Positions 1-24,989 of a stretch of 24,989 bases of DNA are shown piece after piece. Both the position numbers and the translations under genes were made by a program. The notes under the pieces are model-generated. The model had not been told where the DNA came from, did no database searches, and saw only the letters and a list, made by a program, of their open reading frames with translations. This stretch comes from a virus (lineage: Duplodnaviria > Heunggongvirae > Uroviricota > Caudoviricetes): the IMG/VR virus record IMGVR_UViG_2619619133_000007. One strand, written 5' to 3'. How positions within the stretch are numbered: the first letter of the stretch is position 1; each line of letters begins with the position of its first letter.

Positions 1-1284
1 TTACTTCTTCGCCTCTGCAACCACTTTACTACCCACGCCGCGGTTATTGTATTCCCACATGCGGTTGTAGTTAGTGTCATTCAGATTGCGCTGTATTTCG
101 TCGTTATCATCTACGCTGCCGGTATTACCCGCAAACGGACGATTAGAGATCACCGCATCGGCCCACGGTTTAGCCGTGTTAAAACCTTCGTTGATGGCGC
201 TATCACGGATCACCACCTGACCGTTGGTATTGGCATCAACATCCAGCGAGCGGCCCAGTTGCGCCACACCATCACCGAAAGCATTGAAACGGCTGTTTAC
301 GGCGAGGAAACCGTAGTAAATGTTGGACAGCGTAGCCGGTGCAAACACATACGCTTCTTGCTGAGTACGTGAGTTCACCACGCGGAATTCGGTGTTATCG
401 AACACCACTGCGCCGCGACCAGAAACGATATCCACATCCCCTTCAATGTAGCTGTTGGTCACCAGCGTACGCGGCTGACGATTTGTTTCCAGACGGTTCT
501 GCACACCGCTGTTGGTGACAAAGAAGGTGTTCTGACGACCGAGAATGTTAACGTTGTTAATCTGTACCTGGTCACCATCAGTACGCAGTGCCACCGCCGG
601 ATGGTTACCTGCATCTACGCTATCGCCCAGCGTGTTTTCGATGGTCAGATTTTGCAGTTGCAGGCCATTGTTTTGTGACCAGAAGACCGCAGAGCAGAGA
701 ACACCGATACTGTCGCTGCGTTTGCTCTGGCAGCTATCGTACATATACCACGCTGGTTTACCTGGCATATATTTGCCGCGCGGGTTGACGTCGTGACGCC
801 AGTCGGCAGGGCTCATGCCACCATCAAGGGAAAGCCCAATCTTCACATCAATCGGTTTTTCACCTGTACCGTACAGAGTAATTCCACCCGGAGCGGCAGG
901 GACATATACCGTTCCCTGATACTCACCAGGCATCACGGCAATATACTGGCGCTTGTTGGTACGCTTGATAATTGCCGCATCTACCGCCGCCTGAATCGTG
1001 GTATGCGTTACACCTTGAGTGCCCGCCGGGCCGACAACAAAGTCAGGTTGCGCAGGCAGGGTAATCGGGGAAGGATTCCACGCTGCAGCACCTGGTGTCA
1101 GGGATGCAAAATAGTGTTGAGCATCGAAATTCTGCGCTTCTTTTGCCGACAGAATCGGGCGAGAAGAGGTACCAGGCGCGGTTTGATCAGAAGGACGTTG
1201 ATCGGGCGGGGTTGAGCTACAGGCGGTCAGCGTCACGCCAAAAGCCAATGCCAGCGCCAGACGGGAAACTGAAAATGTGTTCAC
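1..1284 (-). CDS. ybhC: Host outer-membrane lipoprotein YbhC (pectinesterase-family), complete, GTG start
   Basis: 427-aa ORF with signal peptide and lipobox (LTAC); matches remembered E. coli YbhC in length and sequence; lies immediately outside attL. Confidence 0.85.
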   Translation of the reverse strand: MNTFSVSRLALALAFGVTLTACSSTPPDQRPSDQTAPGTSSRPILSAKEAQNFDAQHYFASLTPGAAAWNPSPITLPAQPDFVVGPAGTQGVTHTTIQAAVDAAIIKRTNKRQYIAVMPGEYQGTVYVPAAPGGITLYGTGEKPIDVKIGLSLDGGMSPADWRHDVNPRGKYMPGKPAWYMYDSCQSKRSDSIGVLCSAVFWSQNNGLQLQNLTIENTLGDSVDAGNHPAVALRTDGDQVQINNVNILGRQNTFFVTNSGVQNRLETNRQPRTLVTNSYIEGDVDIVSGRGAVVFDNTEFRVVNSRTQQEAYVFAPATLSNIYYGFLAVNSRFNAFGDGVAQLGRSLDVDANTNGQVVIRDSAINEGFNTAKPWADAVISNRPFAGNTGSVDDNDEIQRNLNDTNYNRMWEYNNRGVGSKVVAEAKK

Positions 1285-1330
1285 AGGTTGCTCCGGGCTA
1301 TGAAATAGAAAAATGAATCCGTTGAAGCCT

Positions 1331-1425
1331 GCTTTTTTATACTAAGTTGGCATTATAAAAAAGCATTGCTTATCAATTTGTTGCAACGAACAGGTCACTA
1401 TCAGTCAAAATAAAATCATTATTTG
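1331..1425. other. attL: attL (B-O-P'): 15-bp core GCTTTTTTATACTAA at 1331-1345 plus P' arm with Int arm-type sites (CAGGTCACTATCAGTCAAAAT)
   Basis: Exact lambda core and P' arm sequence read directly; bacterial arm on the ybhC side. Confidence 0.9.
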
Positions 1426-2489
1426 ATTTCAATTTTGTCCCACTCCCTGCCTCTGTCATCACGATACTGTGATGCCATGGTGTCCGACTTATGCCCGAGA
1501 AGATGTTGAGCAAACTTATCGCTTATCTGCTTCTCATAGAGTCTTGCAGACAAACTGCGCAACTCGTGAAAGGTAGGCGGATCCCCTTCGAAGGAAAGAC
1601 CTGATGCTTTTCGTGCGCGCATAAAATACCTTGATACTGTGCCGGATGAAAGCGGTTCACGACGAGTAGATGCAATTATGGTTTCTCCGCCAAGAATCTC
1701 TTTGCATTTATCAAGTGTTTCCTTCATTGATATCCCGAGAGCATCAACATGCAATGTTGTTGGGATGGCAATTTTTACGCCTGTTTTGCTTTGCTCGACA
1801 TAAAGATATCCATCTACGATATCAGACCACTTCATTTCGCATAAATCACCAACTCGTTGCCCGGTAACAACAGCCAGTTCCATTGCAAGTCTGAGCCAAC
1901 ATGGTGATGATTCTGCTGCTTGATAAATTTTCAGGTATTCGTCAGCCGTAAGTCTTGATCTCCTTACCTCTGATTTTGCTGCGCGAGTGGCAGCGACAGG
2001 GTTTGTTGTTATATGGCCTTCAGCTATTGCCTCTCGGAATGCATCGCTCAGTGTTGATCTGATTAACTTGGCTGACGCCGCCTTGCCCTCGTCTATGTAT
2101 CCATTGAGCATTGCCGCAATTTCTTTTGTGGTGATGTCTTCAAGTGGAGCATCAGGCAGACCCCTCCTTATTGCTTTAATTTTGCTCATGTAATTTATGA
2201 GTGTCTTCTGCTTGATTCCTCTGCTGGCCAGGATTTTTTCGTAGCGATCAAGCCATGAATGTAACGTAACGGAATTATCACTGTTGATTCTCGCTGTCAG
2301 AGGCTTGTGTTTGTGTCCTGAAAATAACTCAATGTTGGCCTGTATGGCTTCAGTGATTGCGATTCGCCTGTCTCTGCCTAATCCAAACTCTTTACCCGTC
2401 CTTGGGTCCCTGTAGCAGTAATATCCATTGTTTCTTATATAAAGGTTAGGGGGTAAATCCCGGCGCTCATGACTTCGCCTTCTTCCCAT
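1419..2489 (-). CDS. int: Lambda integrase (tyrosine recombinase)
   Basis: 356-aa ORF essentially identical to remembered lambda Int (MGRRRSHERRDLPPNLYIRNNGYYCYRDPRTGKEFGLGRDRRIA...). Confidence 0.95.
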   Translation of the reverse strand: MGRRRSHERRDLPPNLYIRNNGYYCYRDPRTGKEFGLGRDRRIAITEAIQANIELFSGHKHKPLTARINSDNSVTLHSWLDRYEKILASRGIKQKTLINYMSKIKAIRRGLPDAPLEDITTKEIAAMLNGYIDEGKAASAKLIRSTLSDAFREAIAEGHITTNPVAATRAAKSEVRRSRLTADEYLKIYQAAESSPCWLRLAMELAVVTGQRVGDLCEMKWSDIVDGYLYVEQSKTGVKIAIPTTLHVDALGISMKETLDKCKEILGGETIIASTRREPLSSGTVSRYFMRARKASGLSFEGDPPTFHELRSLSARLYEKQISDKFAQHLLGHKSDTMASQYRDDRGREWDKIEIK

Positions 2490-2685
2490 TTCTGATCCTC
2501 TTCAAAAGGCTACCTGTTACTGGTCGATTTAAGTCAACCTTTACCGCTGATTCGTGGAACAGATACTCTCTTCCATCCTTAACCGGAGGAGGGAATATCC
2601 TGCACTCGCGTACCCATCGACGAACTGTTTCAAGGCTTCTTGGGCGTCGCTGGCGTGCGTTCCACTCCTGAAGTGTCAAGTACAT
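2467..2685 (-). CDS. xis: Excisionase
   Basis: 72-aa ORF matching lambda Xis (MYLTLQEWNARQRRPRSLETVRRWVRE...); overlaps int start as in lambda. Confidence 0.95.
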   Translation of the reverse strand: MYLTLQEWNARQRRPRSLETVRRWVRECRIFPPPVKDGREYLFHESAVKVDLNRPVTGSLLKRIRNGKKAKS

Positions 2686-2710
2686 CGCAAAGTCTCCGCA
2701 ATTACACGCA

Positions 2711-2732
2711 AGAAAAAACCGCCATCAGGCGG
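2711..2732 (-). terminator. Putative intrinsic terminator (minus strand): CCGCC/GGCGG hairpin followed by T6
   Basis: Stem CCGCC-ATCA-GGCGG at 2719-2732 with A6 on plus strand (T6 on minus) at 2713-2718; overlaps stop of the 55-aa ORF. Confidence 0.5.
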
Positions 2733-2892
2733 CTTGGTGTTCTTTCAGTTCTTCAATTCGAATATTGGTTACGTCTGCATGTGCTATCTGCGCCCACAGC
2801 ATCCAGTGGTCATAGCAGTCGCTGATGTTCTCGGCTTCGATAACTCTGTTGAATGGTTCTCCATTCCATTCCCCTGTGCCTCGGAAGTGCAT
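2725..2892 (-). CDS. Small hypothetical protein (55 aa), lambda-like ORF immediately upstream of xis
   Basis: Hand-translated minus-strand ORF MHFRGTGEWNGEPFNRVIEAENISDCYDHWMLWAQIAHADVTNIRIEELKEHQAA, below the 60-aa cutoff of the ORF track; spacing to xis (40 nt) matches what I recall for a 55-aa lambda ORF. Confidence 0.45.
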   Translation of the reverse strand: MHFRGTGEWNGEPFNRVIEAENISDCYDHWMLWAQIAHADVTNIRIEELKEHQAA

Positions 2893-2930
2893 TTATCATC
2901 CCAAAAAAACAAACCCCGCCGTAGCGAGTT

Positions 2931-2963
2931 CAGATAAAAGAAATCCTCGTCAGTGCGAGGATG
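2931..2963 (-). terminator. Putative intrinsic terminator (minus strand) at boundary of accessory cassette
   Basis: 7-bp stem ATCCTCG/CGAGGAT (2944-2963) with T-rich run on minus strand (revcomp of 2931-2943). Confidence 0.4.
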
Positions 2964-3134
2964 CTGTTCATTGCTGCTATACACTTTTTTGCTCTCAACG
3001 TAAGCGGTAGCCCATTCTGTTGGGTTGGTGCAGTTGCTTTTAGGAAATGCTATTTACCCCTTAAATGTCGGCTGAAAGAGCTAAAATCCATGCAAAAAAT
3101 TTACGCAATTTTGTGTATTATTGTGCAGTAAGTA

Positions 3135-3737
3135 ATGAGCTATTTTCTGCGCAAAAAATGGATGGTAAATTTGTCCGGGTCAGGAAAAATTTTATGGGCG
3201 CTAAACATGAAAAAAGATTCGTATCCTTATTTGATTTGCATGACAGTTTCAGGGCTGATCTTTATTTTCCTTTTCTTCTGGTGGCGGGCAGATATCTACA
3301 GGGTCACGTTTCTTAATCAGAGTATATCCCACTATTACATTCTGTTTAGCATGGGAATAGCTTTTCTGTTATCTCTGTTTTGGGTTAAGAAGGGGATAGT
3401 AAAACAAAGAGGCTGGAAGAGTCTGTCAGCATACCTTAAGGTTTATGCAGGGATGTGCATATTTGCTGGATTTTTTCTGATTATACCCCTTACGACACTA
3501 ACTTATTTTTTGCCTGGAGAGACATCGTCTTATGTTGCACCGTATCGGTATACTTCCGGTAGTTCAAAAAGTTGTTCTGGAGCTGAGGTGGATGACCCCG
3601 ATCTACATGAGAATATTCGCATTTGCTATCCGTATGGCAATTATGAGTACGATAATATTATCTATGTTGAAAAGAAAATTAATATATTAGGTGCGGTAGT
3701 GACATATGCACAGACCGCGCGTGATGATACTGAATGA
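3135..3737 (+). CDS. Hypothetical membrane protein (about 3 predicted TM helices plus ~80-aa C-terminal soluble region); accessory (moron-like) gene; start codon uncertain (in-frame ATGs at 3135, 3162, 3207)
   Basis: 200-aa ORF on strand opposite to the flanking early-left genes, in a markedly AT-rich segment; hydrophobic stretches LICMTVSGLIFIFLFFWW, ILFSMGIAFLLSLFWV, VYAGMCIFAGFFLIIPLTTL; followed by hairpin terminator; no family recognised. Confidence 0.55.
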   Translation: MSYFLRKKWMVNLSGSGKILWALNMKKDSYPYLICMTVSGLIFIFLFFWWRADIYRVTFLNQSISHYYILFSMGIAFLLSLFWVKKGIVKQRGWKSLSAYLKVYAGMCIFAGFFLIIPLTTLTYFLPGETSSYVAPYRYTSGSSKSCSGAEVDDPDLHENIRICYPYGNYEYDNIIYVEKKINILGAVVTYAQTARDDTE

Positions 3738-3771
3738 TATAGTATATAGCGGGCAAGTTTTAGTTAATTTA

Positions 3772-3809
3772 TCGAGGTAATATAATTTACCTCGACTCGT
3801 TTGTTCTGG
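3772..3809 (+). terminator. Putative intrinsic terminator for the accessory gene
   Basis: Perfect 9-bp stem TCGAGGTAA/TTACCTCGA (3772-3795) followed by CTCGTTTGTTCT. Confidence 0.5.
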
Positions 3810-3947
3810 TATTAATATTTCGCTTTACGACCGATTTTTATCTGATGATATCATGCGGTTTTCATATACTGACTTACTGTCTTTTCTCCGTTAGCGATTT
3901 TCTCCTGCTCAGCGATGATTTTATCTTTGGCTTCTAGTTAATTTCGC

Positions 3948-4169
3948 TCACTTCGAACCTCTCTGTTTACTGATAAGCTCCAGATCCTCCTGGCAACTTG
4001 CACAAGTCCGACAACCCTGAACGACCAGGCGTCTTCGTTCATCTATCGGATCGCCACACTCACAACAATGAGTGGCAGATATAGCCTGGTGGTTCAGGCG
4101 GCGCATTTTTATTGCTGTGTTGCGCTGTAATTCTTCAATTTCTGATGCTGAATCAATGATGTCTGCCAT
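3948..4169 (-). CDS. TraR/DksA-family C4 zinc-finger protein (lambda Orf73-like)
   Basis: 73-aa ORF with CxxC...CxxC motif (CCECGDPIDERRRLVVQGCRTCASC), characteristic of TraR/DksA family. Confidence 0.75.
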   Translation of the reverse strand: MADIIDSASEIEELQRNTAIKMRRLNHQAISATHCCECGDPIDERRRLVVQGCRTCASCQEDLELISKQRGSK

Positions 4170-4267
4170 CTTTCATTAATCCCTGAATTGTTGGTTAATA
4201 CGCTTGAGGGTGAATGCGAATAATAAAAAAGGAGCCTGTAGCTCCATGATGATTTTGTTTTTCATGC

Positions 4268-4453
4268 TCACCGTTCCTTAAAGACGCCGTTTAACATGCC
4301 GATCGCCAGGCTTAAATGAGTCGGTGTGAATCCCATCAGCGTTACCGTTTCGCGGTGCTTCTTCAGTACGCTACGGCAAATGTCATCGACGTTTTTATCC
4401 GGAAACTGCTGTCTGGCTTTTTTGATTTCAGAATTAGCCTGACGGGCAATACT
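4268..4453 (-). CDS. Small early-left protein, lambda orf61-like (start at internal Met MTHQQENAL...)
   Basis: ORF track 4268..4549; conserved lambda-like sequence and 186-nt length from internal ATG. Confidence 0.6.
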   Translation of the reverse strand, partial: SIARQANSEIKKARQQFPDKNVDDICRSVLKKHRETVTLMGFTPTHLSLAIGMLNGVFKER

Positions 4454-4559
4454 GCGAAGGGCGTTTTCTTGCTGATGTGTCATTGAACAAGTCCCATGTC
4501 GGCAAGCATAAGCACACAGAATATGAAGCCCGCTGCCAGAAAAATGCATTCAGTGGTTG

Positions 4560-4751
4560 TCATACCTGGTCTCTCTCATCTGCTTCTGCTTTCGCCACCA
4601 TCATTTCCAGCTTTTGTGAAAGGGATGCGGCTAACGTATGAAATTCTTCGTCTGTTTCTACTGGTATTGGCACAAACCTGACTCCAATTTGAGCGAGGCT
4701 ATGTGCCATCTCAATGCTCGTTCTTAACTCAACAGGAGATGCTTTGTGCAT
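4560..4751 (-). CDS. Small early-left protein, lambda orf63-like
   Basis: 63-aa ORF; position and length match lambda PL-operon ORF between orf61 and orf60a. Confidence 0.6.
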   Translation of the reverse strand: MHKASPVELRTSIEMAHSLAQIGVRFVPIPVETDEEFHTLAASLSQKLEMMVAKAEADERDQV

Positions 4752-4906
4752 ACAGCTCCCCGTTTATTATTTATCTCCTCAGCCAGCCGCTGTGCTTTCA
4801 GGGGATTTCGGGTAACAGAAAGGCCGGGAAATACCCAGCCTCGCTTTGTAACGGAGTAGACGAAAGTGATCGCGCCTACCCGGATATTATCGTGAGGATG
4901 CTTCAT
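4724..4906 (-). CDS. Small early-left protein, lambda orf60a-like
   Basis: ORF 4724..4912; second Met gives the 60-aa lambda-length product overlapping exo stop by 4 nt. Confidence 0.6.
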
Positions 4907-5583
4907 CGCCATTGCTCCCCAAATACAAAACCAATTTCAGCCAGTGCCTCGTCCATTTTTTCGATGAACTCCGGCACCATCTCGTCAAAACTCGCCATGT
5001 ACTTTTCATCCCGCTCAACCACGACATAATGCAGGCCTTCACGCTTCATACGCGGGTCATAGTTGGCAAAGTACCAGGCATCTTTTCGCGTCACCCACAT
5101 GCTGTACTGCACCTGGGCCATGTAAGCCGACTTTATGGCCTCGAAACCACCGAGCCGGAACTTCATGAAATCCCGGGAGGTAAACGGGCATTTCAGCTCA
5201 AGGCCATTGCCGTCACTGCATAAACCATCGGGAGAGCAGGCGGTGCGCATACTTTCGTCGCGATAGATGATCGGGGATTCAATAACATTTACGCCGGAAG
5301 TGAACTCAAACAGGGTTCTGGCGTCGTTCTCGTACTGTTTTCCCCAGGCCAGCGCTTTAGCGTTAACTTCCGGAGCCACACCGGTGCAAACCTCAGCCAG
5401 CAGGGTGTGGAAGTAGGACATTTTCATGTCAGGCCACTTCTTTCCTGATCGGGGCTTTGCTATCACGTTGTGAACTTCTGAAGCGGTGATGACGCCGAGC
5501 CGTAATTTGTGCCATGCATCATCCCCCTGTTCGACAGCTCTCACGTCGATCCCGGTACGCTGCAGGATAATGTCCGGTGTCAT
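4903..5583 (-). CDS. exo: Lambda exonuclease (Red-alpha)
   Basis: 226-aa ORF near-identical to remembered lambda Exo. Confidence 0.95.
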
Positions 5584-6365
5584 GCTGCCACCTTCTGCTC
5601 AGTGGCTTTCTGTTTCAGGAATCCAAGAGCTTTCACTGCTTCGGCCTGTGTCAGTTCTGACGATGCGCGAATGTCGCGGCGAAATATCTGGGAACAGAGC
5701 GGCAATAAGTCGTCATCCCATGTTTTATCCAGGGCGATCAGCAGAGTGTTAATCTCCTGCATGGTTTCATCGTTAACCGGAGTGATGTCGCGTTCTGGCT
5801 GACGTTCTGCAGTGTATGCAGTATTTTCGACAATGCGCTCGGCTTCATCCTTGTCATAGATACCAGCAAATCCGAAGGCCAGACGGGCACACTGAATCAT
5901 GGCTTTATGCCGTAACATCCGTTTGGGATGCGACTGCCACGGCCCCGTGATTTCTCTGCCTTCGCGAGTTTTGAATGGTTCGCGGCGGCATTCATCCATC
6001 CATTCGGTAACGCAGATCGGATGATTACGGTCCTTGCGGTAAATCCGGCATGTACAGGATTCATTGTTCTGCTCAAAGTCCATGCCATCAAACTGCTGGT
6101 TTTCATTGATGATGCGGGACCAGCCATCAACGCCCACCACCGGAACGATGCCGTTCTGCTTATCAGGGAAGGCGTAAATTTCTTTCGTCCACGGATTAAG
6201 GCCGTACTGGTTGGCGACGATCAACAATGCGATGAACTGCGCATCGCTGGCATCACCTTTAAATGCCGTCTGGCGAAGAGTGGTGATCAGTTCCTGTGGG
6301 TCGACAGAATCCATGCCGACACGTTCAGCCAGCTTCCCTGCCAGCGTTGCGAGTGCTGTACTCAT
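5580..6365 (-). CDS. bet: Bet single-strand annealing protein (Red-beta)
   Basis: 261-aa ORF matching lambda Bet ([59 protein letters not shown]...). Confidence 0.95.
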
Positions 6366-6370
6366 CCGTT

Positions 6371-6667
6371 TTATACCTCTGAATCAATATCAACCTGGTG
6401 GTGAGCAATGGTTTCAACCATGTACTGGATGTGTTCTGCCATGCGCTCCTGAAACTCAACATCGTCATCAAACGCACGGGTAATGGCTTTTTTGCTGGCC
6501 CCGTGGCGTTGCAAATGATCGATGCATAGCGATTCAAACAGGTGCTGGGGCAGGCCTTTTTCCATGTCGTCTGCCAGTTCTGCCTCTTTCTCTTCACGGG
6601 CGATCTGCTGGTAGTGACGCGCCCAGCTCTGAGCCTCAAGACGATCCTGAATGTAATAAGCGTTCAT
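6371..6667 (-). CDS. gam: Gam, RecBCD inhibitor (98-aa short form only)
   Basis: Matches lambda GamS; good RBS (AGGAGG); upstream in-frame region has no start codon before a stop, so no long GamL form. Confidence 0.9.
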
Positions 6668-6742
6668 GGCTGACCTCCTGAAAATGGCTGTGAAAATATC
6701 GCCCGCGAAATGCCAGGCTGATTAGGAAAACAGGAAAGGGGA

Positions 6743-7033
6743 TTAGTGATTCAGGCCGTTACCGCGTCCGTCGAGAAAAACTTCCACGAGCAAATCACGG
6801 GTATAAGTGCGCTCGATGCCGCGATGCAGATAAAGCCGTCCGCGTAAATTAGCTGATGCAGTCCAGGTACCATCTTTGTGTTTGACCAGCATTCCTGGCA
6901 TGACCGCACCTCGATTAACGGTCTGCGTTCCATAATGTTGATGAACCATAAAAACTCCTGCCCGTAAGCTGGGCTGCTGAACATATAGAGACTTCTGCGC
7001 GTATTCAGGCGGTGGATGGCCGCCGGTTGTCAT
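6743..7033 (-). CDS. Hypothetical protein at the kil position; possibly Kil/KilR-like host cell-division inhibitor; start uncertain (internal Met at about 6949 possible)
   Basis: 96-aa ORF first downstream of the leftward early promoter; motif [20 protein letters not shown] resembles my recollection of prophage KilR-type proteins; an overlapping alternative frame (6751..6984) cannot be excluded. Confidence 0.4.
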
Positions 7034-7226
7034 AACTAAGCCGCCTCGTTGAAGCGACTAAGGTATGAAATGTTGAGTTAATTTCAGCTGGTCACACCGA
7101 CGTTCACGCGTCCGTTTCACCCCTCGCACTCCCCGAAGCCTGCTGAAATTCAAACTGCGGATCTAAGCGGTCATCGCAACGGTGAATCAGGTAGTTGCCG
7201 TATCGTTGTGTTGTTGCGATGAACTT

Positions 7227-7256
7227 ATTTAAAACTATAGTTGTTTTATCGTCAAC
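7227..7256 (-). promoter_or_regulatory. Putative leftward early promoter (PL-like) with overlapping operator repeats
   Basis: On minus strand -35 TTGACG (plus 7251-7256) and -10 TTAAAT (plus 7227-7232); overlapping AAAACAACTATAG and AACAAC/GTTGTT repeats shared with the rightward promoter region. Confidence 0.5.
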
Positions 7257-7392
7257 AACAAAAGTTGTTTTATTGGTTGTTTTAGATATAACTGGTTGTA
7301 TTTAGGATGGATTTATTTTGTGACTTGAATCGCATAGCGATAACTGAAGCGAGGTTATGGTGGTTTTTTTAACGGTGTGTGTGATGAGGGGA

Positions 7393-7423
7393 GGGCAAAA
7401 GAAAACCCGGCACGGTGACCGGG
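7393..7423 (-). terminator. Putative intrinsic terminator downstream of the repressor gene
   Basis: Stem CCCGG-CACGGTGA-CCGGG with TTTTCTTTT on the minus strand. Confidence 0.5.
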
Positions 7424-7544
7424 ATTCTTACGCCGTTAGGTAAAGATATTATTGCGGTGGCTTAATATTACTACCTAGAGCAAAGATAGGAATTAGTTCT
7501 TTACTGAATGAGCACAATGCCCAGTTGATAATTTTTAATTGGTA

Positions 7545-8234
7545 CTACCCATGCTTCCTATATGTCTGCGGCATGCTCCCAATAACCTTACCGAAGATGA
7601 ACACCCGGTTCATCTCGTCTTTCTCGATCGGGTCCCACGGTGAGTAGCTTTTGTTATCAGAGATGACCAGCAGCTTATCCTTCATCATTTGCAGGCGCTT
7701 TACATGGGCTGTGTCGTCGTACAGAAACGCATAGATACCATCACCGTCGAAAGATTTAACTGTGATATCAACGAACAGTAGATCACCTGGTTCGATCGTT
7801 CCTGACATGCTGTCACCACGCACGTTAATGATGCGGATATTTTCCGCCTTCCTACCATCGAACATGTGACGAGCATCGTCAAACGAGTACTCAACCGAGC
7901 GTAGAACTTCTACAAACTCACGGTTGATGACTCCCGGCCCAGCACTGACTTCTATATCAAGAACGTCAATCTTGAAGTATTTGGAATGGCTGACAGTTGA
8001 TTGTATTGGTTGCACTGTACTGTCTGACATATTTCCAACGCCAGAAGATAACCATTCTGCGCGCACACCCAAAGCGTTCGCGATCTCCACGATTTTAGTT
8101 GTTTGATTAGCTTTCCCTGTTTCGATTTTCTGAATAGCAGCCTGGCTAACCCCGACCAAATCCCCAAGCGCCTTTTGTGTAAGGCCTCGCGCTAATCTGG
8201 CTTCTTTAAGTCTTTCTGAGAGTGTTGTTTTCAT
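7545..8234 (-). CDS. CI-type prophage repressor (N-terminal XRE-type HTH, C-terminal S24 LexA-like peptidase domain); not lambda immunity
   Basis: Start taken at internal Met MKTTLSERLKEARLARGLTQKALGDLVG; Ala-Gly cleavage site and GDSM serine motif typical of RecA-stimulated autocleaving repressors; divergent from the adjacent cro-like gene. Confidence 0.8.
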   Translation of the reverse strand: MKTTLSERLKEARLARGLTQKALGDLVGVSQAAIQKIETGKANQTTKIVEIANALGVRAEWLSSGVGNMSDSTVQPIQSTVSHSKYFKIDVLDIEVSAGPGVINREFVEVLRSVEYSFDDARHMFDGRKAENIRIINVRGDSMSGTIEPGDLLFVDITVKSFDGDGIYAFLYDDTAHVKRLQMMKDKLLVISDNKSYSPWDPIEKDEMNRVFIFGKVIGSMPQTYRKHG

Positions 8235-8275
8235 AGTCCAAATGTACAACCAAGGTTTTATTCCATCAAACGAAA

Positions 8276-8311
8276 ATGGTTGTTGACTAAAAACAACCAT
8301 AGTTTTAATCT
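8276..8311 (+). promoter_or_regulatory. Putative rightward early promoter (PR-like) and operator: inverted repeat ATGGTTGTT-N7-AACAACCAT overlapping -35 TTGACT
   Basis: Perfect 9-bp inverted repeat at 8276-8300; -35 TTGACT at 8283-8288, candidate -10 TAATCT at 8306-8311; cro-like gene starts 8339 with GGAGG RBS. Confidence 0.55.
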
Positions 8312-8338
8312 TGATTCAAATTAACCACGGAGGTTGTT

Positions 8339-8569
8339 ATGAACCCAGCTATCAAAACAGCGATCAATATCGTTGGTTCACAAAAGAAACTGGGCGCTGC
8401 TTGCGAAGTTTCACAGCAGGCCGTCTATAAGTGGCTTCACAACAAAGCAAAGGTATCCCCTGAACATGTCGGCAGCATTGTTACGGCTACTGGTGGAGTA
8501 GTGAAGGCATACCAGATTCGCCCGGATCTTCCGAAGTTGTTTCCACACACCGAAAAGAACGCAGCTTAA
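8339..8569 (+). CDS. Cro-like small HTH regulator (YdaS-like)
   Basis: 76-aa ORF divergent from repressor, strong RBS; HTH-like segment LGAACEVSQQAVYKWL. Confidence 0.7.
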   Translation: MNPAIKTAINIVGSQKKLGAACEVSQQAVYKWLHNKAKVSPEHVGSIVTATGGVVKAYQIRPDLPKLFPHTEKNAA

Positions 8570-8638
8570 ATTTCCATTTCACGCTCTTTAACAATAAGCA
8601 ATCAACTTAACAGTCAATTCAAACTAAAGGAGTCAATT

Positions 8639-9178
8639 ATGCAACCACTTACATACCAACAGACTAGCGGATTTAGCCCGACTGCGGTGATAAATCGTTC
8701 TCAAACAAAACAGGTGCCAGGCCACGAAAAAATCCGTGATGCCGTCCGCGCCTGGTCGGCTGTAGATAATCAGGATGTCGTTGCCACACTCATTGTGAAT
8801 GAGTATCGGGAGCAGGGCGGCGGCACCATCGATTTCCCTGATGATGTCAGCCGTGCACGCCAGAAGCTGTTCCGCTTCCTCGATAACAAATTCGATTCTG
8901 AAAAATACCGAAATAACGTGCGTGAACTGACCCCGGCAATTCTGGCGGTACTACCGCTGGAATATCGCGGTTACCTGGTTGAGCAGGATAGCTTCATGGC
9001 TAGGTTGGCTGAAATGGAAAAGGAACTCAGTGAGGCAAAACAGGCTGTCATTCTCAACGCACCACGCCACCAGAAACTGAAGGAAATTAGTGAAGGTATT
9101 GTGTCGATGTTTCGTGTGGACCCAGATCTGGCTGGTCCATTGATGGCGATGGTTACTACCATGCTGGGGGCGATATGA
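8639..9178 (+). CDS. YdaT-family protein (proposed CII functional analogue in Rac-type immunity regions), putative
   Basis: 179-aa ORF directly after cro-like gene with strong RBS (AAGGAG); segments EYREQGGG and TPAILAVLP resemble what I recall of E. coli YdaT; family assignment from memory only. Confidence 0.45.
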   Translation: MQPLTYQQTSGFSPTAVINRSQTKQVPGHEKIRDAVRAWSAVDNQDVVATLIVNEYREQGGGTIDFPDDVSRARQKLFRFLDNKFDSEKYRNNVRELTPAILAVLPLEYRGYLVEQDSFMARLAEMEKELSEAKQAVILNAPRHQKLKEISEGIVSMFRVDPDLAGPLMAMVTTMLGAI

Positions 9179-9264
9179 CAGGTTCAGAAATGGCGAAAGC
9201 CGGTCTGCTGGAACAGAACCGACTTTCAGGTGCAAATCGTAACACACTCATTGCGGGAGGAATT

Positions 9265-10194
9265 ATGGCAAACACTGCTGAGATATTCAATTTTCCAGTG
9301 CCGGATGCGGCACAAAAGGAGCCGCGCGTGGCAGATCTCGATGATGGTTATACGCGCATTGCAAATGAGTTGCTGGAAGCTGTGATGCTGACCGGATTAA
9401 CACAGCACCAGCTTCTGGTCTTTCTGGCTGTCATGCGCAAAACATATGGCTTTAATAAAAGACTGGATTGGGTGAGCAACGAGCAACTTTCCGAATTGAC
9501 CGGGATATTGCCGCACAAGTGTTCTGCTGCAAAAAGCGTTCTGGTAAAGCGTGGGATTCTTATTCAGAGCGGGCGGAATATCGGCATTAATAATGTGGTC
9601 AGTGAATGGTCAACATTACCCGAATCAGGTAAGAAAAATAAAGTTTACCTGAAAGAGGTAAATTTACCTGAATCAGGTAAGAAAAGTTTACCCAAATCAG
9701 GTAAAGGCGTTTACCCGAATCAGGTAAACACAAAAGACAAACTAACAAAAGACAATATAAAACCTTTTTCGTCCGAGAATTCTGGCGAATCCTCTGACCA
9801 GCCAGAAAACGATCTTCCTGTGGTGAAACCGGATGCTGCAATTCAGAGCGGCAGCAAGTGGGGGACAGCAGAAGACCTGACCGCCGCAGAGTGGATGTTT
9901 GACATGGTGAAGACTATCGCACCATCAGCCAGAAAACCGAATTTTGCTGGGTGGGCTAACGATATCCGCCTGATGCGTGAACGTGACGGACGTAACCACC
10001 GCGACATGTGCGTGCTGTTCCGCTGGGCATGCCAGGACAACTTCTGGTCCGGTAACGTGCTGAGCCCGGCCAAACTCCGCGATAAGTGGACCCAACTCGA
10101 AATCAACCGTAACAAGCAACAGGCAGGCGTGATAGCCAGCAAACCAAAACTCGACCTGACGAACACTGACTGGATTTACGGGGTGGAGCTATGA
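9265..10194 (+). CDS. O: Replication initiator O (lambda O-like; divergent N-terminal DNA-binding domain, lambda-identical C-terminal domain)
   Basis: Start at ATG 9265 with GGGAGG RBS; C-terminal ~110 aa match lambda O (SGSKWGTAEDLTAAEWMFDMVKTIAPSARKPNFAGWANDIRLMRERDG...); contains ori iterons. Confidence 0.9.
   Translation: MANTAEIFNFPVPDAAQKEPRVADLDDGYTRIANELLEAVMLTGLTQHQLLVFLAVMRKTYGFNKRLDWVSNEQLSELTGILPHKCSAAKSVLVKRGILIQSGRNIGINNVVSEWSTLPESGKKNKVYLKEVNLPESGKKSLPKSGKGVYPNQVNTKDKLTKDNIKPFSSENSGESSDQPENDLPVVKPDAAIQSGSKWGTAEDLTAAEWMFDMVKTIAPSARKPNFAGWANDIRLMRERDGRNHRDMCVLFRWACQDNFWSGNVLSPAKLRDKWTQLEINRNKQQAGVIASKPKLDLTNTDWIYGVEL
9616..9728. repeat. Origin iterons inside O: five ~19-bp repeats TTTACC(C/T)(G/A)A(A/T)(T/A)(C/G)AGGTAA(A/G), followed by an AT-rich stretch (9729-9770)
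   Basis: Repeats read directly at 9616-9633, 9644-9662, 9663-9681, 9688-9706, 9710-9728; each is an internal inverted repeat; arrangement is analogous to lambda ori but the sequence differs. Confidence 0.85.
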
Positions 10195-10300
10195 AAAACA
10201 TCGCCGCACAGATGGTTAACTTTGACCGTGAGCAGATGCGTCGGATCGCCAACAACATGCCGGAACAGTACGACGAAAAGCCGCAGGTACAACAGGTACA
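10191..10300 (+). pseudogene. P: Truncated replication gene P (first ~36 codons only)
   Basis: [36 protein letters not shown] matches lambda P N-terminus, start overlaps O stop (ATGA); similarity ends near 10298 and the reading frame terminates shortly after. Confidence 0.85.
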
Positions 10301-10630
10301 GGAAAAGACATCATGCTCGGTAAAACGTATACCAAAGCAGAATGCAAAGCACTCTTGAATAAAGACCTTGCCACTGTCGCCAGACAAATTAACCCGTACA
10401 TCAAAGTCGATATACCGGAAACAACGCGCGGCGCTCTTTACTCATTCGTTTACAACGTGGGTGCTGGCAATTTCAGAACATCGACGCTTCTTCGCAAAAT
10501 AAACCAGGGCGATATCAAAGGCGCATGTGATCAGCTACGTCGCTGGACATATGCTGGCGGTAAGCAATGGAAAGGTCTCATGACTCGTCGTGAGATTGAG
10601 CGTGAAATCTGTTTGTGGGGTCAGCAATGA
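10301..10630 (+). pseudogene. N-terminally truncated phage lysozyme (T4-lysozyme-type endolysin, RrrD-like), C-terminal ~105 aa only
   Basis: ORF 10313..10630 matches the C-terminal part of DLP12-type lysozyme as I remember it; the catalytic N-terminal region is absent because of the P/R deletion junction. Confidence 0.75.
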
Positions 10631-11088
10631 ACAGAGTAACCGCGATTATCTCCGCTCTGGTTATCTGCATCATCGTCTGCCTGTCATGGGCTGTTAATCA
10701 TTACCGTGATAACGCCATTACCTACAAAGCCCAGCGCGACAAAAATGCCAGAGAACTGAAGCTGGCGAACGCGGCAATTACTGACATGCAGATGCGTCAG
10801 CGTGATGTTGCTGCGCTCGATGCAAAATACACGAAGGAGTTAGCTGATGCGAAAGCTGAAAATGATGCTCTGCGTGATGATGTTGCCGCTGGTCGTCGTC
10901 GGTTGCACATCAAAGCAGTCTGTCAGTCAGTGCGTGAAGCCACCACCGCCTCCGGCGTGGATAATGCAGCCTCCCCCCGACTGGCAGACACCGCTGAACG
11001 GGATTATTTCACCCTCAGAGAGAGGCTGATCACTATGCAAAAACAACTGGAAGGAACCCAGAAGTATATTAATGAGCAGTGCAGATAG
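10627..11088 (+). CDS. Rz: Rz inner-membrane spanin (i-spanin)
   Basis: 153-aa ORF from ATG 10627 (overlapping lysozyme stop), N-terminal TM helix, coiled-coil body; matches lambda/DLP12 Rz. Confidence 0.9.
10847..11029 (+). CDS. Rz1: Rz1 outer-membrane lipoprotein spanin (o-spanin), embedded in +1 frame of Rz
   Basis: 60-aa ORF with lipobox LVVVGC and proline-rich region, fully nested within Rz. Confidence 0.9.
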
Positions 11089-11119
11089 AGCTGCCCATAT
11101 CGATGGGCAACTCATGCAA

Positions 11120-11413
11120 TTATTGTGAGCAATACACACGCGCTTCCAGCGGAGTATAAATGCCTAAAGTAATAAAACCGAGAAATCCATTTACGAATGT
11201 TTGCTGGGTTTCTGTTTTAACAACATTTTCTGCGCCGCCACAAATTTGGGCTGCATCAACAGTTTTCTCCTGTCCAATTCCCGAAACGAAGAAATGATGG
11301 GTGATGGTTTCCTTTGGTGTTACTGCTGTCGGTTTGTTTCCAACAGTAAACGTCTGTTGAGCACATCCTGTAATAAGCATTGCCAGAGCGGCAGAAAACA
11401 ACATTTTTTTCAT
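11120..11413 (-). CDS. bor: Bor lipoprotein (serum-resistance-associated lysogenic conversion gene)
   Basis: Start at internal Met MKKMLFSAALAMLITGC (lipobox); 97 aa matching lambda Bor. Confidence 0.9.
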   Translation of the reverse strand: MKKMLFSAALAMLITGCAQQTFTVGNKPTAVTPKETITHHFFVSGIGQEKTVDAAQICGGAENVVKTETQQTFVNGFLGFITLGIYTPLEARVYCSQ

Positions 11414-11774
11414 CTTATTATCCTGCATTGTTAAAAACGGCAGAATCCTATGTGACAACAATTAAACGATAGTTAAATGGATTGATGAAAATTAAAACTA
11501 TATAGGTGGATGCTCAGCCTATTGGAGGAGGGGGGGGCACTCAGAATCCTGTGGAATGAAATAAACCGCTCTTTCTGTCCATTACCCTTTTAGCTGCGCT
11601 GTATCGTCGCCGTATTCCCGCATTAACCATGACCGTAGCCCGACGGGGAATTCCTTCTGCGTGAGTGTGCGGGAATAATCAAAAACGATGCACACCGGGT
11701 TTTACTGTGCTGACAGACGCAGGGTTACCCTCATAGTCGCTTTTCCGGTGCGATGGTGGAAGAAACCGGGATGT

Positions 11775-11969
11775 TTATTCATCATCACTCTGGATTGATG
11801 TATATGCTCTCTTTTCTGACGTTAGTCTCCGACGGCAGGCTTCAATGACCCAGGCTGAGAAATTCCCGGACCCTTTTTGCTCAAGAGCGATGTTAATTTG
11901 TTCAATCATTTGGTTAGGAAAGCGGATGTTGCGGGTTGTTGTTCTGCGGGTTCTGTTCTTCGTTGACAT
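11775..11969 (-). CDS. Small putative ribbon-helix-helix DNA-binding protein (YlcI/DUF3950-like)
   Basis: 64-aa ORF MSTKNRTRRTTTRNIRFPNQMIEQINIALEQKGSGNFSAWVIEACRRRL; family from memory. Confidence 0.55.
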   Translation of the reverse strand: MSTKNRTRRTTTRNIRFPNQMIEQINIALEQKGSGNFSAWVIEACRRRLTSEKRAYTSIQSDDE

Positions 11970-12168
11970 GAGGTTGTCCCGTATTCAGTGTCGCTGATTT
12001 GTATTGTCTGAAGTTGTTTTTACGTTAAGTTGATGCAGATCAATTAATATGATACCTGCGTCATAATTGATTATTTGACGTGGTTTGATGGCGTAGATGC
12101 ACGTTGTGACATGCAGATGATAATTATTATCATTTTGCGGGTCCTTTCCGGCGATCCGACAGGTTACG

Positions 12169-12180
12169 GGGCGGCGACCT
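12169..12180. other. cos: cosN cohesive-end sequence GGGCGGCGACCT (whole cos region about 12100-12360, cosQ upstream, cosB downstream)
   Basis: Sequence identical to the lambda genome termini: ...GGTTACG / GGGCGGCGACCTCGCGGGTTTTCGCTATTTATGAAAATTTTCCGG... Confidence 0.9.
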
Positions 12181-12357
12181 CGCGGGTTTTCGCTATTTAT
12201 GAAAATTTTCCGGTTTAAGGCATTTCCGTTCTTCTTCGTCGTAACTTAATGTTTTTATTTAAAATACCCCCTGAAAAGAAAGGAAACGACAGGTGCTGAA
12301 AACGAGCTTTTGGGCCTCTGTCGTTTCCTTTCTCTGTTTTTGGCCGTGGAATGAACA

Positions 12358-12877
12358 ATGGAAGTCAACAAAAAGCAGCTGGCTGACATTTTCGGTGCGA
12401 GTATCCGTACCATTCAGAACTGGCAGGAACAGGGAATGCCCGTTCTGCGAGGCGGTGGCAAGGGTAATGAGGTGCTTTATGATTCTGCCGCCGTCATAAG
12501 ATGGTATGCCGAAAGGGATGCTGAAATTGAGAACGAAAAGCTGCGCCGGGAAGTTGAAGAACTGCGGCAGGCCAGCGAGACAGATCTCCAGCCAGGGACT
12601 ATTGAGTACGAACGCCATCGACTTACGCGTGCGCAGGCCGACGCACAGGAGCTGAAAAATGCCAGAGACTCCGCTGAAGTGGTGGAAACCGCATTCTGTA
12701 CTTTCGTGCTGTCGCGGATCGCAGGTGAAATTGCCAGTATTCTCGACGGGATCCCCCTGTCGGTGCAGCGGCGTTTTCCGGAACTGGAAAACCGACATGT
12801 TGATTTCCTGAAACGGGATATCATCAAAGCCATGAACAAAGCAGCCGCGCTGGATGAACTGATACCGGGGTTGCTGA

Positions 12878-12903
<26 letters not shown>
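12358..12903 (+). CDS. nu1: Terminase small subunit Nu1
   Basis: 181-aa ORF matching lambda Nu1. Confidence 0.95.
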
Positions 12904-16584
<3,681 letters not shown>

Positions 16585-16604
<20 letters not shown>

Positions 16605-17904
16605 TCTCCCGCATATTGCCAGCATGGCCTTTAATGAGCCGCTGATGCTTGAACCCGCCTATGCGCGGGTTTTCTTTTGTGCGCTTGCAGGCCAGCTTGG
16701 GATCAGCCGCCTGACAGATGCGGTGTCCGGTGACAGCCTGACTGCCCCGGAGGCACCCGCGACGCTGGCGTTATCCGGTGATGATGACGGACCACGACAG
16801 GCCCGCAGTTATCAGGTCATGAACGGCATCGCCGTGCTGCCGGTGTCCGGCACGCTGGTCAGCCGGACGCGAGCGCTGCAGCCGTATTCGGGGATGACCG
16901 GTTACAACGGCATTATCGCCCGTCTGCAACAGGCTGCCAGCGACCCGATGGTGGACGGCATTCTGCTCGATATGGATACGCCAGGCGGGATGGTGGCAGG
17001 GGCATTTGACTGCGCTGACATCATCGCCCGTGTGCGTGACATAAAGCCGGTATGGGCGCTGGCCAATGACATGAACTGCAGTGCAGGGCAGCTGCTTGCC
17101 AGCGCCGCCTCCCGGCGTCTGGTCACGCAGACCGCCCGGACAGGCTCCATCGGCGTCATGATGGCTCACAGTAATTACGGTGCTGCGCTGGAGAAACAGG
17201 GCGTGGAAATCACGCTGATTTACAGCGGCAGCCATAAGGTGGATGGCAACCCCTACAGCCATCTTCCGGATGACGTCCGGGAGACACTGCAGTCCCGGAT
17301 GGATGCAACCCGCCAGATGTTTGCGCAGAAGGTGTCGGCATATACCGGCCTGTCCGTGCAGGCTGTGCTGGATACCGAGGCTGCAGTGTACAGCGGTCAG
17401 GAGGCCATTGATGCCGGACTGGCTGATGAACTTGTCAACAGCACCGATGCGATCACCGTTATGCGTGATGCACTGGATGCACGTAAATCCCGTCTCTCAG
17501 GAGGGCGAATGACCAAAGAGACTCAATCAACAACTGTTTCAGCCACTGCTTCGCAGGCTGACGTTACTGGCGTGGTGCAAGCGACGGAGGGCGAGAACGC
17601 CAGCGCGGCGCAGCCGGACGTGAACGCGCAGATCACCGCAGCGGTTGCGGCAGAAAACAGTCGCATTATGGGGATCCTCAACTGTGAGGAGGCTCACGGA
17701 CGCGAAGAACAGGCTCGCGTGCTGGCCGAAACCCCCGGTATGACCGTGGAAACGGCCCGCCGCATTCTGGCCGCAGCACCACAGAGTGCACAGGCGCGCA
17801 GTGACACTGCGCTGGATCGTCTGATGCAGGGGGCACCGGCACCGCTGGCTGCAGGTAACCCGGCATCTGATGCCGTTAACGATTTGCTGAACACACCAGT
17901 GTAA
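16585..17904 (+). CDS. C: Head maturation protease/scaffold C (GTG start overlapping end of B)
   Basis: 439-aa product from GTG at 16585 matches lambda gpC (MTAELRNLPHIASMAFNEPLMLEPAYARVFF...); the ORF track extends it upstream artefactually. Confidence 0.9.
17299..17904 (+). CDS. nu3: Scaffolding protein Nu3 (in-frame internal start within C)
   Basis: In-frame ATG at 17299 giving the C-terminal 201 codons of C, as in lambda Nu3; start position inferred by analogy. Confidence 0.6.
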   Translation: MDATRQMFAQKVSAYTGLSVQAVLDTEAAVYSGQEAIDAGLADELVNSTDAITVMRDALDARKSRLSGGRMTKETQSTTVSATASQADVTGVVQATEGENASAAQPDVNAQITAAVAAENSRIMGILNCEEAHGREEQARVLAETPGMTVETARRILAAAPQSAQARSDTALDRLMQGAPAPLAAGNPASDAVNDLLNTPV

Positions 17905-17913
17905 GGGATGTTT

Positions 17914-18246
17914 ATGACGAGCAAAGAAACCTTTACCCATTACCAGCCGCTGGGCAACAGTGACCCGGCTCATACCGCAACCGCGCCCGGCGGATTGAGT
18001 AAGAAAACGCCAGCAATGACTCCGTTGATGCCGGATACCTCCACCCGTAAGCTGGTTGCGTGGGATGGCACCACCGACGGTGCTGCCGTTGGCATTCTTG
18101 CTGTTGCTGCTGACCAGACCAGCACCACGCTGACGTTCTACAAGTCCGGCACGTTCCGTTATGAGGATGTGCTCTGGCCGGAGGCTGCCAGCGACGAGGC
18201 GAAAAAACGGACCGCGTTTGCCGGAACGGCAATCAGCATCGTTTAA
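17914..18246 (+). CDS. D: Head decoration protein D
   Basis: 110-aa product from ATG 17914 matches lambda gpD. Confidence 0.95.
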
Positions 18247-18301
18247 CCTGACCCTTCATCACTAAAGGCCGCCTGTGCGGCTTTTTTTACGGGATTTTTT
18301 T

Positions 18302-19327
18302 ATGTCGATGTACACAACCGCCCAGCTGCTGGCGGCAAATGAGCAGAAATTTAAGTTTGATCCGCTGTTTCTGCGTCTCTTTTTCCGTGAGAGCTATCCC
18401 TTCACTACGGAGAAAGTCTATCTCTCACAAATTCCGGGACTGGTAAACATGGCGCTGTACGTTTCGCCGATTGTTTCCGGTGAGGTTATCCGTTCCCGTG
18501 GCGGCTCCACCTCTGAATTTACGCCGGGATATGTCAAACCCAAGCATGAGGTGAATCCGCAGATGACCCTGCGTCGCCTGCCGGATGAAGATCCACAGAA
18601 TCTGGCGGACCCGGCTTACCGCCGCCGTCGCATCATCATGCAGAACATGCGAGACGAAGAGCTGGCCATTGCTCAGGTCGAAGAGATGCAGGCAGTTTCT
18701 GCCGTGCTCAAGGGCAAATACACCATGACCGGTGAAGCCTTCGATCCGGTTGAGGTGGATATGGGCCGCAGTGAAGCGAATAACATCACACAGTCTGGCG
18801 TCACGGAGTGGAGCAAGCGTGACAAGTCCACGTATGACCCGACCGACGATATCGAAGCCTACGCGCTGAACGCCAGCGGCGTGGTGAATATCATCGTGTT
18901 TGACCCGAAAGGCTGGGCGCTGTTCCGTTCCTTCAAAGCCGTCAGGGAGAAGCTGGATACCCGTCGCGGCTCTCATTCCGAACTGGAGACAGCGGTAAAA
19001 GACCTGGGCAAAGCGGTGTCTTATAAGGGAATGTATGGCGATGTGGCCATCGTCGTGTATTCCGGACAGTACGTGGAAAACGGCGTCAAAAAGAACTTCC
19101 TGCCGGACAACACGATGGTGCTGGGTAACACTCATGCACGCGGTCTGCGCACCTATGGCTGTATTCAGGATGCGGATGCATTGAGTGAGGGTATTAATGC
19201 GTCTCCCCGTTATCCGAAAAACTGGAAGACATCCGGCGATCCGGCGCGAGAGTTCACCATGATTCAGTCAGCACCGCTGATGCTGCTGGCTGATCCTGAT
19301 GAGTTCGTGTCCGTTCAACTGGCGTAA
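18302..19327 (+). CDS. E: Major capsid protein E
   Basis: 341-aa product from ATG 18302 matches lambda gpE. Confidence 0.95.
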   Translation: MSMYTTAQLLAANEQKFKFDPLFLRLFFRESYPFTTEKVYLSQIPGLVNMALYVSPIVSGEVIRSRGGSTSEFTPGYVKPKHEVNPQMTLRRLPDEDPQNLADPAYRRRRIIMQNMRDEELAIAQVEEMQAVSAVLKGKYTMTGEAFDPVEVDMGRSEANNITQSGVTEWSKRDKSTYDPTDDIEAYALNASGVVNIIVFDPKGWALFRSFKAVREKLDTRRGSHSELETAVKDLGKAVSYKGMYGDVAIVVYSGQYVENGVKKNFLPDNTMVLGNTHARGLRTYGCIQDADALSEGINASPRYPKNWKTSGDPAREFTMIQSAPLMLLADPDEFVSVQLA

Positions 19328-19368
19328 TCATGGCCCTTCGGGGCCATTTTCTCTCTGTGGAGGAATCC

Positions 19369-19764
19369 ATGACGAAAGATGAACTGATTGCCCGTCTCCG
19401 GTCGCTGGGTGAGCAACTGAACCGTGATGTCAGCCTGACGGGGACGAAAGAAGAACTGGCGCTCCGTGTGGCAGAGCTGGAAGAGGAGCTTGATGACACG
19501 GATGACGCAGCCGGTCTGGACACGTCTGTCAGCCCGGAAAATGCGCTGACCGGACATGAAAATGAGGTGGTATCAGCGCAGACGGATACCGTGACTGATA
19601 CGGCTGCTCTGGTCACGGTTGTGGCACTGGTGACGCTGCATACTGATGCACTTCACGCCACGCGGGATGAGGCTGTGGCATTTGTGCTGCCGGGAACGGC
19701 GTTCCGTGTCTCTGCCGGTGTGGCAACTGAAATGACAGCGCGCGGCCTGGCCAGAATGCAATAA
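19369..19764 (+). CDS. FI: Head completion/DNA packaging protein FI
   Basis: 131-aa product from ATG 19369 with GGAGG RBS; lambda gpFI-like with a divergent central segment. Confidence 0.85.
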   Translation: MTKDELIARLRSLGEQLNRDVSLTGTKEELALRVAELEEELDDTDDAAGLDTSVSPENALTGHENEVVSAQTDTVTDTAALVTVVALVTLHTDALHATRDEAVAFVLPGTAFRVSAGVATEMTARGLARMQ

Positions 19765-19775
19765 CGGGAGGCGCT

Positions 19776-20129
19776 GTGGCTGATTTCGATAACCTGTTCG
19801 ATGCTGCCATTGTCCGCGCCGATGAAACGATACGCGGGTACATGGGAACGTCAGCCACCATGACATCCGGTGAGCAGTCCGGCGCAGTAATACGTGGTGT
19901 TTTTGATGACCCTGAAAATATCAGCTATGCCGGACAGGGCGTGCGCGTTGAAGGCTCCAGCCCGTCCCTGTTTGTCCGGACTGATGATGTGCGGCAGCTG
20001 CGGCGTGGAGACACGCTGACCATCGGTGAGGAAAACTTCTGGATAGACCGGGTTTCGCCGGATGATGGTGGAAGCTGTCATCTCTGGCTTGGGCGGGGCG
20101 TACCGCCTGCCGTTAACCGTCGCCGCTGA
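19776..20129 (+). CDS. FII: Head-tail connector protein FII (GTG start)
   Basis: 117-aa ORF matching lambda gpFII. Confidence 0.9.
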   Translation: MADFDNLFDAAIVRADETIRGYMGTSATMTSGEQSGAVIRGVFDDPENISYAGQGVRVEGSSPSLFVRTDDVRQLRRGDTLTIGEENFWIDRVSPDDGGSCHLWLGRGVPPAVNRRR

Positions 20130-20140
20130 AAGGGGGATGT

Positions 20141-20680
20141 ATGGCCATAAAAGGTCTTGAGCAGGCCATTGAAAACCTCAGCCGTATCAGCAAAACGGCG
20201 GTGCCTGGTGCCGCCGCAATGGCCATTAACCGCGTTGCTTCATCCGCGATATCGCAGTCGGCGTCACAGGTTGCCCGTGAGACAAAGGTACGCCGGAAAC
20301 TGGTAAAGGAAAGGGCCAGGCTGAAAAGGGCCACGGTCAAAAATCCGCAGGCCAGAATCAAAGTTAACCGGGGGGATTTGCCCGTAATCAAGCTGGGTAA
20401 TGCGCGGGTTGTCCTGTCCCGCCGCAGGCGTCGTAAAAAGGGGCAGCGTTCATCCCTGAAAGGTGGCGGCAGCGTGCTTGTGGTGGGTAACCGTCGTATT
20501 CCCGGCGCGTTTATTCAGCAACTGAAAAATGGCCGGTGGCATGTCATGCAGCGTGTGGCCGGGAAAAACCGTTACCCCATTGATGTGGTGAAAATCCCGA
20601 TGGCGGTGCCGCTGACCACGGCGTTTAAACAGAATATTGAACGGATACGGCGTGAACGTCTTCCGAAAGAGCTGGGCTAA
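20141..20680 (+). pseudogene. Z: Tail gene Z, C-terminally truncated (179 aa versus ~192) at a deletion junction
   Basis: Matches lambda gpZ up to ...RERLPKELG, then a stop; downstream sequence is J-derived. Confidence 0.75.
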
Positions 20681-20796
20681 CCGAATCTCATCTCGGCAAG
20701 GAGCTGCTGGAAAAAGTCGATCTGACGGAGGATAACGCCAGCAGACTGGATGAGTTTTCGAAAGAGTGGAAGGACGCTAACGATAAATGGAATGCC

Positions 20797-23328
20797 ATGT
20801 GGGGCGTCAAAATTGAGCAGACCAAAGACGGCAAACATTATGTCGCGGGTATTGGCCTCAGCATGGAGGACACGGAGGAAGGCAAGCTGAGCCAGTTTCT
20901 GGTTGCCGCTAACCGTATCGCGTTTATTGACCCGGCAAACGGGAATGAAACGCCGATGTTTGTGGCGCAGGGCAACCAGATATTCATGAACGACGTGTTC
21001 CTGAAGCGCCTGACGGCCCCCACCATTACCAGCGGTGGCAGTCCTCCGGTATTTTCCCTGACATCAGACGGAAAGCTGACCGCTAAAAATGCGGATATCA
21101 GTGGCAGTGTGAATGCGAACTCAGGAACGCTCAACAATGTCACGATTAACCAGAACTGTACGATTAAGGGCATGCTGGAGGCGACCCAGGTCAGAGGGGA
21201 TTTCGTTAAAGCTGTATCAAAAGCCTTCCCGAAAAAAGTCGGTACGTGGGGTAACACGGAAACACCAAACGGTACGGTTATTGCATCCGCCGTGGCGCTT
21301 GAGGATGCGAGCACGACGAAAAAGGGGATAGTACAGCTCAGCAGTGCGACCAACAGCACTTCCGAGTCACTGGCGGCAACGCCAAAGGCAGTAAAAGCAG
21401 CCTATGACAATGCAGAGAAACGTCTGCAGAAAGACCAGAACGGCGCTGATATACCCGATAAGGTACGCTTCCTGAACAACATTAACGCGGTCAGTAAAAC
21501 AGACTTTGCTGATAAGCGTGGTATGCGTTATGTGCGGGTTAACGCTCCTGCAGGTGCAACATCTGGAAAATATTACCCTGTTGTTGTTATGCGTTCTGCT
21601 GGCTCAGTAAGCGAACTGGCATCAAGGGTCATTATCACCACGGCAACGCGAACCGCAGGCGATCCGATGAATAACTGCGAGTTTAACGGATTTGTTATGC
21701 CTGGTGGCTGGACTGACAGGGGGCGTTATGCTTATGGAATGTTCTGGCAATATCAAAACAATGAACGAGCCATCCACTCAATAATGATGAGTAATAAGGG
21801 CGATGATTTGCGCTCTGTGTTCTATGTTGATGGCGCTGCTTTCCCTGTTTTTGCGTTCATCGAAGATGGCCTGTCAATATCCGCACCTGGTGCTGATCTC
21901 GTTGTTAATGATACGACCTATAAGTTTGGGGCAACAAATCCAGCGACTGAATGTATCGCGGCGGACGTTATCCTTGATTTTAAGAGTGGGCGTGGTTTTT
22001 ATGAGTCCCATTCGTTAATCGTTAACGATAACTTGTCGTGCAAAAAACTTTTTGCCACAGACGAAATTGTAGCGCGTGGTGGTAATCAGATTCGAATGAT
22101 AGGTGGGGAGTATGGTGCATTATGGCGTAATGATGGCGCTAAAACTTACCTGCTGCTTACCAATCAAGGTGATGTTTATGGTGGATGGAATACATTAAGA
22201 CCGTTTGTTATTGATAACGCAACCGGCGAACTGGTTATTGGAACCAAACTGTCTGCAAGTCTGAACGGTAACGCATTGACAGCAACAAAGCTGCAAACGC
22301 CAAGACTGGTTTCTGGTGTTGAGTTTGATGGTTCCAAAGATATTACTTTAACCGCCGCGCATGTGGCTGCTTTTGCCAGAAGGGCAACGGATACATATGC
22401 CGATGCGGATGGTGGCGTTCCCTGGAATGCCGAATCAGGCGCTTACAATGTCACCCGCTCTGGCAACAGCTATATTCTGGTTAACTTCTATACCGGAGTC
22501 GGAAGTTGCCGGACCCTGCAGATGAAGGCGCATTACAGAAATGGTGGTCTGTTCTACCGTTCTTCAAGAGACGGTTATGGTTTTGAGGAAGACTGGGCAG
22601 AAGTTTATACCTCGAAAAATCTTCCACCAGAAAGCTACCCAGTCGGCGCACCAATCCCGTGGCCATCAGATACCGTTCCGTCTGGTTATGCCCTGATGCA
22701 GGGGCAGACTTTTGACAAATCTGCCTACCCGAAACTTGCAGCCGCTTATCCGTCAGGCGTGATCCCTGATATGCGTGGCTGGACGATTAAGGGCAAACCT
22801 GCCAGTGGTCGGGCCGTATTGTCTCAGGAACAGGACGGCATTAAATCGCATACCCACAGCGCCAGCGCATCCAGTACGGATTTGGGGACGAAAACCACAT
22901 CGTCGTTTGATTACGGAACCAAATCCACGAATAACACCGGGGCGCATACCCATAGTATTAGCGGGATCGCAAATAGTGCCGGTGCGCACCAACACAAGAG
23001 TTCCGGTGCATTTGGTGGCACGAACACGAGCATTTTCCCTAATGGTTATACCGCGATTTCAAATCTAAGCGCGGGGATTATGAGCACAACAAGCGGTAGT
23101 GGCCAGACTCGTAATGCAGGGAAGACATCATCAGATGGTGCTCATACCCACTCGCTGTCCGGCACTGCTGCAAGCGCAGGCGCACATGCACATACTGTCG
23201 GTATTGGTGCTCATACGCACTCCGTTGCGATTGGTTCACATGGACACACCATCACCGTTAACGCTGCTGGTAACGCGGAAAACACCGTCAAAAACATCGC
23301 ATTTAACTATATTGTGAGGCTTGCATAA
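20797..23328 (+). CDS. Chimeric tail fibre protein: J (host-specificity protein) C-terminal-region fragment fused in frame to a side-tail-fibre (Stf-like) body with His-rich (HxH) C-terminal domain; open frame extends upstream to 20656 without ATG
   Basis: First ~145 aa match the lambda J region (...[28 protein letters not shown]...NCTI.G.L....GD.VKA.S.AFP); from [39 protein letters not shown] onward it is Stf-like, ending in the lambda Stf C-terminus (...[30 protein letters not shown]). Confidence 0.7.
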
Positions 23329-23909
23329 TGGCATTCAGAATGAGTGAACAACCACGGACCATAAAAATTTATAATCTGCTGGCCGGAACTAATGAATTTA
23401 TTGGTGAAGGTGATGCATATATTCCGCCTCATACAGGTCTGCCAGCAAACAGTACCGATATTGCACCGCCAGATATTCCGGCTGGCTTCGTGGCTGTTTT
23501 CAACAGTGATGAGTCATCGTGGCATCTCGTTGAAGATCATCGGGGTAAAACGGTTTATGACGTGGCTTCCGGCGACGCGTTATTTATTTCTGAACTCGGT
23601 CCGTTACCGGAAAATGTTACCTGGTTATCGCCGGAAGGGGAGTTTCAGAAGTGGAACGGCACAGCCTGGGTGAAGGATACGGAAGCAGAAAAACTGTTCC
23701 GGATCCGGGAGGCGGAAGAAACAAAAAACAACCTGATGCAGGTAGCCAGTGAGCATATTGCGCCGCTTCAGGATGCTGCAGATCTGGAAATTGCAACGGA
23801 GGAAGAAATCTCGTTGCTGGAAGCATGGAAAAAGTATCGGGTATTGCTGAACCGTGTTGATACGTCAACTGCACAGGATATTGAATGGCCAGTAGCACCT
23901 ATAGGGTAA
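23328..23909 (+). CDS. tfa: Tail fibre assembly protein Tfa
   Basis: 193-aa ORF overlapping stf stop (TAATG), matches lambda Tfa. Confidence 0.9.
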
Positions 23910-24001
23910 ATTCGTAATGATTACCTAAATACGTTATTCTTTTGTTAAAAAAGTGATTTTTCTATAGGTAGGGAGTATGTTCTTGGATTAAGAATAAAAA
24001 A

Positions 24002-24026
24002 TCGCCATGAAAGAGCTTCATGGCGA
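24002..24026 (-). terminator. Putative intrinsic terminator (minus strand)
   Basis: Perfect 10-bp stem TCGCCATGAA/TTCATGGCGA with 5-nt loop, followed on the minus strand by TTTTTTATTCTT. Confidence 0.55.
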
Positions 24027-24658
24027 ATACATAAACGTACAAAATGTGATGAAAGTAGAGTGGCGTAAGCCACTATATTAAGATATAACAATAGCGAAGA
24101 AAAGTAAATAACATTTTATGGACGTTTAATTGTTAATTATAAAAACTAGAGTGCCCGATATTGTTTATCTTGCTTTAAAATAATGTACTCAAACCAAATT
24201 TTTGAGCTAAAAGCTCAAATAATATAAATGCAATAATAATGTTTAATAAGACAATTAGCTTGCTTTGTATTTTCATTTCGGAATACTGTTAAGTAACTTT
24301 GATGACCCTAACAATAGATCGGAATTTTCTTAGAGTCAATGGTCACTGTTTTTGCTTGCAAAGCAAATGTTTTGGTGGTTATAAGTTGTCTTAATATAGT
24401 CACGCATGCAACTTGTTCCATGCGGAGATTAAAGATTGGAATATAACGCGAAGATGGAATTAAATTACATTTGCAATAATCAATTTATTATTACTCAATA
24501 ATTACCGATATTATTATTGTAAATTAATCATTAGAGTGCAAAAAGAAATGTAACGGCAAAATAAGAGGACGATAGCTGAGAAAAAAGCGTGCTTTCCCAA
24601 TCTGGGGCAAATCACGTCTGAATGACACCTGAAAACAGGTGGTAGCCTCAAGAAGGCT

Positions 24659-24989
24659 GGTGATGCTGCCAACTTACTGATTTAGTGTATGATGGTGTTT
24701 TTGAGGTGCTCCAGTGGCTTCTGTTTCTATCAGCTGTCCCTCCTGTTCAGCTACTGACGGGGTGGTGCGTAACGGCAAAAGCACCGCCGGACATCAGCGC
24801 TATCTCTGCTCTCACTGCCGTAAAACATGGCAACTGCAGTTCACTTACACCGCTTCTCAACCCGGTACGCACCAGAAAATCATTGATATGGCCATGAATG
24901 GCGTTGGATGCCGGGCAACTGCCCGCATTATGGGCGTTGGCCTCAACACGATTTTACGTCACTTAAAAAACTCAGGCCGCAGTCGGTAA
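24659..24989 (+). mobile_element. IS1: IS1 insertion sequence, left ~331 bp (continues beyond window)
   Basis: Terminal inverted repeat GGTGATGCTGCCAACTTACTGAT at 24659 followed by insA. Confidence 0.9.
24714..24989 (+). CDS. insA: IS1 InsA protein
   Basis: 91-aa [54 protein letters not shown]... matching IS1 InsA; stop is the last codon of the window. Confidence 0.95.

Follow-up and report, generated by a model that had tools for sequence, protein, structure and literature searches.

We show the anatomy of an accessory cassette carried by a lambdoid prophage and its movement between two phage families: an upstream control region, one gene and one hairpin, at positions 3070-3827 of the window (the whole 24,989-nucleotide stretch of DNA that was analysed), recur as a block in P2-like prophages. 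Sequence comparison strongly supports the view that the segment is a moron, i.e. a mobile promoter region, a single gene and a hairpin, residing in the 434-type exo-xis accessory region. The likeliest job of the encoded membrane protein, judged from context, would be superinfection exclusion or envelope-level phage defence, a tentative reading to which we give a probability of about 0.45. The coordinates of the features discussed below are collected in Table 1.

Table 1. Features of the cassette and its flanks (positions of the window)
Feature	Position	Strand	Basis
55-aa ORF, left flank, phage backbone	2725..2892	-	Equals 434 ORF55 (M60848); lambda p35 at same position
Backbone intergenic stretch with early-left terminators	2893..2988	-	Terminator scan, folds, M60848 annotation
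56-aa ORF, "putative membrane protein" in 434 and mEp332, probably not a gene	2961..3131	+	Annotated in OL657226, PV340541
AT-rich variable segment, G+C 0.38	2989..3947	+	Composition, limits of homology to other lambdoids, lambda map
Mobile unit: upstream control region, gene and hairpin	3070..3827	+	One block common to P2-like prophages
Three degenerate 10-bp direct repeats, TTTACGCAAT, TTTGTGTATT, ATTGTGCAGT	3101..3127	+	Comparison with relatives
N-terminal "extension" of annotated 200-aa ORF, probably not translated	3135..3206	+	Absent from all divergent homologues
Putative core promoter	3139..3174	+	-35-like TTTTCT 3143-3148, 17-bp spacer, extended -10 TGGTAAATT 3163-3171
CDS of 176-aa membrane protein, stop included (most likely start)	3207..3737	+	Homologue alignment, hydropathy, AlphaFold2, dN/dS
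Predicted TM helices	TM1 ~3225-3287, TM2 ~3324-3386, TM3 ~3435-3509	+	Hydropathy, AlphaFold2
Predicted beta-barrel domain	~3513-3734	+	Invariant Cys 3573-3575 and 3624-3626
Terminator-like hairpin, 9-bp stem, 3' of stop codon, then CTCGTTTGTT	3772..3795	+	Scan, folding
TraR/DksA-type zinc-finger gene, right flank	3948..4169	-	NCBIfam TIGR02419, E 1e-14

The segment takes the place of ea8.5 and ea22 of lambda, as the first-pass annotation had proposed: it occupies the same slot, from the 55-aa ORF beside xis to the TraR-like (orf73-type) gene, whose lambda equivalent we take to be orf73. The strongly AT-rich composition ascribed to this ~1-kb segment is borne out by a composition count, with G+C of 0.381 over 2989-3947 and 0.373 over 3070-3827 (~38%), against 0.463 in the left flank and 0.502 in the right (46-50%) and 0.503 in the whole window. 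Phages 434, mEp332 and 2B8 carry a near-identical AT-rich segment; 933W has other leftward ORFs at the corresponding position, and the absence of the gene from the matching position in the related phages lambda and 933W is one of the observations that argue for a moron. In every lambdoid locus with sequence extending past the gene, a TraR-like gene adjoins it at 95-100% identity. A scan of 2400-4400 for an RNA element returned no Rfam match, which rules out this candidate.

The moron reading rests on the recurrence of 3070-3827 as a unit, at 76% DNA identity, in another phage family and at another accessory locus. In blastn, this unit matches the loci L071 and L075 at 76.5% identity over 761 bp and L005, L076 and L083 at 71-72%, all of them between the portal gene Q and the replication gene A (gpA); the gene has the same location in several P2 lineages, judged from loci with both flanks present. 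P2-type marker genes accompany all but one (L080) of the 13 checked IMG/VR relatives, which are 47-86% identical, and P2-borne intermediates are found at 59-79% protein identity, the closest (78-79%) at gpA-gpQ. Relatives of at least 97% identity, where flanking sequence is present, lie in lambdoids beside the TraR-like gene, with orf55/xis on the opposite side if that side is included. The G+C of the mobile copies, 0.37-0.42 vs. 0.51-0.56 in the flanks, points to a foreign origin. The moron architecture recognised by the first-pass annotation thus recurs in a second phage family, and the contrast in composition with the flanks, a further observation in favour of a moron, is seen in lambdoid and P2-borne copies alike.

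That annotation also had the cassette bracketed by two terminators of its own. Both hairpins are present, but only the right one moves with the gene. On the left, a minus-strand hairpin at 2962-2943 followed by TTCTTTTATC is the "t-L4" of the 434 record M60848, and a second minus-strand hairpin at 2928-2915 precedes GTTTGTTTTT (terminator scan, folds). Stx phages without the cassette share the 96-bp stretch 2893-2988 at 84-86% identity (its counterpart in 933W lies between L0063 and L0064), and the left hairpin therefore belongs to the phage backbone; by this comparison, the hairpin at 3772-3795 is the only one that the cassette carries along. Both L071 and L073 keep the stem of the latter, and in L073 one A-U pair has become G-C by a compensatory change; its folding z is -2.3 (plus strand) and -4.4 (minus strand), and the T tract 3' of it (CTCGTTTGTT) is weak. 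The conserved extended -10 and this hairpin travel with the gene as its putative promoter and terminator, the former missed by the promoter scan and the latter with its weak T tract.

The 137 bp upstream of the gene are 75% identical to L071, vs. 62% at third codon positions. Within the upstream region, the putative core promoter is the best-conserved non-coding block: it has one mismatch to L071 in pairwise alignment, and both the TG-TA of the extended -10 and the TTTT are invariant in the 10 loci aligned. We infer a promoter here from conservation, because a generic sigma-70 promoter scan did not call the 3139-3174 element; transcription is predicted to start near 3178. The relatives contain clean ATTGTGCAnn copies, three to four at exact 10-bp spacing; the repeat pattern in the window alone is not above chance, and the repeats at 3101-3127 may represent a regulator-binding array. 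The annotators of 434 placed a CII-consensus site, TTGY-N6-TTGY, at 3111-3124. A CII-dependent promoter at this position is doubtful, because the same repeats occur in P2-like prophages, which are not known to have a CII.

The CII-consensus site would suit an exo-xis gene with a role in phage development, one that tunes lysis-lysogeny or induction in the manner reported for ea22, ea8.5, orf60a, orf61 and orf63. The cassette fills the ea8.5/ea22 slot; ea8.5 and ea22 are reported to affect the lysis-lysogeny choice, and exo-xis genes to influence the lysogeny decision (PMC7093339). Such a role is nevertheless very improbable: transcription runs against the early-left operon and not within it, the cassette together with its repeats also resides in P2-like prophages, whose regulatory circuit differs, and the gene is kept in prophages unable to develop further. 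It is intact in prophage Sp3 of O157:H7 Sakai, whose int and bet are pseudogenes, and in the prophage of the window, which lacks the P-to-endolysin block. As positional counterparts, ea8.5 and ea22 differ from the cassette gene in being transcribed leftward in the pL operon and in having soluble products with no homology to the cassette protein.

The plus strand carries the sole long ORF of the segment in the program-made ORF list, which contains no minus-strand ORF of at least 40 aa between 2985 and 3947; taken with dN/dS in the plus frame, this upholds the strand originally assigned and rules out a gene on the opposite one. The gene is under strong purifying selection across lineages: dN/dS vs. 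relatives is 0.09-0.17, with synonymous sites near saturation, and is lowest in the C-terminal domain (0.07-0.10); 30 residues are invariant across 21 aligned sequences; and none of the 49 lambdoid copies contains an internal stop or a frameshift. A dN/dS of 0.09-0.17 therefore identifies a real coding gene in the plus-strand frame. The constant linkage to the TraR-like gene in lambdoids might still suggest a functionless ORF, hitch-hiking or decaying and kept through that linkage, and the variant codons of the lambdoid clade (14 non-synonymous vs. 10 synonymous) point to only mild short-range constraint. We regard this as extremely improbable in view of the dN/dS values at near-saturated synonymous sites, the invariant residues, the 49 undamaged copies and the conserved non-coding sequence upstream.

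The start of the gene has to be revised. The first-pass annotation gave a 200-aa product from 3135-3737; the homologue alignment indicates that translation most likely starts at the ATG at 3207 and yields 176 aa, because homologues start there, the extension is closed by TGA in relatives and the extension holds the conserved -10. The Met at 3207 is the first residue in all homologues of 42-78% identity. The extension frame is ended by an in-frame TGA in L071 and L073; in the closest P2-borne relative, this TGA stands where the window has TGG. The conserved promoter-like block overlaps the supposed N-terminal extension, with its extended -10 (3163-3171) downstream of 3135; all this suggests that 3135-3206 is probably not translated. 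Public annotations disagree on the start codon, which is 3135 in RefSeq and mEp332, a TTG at 3171 in the 434 record and an internal Met in the PHROG members, so that the 3207 indicated by the family alignment is a fourth choice. The 56-aa ORF annotated upstream is probably not a gene either: it begins within the tL4 hairpin and runs across the repeats and the promoter, and upstream homology to the P2-borne relatives, in which no equivalent ORF is called, starts only at ~3070.

Hydropathy and the alignment reveal three hydrophobic segments followed by a C-terminal domain of ~75 aa with two invariant Cys, and AlphaFold2 predicts three helices and a five-stranded barrel plus a short strand within loop 1, at a pLDDT of 86 over the whole protein and 90 over the C-terminal domain; the three TM helices and Cys-containing C-terminal domain described at first pass are thus retained. 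Lys and Arg number eight in the N terminus plus loop 2 vs. two in loop 1; the N terminus is predicted to be cytoplasmic and the barrel, which is probably disulfide-bonded, periplasmic. A lipoprotein was considered and rejected, since Cys11 (numbered in the 176-aa protein) follows an Ile and is not conserved in the alignment; a holin is ruled out by the folded 75-aa C-terminal domain and the location away from lysis genes.

The initial impression of a protein outside recognised families held up. Scans against Pfam, NCBIfam and PADLOC gave no match (for PADLOC-DB v2.0.0, none at E <=10 with the window protein and none at E <=1 with the Salmonella relatives), a PDB sequence search gave no relative, and Foldseek against the viral structures in BFVD gave no match at E <=0.001. 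The one profile hit, PHROG 1416 ("unknown function", E 7e-51), is limited to residues 113-200 of the 200-aa ORF on a 90-position profile; this PHROG, whose member ORFs seem to have been called from an internal Met, holds no functional information. An HMM search of 1.84 billion representative proteins returned only 62 clusters, all of ~170 aa and uniform architecture; apparent matches to the giant repetitive proteins P0124 and P0131 look spurious. Small membrane-anchored OB-like barrels (DUF1093/YxeA, PDB 3npp, 2k5q) are among the closest known systems, and short NfeD/YuaF-type proteins are another kind; there was no significant sequence or structure match to NfeD, DUF1093 or OB-fold membrane-anchored proteins.

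The gpA-gpQ locus where the P2-borne copies lie is the published defence hotspot of P2 and houses old and tin (PMC9122126). In Table S5B of Rousset et al. 2022, a single-gene occupant of this hotspot labelled "3 TM" ranks fourth with 470 occurrences (PMC9122126); by BLASTP, it is 51% identical to our protein over 168 of 176 aa (E 2e-56). The two are equal in length, and share three TM helices, the motifs CSGAxVDDPDL and ICYPxGxY and the solitary state of the gene; they differ in residence, the "3 TM" occupant belonging to another phage family and lying at gpA-gpQ near cos, whereas ours lies in a lambdoid exo-xis region. The source paper assigns the occupant neither a name nor a domain; it includes the homologue in its curated list, and the cloned systems of its supplementary tables do not (PMC9122126). 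Most of the tested cargo of the locus is antiviral (PMC9122126), and its unannotated cargo is predicted to be antiviral as well. Because its relatives occupy an anti-phage hotspot, the protein may protect the cell from other phages. Literature searches on accessions, locus tags and related topics brought up no functional study of any family member. Kinship with the validated anti-T7 "Hydrolase + 3TM" system of Rousset et al. was also considered and rejected: its 3TM protein is unrelated in sequence, and the small DxDG protein encoded upstream of the gene in Salmonella P2 loci has no PADLOC match and only a weak LNS2 match, and neither lambdoids nor E. coli-type P2 loci encode it.

The gene is present in 915 of 5,426 complete E. 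coli genomes (17%), including O157:H7 Sakai (ECs_0804) and O104:H4; among 50,697 phage records, only 434, mEp332 and 2B8 carry it. This distribution bears on a different form of defence, in which the protein acts alone as an abortive-infection effector that would detect infection at the envelope and respond by permeabilising or depolarising the inner membrane, so that the cell dies before the phage can finish its cycle. The transmembrane proteins of hotspot systems are often read as suicide effectors (PMC9122126), the homologue occupies the P2 hotspot as a lone gene, and the cassette comes with a regulatory region of its own. We consider this form improbable: intact copies in 17% of E. coli genomes and residence in the chromosomes of other genera ill fit a hair-trigger toxin, no partner sensor gene is found in lambdoids or E. 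coli-type P2 loci, and three TM helices with a folded periplasmic barrel are not a known pore-former architecture.

Homologues of 45% identity in Klebsiella and Enterobacter speak against defence. They are solitary chromosomal genes of host-like G+C beside LysR regulators, with no phage genes nearby and no mobile-element genes within 6 kb. Because these GC-adapted homologues are solitary, host-like in G+C and away from phage genes, the family may have a housekeeping role in the envelope that phages only borrow. Two further points weigh against defence: a dN/dS of 0.07-0.10 in the periplasmic domain is unlike the fast evolution often seen at phage-host interfaces, and P2 hotspots also hold non-defensive cargo. 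An alternative is a lysogenic-conversion factor acting on host envelope physiology (tolerance of bacteriocins, envelope stress or host factors, or modulation of a transporter), the phage copies being borrowed from an ordinary enterobacterial membrane-protein family. It would accommodate the solitary, LysR-flanked homologues with host-like G+C, the strongly conserved periplasmic domain, the 10-bp direct repeats ahead of the gene, which resemble host-regulator sites, and the failure to match any PADLOC defence model; the lambda morons bor and lom, which encode envelope proteins with host-directed roles, offer a precedent. We nonetheless think it unlikely, since the mobile copies cluster at the P2 gpA-gpQ locus, where most tested cargo is antiviral, and the protein contains no domain or motif tied to transport, stress or immunity.

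For exclusion or envelope-level defence, the best functional analogy is SieA of P22, the product of an accessory gene expressed from the prophage with its own promoter. SieA has 162-164 aa, resides in the inner membrane by experiment, has three predicted TM helices and is alone enough to block DNA injection (PMC10883804). The likeness does not extend to sequence: hhalign of SieA against the family profile gave a probability of 0.1%, i.e. no detected relation, and the SieA motif FxRYPxEAxxFNK is absent from the family alignment. Together with the PADLOC and BFVD searches, this leaves the protein with no similarity to known exclusion proteins. SieA has its conserved motif near the C terminus, predicted to be cytoplasmic, whereas the cassette protein ends in a beta-barrel predicted to be periplasmic. 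A second comparison is gp15 of HK97, a predicted inner-membrane exclusion protein whose gene, a textbook moron, was added to an operon along with a terminator of its own; it is reported to act on long-tailed phages in literature cited by PMC10883804. It differs in being 62 aa long, in lacking a folded periplasmic domain and in being encoded within the tail operon, co-directionally with the genes around it.

On this reading, the 176-aa product would insert in the inner membrane through its three TM helices, with the N terminus in the cytoplasm, and would display a compact, probably disulfide-bonded barrel of ~75 aa, along with the conserved loop 1, to the periplasm. The cassette would be transcribed against the repressed early-left operon; given this opposite orientation, we infer that the product would be synthesised in the lysogen and that, upon induction, convergent pL transcription would switch its expression off. 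The periplasmic module could then disturb the building or use, by an incoming phage, of the DNA conduit across the periplasm and inner membrane, an interference modelled on P22 SieA, HK97 gp15 and T4 Imm. A fuller proposal, which we offer as possible though not yet probable, is that the protein founds a new single-gene family of envelope-level anti-phage proteins, in which a disulfide-bonded periplasmic barrel on an inner-membrane anchor blocks genome entry, and that the gene shuttles with a regulator-responsive promoter (the 10-bp direct repeats) between the old/tin hotspot of P2 and the lambdoid exo-xis region, having perhaps originated as a resident envelope gene of enterobacteria.

In conclusion, the cassette is a clean natural case of a promoter-gene-hairpin unit swapped between two unrelated temperate-phage families. 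If its product is indeed an exclusion or defence protein, it would rank among the most widespread unrecognised proteins of this kind in E. coli, with its 17% share of complete genomes, its fourth place among the occupants of the P2 hotspot and its presence in the textbook phage 434. Phage 434 and about every sixth E. coli genome, O157:H7 and O104:H4 among them, would then carry an unrecognised exclusion function. Such a function would be relevant to host-range prediction in phage therapy and to the question of how phages get across the periplasm and inner membrane, a process poorly understood for long-tailed phages.

Our comparisons suggest that the AT-rich segment of this prophage carries a mobile unit, which we delimit at 3070-3827: this stretch aligns as one block with the closest P2-borne copies (blastn, 76.5% over 761 bp) and takes in 137 bp before the ORF, the ORF itself and, after it, 90 bp containing a hairpin; the upstream 137 bp are 75% identical to locus L071, vs. 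62% at third codon positions; the downstream hairpin is retained, and in locus L073 one of its A-U pairs has become G-C by compensatory change; and in lambdoid and P2-like phages alike the mobile copies exceed their flanks in A+T. Block homology, conserved upstream region, hairpin, and AT-richness together point to a well-delimited, widespread moron in every respect of that definition but transcription, in line with the first-pass annotation, which had read the cassette as a prophage moron.

The cassette is carried by a lambda-type prophage that occupies the lambda attachment site and follows ybhC in the window. Gene order and the lambda map bear out the proposed placement of the segment: it stands where lambda has ea8.5 and ea22, with the 55-aa ORF on one side and the next conserved genes on the other. 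The reported AT-richness is real (G+C 0.38 for 2989-3947 vs. 0.46 and 0.50 in the two flanks), and so is the opposite strand of the gene: among the int-to-gam genes listed in the table all lie on the minus strand, with the segment as the sole exception, its only long ORF being on the plus strand and no minus-strand ORF of at least 40 aa occurring within 2985-3947. The segment had also been described as bracketed by two terminators of its own. Both hairpins exist and the right one moves with the gene, but the left one, the “t-L4” of the 1990s phage 434 sequence (M60848), belongs to the phage backbone as a terminator of early-left transcription, because the 96 bp that include it are 84-86% identical in Stx phages without the cassette; in 933W their counterpart sits between two leftward ORFs. 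Phage 434 (CPT_434_35, “putative membrane protein”) and mEp332 (hypothetical protein) both have an annotated 56-aa ORF that begins inside this hairpin and covers the repeats as well as the promoter region; the P2-borne relatives do not keep it, and an annotation artefact is the probable explanation.

Features of the window, with revised limits for the cassette and its gene
Feature	Position	Strand	Remark
Chromosomal ybhC	1-1284	minus	left end of window
int	1419-2489	minus	
xis	2467-2685	minus	
55-aa ORF	2725-2892	minus	left neighbour of segment
Backbone stretch	2893-2988		includes left hairpin
Left hairpin (t-L4)	2962-2943	minus	
56-aa ORF	2961-3131	plus	probable artefact
Mobile unit (putative)	3070-3827		revised
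Membrane-protein CDS (favoured)	3207-3737	plus	revised, 176 aa
TraR/DksA-type zinc-finger gene	3948-4169	minus	TIGR02419, E 1e-14
DUF1382 and DUF1317 genes, then exo, bet, gam		minus	beyond TraR/DksA-type gene
ORF	6743-7033		
ORF-poor stretch	7034-7544		~510 bp, G+C 0.37-0.41, longest ORF ≤36 aa
S24/HTH repressor gene	7545-8300		
YdaT_toxin-family gene	8639-9178		Pfam E 8.5e-30
O	9175-10194		
Rz	10615-11088		
Nu1	12358-12903		

The window prophage is a deletion derivative in which the replication gene O is followed almost directly by Rz and then by Nu1. Since no ORF for P, nin, Q, holin, or endolysin occurs between O and Nu1 (9175-12903), it cannot be a viable phage; the membrane-protein cassette is intact despite this P-to-endolysin loss. 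In lambda's N/rex place, between an ORF and the repressor gene, lies an ORF-poor stretch with strong positive GC skew, and the YdaT_toxin-family gene stands just right of the repressor/cro region.

The coordinates of the gene need revising along with those of the unit. Annotated starts differ (ATG 3135, giving 200 aa, in RefSeq and mEp332; TTG 3171 in the 434 record), and PHROG 1416 spans only the last 88 aa of the protein. We favour ATG 3207 over the 200-aa product proposed at first: the Salmonella, Enterobacter, Klebsiella, and Cedecea homologues (42-78% identity, 169-180 aa) all begin at the Met of 3207; in the nearest P2-borne relatives the TGG of the window is replaced by an in-frame TGA, which closes the “extension” (alignment A5); and the best-conserved non-coding block, 3139-3174, falls within the supposed N-terminal extension. 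The gene is under strong purifying selection, with dN/dS of 0.09-0.17 against relatives (synonymous sites near saturation), lowest in the C-terminal domain (0.07-0.10), and 49 lambdoid copies comprise 19 alleles with no internal stop; that the gene has no function is a less likely reading.

Two upstream elements, TTTT (3143-3146) and TG-TA (3163-3167), are invariant across ten loci and constitute, at a 17-bp spacing, a putative weak −35 and extended −10 (TGGTAAATT). Farther upstream are 10-bp direct repeats, degenerate in the window (3101-3127) but present in relatives as three to four clean ATTGTGCAnn copies whose spacing matches the DNA helix exactly (locus L076, 5884-5923; locus L005, 5894-5926). 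Lying 40-70 bp before the conserved extended −10, the repeats look like a candidate activator-binding array. The phage 434 annotators took two of the repeats for a CII consensus site, a doubtful reading because P2-like prophages carry the repeats too.

Hydropathy predicts three transmembrane segments (residues 7-27, 40-60, and 77-101 of 176), and the spread of Lys/Arg (eight in the N terminus and second loop vs. two in the first loop) would, by the positive-inside rule, place the N terminus in the cytoplasm and the C-terminal domain in the periplasm; cysteines 123 and 140 are invariant, compatible with an oxidising compartment. The AlphaFold2 model (21-sequence alignment, pLDDT 86) agrees with the architecture originally described, with three helices, a short loop-1 strand, and a five-stranded beta domain (pLDDT 90 modelled by itself). 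Helical noise was all that a structure search with the full model yielded, BFVD gave no match at E ≤ 0.001, PDB sequence searches gave no match, and just 62 clusters, all of the same architecture, emerged when 1.84 billion representatives were searched exhaustively by HMM. This is a narrow family without a characterised member.

Among 50,697 phage records, only 434, mEp332, and 2B8 encode the protein (segment identity 98.4%, 99.4%, and 98.5%, respectively), whereas 915 of 5,426 complete E. coli genomes do, O104:H4 and O157:H7 included, chromosomally every time. In prophage Sp3 of O157:H7 Sakai (locus L018, 11198-16002) the copy, ECs_0804, is intact while int and bet are annotated pseudogenes, and the gene therefore outlasts prophage decay. 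The phage 434 genome announcement assigns the protein no function (PMC9119081), and we found no literature naming the locus tags or protein accessions.

A context survey by IMG/VR scan and marker-gene tblastn separated three kinds of mobile setting. Loci of at least 97% identity that retain flanks (L069 ends at the gene and has none to classify) are all lambdoid, with the gene beside TraR, exo, and bet and, where sequence reaches, orf55 and xis on its other side; that the gene serves phage development there, as an exo-xis gene, is a less likely explanation. P2-type marker genes are found at twelve loci (47-86% identity), which come from several P2 lineages; where both flanks are present the gene lies between Q and gpA, as in the P2-like prophages that harbour the Salmonella relatives (59-71% identity), where portal gene Q and replication gene A flank it. 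The third context is a small integrative element beside chromosomal mntR (L080, 3284-6510; 47% identity), with the gene at its edge; the element includes an integrase (3284-4282) and an ORF (4381-5502) that is HNH-like by eye. In Salmonella-type P2-like prophages (L004 5284-5888; also L006-L009 and L077), 81-aa and 119-aa genes precede the homologue on the same strand, the 119-aa protein having a DxDG motif and a weak LNS2/HAD-like match; they are not obligatory partners, as E. coli-type P2 loci and lambdoids lack them.

The gpA-gpQ interval is a published defence hotspot of P2-like phages, housing old and tin in P2; a lone protein without annotation, flagged “3 TM”, ranks fourth in abundance among its occupants, with 470 occurrences (Table S5B of PMC9122126). 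Over 168 residues this occupant shares 51% identity with the window protein (E 2e-56); its sequence is confined to that paper's curated list and missing from its table of cloned systems (PMC9122126).

An envelope-level exclusion or defence protein fits best, given a small inner-membrane protein predicted to expose a conserved periplasmic module, the accessory loci in two phage families (one a defence hotspot), and the retention in decayed prophages; we put this reading, tentatively, at somewhat under one half (about 0.45). The cassette points against the early-left operon and would be free for expression in the lysogen, pL transcription overrunning it after induction. Functionally, P22 SieA offers the nearest precedent: this inner-membrane protein of 162-164 aa, for which three transmembrane helices are predicted, blocks DNA injection by itself (PMC10883804), although it is no relative (hhalign probability 0.1%); HK97 gp15, the classic exclusion moron, has only 62 aa. 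Abortive infection is a less likely mode of action.

The hotspot homologues fit the anti-phage function suggested initially, whereas the lack of a PADLOC model for the family and its chromosomal homologues counsel caution. The latter, from Klebsiella and Enterobacter (45% identity; L010 6001-6543, L013 6001-6510), are solitary genes of host-like G+C, each adjoining a LysR-type regulator gene, with no mobile-element genes nearby; in L013, 17 bp separate the end of the LysR gene from the start of the homologue, both being on one strand. The family may have an ordinary envelope function, exploited by phages for lysogenic conversion, a rival reading that we hold to be less likely than exclusion or defence.

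In conclusion, the cassette is already present in phage 434, annotated only as “putative membrane protein”, and its uncharacterised family accounts for a major, unexplained share of what occupies the P2 defence hotspot. The cassette is less a surprise than a good target for inexpensive experiments.

Follow-up and report, generated by a model that had tools for sequence, protein, structure and literature searches.

Introduction

KilR, the 73-residue product of b1352 in the Rac prophage of Escherichia coli K-12, blocks the formation of the Z ring, and its toxicity is relieved by extra FtsZ but not by overexpression of MreBCD (PMC12482147). At high dose, KilR also mislocalises MreB and rounds the cells (PMC12482147). 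The protein ends in an unstructured tail of 12 residues that is essential and acts in a length-dependent manner: the delta-3C variant, left with a tail of 9 residues, is still toxic and filaments the cells without rounding them, toxicity is progressively reduced in delta-6C and delta-9C, and delta-12C is inert (PMC12482147). Rho/NusG-dependent termination keeps kilR silent in Rac (PMC5793797). The Kil protein of phage lambda (47 aa, PF06301), encoded immediately 5' of gam, has the same presumed role, that of an FtsZ inhibitor expressed from PL; it needs ZipA, which KilR does not (PMC12482147). Functional papers concern these two proteins, Rac KilR and lambda Kil, and our literature search found no experimental work on the 68-aa subfamily described below.

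The locus analysed here lies on a 24,989-nucleotide stretch of DNA (the window) from IMG/VR virus record IMGVR_UViG_2619619133_000007 (Caudoviricetes). A first-pass annotation had pointed out a 96-aa ORF containing a 16-residue segment associated with KilR; this ORF is indeed present, at 6743..7033 on the minus strand, and the segment occupies its residues 56-71. Based on homology searches, cross-genus alignments and genomic context, we consider it likely, with a probability of about 0.8, that the locus encodes a 68-residue KilR-family protein as the first gene of a repressor-controlled PL operon, in a lambda-like prophage at the lambda attachment region. The KilR-family gene itself is an ordinary, already-annotated prophage gene.

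Relationship of the product to KilR

The 68-aa protein matches PHROG 294, 'Kil protein for bacterial septation inhibition', with E=1.2e-38 (profile positions 4-80/83) and the NCBIfam model of KilR, NF008465 'FtsZ inhibitor protein', with E=4.4e-17 (profile positions 1-70/73), and BLASTP aligns it start-to-start with K-12 KilR at 36% identity over 61 aa (E=9e-13). The KilR-type identity, which the first-pass annotation had proposed from the letters, is thus borne out by homology search. The NF008465 score (61.9 bits) falls short of the curated cutoff of 92 bits, and the protein therefore belongs to a sister subfamily of Rac-type KilR, outside the narrow NCBIfam model. Every listed relative, and also the clusters bearing the name 'killing protein KilR', have precomputed PF27398 (PF27398.1) assignments; the local Pfam gave zero match for the 68-aa protein, which is uninformative as K-12 KilR itself has no relevant match in this copy, which lacks PF27398. 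The family is broad, with 317 clusters, and a length of 68 aa falls within the ~65-75 aa expected of its members. When the protein is aligned with Rac KilR and the phiES15, phi80, HK639 and Stx-phage-type homologues, 11 columns are invariant and all 11 are present here (M1, H5, G7, R13, V16, P18, G19, S32, Y40, L59 and G63). Judged from its sequence, the protein is a KilR-family member.

A predicted structure agrees with this assignment. The AF2 model, computed from a 32-sequence alignment (pLDDT 85), shows six strands within residues 7-59 and is less confident at residues 1-6 and 60-68, which would be flexible ends. The published AF3 model of KilR has a beta core and unstructured N and C ends (PMC12482147), a description that the predicted beta core and floppy ends match; the two models were compared by description. 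The model shows a small barrel of a generic kind, for which an informative structural neighbour was not found, and a PDB sequence search with the family profile returned nothing at E<=10.

Lambda Kil was also considered as a relative and rejected: hhalign gives kinship a probability of 0.3%, and the 68-aa protein has no PF06301 match even at E<=10, against 2e-20 for lambda Kil itself.

The tail that follows VFL has 9 residues, DGRGNGLNH, compared with 12 in KilR (GRDGLPVKAESW), and its sequence differs from that functional determinant. It may be asked whether a true KilR homologue could have a main role other than killing through FtsZ, for example transient growth arrest or stress tolerance of the host, or a benefit to the phage through a target such as MreB. 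In this direction point the different tail, the second target of Rac KilR (the MreB system) and its contribution to oxidative-stress survival (PMC12482147, PMC5793797), as well as the retention of an intact gene by 40% of the complete E. coli genomes, in many cases probably within defective prophages. However, conservation of the core speaks for an unchanged binding partner and, in KilR, overexpression of FtsZ, unlike that of MreBCD, is what relieves toxicity. We consider such a role improbable and retain FtsZ-directed inhibition of division as the preferred function of the protein.

Extent and reading frame of the gene

The first-pass annotation had left room for a product shorter than 96 aa, starting internally, and the conservation data and the RefSeq interval both single out this form: a coding sequence of 68 aa plus stop at 6743..6949 (minus strand), which is exactly the interval of WP_000233576.1, 'phage encoded cell division inhibitor protein', in RefSeq. 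We aligned the DNA of relatives from Citrobacter, Silvania, Enterobacter, Kluyvera and Pseudocitrobacter, together with two mis-binned MAG contigs. Across six other genera, conservation sets in at ATG 6949, all 68 codons align without gaps and the sequence 5' of this ATG cannot be aligned between genera. A Shine-Dalgarno sequence, AGGAG, can be read at 6955..6959 (minus strand), 5 nt 5' of the ATG, and the other genera retain a purine-rich equivalent (GGAG, GGGG or GGGA) just 5' of the internal ATG despite the divergence upstream. Variable columns in the Kil frame are distributed 17/11/56 over codon positions 1/2/3. By this signature, the 3' 207 nt of the 96-aa ORF are coding and under strong purifying selection across genera. 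Finally, residue M29 of the 96-aa ORF is the point at which the alignments to K-12 KilR and to the NCBIfam profile start.

Translation of the full 96-aa protein from ATG 7033, alone or beside the 68-aa form, has some evidence in its favour: the ATG lies within a 26-nt block that is exactly conserved in at least 120 phage contigs (see below), it is in frame with kil without an intervening stop, a GAGG sits 10 nt 5' of it, and extended versions of 95-128 aa are picked by many gene callers. [quoted passage not shown] The 28-codon extension (6950..7033, minus strand) is thus most likely noncoding 5' UTR.

That the real gene would be the 77-aa frame at 6751..6984 (minus strand), which overlaps kil, is open from an ATG and is annotated exactly so in PhiR34_1 (PV340559.1), is very hard to sustain, since it has 2-5 in-frame stops in 8/8 aligned loci from other genera, zero family matches in Pfam, PHROGs or NCBIfam, and a substitution pattern that suits the Kil frame instead. 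The first-pass annotation had rightly flagged this frame and called for a comparison of the two, which comes out in favour of Kil. The remaining frames are closed too, except for one reverse frame that is stop-free in a single locus. Taken together, the conservation, the stops, the starts of the profiles and the RefSeq interval lead us to read the true gene as the 68 codons of 6743..6949, with a product of 68 and not 96 aa, the 28-codon extension as leader and the 6751..6984 frame as spurious.

While start codon and frame are settled here, public phage records are wrong in several ways. The PhiR34_1 record carries the wrong frame as a 'hypothetical protein' (positions 4508-4741 of locus L002), the PhiR47_2 record extends the gene to a 128-aa 'Kil' (positions 2944-3330 of locus L014), and phage 1W labels it 'membrane carboxypeptidase' (OM475428.1 is among the inconsistent records).

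The early-left operon and the lambda kil slot

The operon opens at a cluster of candidate OL operators (7229..7305) composed of the repeats AACTATAGTTGTTTT, AACAAAAGTTGTTTT and TGGTTGTTTT, which match the OR repeats at 8246-8310, between cI and cro; a repeat search grouped them in families D1 and D2 plus the inverted pairs I1, I2, I5, I6 and I13. Further rightward lies the gene of a cI-type repressor (7545..8300, minus strand) with an HTH domain and an S24 LexA-like peptidase domain (Pfam HTH_3, E=6.5e-13; Peptidase_S24, E=1.5e-18), which RefSeq calls as a 229-aa form; a terminator-like hairpin (7423-7406, minus strand) is found 3' of it. A candidate PL promoter (7227..7255, minus strand) may be read within the operator repeats, with -35 TTGACG at 7255-7250, a 17-nt spacer and -10 TTAAAT at 7232-7227. 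Its start is predicted near 7220, which would give a leader of ~270 nt. It was not listed by a consensus promoter scan, as position 2 of its -10 hexamer is T.

From the operators, the order is leader, kil, gam (6371..6667, Pfam Gam E=2e-64), bet (5580-6365) and exo (4903-5583), all on the minus strand, bet and exo being taken from annotation. The interval from the operators to kil lacks N, cIII, ral and any other conserved ORF, and kil is thus the first early-left gene, as the first-pass annotation had it; N is likewise absent from deposited phages with an identical region, PhiR34_1 among them. The assignment to the kil position, made in the same annotation, agrees with the DNA alignment to lambda, in which gam and the spacer that separates it from kil match almost perfectly and the homology is lost at the last two codons of kil. 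The mosaic junction (6749/6750) is the same against lambda and against mEp332, which has a lambda-type kil, and the lambda-type (47 aa) and KilR-type (68 aa) genes have in common the slot, the region of the stop codon and the spacer that leads to gam. The KilR-type gene therefore represents an alternative occupant of the lambda kil slot.

On the other side of the repressor, a YdaS-type gene (Pfam YdaS_toxin, E=4e-17) is found at the cro position (8339-8569, plus strand), and at the cII position (8639-9178, plus strand) a gene that RefSeq names 'toxin YdaT domain-containing protein' and that matches the PHROG family of CII-like activators. Based on the YdaS/YdaT matches, these PR-proximal genes resemble ydaS-ydaT of Rac, although the repressor is an S24-type cI. 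Further along, TTACC(T/C)GAATCAGGTAA inverted and direct repeats lie inside the O gene (9616-9729), where the iteron array of a lambdoid ori is expected. In PhiR47_2, two genes annotated as GevT toxin and GevA antitoxin lie between cI and the terminator (positions 3631-5059 of locus L014), which is the position of rexAB in lambda; this slot is empty here (7424-7544). A literature search on GevA/GevT gave nothing relevant.

A conserved structured element in the kil leader

The 5' extension of the 96-aa ORF overlaps a structured RNA element in the leader (7008..7067, minus strand) made of two hairpins, with conserved flanks that reach to about 6989. In hairpin 1 (7067-7031), the ATG at 7033 is paired within the basal stem, CAUA/UAUG; hairpin 2 (7024-7008) is GGCGG-CCAUCCA-CCGCC, and a conserved GCGCAGAAGTCT motif lies 3' of the GGCGG/CCGCC hairpin. 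The 26-nt block that contains the ATG, TTATGACAACCGGCGGCCATCCACCG, is exactly conserved in at least 120 IMG/VR contigs and also occurs in phi80 and HK639; the scan used this exact 26-mer, which fixes codons 1-9 of the mini-ORF. The inner stem of hairpin 1 covaries freely (GTCGC/GCGGC, GCAAC/GTTGC, AGTCA/TGGCT, GGCAGA/TCTGCC and others). Over 46 distinct sequences, RNAalifold and pair counts found pairing in 99% of cells compared with 34-53% in slid controls, the covariation score is 0.384 (at most 0.067 in slid controls) and six of the nine pairs of helix 2 show double-sided changes. G-U pairs assign the functional strand to the PL transcript. The fold of the whole leader is no more stable than that of shuffled sequence (z=-0.31), and support is limited to the local hairpins and comes from covariation. 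An Rfam scan of 6300-8700 at E<=1 returned nothing.

The mini-ORF that starts at ATG 7033 is conserved only as MTTGGHPPP, its later sequence, frame and length being variable, and beyond codon 9 conservation is therefore at the nucleotide level. We note that MTTGGHPP(P) (7033-7007, minus strand), with its polyproline stall motif, might function as a leader peptide, and that the mini-ORF happens to be in frame with kil here, thereby creating the 96-aa ORF.

The element is associated with KilR-type genes: among the matches listed, 98 of the 114 motif loci with at least 2 kb downstream have a KilR-family ORF 0-950 nt further on the same strand. In other phages an intrinsic terminator usually precedes it. 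In the phi80 record M11919 the element stands at the start of the mapped 't-L1' region, and in HK639 hairpin 2 with its T-run is annotated as a terminator. It is tempting to speculate, though we hold it only as a tentative proposal, that this ~60-nt leader RNA is an undescribed cis-regulatory element gating KilR-type toxins in lambdoid phages. By analogy with Rac kilR, one possible mechanism would be a translation- or structure-dependent control of Rho-dependent termination ahead of kil. If regulatory, the leader RNA would explain how toxic genes are kept quiet in prophages without N, and it is the only part of the locus that might repay further work.

Upstream of the element (7070-7225, minus strand), the predicted PL transcript folds over its first ~150 nt into two long hairpins, at 7222-7171, with a CA-rich stretch (AACAACACAAC) in its loop, and at 7150-7080, with 12-nt arms. 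As the N gene is absent, a put-like antiterminator RNA was looked for; BLAST found no similarity to the putL-like region of HK639, and the PL and PR transcripts share no repeat pair of putL/putR type, leaving such an RNA unsupported.

State and distribution of the prophage

The prophage is truly defective, as the first-pass annotation had supposed. Its alignment to mEp332 proceeds in blocks that skip two regions, revealing two large deletions, one that begins in the O/P region and stops halfway into the endolysin gene and another that starts at tail gene Z and extends as far as the end of J and the tail fibre. As a result, P, nin, Q, the holin and most tail genes, i.e. functions in replication, late-gene activation, lysis and the tail, are missing, while the S24 repressor, the operators and the kil-gam-bet-exo operon are intact.

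The kil gene is found in 2196 of 5426 complete E. coli genomes (~40%), with at least 95% identity over the 207 nt in 2188 of the 2196, and these copies are almost always named 'phage encoded cell division inhibitor protein'. Relatives detected by tblastn occur in 146 deposited phage genomes, under the labels Kil, KilR, host killing protein or FtsZ inhibitor. The gene is nucleotide-identical in PhiR34_1, on which a literature search gave nothing relevant, and among the matches listed the protein is identical in five deposited phages (PhiR47_2, 4A7 and others). Near-identical kil copies were also seen on short contigs (L004 and L010) binned into 'Bacillota bacterium' and 'Atopobium sp.' MAGs, which are almost certainly mis-binned enterobacterial phage DNA.

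Discussion

The arrangement of the locus suggests how the gene might act. In a lysogen, binding of the S24-type repressor at the 7229-7305 operators would hold PL off. Once the repressor is cleaved in the SOS response, or lost, PL would fire, the ~270-nt leader would be transcribed and Kil would be translated from the internal ATG 6949. Read-through to kil after derepression is an assumption in this scheme, which has no N gene and in which the leader element corresponds to the start of the phi80 tL1 region. Kil would fold into a small beta-barrel of SH3/KOW-like type that ends in a flexible C-terminal tail of 9 residues and, like Rac KilR, would block formation of the FtsZ ring, leading to filamentation and loss of viability; we infer this toxicity from KilR, a 36%-identical relative. 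Because Q, the holin and P are missing, derepression would arrest division without phage production or lysis. More speculatively, the 9-residue tail may restrict the protein to the inhibition of division and spare MreB-dependent elongation, since the KilR delta-3C variant, whose tail has the same length, kills and filaments without rounding. The tail thus yields a specific prediction: filamentation without cell rounding.

Among systems that share the theme, the small proteins DicB of the Qin prophage, SulA and Gp0.4 of phage T7 likewise halt division that depends on FtsZ. None of them is a KilR homologue, and their partners and mechanisms are different, DicB acting via MinC/ZipA and SulA by direct capping (see also PMC13423816).

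Much closer are the annotated Kil proteins of HK225, mEp237, SEN34, phiES15, phi80 and HK639, which are in the same family, with 38-85% identity, and are encoded at the same early-left position; their annotations rest on homology only. This position is shared by Rac, phi80, phiES15, HK639 and P13374. HK225, phi80 and HK639 also have the leader hairpin element. The arrangements are not the same, however: phi80 has N in first place, and other ORFs separate PL from kil in both phi80 and HK639.

KilR itself has been tested experimentally, whereas the 68-aa protein is known here from sequence. The two have NF008465, PHROG 294 and precomputed PF27398 in common and share the invariant H5, G7, R13, V16, P18-G19, S32, Y40, L59 and G63. 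Both genes belong to a repressor-controlled leftward early operon, 5' of recombination genes, in a defective prophage. They differ in length (73 residues in KilR), in the two-residue insertion that KilR has after ASAN and that is absent here, in their neighbours (gam-bet-exo here, ydaE-racC-recE-recT in Rac) and in their leaders, which hold the hairpin element here and the KilS sRNA region in Rac; a counterpart of KilS was searched for in the leader, with zero similarity by BLAST and none visible by eye.

Lambda Kil, finally, occupies the same slot immediately 5' of gam, and in lambda N, ral, ea10 and cIII lie ahead of it, whereas here kil is the first gene. In E. coli, ~40% of complete genomes have this KilR-type allele at the place where lambda has an unrelated kil.

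Follow-up and report, generated by a model that had tools for sequence, protein, structure and literature searches.

A conserved non-coding RNA element in the PL leader of N-less lambdoid prophages is a candidate cis-acting antiterminator

The window, by which we mean the whole 24,989-nt stretch of DNA that was analysed, is a deleted lambda-like E. coli prophage of the N-less, Bievrevirus type. Its minus-strand genes include exo (4903-5583), bet (5580-6365), gam (6371-6667) and kil (6743-6949), the last encoding a 68-aa KilR/phi80-type cell-division inhibitor (PHROG 294, E = 1e-38). A gene for an S24/HTH repressor follows at 7545-8234, and the plus strand carries a YdaS-type cro (8339-8569), a YdaT-type cII-like gene (8639-9178) and O (9175-10194). 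Over positions 6950-7560, identity to the complete phage PhiR34_1 is 100%; that phage has 59 annotated genes, and N is absent. Compared with PhiR34_1 the prophage is defective, with deletions that map to window positions 10297 and 20679-20948; the missing segments are PhiR34_1 8056-17279, which takes in ren, the nin region, Q and S together with most of P and the 5' portion of R, and ~27662-37487, which spans the tail genes from Z to J. At the gathering threshold, a search of the whole window with Rfam 15 returned only IS009 (RF02111), a full-length match of 220.9 bits at 23671-23869 on the plus strand, in or adjoining the tail-fibre assembly region.

A PL-type sigma-70 promoter is present on the minus strand at 7227-7255, with a -35 element TTGACG (7255-7250), a 17-nt spacer and a -10 element TTAAAT (7232-7227); the predicted +1 is near A7220. 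The promoter sits within AAAACAAC/GTTGTT operator repeats that extend to ~7300, and the PR promoter/operator at 8283-8320 is a near-copy of it. Prophages with three other operator sets align to the window at the -35 and -10 elements, and homology across immunity types starts at 7219-7220. Together, the PR-like duplicate and this onset of homology indicate that the promoter is PL and that 7034-7220 is the PL leader. The first conserved protein gene of the operon is kil, which has an AGGAG Shine-Dalgarno sequence at 6959-6955. Its frame is open from an upstream ATG (6743-7033), but ATG 7033 is probably not the true start: PGAP starts Kil at ATG 6949, giving a 207-nt gene, in IAI1 and O157. With this start, the untranslated leader may reach ~270 nt. 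On the other side of PL, the slot between cI and PL holds accessory or defence genes in relatives (L002 3481-4909, L006 1049-2650 and L007 1144-2792: GevA/GevT toxin-antitoxin, a SIR2-family protein, and ImmA/IrrE with DUF4411) and rexAB in lambda; in the window it holds only a terminator at 7423-7406.

The initial annotation had described the ~190 nt downstream of the promoter as a non-coding leader of an N-less lambdoid prophage, and the promoter and ORF analyses bear this out. There is no ORF of at least 60 aa in 7034-7226. The sole frame in the leader is a 31-codon TTG ORF (7153-7058, minus strand), which encodes the arginine-rich sequence KRTRERR and is not conserved as a frame. No N-like protein or family was detected with Pfam and PHROGs among the ORFs of the window or in complete PhiR34_1, and a search for an N-like ORF that might have been overlooked found none.

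We named the core of the leader, 7086-7169 on the minus strand, the E element. On comparative evidence from sequence, the E element is a conserved non-coding RNA family with two subfamilies, E1 and E2. The E1 form found in the window is present in 2222 of the 5426 complete E. coli genomes (~40%), and none of the records examined annotates it. In 16 named E. coli phages whose repressors differ, the leader has 94-100% identity, and carriers of E1 include the viable phages PhiR34_1, Perceval, D2 and 4A7. A divergent copy was first met in locus L113, in a profile search of the collected loci; a pattern search places this second subfamily, E2, in 15 IMG/VR contigs, where it is 82% identical to E1 over ~95 nt. 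E2 hosts include bacteria other than E. coli, and no E2 copy was found in named phages or in complete E. coli genomes. While E1 lies behind 3-4 PL types and E2 behind 8 PL/operator types, the element is promoter-proximal in every case.

A covariance model of the E family (R2) scores 131 bits on the window over 7074-7180. Each phage has one E copy, and R2 finds no second copy in the PR/right operon. It should also be noted that R2 weakly matches the side tail fibre gene of PhiR34_1 (L144 39573-39659, plus strand; 25 bits, E ~8e-4), probably by chance. Rfam matches with E values up to 10 over 6900-7600 were at chance level (mir-216, CRISPR-DR16 and similar), and nothing relevant was returned for the E2 loci. 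No description of the E element was found in the literature covered, which did not extend to King et al. 2011 (PMC3187212). A Kil-anchored search of GTDB returned prophages of Citrobacter, Kluyvera, Silvania and Enterobacter with a non-homologous leader between PL and kil, which is of no use for covariation.

We used RNAalifold to obtain a consensus structure from an alignment of 20 sequences (A4). The predicted consensus consists of two adjacent irregular stem-loops that span 84 nt and lie ~40-60 nt past the transcription start. SL-I (7169-7125, minus strand; A4 columns 12-56) has an irregular stem and the invariant loop AAUUUCAG at 7150-7143. SL-II (7124-7086, minus strand; columns 57-95) has an irregular stem, in which a G.G mismatch is conserved, and an apical loop that differs in sequence but not in length between E1 and E2. 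Three pairs are compensatory between the subfamilies, counted on the same alignment from which the structure was predicted and with effectively two lineages, so that each covarying pair represents one evolutionary event: columns 25-44 (window 7156/7137, AU/CG) and the adjacent columns 26-43 (7155/7138, GC/AU) in SL-I, and columns 70-81 (7111/7100, AU/GC) in SL-II. Three more pairs have single changes compatible with wobble pairing, including columns 66-85 in SL-II (AU/GU). SL-I contains no broken pair apart from one U.U cell, 99.5% of cells are paired in the A4 fold, and all slid controls gave 0 compensatory pairs. The consensus sequences of E1 and E2 differ at 16 columns, 7 of them paired, and none of these differences breaks a pair (simulated P = 2e-4). 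The G.U pairs form only on the PL-sense strand, indicating that this is the strand that folds.

A different fold had been put forward in the initial annotation, namely a 9-bp long-range helix enclosing smaller hairpins. The complementarity itself is present, pairing AAUUUCAGC at 7150-7142 with GCUGAAAUU, and can be extended by GG/CC past an A.A mismatch; the second arm, however, lies at 7088-7080 and not at 7082-7090 as first given. As the fold of the leader, the helix is not supported: covariation favours the two stem-loops, in which AAUUUCAG is a hairpin loop, and the arms of the helix never covary. Across the 20 sequences, seven core pairs never vary, wobble pairing is kept at two single changes and one variant repairs the A.A mismatch, with 0 compensatory changes. 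The helix cannot form together with the upper part of SL-I or the base of SL-II. For E1 and E2a, the energies of the two folds lie within 1-2 kcal/mol of each other, whereas the two-stem-loop fold is 6 kcal/mol better for E2b. A perfect helix of at least 9 bp is found in 6.5% of dinucleotide shuffles, and one of at least 10 bp in 2%. Because the helix lacks covariation and is nearly equal in energy, and because SL-I is transcribed first, we read it as an alternative state or a loop-to-tail contact. The small hairpin GACG-CGUGAA-CGUC of the same annotation is recovered at 7112-7099, where it forms part of the apex of SL-II.

Folding of the minus-strand transcript, which the initial annotation had suggested as a check, gave a divided answer. 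Taken whole, the 189-nt leader has ordinary stability (z = -0.54), but three sub-domains have z scores between -2.4 and -3.0 (7078-7155, -2.4; 7168-7224, -2.8; 6990-7072, -3.0). A further helix seen in single-sequence folds, P2 (CUUCG with CGAGG), was unsupported by variants and was discarded. Upstream of the core, E1 leaders have a specific 5'-terminal hairpin, hairpin A (7171-7222, minus strand), with a 10-bp stem that pairs 7222-7213 with 7180-7171 and is reduced to 8 bp with a +1 at 7220. CAACAACACAAC (7216-7205) lies in its loop, which is rich in C and A. The fold of hairpin A has a z score of -2.8 (1/200 shuffles), and variants at stem positions 2-3 are wobble-compatible. Other sequence takes the place of its 5' arm in O157-type prophages and in E2, so hairpin A lies outside the conserved core.

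At the 3' end of the leader, hairpin C (7030-7068, minus strand) pairs AGUCGCUUC (7059-7051) with GAGGCGGCU (7047-7039) and is extended by UCAUA (7068-7064) with UAUGA (7034-7030). It occludes GAGG (7047-7044) and AUG 7033, and is more stable than shuffled sequences (z = -3.0, 0/200 shuffles). The stem shows compensation in ENT1 (AGCAAC/GUUGCU), in phi80 (AGUCA/UGGCU) and in many IMG/VR contigs. The same junction is found in phi80, where it lies downstream of N, in ENT1, in HK639 and in more than 100 IMG/VR contigs, usually after an intrinsic terminator and before diverse ORFs that start with MTTGGHPP. Judged from these contexts, hairpin C marks a mosaic joint that is generic to the early-left operons of lambdoid phages and masks a translation start, and it is separate from E. 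The adjoining segment ATGACAACCGGCGGCCATCCACCG (7031-7007), which encodes MTTGGHPP and in many copies a polyproline run, keeps its nucleotide sequence while opening unrelated ORFs, of 21 aa in phi80, 43 aa in ENT1 and 171 aa in HK639; in the window it is fused to kil. This segment has a GGCGG...CCGCC hairpin of its own.

Several other leader units were seen in the collected loci. Citrobacter/Kluyvera prophages (L011 and L014-L017, ~2330-2500) have a different ORF-less leader between PL and kil, in which a long-range helix GUGAGCUUCGCGGUGGUG...CACCACCAGCGAAGUUCAC surrounds a hairpin and varies in a wobble-compatible manner. Silvania and Enterobacter TMH lack this domain of ~100 nt. The Citrobacter/Kluyvera leader is matched by neither the put model nor the E model and could be yet another leader cassette. 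A G-rich, ORF-less stretch of ~400 nt lies between cassette and first gene in L153 (4680-5075) and in phi80 (L008 ~1080-730, minus strand). It is common in part to phi80, where it is upstream of N, and to E2a, and ends at the conserved junction ...CGCCAAAGCATTTC...GGGTAACGACAGAGGGTAAGGGGATG; in E2a it is preceded by a 3-codon mini-ORF (MKH) with a strong Shine-Dalgarno sequence. Rfam gave no match to this stretch at the gathering threshold. Another recurrent short unit lies upstream of the CATACC junction in L060, L096, L110, L111, L138, L032 and L049, and consists of repeated operator-like TTGACTGTGGAA or TTTAACCGTGGAA followed by CACGCGCCGGGCGTGGCTAAACATCCCGGCAC and an intrinsic terminator. 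Its layout resembles that of a small terminated RNA or of an attenuated leader.

A set of 129 loci with a common 5' leader, ATCGAAACGAAACATCGACAGCTGAG, reveals how the E element is placed relative to known antitermination devices. After ...GCCAGCGGCG, three continuations are seen in these loci: phi80-type boxA/nutL with N further on (~77/129, including phi80), canonical putL (40/129, including HK639) and E2 (12/129, including L146). Both put and E2 have GAAGUGGAG as their left flank and, in one sub-type, UUACCAGCAGCUC as their right flank. E2 is found behind the PL of phi80 itself (L150 and L151) and behind that of HK639 (L148 and L157). Conversely, L033 and L036 have canonical putL directly upstream of the window-type CATACC-hairpin C-ATGACAACC junction, followed in L033 by Kil (78% identity) and Exo (87%). 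These swaps between common flanks indicate that E occupies, to the nucleotide, the slot of both known early antitermination devices. The put-like position proposed in the initial annotation is thus upheld, as putL or nutL with N fills this slot in relatives that have the same promoter, 5' leader and downstream junction.

In every E2 locus with enough DNA, strong intrinsic terminators lie 0.7-1.9 kb downstream of the element; L113 has three, all upstream of kil, bet and exo. In the window, four intrinsic-terminator-like sites lie on the minus strand between the exo/recombination genes and xis/int (4245-4231, 2962-2943, 2928-2915 and 2735-2716). The genes that follow E2 are variable accessory genes that differ by locus (an HNH endonuclease, a TerB-like protein and unknowns), and there is no N-like ORF among them. 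Overall, the E core occurs in three contexts: before the kil junction, before the mini-ORF and 400-nt leader, or before HK639-type sequence and accessory genes.

We compared the leader directly with put and nut sites. A put model (R1) was built from seven sequences, six putL (HK022, HK639, CobraSix, S9-5, phiEt88 and UPF_BP1) and HK022 putR. With this model, putL sites reach 90-101 bits and putR sites 41-46 bits, including two putR sites on which it was not trained (E ~1e-9). With filters off, the best R1 score on the window and all E-type loci was 1.4 bits, and a BLAST search with the HK022 put regions found no similarity to the leader. The homology to put RNAs that the initial annotation had suggested looking for is therefore not seen. 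Its alternative, a nut-site remnant, fares no better: 7034-7226 contains no boxA (CGCUCUUUA) even with up to 3 mismatches, no boxB-like pentaloop hairpin was found in the leader, and N is absent. Similarity to the leader/N region of phi80 is limited to the 3' junction and, weakly, the first 20 nt. In the right operon, a perfect rrn/P22-type boxA, CGCTCTTTAACAA, lies on the plus strand at 8582-8594 between cro and the YdaT-type cII-like gene, which is the nutR position. It is the only perfect boxA in the window and is not followed by a boxB-like hairpin, which suggests that antitermination in that operon is N-independent and relies on Nus factors alone.

We consider it an even call that the E element is a cis-acting RNA, probably of a new family unrelated to put, that promotes early processive antitermination. 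In this proposal, E RNA, like HK022 put, would act in cis on the same RNA polymerase molecule that transcribed it. The elongation complex would then become resistant to terminators further along the early-left operon, allowing distal early-left genes to be expressed without N protein. In E2 prophages, kil and the recombination genes would also depend on read-through. HK022-type put suppresses both intrinsic and Rho-dependent terminators in cis with no phage protein, and its action is blocked by mutations that affect the zinc-binding domain encoded by rpoC. With no likeness to put in sequence or model, this mechanism cannot be transferred to E by homology; that E RNA modifies polymerase and suppresses termination is inferred. 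The proposal draws on the natural swaps, the coupling to PL, the lack of N, the terminators downstream, the pattern of changes in paired columns and the abundance of the element. However, E1 phages have no terminator between the element and kil-gam-bet-exo, so the need for antitermination is less obvious there.

Other explanations for the conservation of E have to be weighed against this proposal. The element might be a nut-like site, not self-sufficient, at which an unrecognised polymerase-modifying protein of the phage or host is recruited. In phi80-type contexts E replaces nutL along with N, the invariant single-stranded GACCGCUUAGA, AAUUUCAG and GGGGAGUGCGA could bind a protein, and the perfect rrn-type boxA after cro implies that Nus factors are probably used in the right operon. 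However, the early genes include neither an N-like nor any other antiterminator family, those after E2 vary by locus, the leader lacks boxA and a boxB-like pentaloop hairpin, and E swaps precisely with put, a protein-independent element; we judge a recruitment site unlikely. Slightly harder to credit is a 5'-UTR device of the ordinary kind, which would leave termination unaffected and would stabilise the PL transcript, guide its processing or adjust translation of the first downstream gene. That the core is flanked by a 5' hairpin (7222-7171) and by a hairpin that occludes a Shine-Dalgarno sequence and AUG (7068-7030) would suit such a device, as would the lack of a terminator ahead of kil-exo in E1 phages. 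The core is nevertheless tied to PL and not to one downstream gene, and it fills the slot of two known antitermination devices. For a coding function, in which the core would specify a short N-like ARM peptide rich in arginine, made by itself or as an extension at the N terminus of Kil, the chances are close to nil. KRTRERR in ORF 7153-7058 does resemble an N-type arginine-rich motif, an internal GTG has GGAG 8 nt upstream and is ATG in 6 variants, and in many relatives the 31-codon frame continues into kil, which is then annotated as 128 or 139 aa. Yet E2 interrupts the ARM frames with TGA and GTG-TAA, E1 variants have 1-nt and 5-nt insertions in the ORF and alternate TAG with CAG at 7060-7058, the ORF matches no protein family, and a seemingly synonymous AAA/AAG change fits an A-U to G.U change in SL-II equally well. 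We dropped the peptide reading on account of these E2 stops and E1 indels.

Prophage-encoded antagonists of the host sRNA GcvB are known (PMC4104026), and the leader, or a processed 5' fragment of it, could act as a GcvB sponge like the prophage anti-sRNA AgvB. The sequence CAACAACACAAC (7216-7205, minus strand) is a perfect 12-nt complement of GcvB R1 (nt 72-83), corresponds to nt 5-16 of the predicted PL transcript, and is the only such 12-mer in the 25-kb window. However, this box is found only in E1, in most copies, and is absent from O157-type E1 variants and from E2, leaving the conserved core unexplained; moreover, 7034-7226 contains no terminator-like site to end a short RNA, and C/A-rich tracts are common. 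We regard a sponge as very unlikely, and identity with AgvB was dropped because AgvB maps to a PR' accessory-gene site and not to PL (PMC4104026). A functionless E, left over from the loss of N and only seemingly conserved because a young kil-gam-bet-exo module recombines as a block, is equally hard to entertain. It would accord with the 94-100% identity of E1 copies, the equal conservation of neighbouring coding sequence and the non-significant fold of the whole leader. Against this, the E2 core is 82% identical to E1 yet has unrelated flanks, 8 promoter types and non-E. coli hosts, differences between E1 and E2 respect base pairing, and the core has no similarity to the N/nutL region of phi80.

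Returning to E as a cis-acting antiterminator, a broader claim follows, which we offer tentatively as possible but short of probable: E may be a second class of RNA that makes bacterial RNA polymerase terminator-resistant without a dedicated protein, structurally unrelated to put, interchangeable as a cassette with put and nut/N, and present in ~40% of sequenced E. coli strains. To our knowledge, no RNA-only processive antiterminators have been described besides put and EAR, and put alone offers a structural model of a nascent RNA that reprograms RNA polymerase. If the claim is true, E would be an independent answer to the problem solved by put and would reveal surfaces of RNA polymerase that are open to RNA. 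It would also explain delayed-early expression and excision in common N-less E. coli prophages, including those of ST131, STEC and commensal strains. The three covarying pairs already define test mutants, and the natural chimeras are ready controls.

EAR RNA, from the eps operons of Bacillus, is the other RNA-only processive antiterminator known. Like E, it is a structured cis RNA within an operon, and it is thought to give terminator read-through; the two are unrelated in organism, sequence and position, EAR being intergenic inside its operon and E promoter-proximal, and E has no Rfam match. The GcvB sponges AgvB and SroC (PMC4104026) share with the 5' end of E1 a prophage-borne, C/A-rich box complementary to the GcvB R1 seed, whereas the E1 leader is not a discrete terminated sRNA, lies at another position in the prophage and has an unrelated core. 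The nutL site and N of lambda, phi80 and P22 occupy the same slot between PL and the early-left genes, and PL and the 5' leader of phi80 occur joined to either nutL with N or E. Unlike these systems, E has no boxA, boxB-type hairpin or N gene, and its arginine-rich ORF is not conserved. The put RNAs of HK022, HK639, HK75 and others are cis-acting antiterminators that bind the zinc-binding domain of beta' (PMC9378689). They differ from E in sequence, in covariance model and in their invariant motifs, and their signature, GAACGGCGCG...UAAACCAUGCGUCGG...GGCGGG.UCAGGA.GA.CGGCAAU, is missing from E. In other respects the two are alike: both are non-coding and lie just past PL in N-less lambdoid phages, the E core ~50 nt after the predicted +1; both are similar in size (~75 nt for put, ~85 nt for E). 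The two bulged stem-loops of put, ~70 nt, may have a counterpart in the two adjacent irregular stem-loops predicted for E from two lineages, which compete with a fold of nearly equal energy. E phages have a left-operon copy only, as do HK639 and CobraSix, which have no putR, so that a right-operon copy does not tell E from put. The cassettes put and E are exchangeable between identical flanks with terminators downstream.

Follow-up and report, generated by a model that had tools for sequence, protein, structure and literature searches.

The segment between positions 7227 and 9178 of the window, a stretch of 24,989 nucleotides of Caudoviricetes DNA, is a complete lambdoid immunity module, i.e., a lysis-lysogeny switch, which comprises a cI repressor gene, a cro gene of the YdaS family and a CII analogue of the YdaT family in the order cI < OR > cro-ydaT-O. 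The switch is intact inside a defective lambda-like prophage with a deletion from P through most of R. Taken as a whole, an immunity switch with 434-like operators that works as proposed below is, in our judgement, a highly probable explanation of the locus. The genes and repeats claimed in the original prediction were all found where it had placed them. Its description of the immunity as non-lambda held for the proteins and the operator sequence, but not for the geometry, which is nearly exactly that of lambda.

Genes of the immunity module

The repressor gene cI occupies positions 7545-8234 on the minus strand, nested in a longer open reading frame (7545-8300), and codes for 229 amino acids. 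As predicted, an XRE helix-turn-helix is combined with an S24 autopeptidase domain. Residues 9-62 matched Pfam HTH_3 (5.4e-13), residues 95-218 matched Peptidase_S24 (1.2e-18, model positions 5-116 of 116), and the protein was assigned to PHROG 4. The translation contains an Ala-Gly pair in the linker VSA98-G99PG, a serine in GDS142M and a lysine in VK179RL; from what is established for LexA and lambda CI, we take A98-G99 to be the cleavage site and S142/K179 to be the dyad. The best match in the PDB was 434 repressor (4.5e-9), UmuD' was also matched, and of all solved structures, those of 434 repressor and 434 Cro came nearest to the N-terminal domain. A hand count of the alignment with 434 repressor gave approximately 24 identical residues among 64 aligned. 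The recognition helix reads SQAAIQKIE, and the protein shows 100% identity to its counterpart in phage PhiR26_1. An intrinsic terminator after cI, equivalent to lambda tImm, was located at 7406-7423 on the minus strand (CCCGGTCACCGTGCCGGG plus TTTTCTTTT); it is kept in phage 3W, with extra genes inserted between cI and the terminator.

On the opposite strand, 105 bp from the cI start, begins cro (8339-8569, plus strand, 76 aa). Its product matched Pfam YdaS_toxin (PF15943; 4.1e-17, 62.2 bits against a cut-off of 30), in line with its earlier description as YdaS-like, and PHROG 35; the recognition helix is SQQAVYKW. The gene between cro and O (8639-9178, plus strand) encodes the 179-aa protein that had been called YdaT-like and placed in the position of CII, and both points are borne out. 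The protein matched Pfam YdaT_toxin (PF06254; 8.5e-30, 103.5 bits against a cut-off of 21) and PHROG 163, "CII-like transcriptional activator" (3.9e-67). In the AF2 model (pLDDT 75), residues 1-27 are disordered and are followed by a helical core and long C-terminal helices. The top six Foldseek matches of this model were chains of 8BT1 and 3C4R (probability 1.0, TM 0.58-0.63 on the target), and the modelled fold would correspond to a POU-like helical domain followed by a long oligomerisation helix.

A true cII had been reported as absent, and no open reading frame gave a cII-family match among the Pfam and PHROG profiles. The box TTGC-N6-TTGC occurs once in the window, at 2698-2711, where it represents lambda PI; there is no copy to the right of cro, and no lambda-type PRE box was found. 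The claimed lack of N and cIII fits the leftward strand from PL to kil, which holds no open reading frame of at least 32 aa.

Operators and promoters at OR and OL

The AACAAC/GTTGTT repeats resolve into a probable 14-bp operator unit, ACAAC-N4-GTTGT, with the geometry of phage 434. The 434 reference operator, ACAATNNNNATTGT, likewise spans 14 bp as 5+4+5, with the inner four bases uncontacted, and shares the outer ACAA...TTGT; its consensus ACAAT-N4-ATTGT is the same as the one described here apart from position 5 and the symmetry-related position (PMC1636474). The recognition helices are TQQSIEQ in 434 and SQAAIQK here, and as they differ, it does not follow that the two have a common immunity specificity. 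A DNA search with the window region returned no match to phage 434 DNA. With at most one mismatch, five sites were found in the 25-kb window (7231, 7255, 8246, 8293 and 8324), all within two regulatory stretches, against 0.87 expected (P(≥5) = 0.001). Three sites within 110 bp occurred in none of 1000 first-order Markov resamples. A repeat search also paired 7229-7247 with 8290-8308 (19 nt, 95% complementary).

The case for these repeats as operators is comparative, as the presence of sites tracks the recognition helix. Among 35 loci with the helix SQAAIQK, 128 sites with at most one mismatch were counted, 70 of them no more than 140 bp upstream of cI; these were distributed over 33 of the 35 loci at fixed offsets of approximately -25, -72 and -103. 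The 20 loci with the helix QPTIWR had three such sites in total, and none of the 20 had an ACAAC-N4-GTTGT site upstream of cI. Cro helices co-vary with CI helices across loci, SQQAVYKW giving way to AQPTVWRW where operators and CI helix change too. Phage 3W represents a natural swap, in which CI residues 1-44, OR, cro and an 80-bp OL core were replaced together while the C-terminal domain of CI was retained, as was YdaT (97% identical). This computed comparison supports the original assignment of the repeats as operators, specific to the recognition helix of this CI.

Four sites are predicted at OR, with lambda-like spacing (all operators and half-sites are given without strand). The OR3-like operator ACAACCAAGGTTTT (8246-8259) lies over the PRM -10, is centred at 18.5 bp from the ATG of cI and corresponds to the -25 site that is present, often as a perfect copy, in 33 of 35 related loci. 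The OR2-like operator ACGAAAATGGTTGT (8270-8283, two mismatches, centre at 42.5 bp) abuts the PRM -35 and overlaps the PR -35 by 1 nt, or by 2 nt if the 16-mer 8269-8284 is considered. The OR1-like operator ACAACCATAGTTTT (8293-8306, centre at 65.5 bp) is located inside the PR spacer between -35 and -10. The three centres (8252.5, 8276.5 and 8299.5) are spaced approximately 23-24 bp apart between the divergent PRM and PR. A fourth operator, ACCACGGAGGTTGT (8324-8337, one mismatch), follows 31 bp from OR1 at approximately +7 to +20 of PR and covers the cro Shine-Dalgarno sequence. It recurs in most related loci at approximately -100 to -105, where either half-site may be the perfect one.

The putative PRM (8241-8269, minus strand) has a -35 of TTGATG (plus 8264-8269) and a -10 of TACATT (plus 8241-8246). 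The -10 and the cI ATG are separated by 6 nt, which would make the cI mRNA leaderless; relatives conserve this distance as well as the hexamers TTGAT and TAnnTT. The putative PR (8283-8311, plus strand) has a -35 of TTGACT (8283-8288), a -10 of TAATCT (8306-8311) and a probable start near 8318, and its hexamers TTGACT and TA(A/T)TCT are conserved in close relatives. Both promoters match the consensus at 8 of 12 positions, below the threshold of the promoter scan, and were not called by it.

At OL, approximately 1 kb to the left of OR, two full sites are predicted. OL1, AAAACTATAGTTGT (7231-7244), carries one mismatch and lies inside the PL spacer, and OL2, ACAACAAAAGTTGT (7255-7268), is the sole perfect palindromic site; it overlaps the PL -35 by 1 nt (2 nt for the 16-mer 7254-7269). 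The repeats originally reported at 7231-7275 are present, AACAACAAAAGTTGTT exactly at 7254-7269 and AAAACAACTATAG as the reverse complement of 7235-7247; however, they are not located at the divergent promoters but at a separate leftward PL/OL, 1 kb away. A perfect OL2 site was found at the equivalent position in 15 related loci, and the OL2/OL1 pair recurs downstream of cI with a distance of 24 bp and TTGACA in between. Upstream of OL2, the window has two good lone half-sites, TGGTTGTT (7274-7281) and TGGTTGTA (7293-7300), and no full 14-mer in 7274-7300. Relatives have one or two AAAACAACC half-sites upstream of OL2, and those of the window possibly act as a weak OL3.

The putative PL (7227-7255, minus strand) combines a -35 of TTGACG (plus 7250-7255) with a -10 of TTAAAT (plus 7227-7232) over a 17-nt spacer; it would start near 7220 and reads leftward into kil-gam-bet-exo. 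The architecture OL2-TTGAC(A/G)-OL1-TTAAAT is conserved in approximately 19 related loci from several genera, and PL and PR are paralogous. Heteroimmune phages retain the PL leader only up to approximately 7220. An immunity-specific OL cassette (7236-7318, no strand) is block-replaced in phage 3W, with flanks that are approximately 90-95% identical.

Proposed working of the switch and alternative readings

In the proposed mechanism, CI dimers would bind the 14-bp ACAAC-N4-GTTGT operators via the 434-like helix-turn-helix. Binding at OR1 (8293) and OR2 (8270) would cover PR and switch off cro-ydaT-O, while OL1 and OL2 would cover PL and switch off kil-gam-bet-exo-xis-int. CI may activate PRM from OR2, since, as in lambda, this site abuts the PRM -35, its centre being 42.5 bp away from the start of cI. 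The PRM transcript would begin at or beside the cI AUG, and occupation of OR3 (8246) over the PRM -10 would provide negative autoregulation; the fourth site (8324) lies over the cro ribosome-binding site. Upon DNA damage, RecA would stimulate self-cleavage of CI at A98-G99 by the S142/K179 dyad, which would separate the DNA-binding from the dimerisation domain and allow PL and PR to fire. The YdaS-family Cro may then occupy the same operators and hold PRM down, although the order in which the sites are filled, and by which protein, is drawn here by analogy. The YdaT-family protein would take the role of CII and, during establishment, stimulate cI transcription from a leftward promoter, counteracted by a short leftward RNA that ends just after ydaT, as OOP counteracts cII. 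The target of YdaT is likewise conjectural in this scheme. The YdaT box of Rac and CP-933P, (A/T)TGATT-N6-AATCAA, had no match with at most one mismatch in the window; the best matches were 8311-8328 (two mismatches) and 8588-8605 (three mismatches), and 20 matches against 13.9 expected are not above chance. The spacer between cro and ydaT is unrelated between the window and phage 3W despite the 97% identical YdaT.

Other readings of the module are considerably less convincing. The perfect inverted repeat ATGGTTGTT-N7-AACAACCAT is present at 8276-8300 exactly as originally claimed, it is the sole perfect long palindrome in the intergenic region, and a terminator scan flags it on both strands, so that it could be taken as a functional unit of 25 bp, either a large operator or a hairpin/bidirectional terminator. 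This is very unlikely: the outward-facing spacer varies (N9 at OR, N10 at OL), whereas the inward ACAAC-N4-GTTGT is fixed at every site, and OR3, the fourth site, OL2 and the Pectobacterium -25 site are isolated N4 palindromes with no outward partner. In loci of the Pantoea/Erwinia type, the 25-bp arms are not complementary (GGTTGT and AAACAC), while each 14-mer is still operator-like, and 434-type domains read 14-bp sites (PMC1636474). The loop of the repeat is the PR -35 hexamer TTGACT, and the candidate of a single 25-bp operator was rejected in favour of the right half of OR2 and the left half of OR1, two adjacent half-operators that flank it. Still less credence is given to YdaS and YdaT as a toxin-antitoxin pair instead of Cro and CII analogues, a reading suggested by the Pfam family names ("Bacterial toxin YdaS", "Bacterial toxin ydaT") and by the toxicity of the overexpressed Rac proteins (PMC11879457). 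The gene order is that of an immunity region, the PHROG labels are transcriptional repressor and CII-like activator, and the Cro recognition helix changes in step with the operators and with the CI helix. YdaS and YdaT of CP-933P and Rac are DNA-binding regulators (PMC8630535), and for these prophages the toxin-antitoxin reading was rejected on testing (PMC8630535, PMC5917428). The module could also be an inert relic whose repressor and operators regulate nothing, as the prophage is defective, which agrees with the earlier claim: P breaks off after approximately 38 aa, with the junction near a C-terminal endolysin fragment, and compared with a full DLP12-type prophage it lacks the nin region, Q, S and a portion of R, so that no phage can be made. 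We nevertheless regard an inert relic as quite improbable. The switch region differs from phage PhiR34_1 by only two substitutions in 2401 bases (one synonymous in cI, one in O); its open reading frames, operators, promoter hexamers and terminator are all intact; and kil, gam, bet, exo, xis and int downstream of PL are full length, including the int and xis that had been described as intact.

To the right of ydaT, a conserved hairpin and a pO-like promoter suggest an OOP-like antisense RNA unit (9185-9290, minus strand). The predicted promoter TTGAAT-N17-CATAAT (9290-9262) aligns with lambda TTGAGT-N17-CATAAT and, as in the pO/oop layout of lambda, its -10 lies over the O start (PMC5869508), here the likely ATG at 9265; some relatives show no evident -35. 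The RNA would start near 9254, carry a 5' hairpin and end near 9185 after approximately 70 nt, antisense to the ydaT-O spacer only. With the ydaT stop codon at 9176-9178, it would miss the ydaT coding region, whereas lambda oop overlaps cII by 52 nt. The leftward terminator hairpin (9194-9228) is followed by a U-rich tail, which is less U-rich in the window than in most relatives, and is conserved and covarying. Among 105 unique relatives, its pairs are canonical in 99.5% on the minus strand versus 77.5% on the plus strand, and compensatory changes occur in 8 of 13 pairs, a value reached by none of 500 shuffles. Rfam gave no match at E ≤ 1 over 6500-9400, and similarity to the lambda oop sequence does not extend beyond the O start. 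Conservation of this element as a small translationally coupled reading frame or an N-terminal extension of O, rather than as RNA structure, appears unlikely, though less so than the readings above. A frame (MTGSEMAKAGLLEQNRLSGA...) is open from 9175, in frame with O in the window, its start overlaps the ydaT stop as ATGA, annotation of the RefSeq type takes 9175 as the O start, and several relatives could encode similar peptides. However, this frame is broken by a TAA after seven codons in relative L007, where the hairpin is intact, and in other relatives it enters different frames or stops. Pairing is canonical on the minus strand only, with many G-U pairs that are A-C on the coding strand, and the compensatory changes as well as the U-run after the stem on the minus strand point to RNA. 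A strong Shine-Dalgarno sequence (GGGAGG) precedes the ATG at 9265, the counterpart of the lambda O start in the alignment, and the 30-aa peptide from 9175 had no PHROG match.

Comparison with known phages and state of the prophage

With regards to lambda, the operator centres lie 18.5, 42.5 and 65.5 bp from the cI ATG here, compared with 19, 42 and 66 bp. Shared features further include divergent PRM and PR, a second site abutting the PRM -35, a predicted leaderless cI mRNA, OL1 and OL2 24 bp apart, a terminator after cI and a CI with an S24 domain. In contrast, neither the operator sequence nor the N-terminal domain of CI is related to its lambda counterpart, Cro and the CII analogue come from other families, the window is without N, cIII and rexAB, and OL and OR are separated by 1 kb instead of 2.4 kb. 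The lambda pattern of exactly three sites at OR and OL was not found, with four sites at OR and two full ones at OL. Compared with 434, whose Cro is a paralogue of its repressor, the window has a Cro of the YdaS family, a fourth OR site, two full OL sites instead of three, and YdaT in place of cII.

The arrangement itself was previously described for CP-933P and Rac, which share the order repressor < > ydaS-ydaT-O and the same YdaS and YdaT Pfam families; there, YdaS takes the part of Cro, and the repressor gene has a reverse promoter that is activated by YdaT (PMC8630535, PMC9986795, PMC11879457). CP-933P likewise has four OR repeats and a leaderless repressor gene, but its operators are of the GTTTAGTAA type, unlike those of the window. 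The repressors of these prophages are PaaR2 and RacR, whereas CI of the window is of the S24 autocleavable type. The window YdaT is approximately 27% identical to the solved ones and has an additional disordered N-terminal extension of 27 residues. Unlike CP-933P and Rac, the window has neither the TTGATT-N6-AATCAA YdaT box nor a toxin-antitoxin insert.

The same immunity was found in phages PhiR34_1, PhiR26_1, PhiR5_1, Turner, IdasGreatGrand and PhiR47_2 and in DLP12-type prophages at argU, with 96-99.9% DNA identity over the module, identical CI and annotated cI, Cro and cII. Some of these have inserted genes between cI and its terminator, and the window copy differs from them as a prophage with lambda int/xis and the P-to-R deletion. 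Heteroimmune siblings comprise phages 3W, 4A7, Lambda_4C10, D2, Perceval and Fraca and Salmonella phage S149. They share the CI C-terminal domain (identical from approximately residue 85 in 3W, which also shares ydaT at 97%, O, the PL leader, kil and the terminator), but differ in CI residues 1-44 (helix AQPTIWRL), cro, OR and the OL core, and their specificity cassette carries ATACGC/CAATAGC motifs. S149 has a small lambda-type cII where the window has ydaT.

The region matched 2315 of 5426 complete E. coli genomes. As the switch is common in E. coli and nearly identical to that of phages deposited as complete genomes, it is of an ordinary type rather than a new kind, and its operator map can now be written. 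Since only two bases in 2401 separate it from PhiR34_1, a response of the prophage to DNA damage is plausible. The need to repress Kil alone would keep cI under selection.

The immunity module and its prophage

The immunity module at 7227-9178 had been predicted to encode an S24-type CI repressor, a YdaS-like Cro and a YdaT-like protein, which was borne out by Pfam and PHROGs matches. The cI gene (7545-8234, minus strand, 229 aa) encodes an HTH_3 (5.4e-13) and a Peptidase_S24 domain (1.2e-18), and an intrinsic terminator was found 3' of it by scan (7423-7406, minus strand). The ORF list offers a longer reading of 251 aa from 8300; the RefSeq-type annotation and the relatives begin at MKTTL. 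Divergent from cI at a distance of 105 bp lies cro (8339-8569, 76 aa, YdaS family, 62 bits at a Pfam cut-off of 30). Its 3' neighbour is the ydaT-like gene (8639-9178, 179 aa, YdaT family, 103.5 bits at a cut-off of 21), followed by the replication gene O. In PHROGs, CI and Cro are both labeled 'transcriptional repressor' and the YdaT-like protein 'CII-like transcriptional activator' (3.9e-67). The repeats quoted in the original prediction are present in the window as exact copies, and in both observation and interpretation that prediction was essentially right.

The module belongs to a known class as an ordinary representative of the lambdoid immunity regions with an S24 CI, a YdaS-type Cro and a YdaT-type CII analogue. 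It is widespread and already carries this annotation. Of 5426 complete E. coli genomes, 2315 contain a matching 2.4 kb, which typically lies in a DLP12-type prophage at the argU tRNA. The phages PhiR34_1, PhiR26_1, PhiR5_1, Turner, and IdasGreatGrand, all complete-genome depositions whose host is K-12 or E. coli C, carry the module at 96-99.9% identity with genes annotated cI, Cro, and cII. Compared to PhiR34_1, the window differs at 2 of 2401 positions, one of them synonymous in cI and the other in O. What is new here is the definition and map of the operators, the lambda-like geometry with 434-like sites, the conserved fourth operator, the demonstrated exchange of specificity as one cassette of CI helix, OR, cro, and OL, and a candidate OOP-like RNA.

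None of the complete E. coli genomes carries the window as a colinear whole, the best one covering 94% of it in 5 pieces. Alongside the module, the prophage carries lambda Int and Xis. It is defective, because a deletion from codon ~38 of P into the middle of the endolysin gene has removed everything in between. The P remnant comprises the first ~38 codons (10191-10358), after which come 105 aa of the endolysin C-terminus (10313-10630); the nin region and Q, both seen in the full DLP12-type prophage (L001), were lost with this deletion.

Operators and predicted promoters of the switch

The operator unit is a 14-bp site, ACAAC-N4-GTTGT, of which five copies with at most one mismatch occur in the 25-kb window (7231, 7255, 8246, 8293, and 8324). 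All of them lie inside two regulatory stretches, OR between cI and cro and OL at PL, approximately 1 kb to the left. By chance, 0.87 sites would be expected in the window (P(≥5) = 0.001), and the three-site cluster occurred in 0 of 1000 resamples. A sixth site at 8270 with two mismatches fills out the regular OR array.

The perfect 25-bp inverted repeat at 8276-8300, which had been put forward as an operator motif, does exist, but the recurring unit is the 14-bp site. The longer repeat is made up of two neighbouring half-operators, the right one of OR2 and the left one of OR1, and its 'loop' contains the PR -35 (TTGACT). In this outward-facing arrangement the spacer is 9 nt at OR and 10 nt at OL, whereas the inward N4 is constant. 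Furthermore, sites standing alone are N4 palindromes, and the outward arms lose complementarity in some relatives while each 14-mer is kept.

With the 14-bp site as the unit, PL and PR each have one operator in the space between -35 and -10 and a second that overlaps the -35. A repeat search pairs 7229-7247 with 8290-8308 at 95%, because PL and PR are paralogous promoters. The fourth operator (8324-8337) is located over the cro Shine-Dalgarno, 31 bp from OR1, and is kept across genera, where the perfect half can be either one. At OL there are two full sites, and upstream of them one or two single AAAACAACC half-sites; a full OL3 was rejected, as these are half-sites only. An operator-like 14-mer with two mismatches, ACGATTTTAGTTGT, lies inside cI (8089-8102) in the codons for TTKIV, and homology with the cI of the heteroimmune phage 3W resumes at 8101, exactly at this 14-mer. 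It was not accepted as an operator and is probably a coding coincidence; a similar site is found in locus L059, whose recognition helix is different.

The solved structures nearest to the CI N-terminal domain are the 434 repressor (4.5e-9) and 434 Cro. The 434 operators are 14 bp long, with the outer 5+5 bases contacted and the inner four free (reference ACAATNNNNATTGT; PMC1636474), and the consensus found here is unlike this reference at position 5 and its mirror only. However, the recognition helix of the window CI differs from that of 434, and the immunity is therefore not that of 434. The layout of OR is the same as in lambda, with operator centres 18.5, 42.5, and 65.5 bp from the cI ATG compared to 19, 42, and 66 bp in the annotated lambda record. 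A kinship with HK022, prompted by the annotation of Salmonella phage S149, was rejected, with the HK022 CI being just 41% identical; the early region of HK022 holding put showed no similarity to the PL leader or the cro-ydaT spacer.

The middle OR site adjoins a conserved TTGATG (-35), and in the window and its relatives a conserved TAnnTT (-10) stops six bases short of the cI ATG. A leaderless cI mRNA is therefore predicted, as in lambda and CP-933P (PMC8630535). PR and PRM match 8 of 12 consensus positions each, and a generic promoter scan called neither; as putative promoters, both are indicated by conservation and position.

Exchange of immunity specificity

For comparison, 78 loci whose products are related to the CI N-terminal domain were sampled, with one genome per species. 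The recognition helix SQAAIQK is kept in 35 loci (Kosakonia, Enterobacter, Klebsiella, Pectobacterium, Brenneria, Serratia, Morganella, Pantoea, Erwinia, Rosenbergiella, Arsenophonus, and others), which contain 128 sites with at most one mismatch. More than half of these sites (70 of 128), from 33 of the 35 loci, are found no more than 140 bp upstream of cI, at offsets of approximately -25, -72, and -103, and a weaker conserved site is found at -49. In contrast, the 20 loci with the helix QPTIWR contain three such sites in 98 kb and none upstream of cI. When 19 OR regions were aligned, the half-sites were near-invariant and the spacers between them variable. Downstream of cI, at variable distance, the SQAAIQK loci have a perfect site and, 24 bp on, ACAAC-N4-GTTTT, with TTGACA between the two sites and TTAAAT after them, which is the OL2/OL1/PL layout of the window. 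The OL core alone was also matched in Klebsiella phage ST101-KPC2phi6.1 (H104, 7511-7622; 79%) and Providencia phage PSTCR7lys (H105, 4398-4443; 91%), and these matches suggest an identical operator specificity in phages of other genera.

A natural exchange was found in 3W and its group (4A7, D2, Perceval, and others). These phages share the CI C-terminal domain with the window, identical from approximately residue 85, as well as YdaT (97% identical), O, the PL leader, kil, and the post-cI terminator, but differ in CI residues 1-44, the entire OR, and cro (48% identity). Their OL core (~80 bp, 7236-7318) is swapped for ATACGC/CAATAGC-type repeats with both flanks conserved, and in the heteroimmune phages the PL-leader match ends at window position ~7220, the predicted PL start. 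The Cro helix tracks the CI helix, with SQQAVYKW accompanying SQAAIQK and AQPTVWRW accompanying AQPTIWR. Specificity is exchanged as a cassette of CI helix, OR, cro, and OL.

The gap between the cI stop and the terminator (7424-7544) is an insertion slot at the position of lambda rexAB. It is empty in the window and holds one or two extra genes in 3W (L002, 3188-4700), IdasGreatGrand, and PhiR47_2, annotated GevT/GevA in the latter; a literature search on PhiR phages or GevT/GevA returned nothing relevant.

Missing lambda functions, YdaT, and a candidate OOP-like RNA

The predicted lack of N, cIII, and rex was confirmed, and the PL-to-kil leader is without a convincing ORF or known RNA. The leader is ~190 nt long, measured to the long kil ORF, and contains no ORF of at least 32 aa between PL and kil. 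It has no match in Rfam and folds no better than shuffles (z -0.33). The N-less arrangement is also found in phages deposited as complete genomes. An Arg-rich 31-aa TTG ORF (7058-7153) was rejected as an N candidate, with neither a PHROG match nor a Shine-Dalgarno. A possible perfect 10-bp stem (7213-7222 with 7171-7180, minus strand) at the predicted 5' end of the PL transcript is followed by this ORF, an order that merely resembles PL-nutL-N; nut-like elements were rejected along with N. The region 7058-7222 is ~95% conserved in heteroimmune phages.

The prophage is also without a lambda-type cII. The lambda CII box of PI (TTGCGTGTAATTGC) is intact at 2698-2711 on the minus strand, just upstream of the lambda-type xis (2467-2685) and adjoining int (1419-2489), and represents the single copy of TTGC-N6-TTGC in the window. 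PI is an orphan CII-dependent promoter, created when a lambda int module and a YdaT-type immunity module were joined in mosaic fashion.

By sequence, the YdaT-like protein matches the two solved YdaT proteins weakly (E 0.002-0.004); its matches in Pfam and PHROGs are strong. Its AlphaFold model (pLDDT 75, residues 1-27 disordered) has real structural matches to 8BT1 and 3C4R only (probability 1.0, TM 0.58-0.63 on the target, 26-27% identity). YdaT of CP-933P and Rac is a tetrameric DNA-binding protein with a box, (A/T)TGATT-N6-AATCAA, near the ydaS/ydaT junction, and it turns on the reverse repressor-gene promoter. This box is not present in the module and no substitute was found: 80 loci with near-identical YdaT provided just two upstream contexts, and 13 more distant loci had no box in common with the window. 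The presumed CII-like role therefore rests on family and gene position.

The cro-ydaT spacer contains three half-site-like repeats, AATCAA at 8600 and AGTCAATT at 8612 and 8631. A leftward CATAAT lies over the ydaT ATG (8636-8641); its -35, within ydaT, is poor. It may belong to a YdaT-dependent PRE, which is only a guess, and other ydaT loci do not conserve it. In most ydaT-carrying relatives (L007, L034, L036, and others), the cro stop codon sits in the loop of a GC-rich hairpin, GCCGC-N6-GCGGC; at 8560-8580 the window retains just a degenerate left arm, with an A/T-rich 69-nt spacer instead.

Downstream of ydaT, the promoter scan detected a leftward promoter-like site, TTGAAT-N17-CATAAT (9290-9262, minus strand), which aligns with lambda pO (TTGAGT-N17-CATAAT). 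The -10 of lambda pO overlaps the O start codon (PMC5869508), and the -10 found here overlies ATG 9265. This ATG is likely the true O start, with a strong Shine-Dalgarno (GGGAGG, 9255-9260) and an alignment to the lambda O start, and it leaves a ydaT-O spacer of 86 nt. ORF lists and RefSeq-type annotation place the start at 9175, overlapping the ydaT stop, and the annotated O is probably too long.

The minus strand of the ydaT-O spacer can form a 5' hairpin and then a 15-bp hairpin (9194-9228) with a U-rich tail. Across 105 unique sequences taken from downstream of ydaT homologues, canonical pairs of the second hairpin amount to 99.5% on the minus strand versus 77.5% on the plus strand, with compensatory changes at 8 of 13 pairs. 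It surpasses 500 of 500 column shuffles and every slid control (at most 54%), 5-8 U follow within 12 nt in nearly all sequences, and it persists where the overlapping small ORF is broken. No Rfam family matches 9185-9290. The hairpin is best read as the terminator of a putative OOP-like antisense RNA with a predicted length of ~70 nt. While lambda OOP pairs with coding sequence, the pairing partner of this RNA would be the ydaT-O intercistronic region.

The known picture of such switches is unchanged by these results. With somewhat less than an even chance, the immunity type may constitute a distinct, undissected variant of the lambda switch. It would combine 434-like operators in lambda geometry with a conserved fourth operator over the cro RBS, the lack of N, cIII, and lambda CII, a YdaT-type activator whose target is unlike the known box, and an undescribed OOP-like antisense RNA tied to ydaT instead of the replication gene and pairing with the ydaT-O spacer. 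The swap of CI helix, OR, cro, and OL core provides a clean example of immunity-specificity exchange inside the cI gene. As the module is found in so many E. coli genomes (2315 of 5426) and in several phages, the operator and promoter map can be put to practical use. From it, homo-immune prophages can be predicted, as can the early genes (Kil, Gam/Bet/Exo, Int/Xis) that a DNA-damage signal would free from defective prophages, and it shows mutation targets for non-inducible or constitutive variants. The covarying hairpin after ydaT offers a concrete OOP-like RNA candidate in phages with YdaT instead of CII. Provided that this RNA is transcribed and regulates the expression of ydaT or O, OOP-type control would be general and structurally conserved in the YdaT-carrying lambdoid phages of Enterobacterales.

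Follow-up and report, generated by a model that had tools for sequence, protein, structure and literature searches.

The first 36 codons of a lambda-type replication gene P are followed, at positions 10297/10298 of the window (the whole stretch of 24,989 nucleotides that was analysed), by the 3' part of a lysozyme gene, rrrD. With a probability that we put at about 0.93, this junction was left by a single internal deletion in a lambdoid prophage that sits at att-lambda beside ybhC: a break after P codon 36 would have been joined to a break in rrrD codon 55, with the removal of about 7-9 kb. The junction is not a matter of chance, because the match extends for about 10 kb on either side of it, with 98-99% identity; judged by these alignments, it is a real deletion, and it appears to be private to a single clone of gut E. 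coli.

The junction

The joint was placed by a three-way alignment of the window with the P side and the rrrD side, and by the ends of the corresponding BLAST blocks (junction at 10297-10298). Identity with P ends at 10298 and identity with the lysozyme gene begins at 10297, so that the two parents share a 2-bp overlap, TA. The preliminary description of this DNA had put the breakpoint at about 10298, with some 36 codons of P retained upstream and the middle of a T4-type lysozyme gene, in a different frame, downstream; base-level alignment bears it out on each of these counts. Residues 1-36 are 100% identical to those of the 233-aa P of the prophage of E. coli Ceylon31, and the start of P overlaps the stop of O (ATG at 10191, TGA at 10192-10194), yielding the ATGA arrangement of lambda O and P, as had also been claimed. 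On the other side of the joint, residues 56-165 of RrrD are encoded at 10298-10627 with 99.1% identity; alignment to two intact relatives and assignment to GH24 (PF00959) agree with the proposal that the lysozyme is of the DLP12 type.

Since (10298-10191) mod 3 = 2, the rrrD piece lies in the +2 frame relative to P: both genes are broken, P behind codon 36 and rrrD within codon 55, and the join between them is out of frame. What it creates is a 55-aa fusion ORF (10191-10358, + strand) in which 36 P codons are followed by 19 out-of-frame lysozyme codons. This ORF matched no family in a Pfam scan; it has been deposited as a "replication P family protein", and its protein cluster consists of one sequence.

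The prophage and its intact relatives

Judged by its gene content, the element is a lambdoid prophage at att-lambda: it has lambda-like int, xis and red genes, a Rac-like (YdaS/YdaT) immunity region, lambda-type O and P, a DLP12-like nin-Q-lysis region and lambda-like head genes. The lambda att core (attL side) lies at 1331-1345 on the + strand, between ybhC and int, as an exact match to GCTTTTTTATACTAA that was found in 0 of 100 shuffled sequences, and int and xis adjoin ybhC; in the relatives, too, ybhC and int are the neighbours of the site. The early genes int, xis, exo, bet, gam and kil, the gene of an S24 (LexA-like) repressor, a cro-like gene, a YdaT-like gene and O are intact; by ORF length, so are the terminase and head genes from Nu1 to FII.

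A search with the whole window found a collinear prophage in 131 complete E. coli genomes, the best being that of strain Ceylon31. Two intact prophages at att-lambda served as references, those of Ceylon31 (NZ_CP076270; the fetched region is referred to below as L001) and of E. coli PI7 (NZ_CP074033; L005). In BLAST comparison with Ceylon31, window positions 1-10298 correspond to L001 1501-11799 (99.0% identity over 10,299 bp) and positions 10297-20679 to L001 20587-30967 (98.3% over 10,383 bp). The corresponding flank blocks of PI7 are 98.0% and 97.5% identical, and the endpoints of the junction are the same as with Ceylon31. Both flanks are thus collinear with an intact relative and a block is missing between them: 8,789 bp by comparison with Ceylon31, 6,967 bp by comparison with PI7. 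The alignment proposed as a check in the preliminary description accordingly gives one answer with either reference, an internal deletion by which the middle of the lysozyme gene has come to follow P codon 36.

The P-rrrD junction is not the only lesion of this prophage. At a second deletion junction (20679-20680, placed by BLAST block ends), the tail gene Z breaks off at residue 179 of 192 and runs on into the C-terminal part of J; the Z piece covers positions 1-176 of the 190 of PF06763, and the sequence past the junction reads as J. At a third (21276-21280, likewise placed), the J remnant continues in frame into the tail-fibre gene stf, generating a fusion ORF of 843 aa (20797-23328) in which Pfam finds a Phage_Tail_Tip domain and then tail-fibre domains. 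Also gone are U, V, G, T, H, M, L, K, I, most of J, lom and the N-terminus of stf. The prophage is therefore defective several times over, and not by the P-rrrD junction alone. An IS1A after tfa ends the contig, and attR and the right chromosomal flank consequently lie beyond the window.

(Three observations from the wider survey may be entered here. Rfam, applied to the whole window, returned IS009 inside the tail-fibre assembly gene as its only match, and no known antitermination RNA. A 200-aa ORF at 3135-3737 drew nothing from PADLOC or Pfam. The PADLOC matches of the repressor were to generic helix-turn-helix features only, and were set aside.)

What was lost

In Ceylon31 the interval between the two breakpoints begins, at its P end, with the rest of P, ren, emrE and ybcK (a serine recombinase gene), continues with ybcN, ninE, ybcO, rusA, ylcG and the antiterminator gene quuD, and closes, at its lysis end, with a porin gene, the holin gene essD and the first 55 codons of rrrD. 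The core of the PI7 interval, from ybcN to essD, is the same; ybcK is absent from PI7. The size and exact content of what was deleted are accordingly estimates, drawn from two relatives that differ (8.8 vs 7.0 kb).

The remainder of P, the nin region, Q (here quuD) and the holin (essD) had all been described as missing, and by comparison with these two relatives the interval that carries them is indeed absent. Nor have its contents moved elsewhere in the window. The 8.8-kb interval DNA has no nucleotide match there, and when its 17 proteins were compared with the window by tblastn, only P residues 1-36 and RrrD residues 56-165 matched; the 15 others did not. An intact P, Q or holin, any of which would have spoken against the reading of the junction as a deletion, was thus looked for in the window and not found. 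Among the genes of the window there is none with a domain of a Q protein, a holin, a helicase loader or a complete endolysin: the joint leaves both of its genes incomplete, and nothing elsewhere in the window makes up for the functions that are missing. The late promoter would have been lost along with its neighbours, if it occupied the position known from lambda, between Q and the holin gene.

Remnants and retained genes

Upstream of the joint, the replication gene O (9175-10194, + strand, 339 aa, PF04492) is intact and equal in length to that of the intact relative; its iterons, repeats of the "acccgaatcaggtaa" type, are visible in the sequence at about 9610-9730 (+ strand). The P remnant (10191-10298, + strand) comprises codons 1-36 only, 100% identical to P 1-36 of Ceylon31. 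In intact P, the Pfam family PF06992 occupies residues 38-198; it is entirely missing from the remnant, and the 55-aa ORF has no part of it, the DnaB-binding part included.

The 3' remnant of rrrD (10298-10630, + strand) comprises codons 56-165 of a gene whose intact product is 165 aa long (99.1% identity, tblastn). Its first ATG is that of M61, at 10313, from which a 105-aa ORF would be read. The remnant matches PF00959 with E = 1.3e-33, over profile positions 32-125 of 125 only. The endolysins that are true lysozymes have a catalytic triad of the form E-X8-D-X5-T (PMC9239132). In intact RrrD this triad is E35-D44-T50, upstream of the break, and is missing from a remnant that starts at residue 56. 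The Gly/Ala-rich, SAR-like segment of intact RrrD (AVAAAIGGGAIAIASVLI, about residues 8-25) has likewise been deleted. Of the features that define a SAR endolysin of the R21/RrrD type, the remnant thus retains a fragment of PF00959 and neither the triad nor the N-terminal SAR segment. As the triad and the SAR segment all lie upstream of residue 56, the remnant is, by its sequence, a dead gene fragment and not an endolysin.

The spanin genes, by contrast with the lysozyme gene, are whole. Rz (i-spanin; 10627-11088, + strand, 153 aa), whose start overlaps the lysozyme stop codon, covers positions 1-126 of the 126 of PF03245 and has the length of the relatives' rzpD. Nested within it in another frame is the gene of the o-spanin lipoprotein Rz1 (10847-11029, + strand, 60 aa; PF06085, 2.9e-20, positions 1-40 of 41). 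A full-length Rz with a nested, out-of-frame Rz1 makes up a two-component spanin. Convergent with Rz lies a bor/iss lipoprotein gene (11120-11413, - strand; PF06291, Lambda_Bor), which is called "iss" in the annotation of the relatives.

Origin and occurrence of the deletion

What kind of event joined P to rrrD? No IS element, repeat or in-register homology was found within 150 bp either side of the two breakpoints; only out-of-register 6-10-mers, at the level of chance, occur within that distance. The overlap of 2 bp is itself unremarkable: an overlap of at least 2 bp is expected in 16% of random joins between the two breakpoint regions. The junction thus has the marks of an illegitimate deletion, a minimal overlap between ends that lack a repeat, an IS element or an att-like site. 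Because no repeat, IS element or recombination site is found at either end, a single illegitimate joining event, non-homologous or at the level of microhomology, is the most likely origin.

The two parents of an illegitimate joint need not have come from one prophage. P might have recombined with an rrrD gene belonging to another, DLP12-like prophage at a different chromosomal site, in which case the junction would mark a larger chromosomal rearrangement. Partners for such an event are at hand, since E. coli genomes have rrrD-like sequence in a median of 2 places each; Ceylon31 matches the right flank a little less closely than the left (98.3% vs 99.0%); and the window stops in IS1 before attR, which puts the right chromosomal flank out of view. 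However, that same right flank and the late and head region of att-lambda prophages are collinear for 10.4 kb, its tfa-IS1A end is common to the att-lambda prophage of PI7, and a single deletion is the more economical account. We regard recombination with a second prophage as improbable.

An assembly artefact, that is, a chimeric contig made of two prophage fragments, has to be considered in the light of where else the junction is found. A match spanning the junction occurs in 0 of 5,426 complete E. coli genomes and in 0 of 50,697 phage records. The exact junction 40-mer is absent from the GTDB species representatives, and the exact 26-mer from metagenome contigs. Look-up of the exact 55-aa protein found it in three contigs only: GCA_000700245.1, GCA_000700425.1 and the Logan assembly of SRR1186636. 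One of these three assemblies bears the name E. coli 3-373-03_S3_C3. The window is 100% identical to GCA_000700245.1 over 20,168 bp and, by its coordinates, makes up the final 24,989 bases of a contig of 97,070 bp; the other two differ by two small SNP clusters only. The three assemblies probably represent one clone and one study, so that they confirm the sequence and not its independent occurrence. The window comes from a short-read draft assembly, and the modules of lambdoid prophages are repeated within genomes: both circumstances would fit a chimeric contig. Yet two NCBI assemblies have the junction, and so does a Logan assembly, which came from a different pipeline; the 2-bp overlap at the junction offers an assembler no repeat to collapse, and each of its flanks is unique sequence over about 10 kb. 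An artefact is, on this evidence, less probable still than a second prophage.

Serine recombinases exchange strands at a 2-bp core. One such enzyme, YbcK, is encoded within the lost interval of Ceylon31, and the 2-bp overlap at the junction would suit its action on two pseudo-sites with a 2-bp crossover. An overlap of 2 bp is, however, expected by chance in 16% of random joins; the two sites have neither other similarity nor dyad symmetry; PI7 lacks ybcK; and the excision of an integrated element would restore one gene rather than fuse two unrelated ones. The involvement of YbcK is very unlikely. The last alternative, a natural module boundary in a functional phage with other, non-homologous genes of replication, antitermination and lysis, may be given next to no weight: lambdoid phages are mosaic, and the Ceylon31 and PI7 prophages themselves differ in immunity and nin content, but here both genes are cut in mid-domain and joined out of frame, the replacement domains are wanting in the genes of the window, and most tail genes are missing as well.

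The preferred reading remains that of one internal, illegitimate deletion. Its junction appears to be private to one clone, and it is a private mutation rather than a new kind of feature: the grounding of a lambdoid prophage by internal deletion is a textbook event.

Possible transcription across the junction

A probable rightward early promoter can be read from the sequence at 8284-8315 (+ strand; TTGACT-17-TAATCT), overlapped by the palindromic operator ATGGTTGTTGACTAAAAACAACCAT. The preliminary description had pointed out that, with the interval gone, Rz and Rz1 would come to lie directly downstream of the early-right operon; the layout is as claimed, O, the P remnant, the lysozyme remnant and Rz/Rz1 forming a tight and partly overlapping string downstream of this promoter. 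Between the cro-like and YdaT-like genes, at 8583-8594 (+ strand), lies an rrn-type BoxA, GCTCTTTAACAA, the only exact match in the window (of 100 shuffled sequences, 8 have at least one match when 1 mismatch is allowed), in what we take to be the position of nutR in lambda. No boxB-like hairpin was found, and no N-like gene either: the only ORF between the leftward operators and kil encodes 31 aa and is without a Pfam match.

From the rightward early promoter as far as 11929, the + strand has no predicted terminator-like site; the lost interval of Ceylon31 holds at least one good candidate, at L001 13124-13149. (A technical note: these are simple scans, which in the window and in the lost interval alike yield counts no higher than those of shuffled sequence, and both statements are to be read as weak guides.) Past Rz come 1.27 kb that are devoid of a + strand gene and antisense to bor and ylcI, an untranslated stretch in which Rho-dependent termination of unmodified polymerase would be expected. 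Expression of Rz and Rz1 from the rightward early promoter is plausible, given the layout; expression of the head genes from the same promoter is doubtful.

A bolder suggestion can be built on these elements: because the nin-region terminators, Q and the late promoter are gone, and because BoxA lies just downstream of the early promoter, the deletion might have rewired the prophage, with SOS induction leading to termination-resistant early transcription that runs through Rz/Rz1 into the terminase and head genes and yields tail-less capsids or terminase with no lysis, possibly to be used by other lambdoid prophages. We consider this a long shot. If read-through did express the intact head and terminase genes, the prophage would be a useful case of regulatory rewiring by deletion.

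Expected consequences for prophage and host

On established lambda biology, O/P replication, late activation and lysis should all have been lost, as the preliminary description had it. O and the origin have been kept, but DnaB would not be loaded without P, and the prophage would not replicate. With quuD and its late promoter gone, the late operon would not be activated. With the holin gone and the lysozyme remnant deprived of its anchor and its triad, there would be no lysis, and spanins alone do not lyse cells. SOS induction would still have effects: the LexA-like repressor, being intact, should release leftward transcription of kil, gam, bet, exo, xis and int, and a rightward transcript would carry cro, the YdaT-like gene, O, the 55-aa P remnant, the dead lysozyme piece and Rz/Rz1.

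Why might such a deletion persist? Lambda P is toxic, replication from a trapped prophage kills the host, and the survivors are mutated in O or P (PMC3640518). The present deletion would have removed what kills an induced host, namely the toxicity of P, replication from an integrated origin, and lysis, and its carriers would be expected to survive induction. Protection of the host on induction is accordingly a plausible reason for the persistence of the deletion; neutral decay of the prophage is equally compatible with what is seen. The P remnant should not be assumed to be inert, because plasmids that carry O together with 35 or 62 P codons have been reported to be toxic in lambda (PMC3640518): short as it is, it may not be without effect.

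One can look on this as a clean natural deletion that would have taken away at one stroke the functions through which induction kills, namely replication, late activation and lysis. As such it is in keeping with what is generally seen in the decay and domestication of prophages, and it matters little beyond annotation. There the point is a practical one: the 55-aa "replication P family protein" and the 105-aa "lysozyme" of these isolates are best entered as remnants of a deletion, and the prophage scored as defective.

Relation to known systems

The nearest relatives are the Ceylon31 and PI7 prophages, which occupy the same site and share int/xis/red, O, P and the head genes, with identities of 97.5-99.0% (in Ceylon31 the immunity region is the same as well). 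They differ in possessing the full interval from P to rrrD (8.8 or 7.0 kb) and a full set of tail genes, both of which are wanting in the window. The lysozyme remnant, for its part, belongs with the SAR endolysin of phage 21 (R) and RrrD: it is 99% identical to RrrD 56-165, and the lysozyme-Rz DNA is 99.0% identical to R-Rz of phage 21, from whose endolysin the remnant differs in the loss of the N-terminal SAR segment and the E-X8-D-X5-T triad.

As regards the consequence for the host, the closest parallel is with the laboratory survivors of lambda induction, the RK- mutants of Hayes and colleagues (PMC3640518), whose insertions or deletions lie in O or P and in which the loss of P allows the host to survive. 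Those mutants are laboratory constructs, obtained in cI857 fragments by selection at 42 C, whereas the deletion described here is natural and much larger, and any selection behind it is a supposition.

In the names and order of its genes (as given in the RefSeq annotation of the relatives), the lost interval together with the retained 'rrrD-rzpD-bor-nohD corresponds to DLP12 of E. coli K-12, where the order is emrE-ybcK...ybcN-ninE-ybcO-rusA-ylcG-quuD-nmpC-essD-rrrD-rzpD-borD-nohD. Both are lambdoid prophages that have been disabled by deletions. DLP12, which sits at argU, keeps Q, the holin and the lysozyme and is without most early and structural genes. The element at att-lambda, in contrast, keeps int through O as well as the head genes, and the block that it has lost is exactly that of nin, Q and the holin.

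Tail genes and the right end

Two deletion junctions besides the one that joins P to rrrD lie within window positions 20679-21280. The tail gene Z retains 179 of its 192 amino acids and then gives way to a C-terminal part of the tail gene J; of the genes for tail shaft and tip that separate Z from J, the window has none. This piece of J shares only 84.7% identity with J of the related prophages, and its first 116 bases (20680-20795) found no match by BLAST. At 21276-21280 what is left of J continues in frame into the tail-fibre gene stf, and the resulting J'-'Stf open reading frame (20797-23328) specifies 843 amino acids.

The tail-fibre assembly gene, tfa (23328-23909), harbors a plus-strand match (23671-23869; 220.9 bits) to the Rfam candidate small RNA family IS009, and just 3' of it lies a copy of IS1A (about 24200-24989). 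The same tfa-IS1A order is found in 91 complete E. coli genomes, that of PI7 among them. The window and its source contig both stop within IS1A, and attR is consequently not visible.

Comparison with other genomes

Is a shortened lysozyme call diagnostic of the P/rrrD junction? Contigs from many E. coli, 207 in all, are recorded as carrying in identical form the 105-aa product that starts at M61 of RrrD (10313-10630, plus strand), and the 90% cluster that holds this product comprises 1,645 sequences, mostly partial lysozymes. It is thus common for rrrD to be called without its N-terminus or from a wrong start, and such a call alone is no marker of the junction.

The two sibling assemblies that share the junction differ from the window solely in two tight clusters of SNPs, six changes in 43 bp (2872-2914) and two in 13 bp (12483-12495), a pattern that suggests gene conversion over short tracts with another prophage copy as donor, or else noise in the consensus, more than point mutation. 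The two intact relatives are themselves unlike in their ren-to-ybcN cargo: emrE and the serine recombinase gene ybcK in Ceylon31 (L001, its att-lambda prophage region, 12760-14874), a gene for a DUF4145 protein plus a theta-subunit pseudogene in PI7 (L005, the corresponding region, 14301-16374). Their immunity regions also differ, that of PI7 having a SecB/MqsA-like toxin-antitoxin-chaperone set.

The early region

A 200-aa open reading frame (3135-3737, plus strand) between xis and a TraR/DksA-like gene is oriented against the early-left genes around it. Its counterpart in a relative is annotated "hypothetical", and Pfam and PADLOC searches returned no match; it may be a moron.

A perfect rrn-type BoxA, GCTCTTTAACAA, lies between the cro-like and YdaT-like genes (8583-8594, plus strand). 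Within the window, no boxB-like hairpin was found after it, nor any N-like gene downstream from the leftward operators at about 7225-7290. This arrangement could indicate N-independent, BoxA-based antitermination in the Rac-like immunity module of this prophage; the BoxA occupies the position that nutR has in lambda.

Follow-up and report, generated by a model that had tools for sequence, protein, structure and literature searches.

In lambdoid phages, residues 1-94 of Stf fix the side tail fibre to the tail, and the collar domain together with the proximal coiled coil attaches it to the gpV/gpM ring (PMC12617516). Lambda PaPa, in which the gene is represented by orf-401 and orf-314, is the classical case of a lambdoid stf that was inactivated while phage and prophage were still maintained (PMC12617516; PMC3945230). 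Experiments have also shown that lambdoid phages exchange DNA with stf and tfa of the defective prophages Rac and Qin (PMC3945230).

Several prophages carry fusions to the distal part of stf. In the Qin J'-'stf pseudogene of E. coli ET358 (NMD38_RS11760) and NMBU-W12E19, a J fragment is joined to distal stf and followed by tfa, lom and the Stf N-terminus are deleted, and the prophage is tail-less and defective. In-frame fusions of other late genes to distal Stf, again followed by tfa, were seen as Nu1::Stf (P0047, CP057171.1) and, at the Qin locus, as gpA::Stf (P0045) and portal::Stf (P0079). Two further gene calls considered as new junctions (P0075 and P0077) turned out to stem from gene calling or from the start of a contig.

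The locus analysed here lies in a window of 24,989 nucleotides (Table 1) and shares the arrangement of a late-gene fragment, distal stf and tfa with these loci. It differs from the ET358/NMBU-W12E19 pseudogene, which arose by an independent event at another chromosomal locus, retains J almost complete to its C-terminus, has its stf breakpoint ~80 nt further upstream, and is joined out of frame, its annotation being that of a frameshifted pseudogene. The Nu1, gpA and portal fusions have stf breakpoints within about 20 nt of that in the window, but in each of them the left partner has retained its start codon, whereas the J fragment of the window has none. In lambda PaPa, a single-base frameshift splits an otherwise complete stf, whereas the window has a 2.4-kb deletion that takes the N-terminal 451 codons.

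Table 1 Features of the window and of the chimeric J/Stf reading frame.
Feature	Position	Strand	Description
Pectinesterase-like ORF, identified as ybhC	4-1284	-	427 aa; flanks attL
attL core	1331-1345	.	Left prophage end
Junction C region	10299-10626	+	O/P lambda homology ends at lambda 39689, then 5'-truncated endolysin fragment
Truncated Z	20141-20680	+	179/192 codons; Minor_tail_Z profile positions 1-176 of 190
J-derived segment	20677-21279	+	J codons 822-1022; alignments, Pfam, structure match
Junction A	20678-20679	.	Lambda 8515 meets lambda 17969; 2-bp (TA) overlap of the alignments
Longest initiable chimeric ORF	20797-23328	+	843 aa; ATG 20797 is J codon 862; no Shine-Dalgarno-like sequence 5'
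Junction B	21276-21280	.	J codon 1022 joined to Stf codon 452; in frame; 2-bp TA microhomology
stf-derived segment	21280-23328	+	Stf codons 452-1133 and stop; 98.5% protein identity to E166 StfR, 682 aa, ungapped
Conserved tail-fibre motif block	21280-21395	+	Pfam Phage_fiber_2; 83% identical to lambda 20687-20803
Central segment without lambda Stf similarity	21396-22644	+	Gp34_trimer domain; normal E166-type stf allele
C-terminal Collar and HxH-repeat needle/tip domain	22645-23325	+	Pfam Collar, gp37_C; resembles lambda orf-314 and T4 gp37 tip
tfa (tail fibre assembly chaperone)	23328-23909	+	Intact, 193 aa; Caudo_TAP E=4.7e-43
IS1 (insA start)	24714-24989	+	Contig and window both end inside; intact relatives carry IS1 at the same place

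The chimeric frame is open from stop to stop over 20656-23328 (890 codons). The sequence-only reading had described it as a single long ORF starting in J; the open frame was confirmed, but its first seven codons (20656-20676) are gene Z sequence in the wrong frame and not J. No ATG, GTG or TTG was found in this frame between 20656 and ATG 20797, so the longest ORF that can be initiated encodes 843 aa. An open frame of 843 codons is far beyond chance. The chimera contains the Pfam domains Phage_Tail_Tip, Phage_fiber_2, Gp34_trimer, gp37_C and Collar. The J hub, the FNIII and Ig domains, Ig_GpJ_C and phage_tail_N were undetected by Pfam in the chimera, and all were found in the E166 parents.

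The J-derived part was compared with several J genes. Its positions 20678-21183 are 92.7% identical in nucleotide sequence to lambda 17969-18474, positions 20678-21280 are 94% identical to the J gene of E. coli E166, and positions 20678-20980 share 100% identity with gpJ genes annotated in O55:H7 strains. The encoded protein matches lambda gpJ residues 821-1020 (PDB 8IYK, E=1.5e-105), and Phage_Tail_Tip (PF09327) was detected at residues 32-158 of the 890-codon frame (E=5.3e-34). With gpJ domains named according to PMC11101478, the segment starts in the last part of the alpha-helical shaft, spans the central straight fibre, to which Pfam Phage_Tail_Tip corresponds, and stops ~20 residues into the receptor-binding domain. 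The segment is therefore J-derived, as had been proposed, and J codons 822-1022 are a middle piece of the gene. Relative to lambda gpJ (PDB 8IYK, 8XCJ), the window retains the equivalent of residues 822-1022, including the beta-prism central straight fibre, but lacks residues 1-821 with the domains that build the tail tip and almost all of the LamB-binding C-terminal domain (PF12421). The N-terminal hub (Pfam Phage-tail_3) and the FNIII/Ig domains are absent from the chimera and present in E166 J. The receptor-binding Ig-like domain PF12421, which E166 J carries at residues 1001-1136, was likewise undetected in the chimera.

The remainder of the ORF is distal Stf. In the 843-aa ORF, residues 162-209 share 77% identity with residues 347-394 of lambda orf-401, and residues 612-843 share 69% identity with residues 68-314 of lambda orf-314, with the C-terminal tip also matching PDB 2XGF (E=1.5e-83). 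Residues 210-611 have no lambda match. The earlier description of a lambda Stf-like HxH domain behind a ~400-aa centre unlike lambda Stf was thus accurate, and domain prediction assigned Gp34_trimer to the centre. The central segment recurs in the full-length stfR of E166 at 98.5% nucleotide identity and in phage mEp332 at about 97.6%; where it differs from lambda Stf, it is the typical E166/mEp332/ev099 allele. Because the centre is the normal allele of intact stf genes, the suggestion that it may carry a different receptor specificity says nothing that is particular to this locus.

Compared with E166 StfR (WP_086525258.1, 1133 aa), the chimera keeps residues 452-1133, and it shares with lambda/Ur-lambda Stf the conserved motif, the HxH C-terminal domain and a tfa gene directly 3'. 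Unlike all of these, it lacks the collar domain and most of the proximal coiled coil. E166 StfR has the N-terminal collar/attachment domain (PF08400), as do essentially all full-length homologues. The predicted product therefore has neither virion-attachment domain, that of J or that of Stf. The tfa gene is intact, as had been noted; it begins with an ATG that overlaps the stop codon of stf and is preceded by a GAGG motif of tfa's own, and an identical Tfa protein was seen on 45 contigs. Both the stf and the tfa parts are free of inactivating mutations.

We used E166, with the gene order J-lom-stfR-tfa-IS1, as the intact comparator. The window follows J to nt 6603 of the E166 locus (L001) and continues with stfR from nt 9034, with nothing between, and both flanks of the joint are colinear with E166. 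The 2435 bp missing relative to E166 comprise the J receptor-binding domain, lom and Stf residues 1-451. This comparison and the Pfam results confirmed the reported loss of lom and the Stf N-terminus, and the aligned breakpoint falls inside the interval of about 21230-21280 first estimated for the switch. No Chi site occurs in the window.

Junction B was found only in three near-identical draft assemblies. The joint is present at 100% identity in two NCBI assemblies of the source lineage (GCA_000700245.1 and GCA_000700425.1), in which the locus was located via the truncated Z protein, and with one mismatch in an independent Logan assembly of run SRR1186636. In IMG/VR, only the contig of the same lineage (L048) carries it. 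Searches of 5,426 complete E. coli genomes and 50,697 phage records yielded no junction B. The exact patterns of junctions A and B had no match in GTDB representatives, nor did that of junction B in metagenomes. The exact 843-aa product was not found in a collection of 15 billion proteins, and none of the best 120 homologues covered more than 85% of the ORF.

The ORF sits in a lambda-like prophage, integrated at att-lambda, that has suffered at least two more deletions (Z to J and P to R). In E166, ybhB and bioA lie on the other side of the prophage from ybhC. Lambda 1-8515 (cos-Nu1...Z) runs straight into J at lambda 17969, and the TAA stop codon of Z (20678-20680) arises at this joint. Deletion A spans ~9.45 kb and removes the end of Z, all of U, V, G, T, H, M, L, K and I, and J codons 1-821. 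Deletion C removes P, the nin region, the late-gene activator Q, pR' and S, and homology to the endolysin and Rz genes resumes from lambda 45966. No ORFs for U, V, G, T, H, M, L, K, I, Q or S are present.

Signals for expression of the chimera were also sought. The J piece lacks its native start codon, no Shine-Dalgarno-like motif precedes any in-frame start within 20656-21400, and no promoter-like site was found on the + strand over 19700-22448. The gene call of the assembly itself (L003) begins only at GTG 21292. After deletion C, transcription from pR could in principle read through O'-'R-Rz and the head genes into the chimera, a hypothetical route. We infer from these sequence features that the ORF is without meaningful expression and without a role as an adhesin.

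The sequence-only reading had offered two origins for the ORF, a recombinational scar of a decaying prophage or a genuine hybrid adhesin. With high confidence, we interpret it as a J/Stf scar of ordinary prophage decay. The joint is a deletion relative to colinear intact prophages, two other large deletions affect the same element, and none of the collections searched contains an intact J::Stf gene with this joint. A precedent comes from fusions of a similar type in other prophages, the non-functional ET358 pseudogene and the Nu1, gpA and portal chimeras. In the sequence of events that we propose, at least three illegitimate-recombination deletions (A, B and C) took DNA out of a lambda-like prophage that an E. 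coli lineage carries at att-lambda. Deletion B, at the TA microhomology, preserved the reading frame by chance (a one-in-three prior), so that a headless J fragment, consisting only of central-fibre shaft, reads into the distal two-thirds of Stf.

A working adhesin would need the chimera to be translated from ATG 20797 or GTG 21292, to trimerise with Tfa and to bind receptors, for example on helper phage particles or as an exclusion factor. Such a product is conceivable as a folded protein, since both parents are trimeric fibres and the fusion is in frame; moreover, the frame is open, distal Stf and Tfa are intact, and the C-terminal tip strongly resembles the receptor-binding tip of T4 gp37. 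We nevertheless consider this very unlikely. The J piece has neither start codon nor hub and the Stf piece has no PF08400 collar, as J residues 1-821 and Stf residues 1-451 are both missing. The element has no tail genes left, and Shine-Dalgarno, promoter-like site, Q and pR' are all lacking. An export signal, as needed at the cell surface, was not seen on inspection of the sequence by eye, and the architecture is absent elsewhere among complete E. coli genomes, phage records and protein homologues. A somewhat less probable history is that deletion B came first, in a viable phage whose central fibre exchanged its LamB-binding domain for distal Stf, and that deletion A followed. The sequence is compatible with either order of the two deletions, and the joint lies near the boundary between the J central fibre and the receptor-binding domain, ahead of the conserved Stf module. 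However, lom and the Stf collar would have been missing from such a phage as well, and complete E. coli genomes, phage records, IMG/VR, GTDB representatives, metagenomes and the protein collection all failed to yield a full-length gene with the joint.

That assembly or sequencing created the fusion is less credible still. A draft contig ends with this window, breaking off in IS1, and E. coli genomes carry several copies of J and stf, but the joint recurs in two NCBI assemblies, an independent Logan assembly and the IMG/VR contig, and lies within unique flanking sequence away from the contig end. The reading of the N-terminal segment as the normal N-terminus of a known Stf family, not J, has a negligible probability: full-length Stf homologues all begin with PF08400, and the segment shows 92.7% identity to lambda J, 100% identity to annotated gpJ, Phage_Tail_Tip and the gpJ structure match.

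As a scar, the fused ORF itself matters little. Distal stf and tfa are likely the only parts of lasting biological value, and this module could serve incoming lambdoid phages as a donor for homologous recombination. The locus shows at base-pair resolution how microhomology-mediated deletions erode a lambda-like prophage at att-lambda, and it cautions annotators that what looks like a long "tail fibre" ORF can be a J/Stf scar.

Within ~20 nt of the stf breakpoint (window 21264-21280), just 5' of the conserved fibre-motif block, lie the ends of at least five independent prophage deletions. Their left partners are J (twice), Nu1, gpA and portal, and three of the deletions cross over in the same CA(G) trinucleotide. 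A windowed scan of IMG/VR returned two junctions at -12 to -1 and none in the four flanking 12-nt windows, while a wider metagenome scan around the site returned none. These numbers are very small, a hotspot therefore rests on few events, and we regard a non-random breakpoint confined to ~20 nt as rather doubtful. If real, it would reflect a site-specific break or recombination signal in lambdoid stf, or selection for the distal-Stf/Tfa module, which would act via a ratchet of nested deletions that keeps this self-contained module in cryptic prophages. If confirmed, the recurrent breakpoint could mark a fragile or recombinogenic site that has gone unrecognised.

Two specific accounts of this clustering were rejected. 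The breakpoint does not mark a mosaic boundary between Stf families, as homology to lambda Stf extends to either side of it. A crossover site of a Pin/Gin-type invertase, considered since pinQ adjoins tfaQ in Qin, also found no support, as a by-eye comparison with the gix/hix consensus sequences gave no dyad-symmetric match. The window has no pin gene. By analogy with Mu S, the boundary between constant and variable parts would lie ~125 nt downstream of the breakpoint cluster.

The + strand is open in one frame from 20656 to the stop codon at 23326-23328, confirming the long in-frame J-Stf frame of the sequence-only reading, and the earliest usable start, ATG 20797, gives an 843-aa product. 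Bases 20656-20676 belong to gene Z but are out of the Z frame. The proposed J origin of the N-terminal part was borne out, as genes annotated as gpJ in O55:H7 strains are 100% identical to it over 20678-20980. The tfa that follows was indeed intact, and identical copies of the Tfa protein occur on 45 contigs.

Every top E. coli match to 20100-24989 was split into two pieces, spanning ~6.7 kb. In strain E166, where the gene order is J (1137 aa), lom, stfR (1133 aa), tfa, IS1, ybhB and bioA, J matched window 20678-21280 at 94% identity, ending at nt 6603 of the E166 locus (L001), and stfR matched 21276-24989 at 98.5% identity, beginning at nt 9034. The parental sequences at the joint are ...ACGGTTA/CAGTC in J and ...GAGGATA/TTGCATCC in stf, and the window reads ...ACGGTTA/TTGCATCC. 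The joint is a 2435-bp deletion relative to E166, with TA microhomology. Alignment placed the breakpoint between J codon 1022 (Val) and Stf codon 452 (Ile), with the reading frame kept.

Using the truncated Z protein as a query led to five contigs. The final 12,989 nt of contig JNMH01000016.1 (GCA_000700245.1) match window 12001-24989 at 100% identity, and contig and window stop at the same base within IS1. The region is also carried by GCA_000700425.1 at 100% identity, by the Logan assembly of run SRR1186636 with one mismatch, and by an IMG/VR contig of the same lineage (L048). The recurrence in the last three rules out an assembly artefact as the origin of the joints.

The fusion is rare. 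The exact product had no record in a collection of 15 billion proteins, and the best 120 homologues each cover at most 85% of the ORF, which means that none of them has the J and Stf parts together. The J-stf joint was found as a single piece in 0 of 5,426 complete E. coli genomes and in no phage record, and had no exact match in GTDB representatives or metagenomes. Many full-length Stf homologues among the best 120 bear the name 'short-chain fatty acid transporter', which looks like a propagated misannotation.

The centre of the ORF had been described as divergent, and no lambda Stf counterpart was found for residues 210-611. However, the entire stf part is 98.5% identical to full-length E166 StfR and ~97.6% identical to phage mEp332, which makes the centre an ordinary allele. 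The deposited annotation of mEp332 (L012 2913-6313) splits the stf region into two separate ORFs, 227 aa and 678 aa long, and leaves a gap unannotated. This suggests that stf is either disrupted, as it is in laboratory lambda, or miscalled in its Ala/Ser-rich region.

We derived the prophage order from alignment to lambda plus annotation. The gene at attL is one that we take to be ybhC. Just a 5'-truncated endolysin fragment lies between the lambda 39689 and 45966 homologies; P, the nin region, the late activator Q, pR' and S have been lost. Lambda 8515 directly abuts lambda 17969 (J codon 822), and the tail genes U, V, G, T, H, M, L, K and I are missing, together with J codons 1-821. An element with this gene content is unable to make tails, and it cannot lyse cells or activate the late operon normally.

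Features of the window, stf deletion endpoints (offsets counted from window 21281) and related loci
Feature	Position	Strand	Details
attL core	from 1331		beside a 427-aa pectinesterase-like gene
int-xis and exo-bet-gam	after the attL side gene		lambda alignment
Immunity region	before O		non-lambda, with S24-type repressor
O region	after immunity region		lambda homology stops at lambda 39689
Third deletion	9728-10630		lambda homology ends ~100 nt into P (39689), resumes at 45966 (Rz)
cos	12169		then Nu1 through Z = lambda 1-8515
Truncated lambda Z	20141-20680	+	ends at codon 179/192; Pfam Minor_tail_Z
tfa	23328-23909	+	193 aa; Caudo_TAP
IS1	24714-24989	+	starts at 24714, continues past window end
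Nu1 aa103/stf	-10 to -8		crossover in GCA; stf-specific from -7
gpA aa255/stf	-9 to -7		crossover in CAG; stf-specific from -6
J nt 16349/stf	-9 to -8		crossover in CA; stf-specific from -7; out of frame
Portal aa215/stf	about -17		
Window J/stf	-1		
Endpoint loci, other records	L013 (~4288), L014 (~4771), L015 (~4647), L104 (~3119)		
Qin examples	L010 8791-11635, L011 6743-8324		strains ET358 and NMBU-W12E19
Qin examples	L014, L015		Qin locus

Pfam domains in the chimera are Phage_Tail_Tip, Phage_fiber_2, Gp34_trimer, gp37_C and Collar; intact E166 J additionally has Phage-tail_3, FNIII-A, two Ig domains and Ig_GpJ_C, and intact E166 StfR has phage_tail_N. Comparison with solved structures paired the J part with lambda gpJ residues 821-1020 and the C-terminus with the T4 gp37 receptor-binding tip (PDB 2XGF, E=1.5e-83). 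gpJ is built from hub domains, two FNIII domains and an alpha-helical shaft (residues 809-861); beyond these come the beta-prism central straight fibre and the receptor-binding domain (PMC11101478). Of all this, the chimera retains no more than the prism, a portion of the shaft and ~20 receptor-binding-domain residues. In Stf, residues 1-94 make up the collar, which anchors the side fibre to the gpV/gpM ring (PMC12617516); unlike full-length Stf, the chimera has these deleted. With this predicted architecture, neither parental route could mount the ORF product on a virion.

No Shine-Dalgarno-like motif precedes any in-frame start in 20656-21400, and no promoter-like site was found on the + strand in 19700-22448. 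The source assembly's recorded gene call starts only at GTG 21292, giving 678 aa. A genuine hybrid adhesin, one of two origins proposed earlier, is thus unsupported, with both mounting routes predicted to be lost and neither expression signal found. The other, a scar of a decaying prophage, is very probably correct, given the deletion relative to E166 and the missing tail genes, Q and S.

At least five independent deletions, with J (twice), Nu1, gpA and portal as left partners, end in stf within ~20 nt (window 21264-21280), in a sample that is small and partly shaped by the search, as matches were ranked against a query starting at this stf point. In three of them, the crossover lies in a shared CA(G) trinucleotide directly 5' of GAGGATATTGCATCC. 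More distant endpoints are at -80, about -300 (three events), -824, -861, -993 and codon 53. In windowed IMG/VR scans, two junctions fell at -12 to -1, and the four adjacent 12-nt windows contained none. Homology to lambda Stf is present on either side of the endpoint site, and the window contains no Chi site. This apparent clustering is a lead, and the sole element meriting follow-up.

Similar scars occur in Qin, another E. coli prophage locus. In strain ET358, gpA'-'J'-'stf-tfaQ-pinQ is annotated as a frameshifted pseudogene; its J-stf joint differs from the window's in that J runs nearly to its end, the stf sequence starts ~80 nt upstream of the window's stf breakpoint and the two parts are out of frame. 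Several nested deletion states of Qin exist among strains (A-W-portal'::'stf, A'::'J'::'stf and A'::'stf), all retaining distal stf and tfa.

In E. coli VE-V10-F (L009 9298-9445), Z is cut at the base where it is cut in the window (179 aa), but J resumes 141 bp earlier than at the window joint (20678-20680). TAACCG is present at both J sites, so the window's Z-J joint may have arisen from a VE-V10-F-like ancestor by a secondary slippage deletion of 141 bp. This origin is uncertain, since the identity between the two J fragments is just 86%. Contigs from two other samples (L006 and L007) terminate exactly at the window's Z truncation position, which would fit an assembly-graph branch point there.

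The position of IS1 downstream of tfa is common to the window and many att-lambda prophages (E166 and others; L001 12472-13169), including intact relatives, and the insertion is therefore older than the J-stf deletion. The draft contig break lies within IS1.

Follow-up and report, generated by a model that had tools for sequence, protein, structure and literature searches.

Truncated Z and J tail genes joined at a two-base TA overlap in a lambda-like prophage of Escherichia coli, very probably the scar of an illegitimate deletion

Cryptic lambdoid prophages keep fragments of the phage from which they descend, among them tail-fibre/tfa cassettes, recombination genes and lysis remnants. Such grounded or cryptic lambdoid prophages have lost essential blocks by deletion and by insertion of IS elements (compare the review PMC6379469). 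Short-homology illegitimate recombination in E. coli has been studied with aberrant lambda excision in the Spi- assay (compare PMC3375238, PMC11372144). Here we analyzed a stretch of 24,989 bases, called the window below, which carries a prophage that resembles Rac, DLP12, Qin and e14 of E. coli K-12 and other grounded prophages in having lost essential blocks by deletion or IS and in having kept fragments. The prophage is multiply defective, and the loss of its tail is one lesion among at least three deletions. The point at which its tail genes are missing is very probably the scar of a microhomology-mediated (illegitimate) deletion in a decaying lambda-like prophage at att-lambda.

The window coincides exactly with the final 24,989 bases of contig JNMH01000016.1 (GCA_000700245.1), and the prophage in it lies at E. 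coli att-lambda and is collinear with lambda (BLASTN against lambda J02459). Its first 1,330 bases belong to E. coli ybhC and show 100% identity to many strains, and the att core that stands between ybhC and int is the sole copy in the window and corresponds to lambda 27724. It is followed by int, xis, exo-bet-gam-kil, a non-lambda immunity region, the end of O, the start of P, Rz and cos (BLASTN). In the immunity region Pfam and PHROG scans detected a cI-like repressor together with cro-like and cII-like genes of the YdaS/YdaT type. Window 12169-20679 aligns to lambda 1-8515 at 97.8% (BLASTN), and a tblastn search with every lambda late protein found Nu1 through FII full length at 86-100% identity, the head proteins being 94-100% identical to lambda with the exception of FI at 86%. 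Between tfa and IS1 there are 750 bp of AT-rich DNA; the IS1 end at 24659 is the only one in the window, and the b region and attR of the prophage fall outside it. The positions of all features are collected in Table 1.

Table 1. Features of the prophage and its joints in the window, with the basis of each assignment. A slash in a sequence marks the breakpoint.
Feature	Positions	Strand	Basis or remark
attL core GCTTTTTTATACTAA, left prophage end beside ybhC	1331-1345	+	exact lambda att core match
P', first 36 codons of replication gene P, ends at joint 3	10191-10298	+	tblastn residues 1-36, 100%
Joint 3 (P'::'R), 2-bp TA overlap	10297-10298	.	three-way alignment against lambda P and Lambda_2E9 lysozyme
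'R, lysozyme codons 56-165	10299-10630	+	99.8% identical to Lambda_2E9 lysozyme
cos	12168/12169		BLASTN, alignment to lambda from position 1
Packaging and head genes Nu1, A, W, B, C/Nu3, D, E, FI, FII, complete, lambda-type	12358-20129	+	tblastn, BLASTN
Z', tail-completion gene Z cut to 179 aa, joint-made stop	20141-20680	+	translation, three-way alignment, Pfam, tblastn
Joint 1 (Z'::'J), 2-bp TA overlap	20678-20679	.	lambda 8516-17968 missing
'J', internal fragment of tail-tip gene J, codons 823-1022 of about 1137	20680-21280	+	out of frame with Z
J'-Stf fusion-frame ORF, 843 aa from first start codon	20797-23328	+	frame translation
Joint 2 (J'::'Stf), 2-bp TA overlap, in frame	21279-21280	.	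three-way alignment, CGGTTA/TTGCATCC
'Stf, distal side tail fibre, codon about 452 to end	21281-23328	+	98.8% identical to E. coli MS6192 stf
tfa, tail-fibre assembly gene, intact	23328-23909	+	Pfam Caudo_TAP; 93.8% identical to lambda Tfa
IS1 left end, runs off the window/contig end	24659-24989	+	exact IS1 terminal repeat at 24659

An earlier note on this DNA, made from its letters, had proposed a deletion junction between a 3'-truncated Z and a 5'-truncated J and had suggested an alignment to lambda across both genes. This alignment was done, and it bears out the junction, locates the breakpoint to the base and brings out a TA microhomology. Joint 1 reads ...GAGCTGGGCTA/ACCGAATC..., and BLASTN switches there from lambda 8515 to lambda 17969, window 20678-21183 being aligned to lambda J 17969-18474 at 92.7%. 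In the three-way alignment the Z homology ends with ...GAGCTGGGCTA and the J homology begins with (A)TAACCGAATC. Past the Z breakpoint lambda goes on with TGCGCTGCAG and the window with ACCGAATCTCATCTCGG, which is J from lambda 17971, the preceding bases of J being ...AAGATA; the TA can be assigned to either parent because the Z and J homologies both include it. All alignments across the region of joint 1 have an E-value of 0, so chance resemblance is excluded, and the in-register identity of the non-parental arm at this joint is about 25%. The parental flanks are unrelated at joints 1, 2 and 3, and all three show a two-base TA overlap with no filler DNA. No IS end or other transposon end, att or other site-specific site, or long repeat was found at joint 1, a repeat scan of 20400-21500 gave short chance-level repeats and nothing structural, and a promoter/terminator scan found no promoter-like sites in 19700-21500.

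The DNA lost at joint 1 amounts to 9,453 bp and comprises the end of Z, all of U, V, G, T, H, M, L, K and I, and J codons 1-821. The translation of Z' ends ...RLPKELG*; it matches residues 1-179 of the 192 aa of lambda Z at 99.4% (tblastn) and covers positions 1-176 of 190 of Pfam Minor_tail_Z. Its stop TAA (20678-20680) is a hybrid, composed of the TA of Z codon 180 (TAT) and the A that is the first base of J codon 823, and the claim of the earlier note that Z ends about 13 codons early is in agreement with this. The same note had described J-derived sequence directly after Z, in another frame and with no start codon until 20797, and we found it so: the J frame is offset from that of Z and open from 20656, and its first ATG, GTG or TTG is the ATG at 20797. 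Window 20678-21280 corresponds to J codons 822-1022 and is 99.0% identical to J of phage mEp460_ev081 (h434/mEp460-type). The description of this piece as the C-terminal part of J holds for its derivation from J and fails for its place in the gene, for the retained piece is internal and the end of J is lost at joint 2. The absence of U, V, G, T, H, M, L, K and I was likewise recovered, as tblastn with the lambda proteins found none of them anywhere in the window. The right end of the window is IS1 at the contig end, downstream of tfa, where tail genes would not be expected.

At joint 2 the parents J ...ACGGTACGGTTA/CAGTC and Stf ...AGAGGATA/TTGCATCC have given ...CGGTTA/TTGCATCC, by which J codon 1022 is fused in frame to side-tail-fibre codon 452 or thereabouts, and J codons 1023-1137, lom and Stf codons 1-451 are missing. 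The receptor-binding end of J (the last about 115 codons, Pfam Ig_GpJ_C, absent from the prophage), lom and the attachment end of the fibre are lost as well. From 21276 on, the window matches MS6192 stf from about codon 452 of 1137 and keeps the distal two thirds of a side tail fibre. The fusion frame carries Pfam Phage_Tail_Tip followed by Phage_fiber_2, Gp34_trimer, Collar and gp37_C, and neither Ig_GpJ_C of J nor phage_tail_N of the fibre N-terminus has a Pfam match in it. Public annotations give this ORF as 678 aa from GTG 21292. No complete E. coli genome spans joint 2.

At joint 3 the lambda P homology stops at window 10298, equivalent to lambda 39689, and P ...CAGGTA/GCGCAG and R ...GGCATA/CAGGAAAAG have given ...CAGGTA/CAGGAAAAG. 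P codon 36 is thereby fused to lysozyme codon 56, with the loss of the greater part of P, of ren and the nin region, of Q, of the late promoter and terminator, and of the holin and lysozyme codons 1-55; Q, S and ren were not found by tblastn, and lom likewise. The lysozyme remnant covers only positions 32-125 of the Pfam Phage_lysozyme profile, and an internal ATG at 10313 gives a 105-aa ORF. A scan of 7000-12500 for promoters and terminators was unremarkable, with one weak terminator-like site between Rz and Nu1. Joint 3 is present in no phage record and in 0 of 5,426 complete E. coli genomes.

Measured against viable relatives, essential genes are missing: U to I, Q and S are absent, and P, R, Z and J are truncated; the head genes, tfa and the distal part of the tail fibre are still intact. 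The prophage thus lacks a replication gene, Q and the late promoter, the holin, the tail-shaft and tail-tip genes, the receptor-binding end of J and lom. We regard this as ordinary prophage decay by microhomology joining. In the case of joint 1, the point after Z codon 179 and a point inside J codon 822 would have been joined via the shared TA, which would have removed about 9.45 kb with the 3' end of Z, the genes U to I and the first 821 codons of J. The joint very probably has no function of its own. It ends Z 13 codons early and leaves a J fragment which has no start, is out of frame and has no promoter-like site nearby. P'::'R and J'::'Stf are further TA joints of this prophage. A double-strand break with end joining, or template switching, may have acted at these 2-bp overlaps. 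Only the product is visible, and we therefore infer the pathway, and likewise the order of events, from it; the 2-bp overlap alone is no proof of microhomology-directed joining, its random expectation being about 10%.

The distribution of joint 1 was surveyed in assemblies, phage records and complete genomes. An identical copy of it is present in each of three draft assemblies (GCA_000700245.1, GCA_000700425.1 and the Logan assembly of SRR1186636), which are 99.99-100% identical to the window and may represent one clone. Both sides of the joint are covered in 0 of the 178 phage records that match 20100-21300, and the joint is present in none of the 5,426 complete E. coli genomes. The earlier note had named a natural gene order in a related phage, with tail-shaft genes elsewhere in the prophage, as evidence that would speak against a deletion; no phage record has the order of the window, and the relative E. 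coli STEC409 has the full tail set. The prophage of STEC409 carries a full Z(192 aa)-U-V-G-T-H-M-L-K-I-J-lom-stf-tfa array, together with the same right end of tfa, AT-rich spacer and IS1 as the window at 99% identity, and the tfa-IS1 arrangement is found in 91 complete genomes. Exact matches to the pattern AAAGAGCTGGGCTAACCG in a one-genome-per-species set (5) and in metagenome contigs (7) were set aside as chance, since they come from unrelated organisms and have unrelated flanks. No description of this prophage or joint was found in the literature, and to our knowledge the specific joint has not been described before, although it is a new instance of a well-known kind.

A sister joint, ...GAGCTGGGCTA/ACCGCCAGTATC..., is present in E. 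coli VE-V10-F (NZ_AP027971.1), a closed complete chromosome and the only complete genome that matches both halves of the query. The two joint types have in common the identical Z breakpoint, the first four bases after it (GGGCTA/ACCG), a Z' of 179 aa and a J fragment with no start, but in the sister type J resumes 147 bp upstream, at lambda 17824. The sister type also differs in chromosomal site, Z haplotype and J allele, keeps the intact J end, lom and a full stf, and has an A'::'C deletion in addition. It was found in VE-V10-F, 8 further assemblies and 1 IMG/VR contig, mostly in a DLP12-type remnant beside ompT/envY with the A'::'C deletion. Among contig records of the exact Z' protein the sister type has 29 and the window type 3, about ten times fewer, but some of those contigs simply end at the breakpoint and fit either type. 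Contigs L011, L012, L034 and L035, which encode the same 179 residues and end there, were therefore counted with neither joint type. An exact-pattern scan of viral contigs gave one copy of each type.

The relation between the two types can be followed in the bases next to the joint. In the sister joint the base after TA is A, and the intact J copies in viral contigs have G at this place in at least 120 cases and A in 1. (BLAST hits that begin at query base 1 do not show the A of TAACCG to be common among intact J alleles; H130, one such hit, has G.) This A makes a perfect TAACCG at the sister joint, which is repeated 147 bp downstream, and deletion between the two copies gives exactly the sequence of the window. 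Joint 1 may thus have arisen in two steps, the sister joint first and then slippage between the TAACCG copies. The two types show 7 differences over 530 nt of Z, the nearest at 47 nt from the joint, each being nearer to another intact Z haplotype, and their J alleles diverge beyond about 40 nt, so that common descent would need recombination very near the joint. Among intact Z alleles all four combinations of the two nearest polymorphisms are present, and this fine-scale mosaicism weakens the haplotype argument against common descent. From these comparisons derivation of the window joint from the sister joint by slippage appears somewhat better than an even chance, and independent breakage at the same Z base takes the smaller share.

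Independent origin of the joint types would be expected if breakage recurred at a hotspot, or if a sequence-preferring nuclease, topoisomerase or transposase-like activity cut after (GG)NTA. The left arms of the three window joints are GGGCTA, CGGTTA and CAGGTA, and the overlap is exactly TA at all three and at the sister joint; moreover, two different Z haplotypes are broken at one and the same Z base. In a simulation of random breakpoint pairs in lambda, a 2-bp overlap arose in 10.5% of pairs, TA was the rarest of the sixteen 2-bp overlaps (3% of them), and three overlaps of 2 bp would all fall on a single dinucleotide with a chance of 0.005. The A'::'C joint of VE-V10-F also has a left arm ending in GGTTA, but it overlaps by one base only. 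Against this reading, three to five joints were sampled and the pattern was noticed afterwards, for which reason the TA overlap is a lead and not a finding, and descent accounts for the rare A at the sister joint better than independent events do. We know of no description of a uniform TA overlap as a feature of the short-homology joining pathway. No known E. coli activity with such specificity was found, and the Rpn nucleases, which promote RecA-independent joining, do so without sequence specificity (PMC5350276). We therefore consider a hotspot or a sequence-preferring activity unlikely. It is more doubtful still that the three TA joints and the shared Z base are together the footprint of a specific break-and-rejoin activity which prunes lambda-like prophages at GGNTA-like sites; if true, such an activity would be a directed route to prophage inactivation.

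A prophage with head genes and no tail could also be a functional element that builds its own capsids, takes tails from a helper phage and has its head genes set behind the early rightward promoter by the P-to-R deletion. Nu1 through FII at full length, the presence of cos, int/xis, repressor and O, and the removal of the late terminator region by P'::'R, with one weak terminator-like site left between Rz and Nu1, are in its favour. Its genes, however, are the lambda genes of the phage itself at the identities given above, with no capsid lineage distinct from those of helper phages and no distinct satellite lineage, and its early region is of the lambda/Rac type (int, xis, exo, bet, gam, kil, cI-like, cro-like, cII-like, O), with no integrase-AlpA-primase module of a satellite. 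It lacks P, Q, the late promoter and the holin, the Z', 'J' and 'Stf leftovers look like debris and not like design, the right end is cut by IS1 with no attR in view, the length of about 23 kb falls short of what single-unit lambda packaging needs by the established limits of cos packaging, and the joint is confined to three near-identical assemblies. On these grounds the reading as a capsid-forming satellite was rejected, and a functional tail-less element is highly improbable. Least probable of all is that the contig falsely joins Z and J reads of two prophages: most E. coli genomes have more than one copy of J and Z sequences (a median of 2 places) and the contigs L011, L012, L034 and L035 end exactly at this point, but the recurrence of the identical joint in three separately assembled data sets makes an artefact less likely, a 2-bp overlap cannot drive an assembler join, and the sister joint is found within a complete chromosome that has been closed.

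With the deletion scar as the preferred reading, the data are of use mainly for annotation. What public records call a 179-aa 'phage tail protein' and a 678/843-aa 'tail fibre' are products of truncated genes, and the prophage is to be labelled defective, with no tail, no Q, no holin and no P. With three joints resolved to the base and a sister allele, it is also a clear case of a prophage that decays step by step. The joint makes no open question newly testable; the uniform TA overlap deserves a place in a wider survey of deletion joints in prophages.

Among known systems, the resemblance to capsid-forming PICIs, the tail-less satellites, is superficial only. Capsid and packaging genes are present and tail genes absent in both, but here they are the phage's own genes with truncation debris, and the prophage has neither a late promoter nor a module for replication or regulation of the satellite kind. 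The product at joint 1 is compatible with short-homology illegitimate recombination or end joining of the RecA-independent sort known in E. coli. A few-base overlap and the loss of the intervening DNA are shared with short-homology illegitimate recombination and alternative end joining in E. coli, whereas the window displays the product only. Compared with Rac, DLP12, Qin and e14, the prophage of the window stands at att-lambda, has a complete lambda-identical head and packaging module, and carries three deletion joints whose positions comparison with living relatives gives to the base.

An exact TA overlap was found at all three deletion joints of the prophage (window 10297-10298, 20678-20679 and 21279-21280), the left arms of which terminate in GGGCTA, CGGTTA and CAGGTA. 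Of the 2-bp overlaps at random lambda breakpoints, TA has the lowest likelihood, and the probability that one dinucleotide is common to three 2-bp overlaps was calculated, post hoc, as 0.005. The features are listed in the table along with their positions.

Positions of the deletion joints, fusion, immunity genes and right-end features
Feature	Location	Details
cI-like repressor	in window 6743-9178	251 aa; S24 peptidase domain
YdaS-type (cro-like) and YdaT-type (cII-like) genes	in window 6743-9178	
P'::'R deletion joint	window 10191-10630	out-of-frame fusion of P codon 36 with lysozyme codon 56
J::Stf fusion	window 21279-23328	J codon 1022 joined to Stf codon ~452, in frame
AT-rich DNA	window, 3' of tfa (within 23910-24989)	750 bp, without lambda homology
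IS1	window 24659 to contig end	
Sister Z'::'J joint	L002 (E. coli VE-V10-F, NZ_AP027971.1) 12187-12350	also in L014 and L026-L033 (eight assemblies and one IMG/VR contig)
A'::'C (terminase::protease) deletion joint	L002 8937-8945	...GTTGGTTA|ACAGCACC, 1-bp overlap

The sister Z'::'J joint, which is commoner than the form carried by the window, has the identical Z breakpoint, whereas its J resumes 147 bp upstream; it mostly lies in another prophage remnant, at a DLP12-type site adjoining ompT/envY, unlike that of the window. In the VE-V10-F remnant A'::'C forms an additional deletion joint, where GGTTA again ends the left arm.

The sequence at the Z'::'J joint of the window, GCTAACCGAATC (20676-20687), recurs 232 bp downstream in J as GCTAACCGTATC (20908-20919). 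The short motif TA(A/G)CCG is thus repeated along this stretch of J: it occurs at lambda 17822, again at 17969, and once more 232 bp downstream of 17969. This recurrence could support further slippage.

The P'::'R deletion has removed ren, nin, Q, the late promoter and terminator and the holin, and the early rightward operon now lies directly upstream of Rz and the head genes. The J::Stf fusion, which public annotation gives as 'phage tail fiber repeat family protein' (678 aa), is without the J receptor-binding domain, lom and the N-terminal attachment domain of the fibre.

The right end of the window shows neither the b region nor attR. Of the complete E. coli genomes, 91 have the same tfa-IS1 arrangement; in STEC409 the arrangement borders a truncated htrE, which suggests a rearrangement mediated by IS1.

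A satellite-like block was also observed upstream of an E'-FI-FII-Z fragment on a contig ending at the Z breakpoint (GCA_031193675.1, JAVIRK010000098.1; 1-8300). It carries a D5_N/Pox_D5 primase, SSB, a lambda-E-like capsid gene (346 aa), a D-like decoration gene (113 aa), AlpA, a Nu1-like gene, a cos-like stretch and an Abi_C gene, and could be a satellite that encodes a capsid and is associated with phages of the lambda type.

The immunity region of the window is not that of lambda; it carries YdaS-type and YdaT-type genes, as Rac-type prophages do, and the interval from kil to the repressor has no evident N-like gene.

Follow-up and report, generated by a model that had tools for sequence, protein, structure and literature searches.

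Gene content of the region between tfa and IS1

The window, by which we mean the whole stretch of 24,989 nucleotides analysed, closes with the tail fibre assembly gene tfa (23328-23909, plus strand), an AT-rich region (23910-24658) and the left end of an insertion sequence (24659-24989, plus strand), which starts GGTGATGCTGCC..., contains insA (24714-24989) and truncates the region. We take this element to be IS1 with its InsA, and an annotation (H3) reads 'IS1 family transposase'. The closest match among RefSeq complete genomes showed 98.5% identity over 94% of the window. A first-pass annotation had described the region as about 750 bp of AT-rich DNA without an ORF above 60 aa, which was confirmed by G+C measurements and the ORF list. 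G+C content was 24-39% across 23800-24699 (200-nt windows) as compared with about 50% in stf/tfa and in IS1, and no ORF of at least 60 aa was present within 23910-24658, the longest being of 52, 48, 37, and 33 aa. Searches with the Rfam 15 covariance models at E ≤1 gave no match in 23910-24658; the sole match within 23300-24989 was IS009 at 23671-23869, inside tfa.

The seemingly "empty" AT-rich stretch after tfa contains a mini-gene, missed by annotation, whose predicted product is a membrane peptide of 33 residues. The mini-gene lies in a ~430-bp AT-rich cassette (~23930-24359, minus strand), which is convergent with tfa and comprises a promoter-like site, the small ORF, a 3' UTR, and a terminator. 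A-runs blur the edges of the cassette by a few bases. To its right follow an AT-rich spacer with no supported gene (24360-24573), in which the density of variable sites is highest (25%), and an 85-bp conserved element (24574-24658). Two minus-strand ORFs from phage annotations, one of 37 aa (24421-24308) and one of 52 aa (24672-24514, extending into IS1), had no family match and fall in the most variable DNA; the two phage annotations disagree with each other over them.

The 33-codon ORF encodes a predicted peptide related to YncL

The 33-codon ORF with its stop codon (24276-24175, minus strand) encodes MKIQSKLIVLLNIIIAFILFELLAQKFGLSTLF, a predicted single-pass membrane peptide that is small and very hydrophobic (GRAVY 1.5). 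This ORF had been put forward as the candidate product of the region, with the composition of a single-TM peptide and no obvious ribosome-binding site, and we retain this description. The hydrophobic core, defined by the best 19-aa hydropathy window, spans residues 7-25, the same window as in YncL. A Shine-Dalgarno sequence is absent before the ATG (upstream letters ...aacagtattccgaaATG) and was found in none of the alleles examined, so translation may be weak. In the centroid fold of the predicted transcript, the start codon is left free of pairing.

YncL (E. coli K-12 b4598; NF000537, 'stress response membrane protein YncL'; PF28073; Salmonella STM14_1932/'STnc1110') is a 30-31-aa stress-induced inner-membrane protein of Enterobacteriaceae, of the same length class as the prophage peptide. 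The only NCBIfam match of the peptide was NF000537 (E 1.3e-5), whose 30-position model was aligned end to end with residues 1-28 at a score of 25.0 bits, below the curated equivalog cut-off of 35 bits. No match was obtained in the local Pfam copy, but the frameshift variant P0001, whose first 28 residues are identical to those of the peptide, carries a precomputed assignment to PF28073.1. When YncL was used as the query in a protein search, all returned proteins carried PF28073 and most were named YncL at source. BLASTP against K-12 YncL gave 39% identity (11/28 identical, 18/28 positive, E 2e-7). The Smith-Waterman score of the peptide against YncL was 60, and 20,000 shuffles gave a mean of 20 and a maximum of 54. 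An HMM built only from chromosomal YncL (17 distinct sequences from 40 GTDB loci) scored the peptide at 28.9 bits, and 20,000 composition-matched shuffles reached 13.4 bits at most; its top scores included no other ORF of the window (383 ORFs). The DNA pattern used for collecting loci of the family was designed to fit chromosomal YncL and the prophage peptide alike, so the peptide matches it by construction.

The alignment is ungapped from Met1 to residue 28. Residues common to both proteins are S5, K/R6, V9, N12 in the helix, A16, L19, and K/R26-F27 past the helix; the two thus share a Lys/Arg-rich N-terminus, a 19-residue transmembrane helix (7-25) with the family-invariant Asn12, and a (K/R)-F motif after the helix. 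They differ at the C-terminus, which is GLSTLF in the peptide and GWFI in YncL, and in that the E. coli/Salmonella/Citrobacter-type loci have AAGGTGG 5-6 nt before the ATG whereas the prophage ORF has none. These sequence comparisons establish homology of the predicted peptide to YncL. Since the NF000537 score is below the cut-off and the local Pfam search was blank, yet P0001 has PF28073.1, the peptide is classed as a distant YncL homologue rather than an equivalog.

A scan with the degenerate DNA pattern recovered two discrete types only, and no intermediate between YncL and the prophage peptide was found in 185,579 species representatives (GTDB) or 120 metagenome loci. Apart from the identical 33-aa protein and a single frameshift variant, a HMMER scan of 1.84 billion representatives returned nothing, and therefore no close relatives outside the cassette. 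A protein search with the tandem-duplicated peptide recovered nothing but versions of the peptide altered by frameshift or IS fusion. PHROGs and PADLOC searches gave no match, and tblastn with the peptide on the phage collection was blank even for the four phages that carry it, presumably through low-complexity filtering. No earlier description came up in literature searches, either with the peptide string or with YncL and prophage combined.

Allelic variation indicates purifying selection on the ORF

We analysed a set of close alleles comprising 66 copies and 32 haplotypes. The ORF had six variable sites, five of which were synonymous (binomial p 0.002), and only one of its 76 non-synonymous sites varied compared with 22 of 148 sites in the 3' UTR (p 0.0008); this population test rests on few events because most close-allele substitutions come from one lineage. 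The synonymous excess was specific to the 33-codon reading frame.

The more divergent NIST0056 allele (79% identical; 21 genomes) has retained the ATG start, a length of exactly 33 codons, and the stop codon, despite indels immediately past the latter. Across alleles, indels are frequent on both sides of the ORF, the length of which is exactly conserved. The ORF of the window is 83% identical to that of the NIST0056 allele, with 10 differences that are synonymous and 7 that are not (dN/dS 0.11; Fisher p 1e-4); 17 random substitutions would spare the ORF 18% of the time. All 67 close-allele copies and all three divergent-allele copies that were retrieved have an intact ORF. Rare frameshift variants of the peptide exist (P0001 and P0003), and one cassette copy has lost its promoter to ISKpn26. 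Maintenance in related sequences, which the first-pass annotation had left to be checked, is thus seen as a constant 33 codons with a dN/dS of 0.11, and the substitution pattern demonstrates purifying selection on the ORF as a protein.

Promoter motif, terminator and 3'-terminal block of the cassette

A consensus scan identified a promoter-like site, TTGACT-17 nt-TATTGT, at 24311-24339 on the minus strand, with TC directly 5' of the -10 hexamer (tcTATTGT); the motif predicts transcription to start near 24304. The site is a 9/12 consensus match, and such sites number 4 in this AT-rich region as compared with 3.7 in shuffles. It is 90% identical between the window and the NIST0056 allele, against 74% just upstream and 71% in the 5' UTR. 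The conserved promoter of chromosomal yncL, TTGCGG-17-cTATACA followed by TAGGG, has the same architecture. The same type of scan found no plus-strand promoter-like site inside the cassette, AT-rich DNA in which a weak promoter is possible.

At the other end, the minus strand contains an intrinsic terminator, TCGCCATGAAGCTCTTTCATGGCGA (24026-24002), which continues into TTTTTTATTC. The minus-strand hairpin with T-tract seen earlier at this position was confirmed: the arms are 10 nt long and perfectly complementary (11 pairs if a terminal G-U is counted), the loop is CUC, and the hairpin is followed by the tail UUUUUUAUUC. The region has two terminator-like sites, both on the minus strand, compared with 0.3 ± 0.5 in shuffles. 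Read on the plus strand, the terminator hairpin is without a U-tract. The earlier proposal of a leftward transcript ending at 24002-24026 is kept as a prediction.

The 3' UTR falls into two parts. The proximal part (24075-24174, minus strand) is poorly conserved, with 73% identity and 8 gap columns relative to the NIST0056 allele, and contains many of the 22 variable 3' UTR sites among the close alleles. The ~85-nt block at the predicted transcript end (23990-24074, minus strand) is the best-conserved part of the cassette in the same comparison, being 92% identical with 0 indels, as opposed to 68-74% identity in flanking and other non-coding DNA. It is composed of hairpin 1 (24074-24059), an A/U-rich linker of ~32 nt, the terminator hairpin (24026-24002), and the U-tract (24001-23992). 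The block is at least 90% identical in all 827 carrying genomes and is co-extensive with the cassette. The consensus fold of the alleles preserves hairpin 1 and the terminator hairpin: two changes are one-sided and wobble-compatible, double compensatory changes are absent, and the linker is invariant in seven alleles except for one C/U. A plus-strand 24-aa ORF that overlaps the terminator shows 4 non-synonymous to 1 synonymous changes, so conservation of the block is not due to coding. Complementarity of the linker to the rest of the window was limited to 9-mers, at chance level. Alignment of the alleles thus demonstrates conservation of the promoter motif, the terminator, and the 3'-terminal RNA block. 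The last ~85 nt of the predicted transcript may have an extra RNA function, because they are the most conserved part (92%).

The cassette is an insertion found after tfa in many prophages

Among 5426 complete E. coli genomes, 830 (~15%) carry the cassette, in 945 copies and up to four per genome. The cassette follows tfa in prophages at four chromosomal sites, namely serU, ydfJ, sit, and a site adjacent to ybhC, the last being the probable site of the window; it is also present in three free phages. In E. coli IAI1 (NC_011741.1) the whole region is found at 852974-853722. The similarity of most window-like prophages ends at 23891. In a Qin-like prophage (L010) the equivalent of ~23930-24359 is missing as one block: the tfaQ stop and 'attcgtaatgattaccta' are followed immediately by the counterpart of window position ~24360. 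The G+C content of the cassette, 24-31%, is unlike that of its neighbour tfa (~50%). The cassette is therefore an indel with foreign base composition. Of its own signals, the terminator is clear, and the promoter is only a 9/12 consensus match conserved across alleles. With a putative sigma70/sigmaS-like promoter of its own, a ~150-nt 3' UTR and a terminator, and missing as it is from some prophages, the cassette looks like a classic moron.

The DNA adjoining IS1 resembles a serU attachment arm

The spacer to the right of the cassette is itself composite: 24360-24487 is common to Qin-like prophages at ydfJ (~95%), and 24488-24573 is common only to ev099/serU-type phages. The 85-bp element beyond it (24574-24658) is found at the right end of many prophages that differ in cargo. 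Intact copies are followed by 110 bp of AT-rich DNA, then by the 3' 62 nt of tRNA-Ser(CGA) serU and chromosomal DNA. The window diverges from all other copies exactly past ...AAGAAGGCT, that is, at the start of IS1. We infer that 24574-24658 represents the arm on the phage side of a serU-type attachment site, now a fossil truncated by IS1. The region had also been thought of as a decayed remnant of the b region disrupted by IS1, which would fit this segment only. The minus strand of the element contains three small hairpins and a U6 run. A sib/tI-like terminator at 24574-24658 was considered but not supported, the fold being no better than that of shuffles (z -0.66).

Discussion

We propose, with a probability of roughly 80%, that 23930-24359 is a self-contained moron placed after tfa and transcribed leftward for a YncL-like peptide, the remainder of the region being spacer and a fossil att arm. 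Transcription of the cassette would be convergent with the phage late operon. A sigma70/sigmaS-type promoter at 24339-24311 would start an mRNA of ~310 nt near 24304, consisting of an A/U-rich leader of ~28 nt that has no Shine-Dalgarno sequence, the coding sequence for the 33-residue peptide (24276-24175), and a ~150-nt 3' UTR that would end at the strong intrinsic terminator (24026-24002). By analogy with YncL, the lysogen would produce the peptide chiefly under stress or in stationary phase, and the peptide would insert into the inner membrane, where its accumulation may partly dissipate the membrane potential; the depolarisation could shift the cell to a low-metabolism, phage-shock-response state, to the possible benefit of the lysogen or to the hindrance of superinfecting phages. 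Promoter firing and its sigma dependence, translation from a leader of this kind, membrane insertion, depolarisation, and any benefit are all parts that we infer. Overproduction of YncL or YohP causes sub-lethal depolarisation, the Psp response, and nucleoid condensation (PMC12542507). Salmonella yncL is sigmaS-dependent and was first listed there as an sRNA, STnc1110 (PMC5437024), and K-12 yncL lies at an RpoS-holoenzyme SELEX site (PMC5493296). The function of YncL itself is known from overproduction experiments only.

The strong conservation at the 3' end could mean that the cassette is a dual-function or mainly RNA element, in which the last ~85 nt act as a 3' UTR-derived sRNA (for instance one binding Hfq or ProQ) and the ORF is secondary. 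We consider this unlikely. The block exceeds the ORF in identity to the NIST0056 allele (92%, without indels, against 83%), and its spread through all carrying genomes, its nearly invariant linker, its retained hairpins, and the lack of coding constraint on the overlapping plus-strand ORF all fit an RNA, for which the Salmonella catalogue entry STnc1110 offers a precedent. Against it, the block has no Rfam family at E ≤1 and no compensatory double changes, the U-tract is interrupted (UUUCUU) in the other alleles, the search for targets in the rest of the window gave only 9-nt complementarities, and a strong terminator with a stabilising hairpin would stay conserved on its own. The recombinant allele A37 has its breakpoint at the block, so that part of the conservation could be due to recombination or gene conversion rather than selection. 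The clear protein-level selection on the ORF means that an RNA reading cannot replace the coding one; of the sRNA suggested by the first-pass annotation, what survives is a possible added function.

The same selection bears on the idea that the ORF is a product of chance, or a decaying pseudogene in AT-rich junk, with a terminator that merely insulates tfa from outside transcription and no product at all. The missing Shine-Dalgarno sequence, the frameshift variants, the promoter lost to ISKpn26, and the 18% chance of an intact ORF after 17 random substitutions would agree with this idea, as would annotation: PGAP annotates the ORF in 0 of the 830 cassette-bearing genomes, and gene callers predict it on only 2 contigs among ~15 billion proteins. 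However, the YncL homology survives composition-matched shuffling, the dN/dS of 0.11 is significant, five of six polymorphisms are synonymous in this frame only, the exact length persists amid frequent flanking indels, and every retrieved copy is intact. The earlier hedge that the ORF might be a chance one is thus refuted by the specific YncL homology and the dN/dS of ~0.1, and we regard a chance origin as scarcely credible. A type I toxin-antitoxin pair, in which a membrane toxin is checked at the level of translation by an antisense or adjacent small RNA, appears to us very doubtful. The peptide is indeed small, very hydrophobic, and single-pass, the absent Shine-Dalgarno sequence suggests restricted translation, late-operon read-through from tfa would presumably be antisense to the whole cassette, and overproduction of its homologue YncL reduces both viability and membrane potential (PMC12542507). 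Nevertheless, no Pfam or NCBIfam match was found to Hok/Gef, Ldr, Ibs, ShoB, TisB, DinQ, Zor or another toxin family, nor any PADLOC match; the only match, YncL, is not part of any toxin-antitoxin pair. The consensus scan detected no plus-strand promoter-like site within the cassette, no inverted repeat rises above the AT-rich background for a trans-acting antitoxin, and the predicted leader measures only ~28 nt, where type I toxin mRNAs have leaders that are long and structured. Toxin family membership, as suggested earlier, is accordingly not upheld, but as a description of the mode of action 'type I toxin-like' is not absurd, given that overproduced YncL sub-lethally depolarises the membrane.

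A broader version of the moron model is that of a phage-mobilised dual-function module, in which the peptide would tune host membrane potential, the 3' ~85 nt would be a regulatory RNA, and late read-through would silence the cassette. We view this as speculative and rather improbable. If true, the module might confer dormancy or tolerance on the lysogen, or act in exclusion of, or abortive defence against, superinfecting phages that require the proton motive force for DNA entry, and lytic late-operon read-through would silence the cassette through convergent transcription.

Phage morons include lambda bor and lom, the HK97 gp15 superinfection-exclusion membrane protein, and the cold-shock-like ydfK/ynaE downstream of tfa-pin in Qin/Rac. 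The cassette resembles them in being self-contained, with a terminator and a putative promoter of its own, in foreign base composition, in presence/absence polymorphism among otherwise similar phages, and in lying where the late operon ends; classic morons are far larger, and expression of the cassette from the prophage is a prediction from sequence. CpxQ, SroC, and MicL are sRNAs derived from 3' UTRs. Their likeness to the cassette, and that of dual-function sRNAs, is in a conserved 3' end formed by a hairpin, an A/U-rich single strand, and a terminator with U-tail, a likeness drawn from sequence and predicted fold, and they differ in that the cassette has no Rfam match. Type I toxins (Hok, TisB, DinQ, ZorO, ShoB, Ibs, Ldr) are likewise small hydrophobic inner-membrane peptides, and relatives of the prophage peptide dissipate membrane potential; the cassette departs from them in having no family match, no antitoxin RNA signal, and a short leader.

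The working model adopted here is provided by YncL, YohP, and other stress-induced single-pass small membrane proteins, which have the same size class and architecture. YohP shows no similarity to the peptide above background (Smith-Waterman 25 versus 60 for YncL, with a hand-typed YohP sequence). The likeness to yncL extends to the gene: both are short, apparently monocistronic units whose own -35/17/-10 promoter, putative in the cassette, has C before the -10, and both have a 3' hairpin. The differences are equally evident: an identity of only 39% and an NF000537 score of 25 bits against the cut-off of 35; location on lambdoid prophages and phages after tfa rather than, as for K-12 yncL, between patD and ortT; the 24-31% G+C; a much longer 3' UTR (~150 nt) with a highly conserved terminal block; and the lack of intermediates in the GTDB representatives and metagenome loci scanned.

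YncL is one of a handful of stress-induced small membrane proteins of E. coli whose effect on the cell was described only recently. Its phage-borne relative, divergent and horizontally mobile, is carried by ~15% of complete E. coli genomes, invisible to standard annotation, which suggests that phages exchange peptides of this class as cargo for lysogenic conversion. The cassette is also a concrete case of a conserved small gene systematically missed by PGAP and other gene callers, and an 'orphan' intergenic region becomes a testable gene with a candidate RNA element. The peptide and YncL form a natural paralogue pair for probing the role of YncL-type peptides.

A small ORF between tfa and IS1 is maintained as a protein

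The DNA that separates tfa (stop codon at 23909) from IS1 (first base 24659), at 23910-24658, drops in G+C from about 50% in stf/tfa to 24-39% and contains no ORF of 60 aa or longer. Its minus strand carries a 33-codon ORF (24276-24175), which reads MKIQSKLIVLLNIIIAFILFELLAQKFGLSTLF and lacks a Shine-Dalgarno sequence, and a terminator hairpin (24026-24002) with 10-nt arms of perfect complementarity, scored as 11 pairs in the scan and followed by TTTTTTATTC. The first-pass annotation had described these features accurately. The scan gave two terminator-like sites in the region versus 0.3 in shuffled sequences. No U-tract follows the hairpin when it is read as plus strand, so that anti-terminated late transcription from tfa would be expected to cross the ORF and its flanks antisense.

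The first-pass annotation had also allowed that the ORF arose by chance. We compared 66 close, window-like alleles from genomes, IMG/VR and metagenomes, representing 32 haplotypes. Six sites in the ORF were variable; five changes were synonymous and one was A24D, against 19.7 synonymous and 76.3 non-synonymous sites (p ~0.002). In the remaining five reading frames, 0-3 of the six changes were synonymous. Non-synonymous sites of the ORF varied at 1/76, versus 22/148 for sites in the 3' UTR (p 0.0008). A divergent allele (NIST0056 type, 79% nucleotide identity, 21 genomes) has kept the ATG, the stop and exactly 33 codons, reading MKIQSKLIILLNIIFALILFKLLAQKFGLYTLF, with a 5-nt indel directly after the stop codon and further indels in both UTRs. 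It differs from the window ORF by 10 synonymous and 7 non-synonymous changes, corresponding to a dS of 0.85, a dN of 0.094 and a dN/dS of 0.11 (Fisher p 1e-4). The substitution pattern in both allele sets therefore rejects a chance ORF; this is a gene selectively maintained as a protein.

An 8-bp hairpin, UUUGAGCUUUUAGCUCAAA, lies within codons 20-26 (24201-24219, minus strand) and was terminator-like in the scan. One arm is altered in the close allele SCU-111 (GCT to GAT, A24D) and in the NIST0056 allele (GAG to AAG); given these single-arm changes, the hairpin is probably not a conserved structure.

The peptide is a divergent homologue of YncL

The sole NCBIfam match of the peptide was NF000537, "stress response membrane protein YncL" (E 1.3e-5), in which residues 1-28 aligned to the 30-position model with 25 bits, below the 35-bit equivalog cut-off. 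K-12 YncL (MNVSSRTVVLINFFAAVGLFTLISMRFGWFI) aligned with the peptide from Met1 without gaps, with 11/28 identities and 18/28 positives (E 2e-7). Since hydrophobic peptides look alike, composition was controlled for by shuffling: the Smith-Waterman score against K-12 YncL was 60, whereas 20,000 shuffles averaged 20 and peaked at 54. A degenerate family pattern run over 185,579 species representatives collected 40 loci, every one an Enterobacteriaceae yncL gene, with 0 random hits. An HMM built from the 17 distinct proteins of these loci, leaving out the prophage peptide, gave it 28.9 bits, compared with 13.4 for the top-scoring one of 20,000 shuffles, and none of the other 383 window ORFs was among its top scores. 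The variant protein P0001, identical to the peptide over residues 1-28, has a precomputed assignment to Pfam family PF28073; all eight proteins returned by a YncL query have PF28073, and six of the eight are named YncL by their source.

The positions common to the peptide and YncL include S5, K/R6, V9, the intramembrane N12, A16, L19 and K/R26-F27, and the hydrophobic core spans residues 7-25 in both. The Enterobacter/Leclercia YncL subfamily (…ILAEKFHWF) is closer than E. coli YncL to the …LLAQKFG end of the peptide. Despite this homology, the peptide falls below the equivalog cut-off, and its gene has neither the synteny nor the Shine-Dalgarno sequence expected of yncL; we therefore regard it as a divergent phage-borne variant, not a YncL orthologue. 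Among variant proteins retrieved from the protein collection, P0001 and P0003 are frameshifted after residue 26-28, and in P0002 foreign sequence, probably insertion-derived, is joined in frame to residues 7-33.

A type I toxin-antitoxin system is unlikely: family searches gave no toxin match, the scans showed no antitoxin RNA signal, and the predicted leader is short. Of the earlier suggestion of a small membrane peptide resembling type I toxins, the membrane peptide stands as a prediction and the toxin part gives way to the YncL-family match.

Predicted expression and proposed function

A promoter-like site, TTGACT-17-TATTGT, lies at 24339-24311 on the minus strand. The two allele types share 90% identity over the motif, compared with 74% over the immediate upstream DNA and 71% over the 5' UTR. 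The chromosomal yncL promoter, itself conserved, shares its layout: TTGCGG, a 17-nt spacer with a final C, TATACA and then TAGGG at the start region in yncL; TTGACT, a 17-nt spacer with a final TC, TATTGT and then TAGGG in the prophage. A C at -13 is a typical sigmaS promoter feature. Consensus matches of such quality were equally frequent in shuffled sequence, and the promoter is thus a predicted one. Salmonella yncL is sigmaS-dependent (PMC5437024), and K-12 yncL lies at an RpoS-holoenzyme SELEX peak (PMC5493296). A Shine-Dalgarno sequence was absent before the ATG in every allele examined, and the start codon was unpaired in the predicted centroid fold. Translation appears to be Shine-Dalgarno-independent and is probably modest.

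When YncL is produced, the membrane depolarises sub-lethally, the phage-shock response is induced, protein synthesis falls and the nucleoid condenses (PMC12542507). YncL becomes more abundant upon heat shock and in minimal medium (Hemm et al. 2010, cited in PMC12542507), and it is among the candidate substrates of RseP (PMC10470546). The prophage peptide, as a homologue, may act in a similar way. We propose that the gene is expressed in the lysogen and yields a YncL-type, single-pass inner-membrane peptide, which would modulate the membrane potential of stationary-phase or stressed cells; this could benefit the lysogen or interfere with superinfecting phages.

A conserved block at the 3' end of the predicted transcript

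The predicted transcript ends in ~85 nt (24074-23990, minus strand) that are 92% identical between allele types with 0 indels, compared with 83% in the ORF, 73% with indels in the proximal 3' UTR and 68% in DNA past the U-tract. The block was at least 90% identical in 827/827 genomes carrying it, and never occurred without the surrounding cassette in these 827. It consists of a 6-bp hairpin (24074-24059), an A/U-rich linker, invariant but for a single C/U difference, and the terminator. Changes in both hairpins are one-sided and wobble-compatible only, with no double compensatory changes in the alleles compared. This conservation keeps alive, as a secondary hypothesis, an sRNA derived from the 3' UTR or an element for RNA stability or chaperone binding. 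However, the block had no Rfam match, and the A37 allele (L223, about 1460-1990) is a recombinant that resembles SCU-111 across the ORF and 3' UTR, and NIST0056 starting at the terminator; with a breakpoint at the block, gene conversion could contribute to its conservation.

A plus-strand 24-aa ORF (24007-24081, MKELHGEYINVQNVMKVEWRKPLY) over the terminator and first hairpin is open in the divergent allele too. Its changes are four non-synonymous and one synonymous, so it was rejected as a gene; it is open just through the conserved underlying RNA element.

The cassette is widespread and unannotated

The 749-bp region was matched in 1329-1481 of 5426 complete E. coli genomes, on the chromosome in every case and with no annotated feature beneath the matches. 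Full-length matches (98.8-100% identity) occurred in 280 genomes. Positions 1-578 gave ~95% matches adjoining tfaQ in Qin-like prophages integrated in ydfJ, and the terminal 85 bp was matched without the remainder in many genomes. The whole region also follows tfa in three free lambda-like phages, ev099, mEp332 and PhiR70_1, in which annotations call discordant small ORFs or none, and never the 33-aa ORF.

In one Qin-like prophage (L010), the tfaQ stop plus "attcgtaatgattaccta" is joined directly to the equivalent of window ~24360, so that ~430 bp (about 23930-24359) behaves as a single indel. This cassette contains the terminator, the 33-aa ORF and the promoter-like site, and nothing else. 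Searched alone, it was found in 830/5426 genomes as 945 copies, at most four per genome, none on a plasmid and none annotated. It follows tfa in prophages at at least four chromosomal sites: serU/zinT, ydfJ, sit and the window's own site. With its promoter a predicted one, its anatomy is that of a moron, and the moron concept fits it.

Gene callers had predicted the peptide in only 2 contigs among ~15 billion proteins. Literature searches found neither the exact peptide string nor a paper linking YncL to prophages in this sense; in the literature searched, we found no prior description of the gene. It is a widespread, conserved and unannotated phage-borne small-protein gene of an already known kind, the YncL-type peptide, with a possibly functional 3' RNA block.

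In strain LA3 (L011, about 2884-2890), an IS5-like ISKpn26 lies ~17 nt upstream of the ATG; the predicted promoter is lost and the ORF is intact. Downstream of the cassette or spacer, several prophages have relic 3' ends of additional tfa genes (L010, 2690-2740; L220, 3565-3664; L221 and L222, 2076-2175); one reads "cgaatggccagctgtacctgtggggtaa" and others are annotated as tfa pseudogene fragments. Recombination appears to have made the DNA after tfa a patchwork of alternative tail-fibre modules.

A probable fossil attachment site and a defective prophage

Beyond the cassette, an AT-rich spacer (24360-24573) is the most variable DNA of the set (25% variable sites), and small ORFs called there by others had no family matches. 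The 85-bp element that follows (24574-24658) lies at the right end of many prophages with unlike cargo, such as nleG-like effectors and diguanylate cyclase. In intact copies, 110 bp of AT-rich DNA comes next, then the 3' 62 nt of tRNA-Ser(CGA) serU and serU-yodB intergenic DNA, which makes the element the probable phage-side arm of an attachment site of the serU type. The free phages ev099, mEp332 and PhiR70_1, which have the window's lambda-type integrase, carry the whole serU junction inside the b region, including 340 bp 97% identical to the K-12 chromosome (~280 bp of it serU-yodB intergenic), and then an AraC-family regulator and IS2 remnants before int (ev099 locus L004, 3665-4199; L001, 5665-6368). 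The junction is thus probably a fossil attR that has captured host DNA. The window's copy of the element is cut by IS1 after ...AAGAAGGCT. Its minus strand has hairpins and a U6 run and could be a tI/sib-like element; its fold is not better than shuffles.

The window is a lambda-like prophage with tail genes deleted: stf follows the head-gene block almost directly (about 20680-20797), and tape measure, J and lom, present in related prophages, are absent. It is therefore defective. We infer that it occupies the lambda attachment site from the 427-aa ORF and 356-aa integrase at its left end, from ybhJ, one of the features matched in related genomes, and from the 99.8% identity of its integrase end with the one in ev099. 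Across the complete-genome collection searched, no genome matched the window identically.

A full-length Rfam match to IS009 (RF02111; 220.9 bits, E 1.6e-55) lies wholly inside the tfa CDS (23671-23869, plus strand); the "RNA family" coincides here with a conserved stretch of this tail-fibre assembly gene. At two prophage right ends (L007, 3834-4001; L008, 3885-3956), PGAP calls a 55-aa "capsid protein" or fragment directly left of the 85-bp element. The element in L007 lies between ~90-bp direct repeats (CACxTCGTATGCAAGAACG...GATTTCCAGCCG), and the "capsid protein" appears to be an attachment-site repeat mistaken for a gene.
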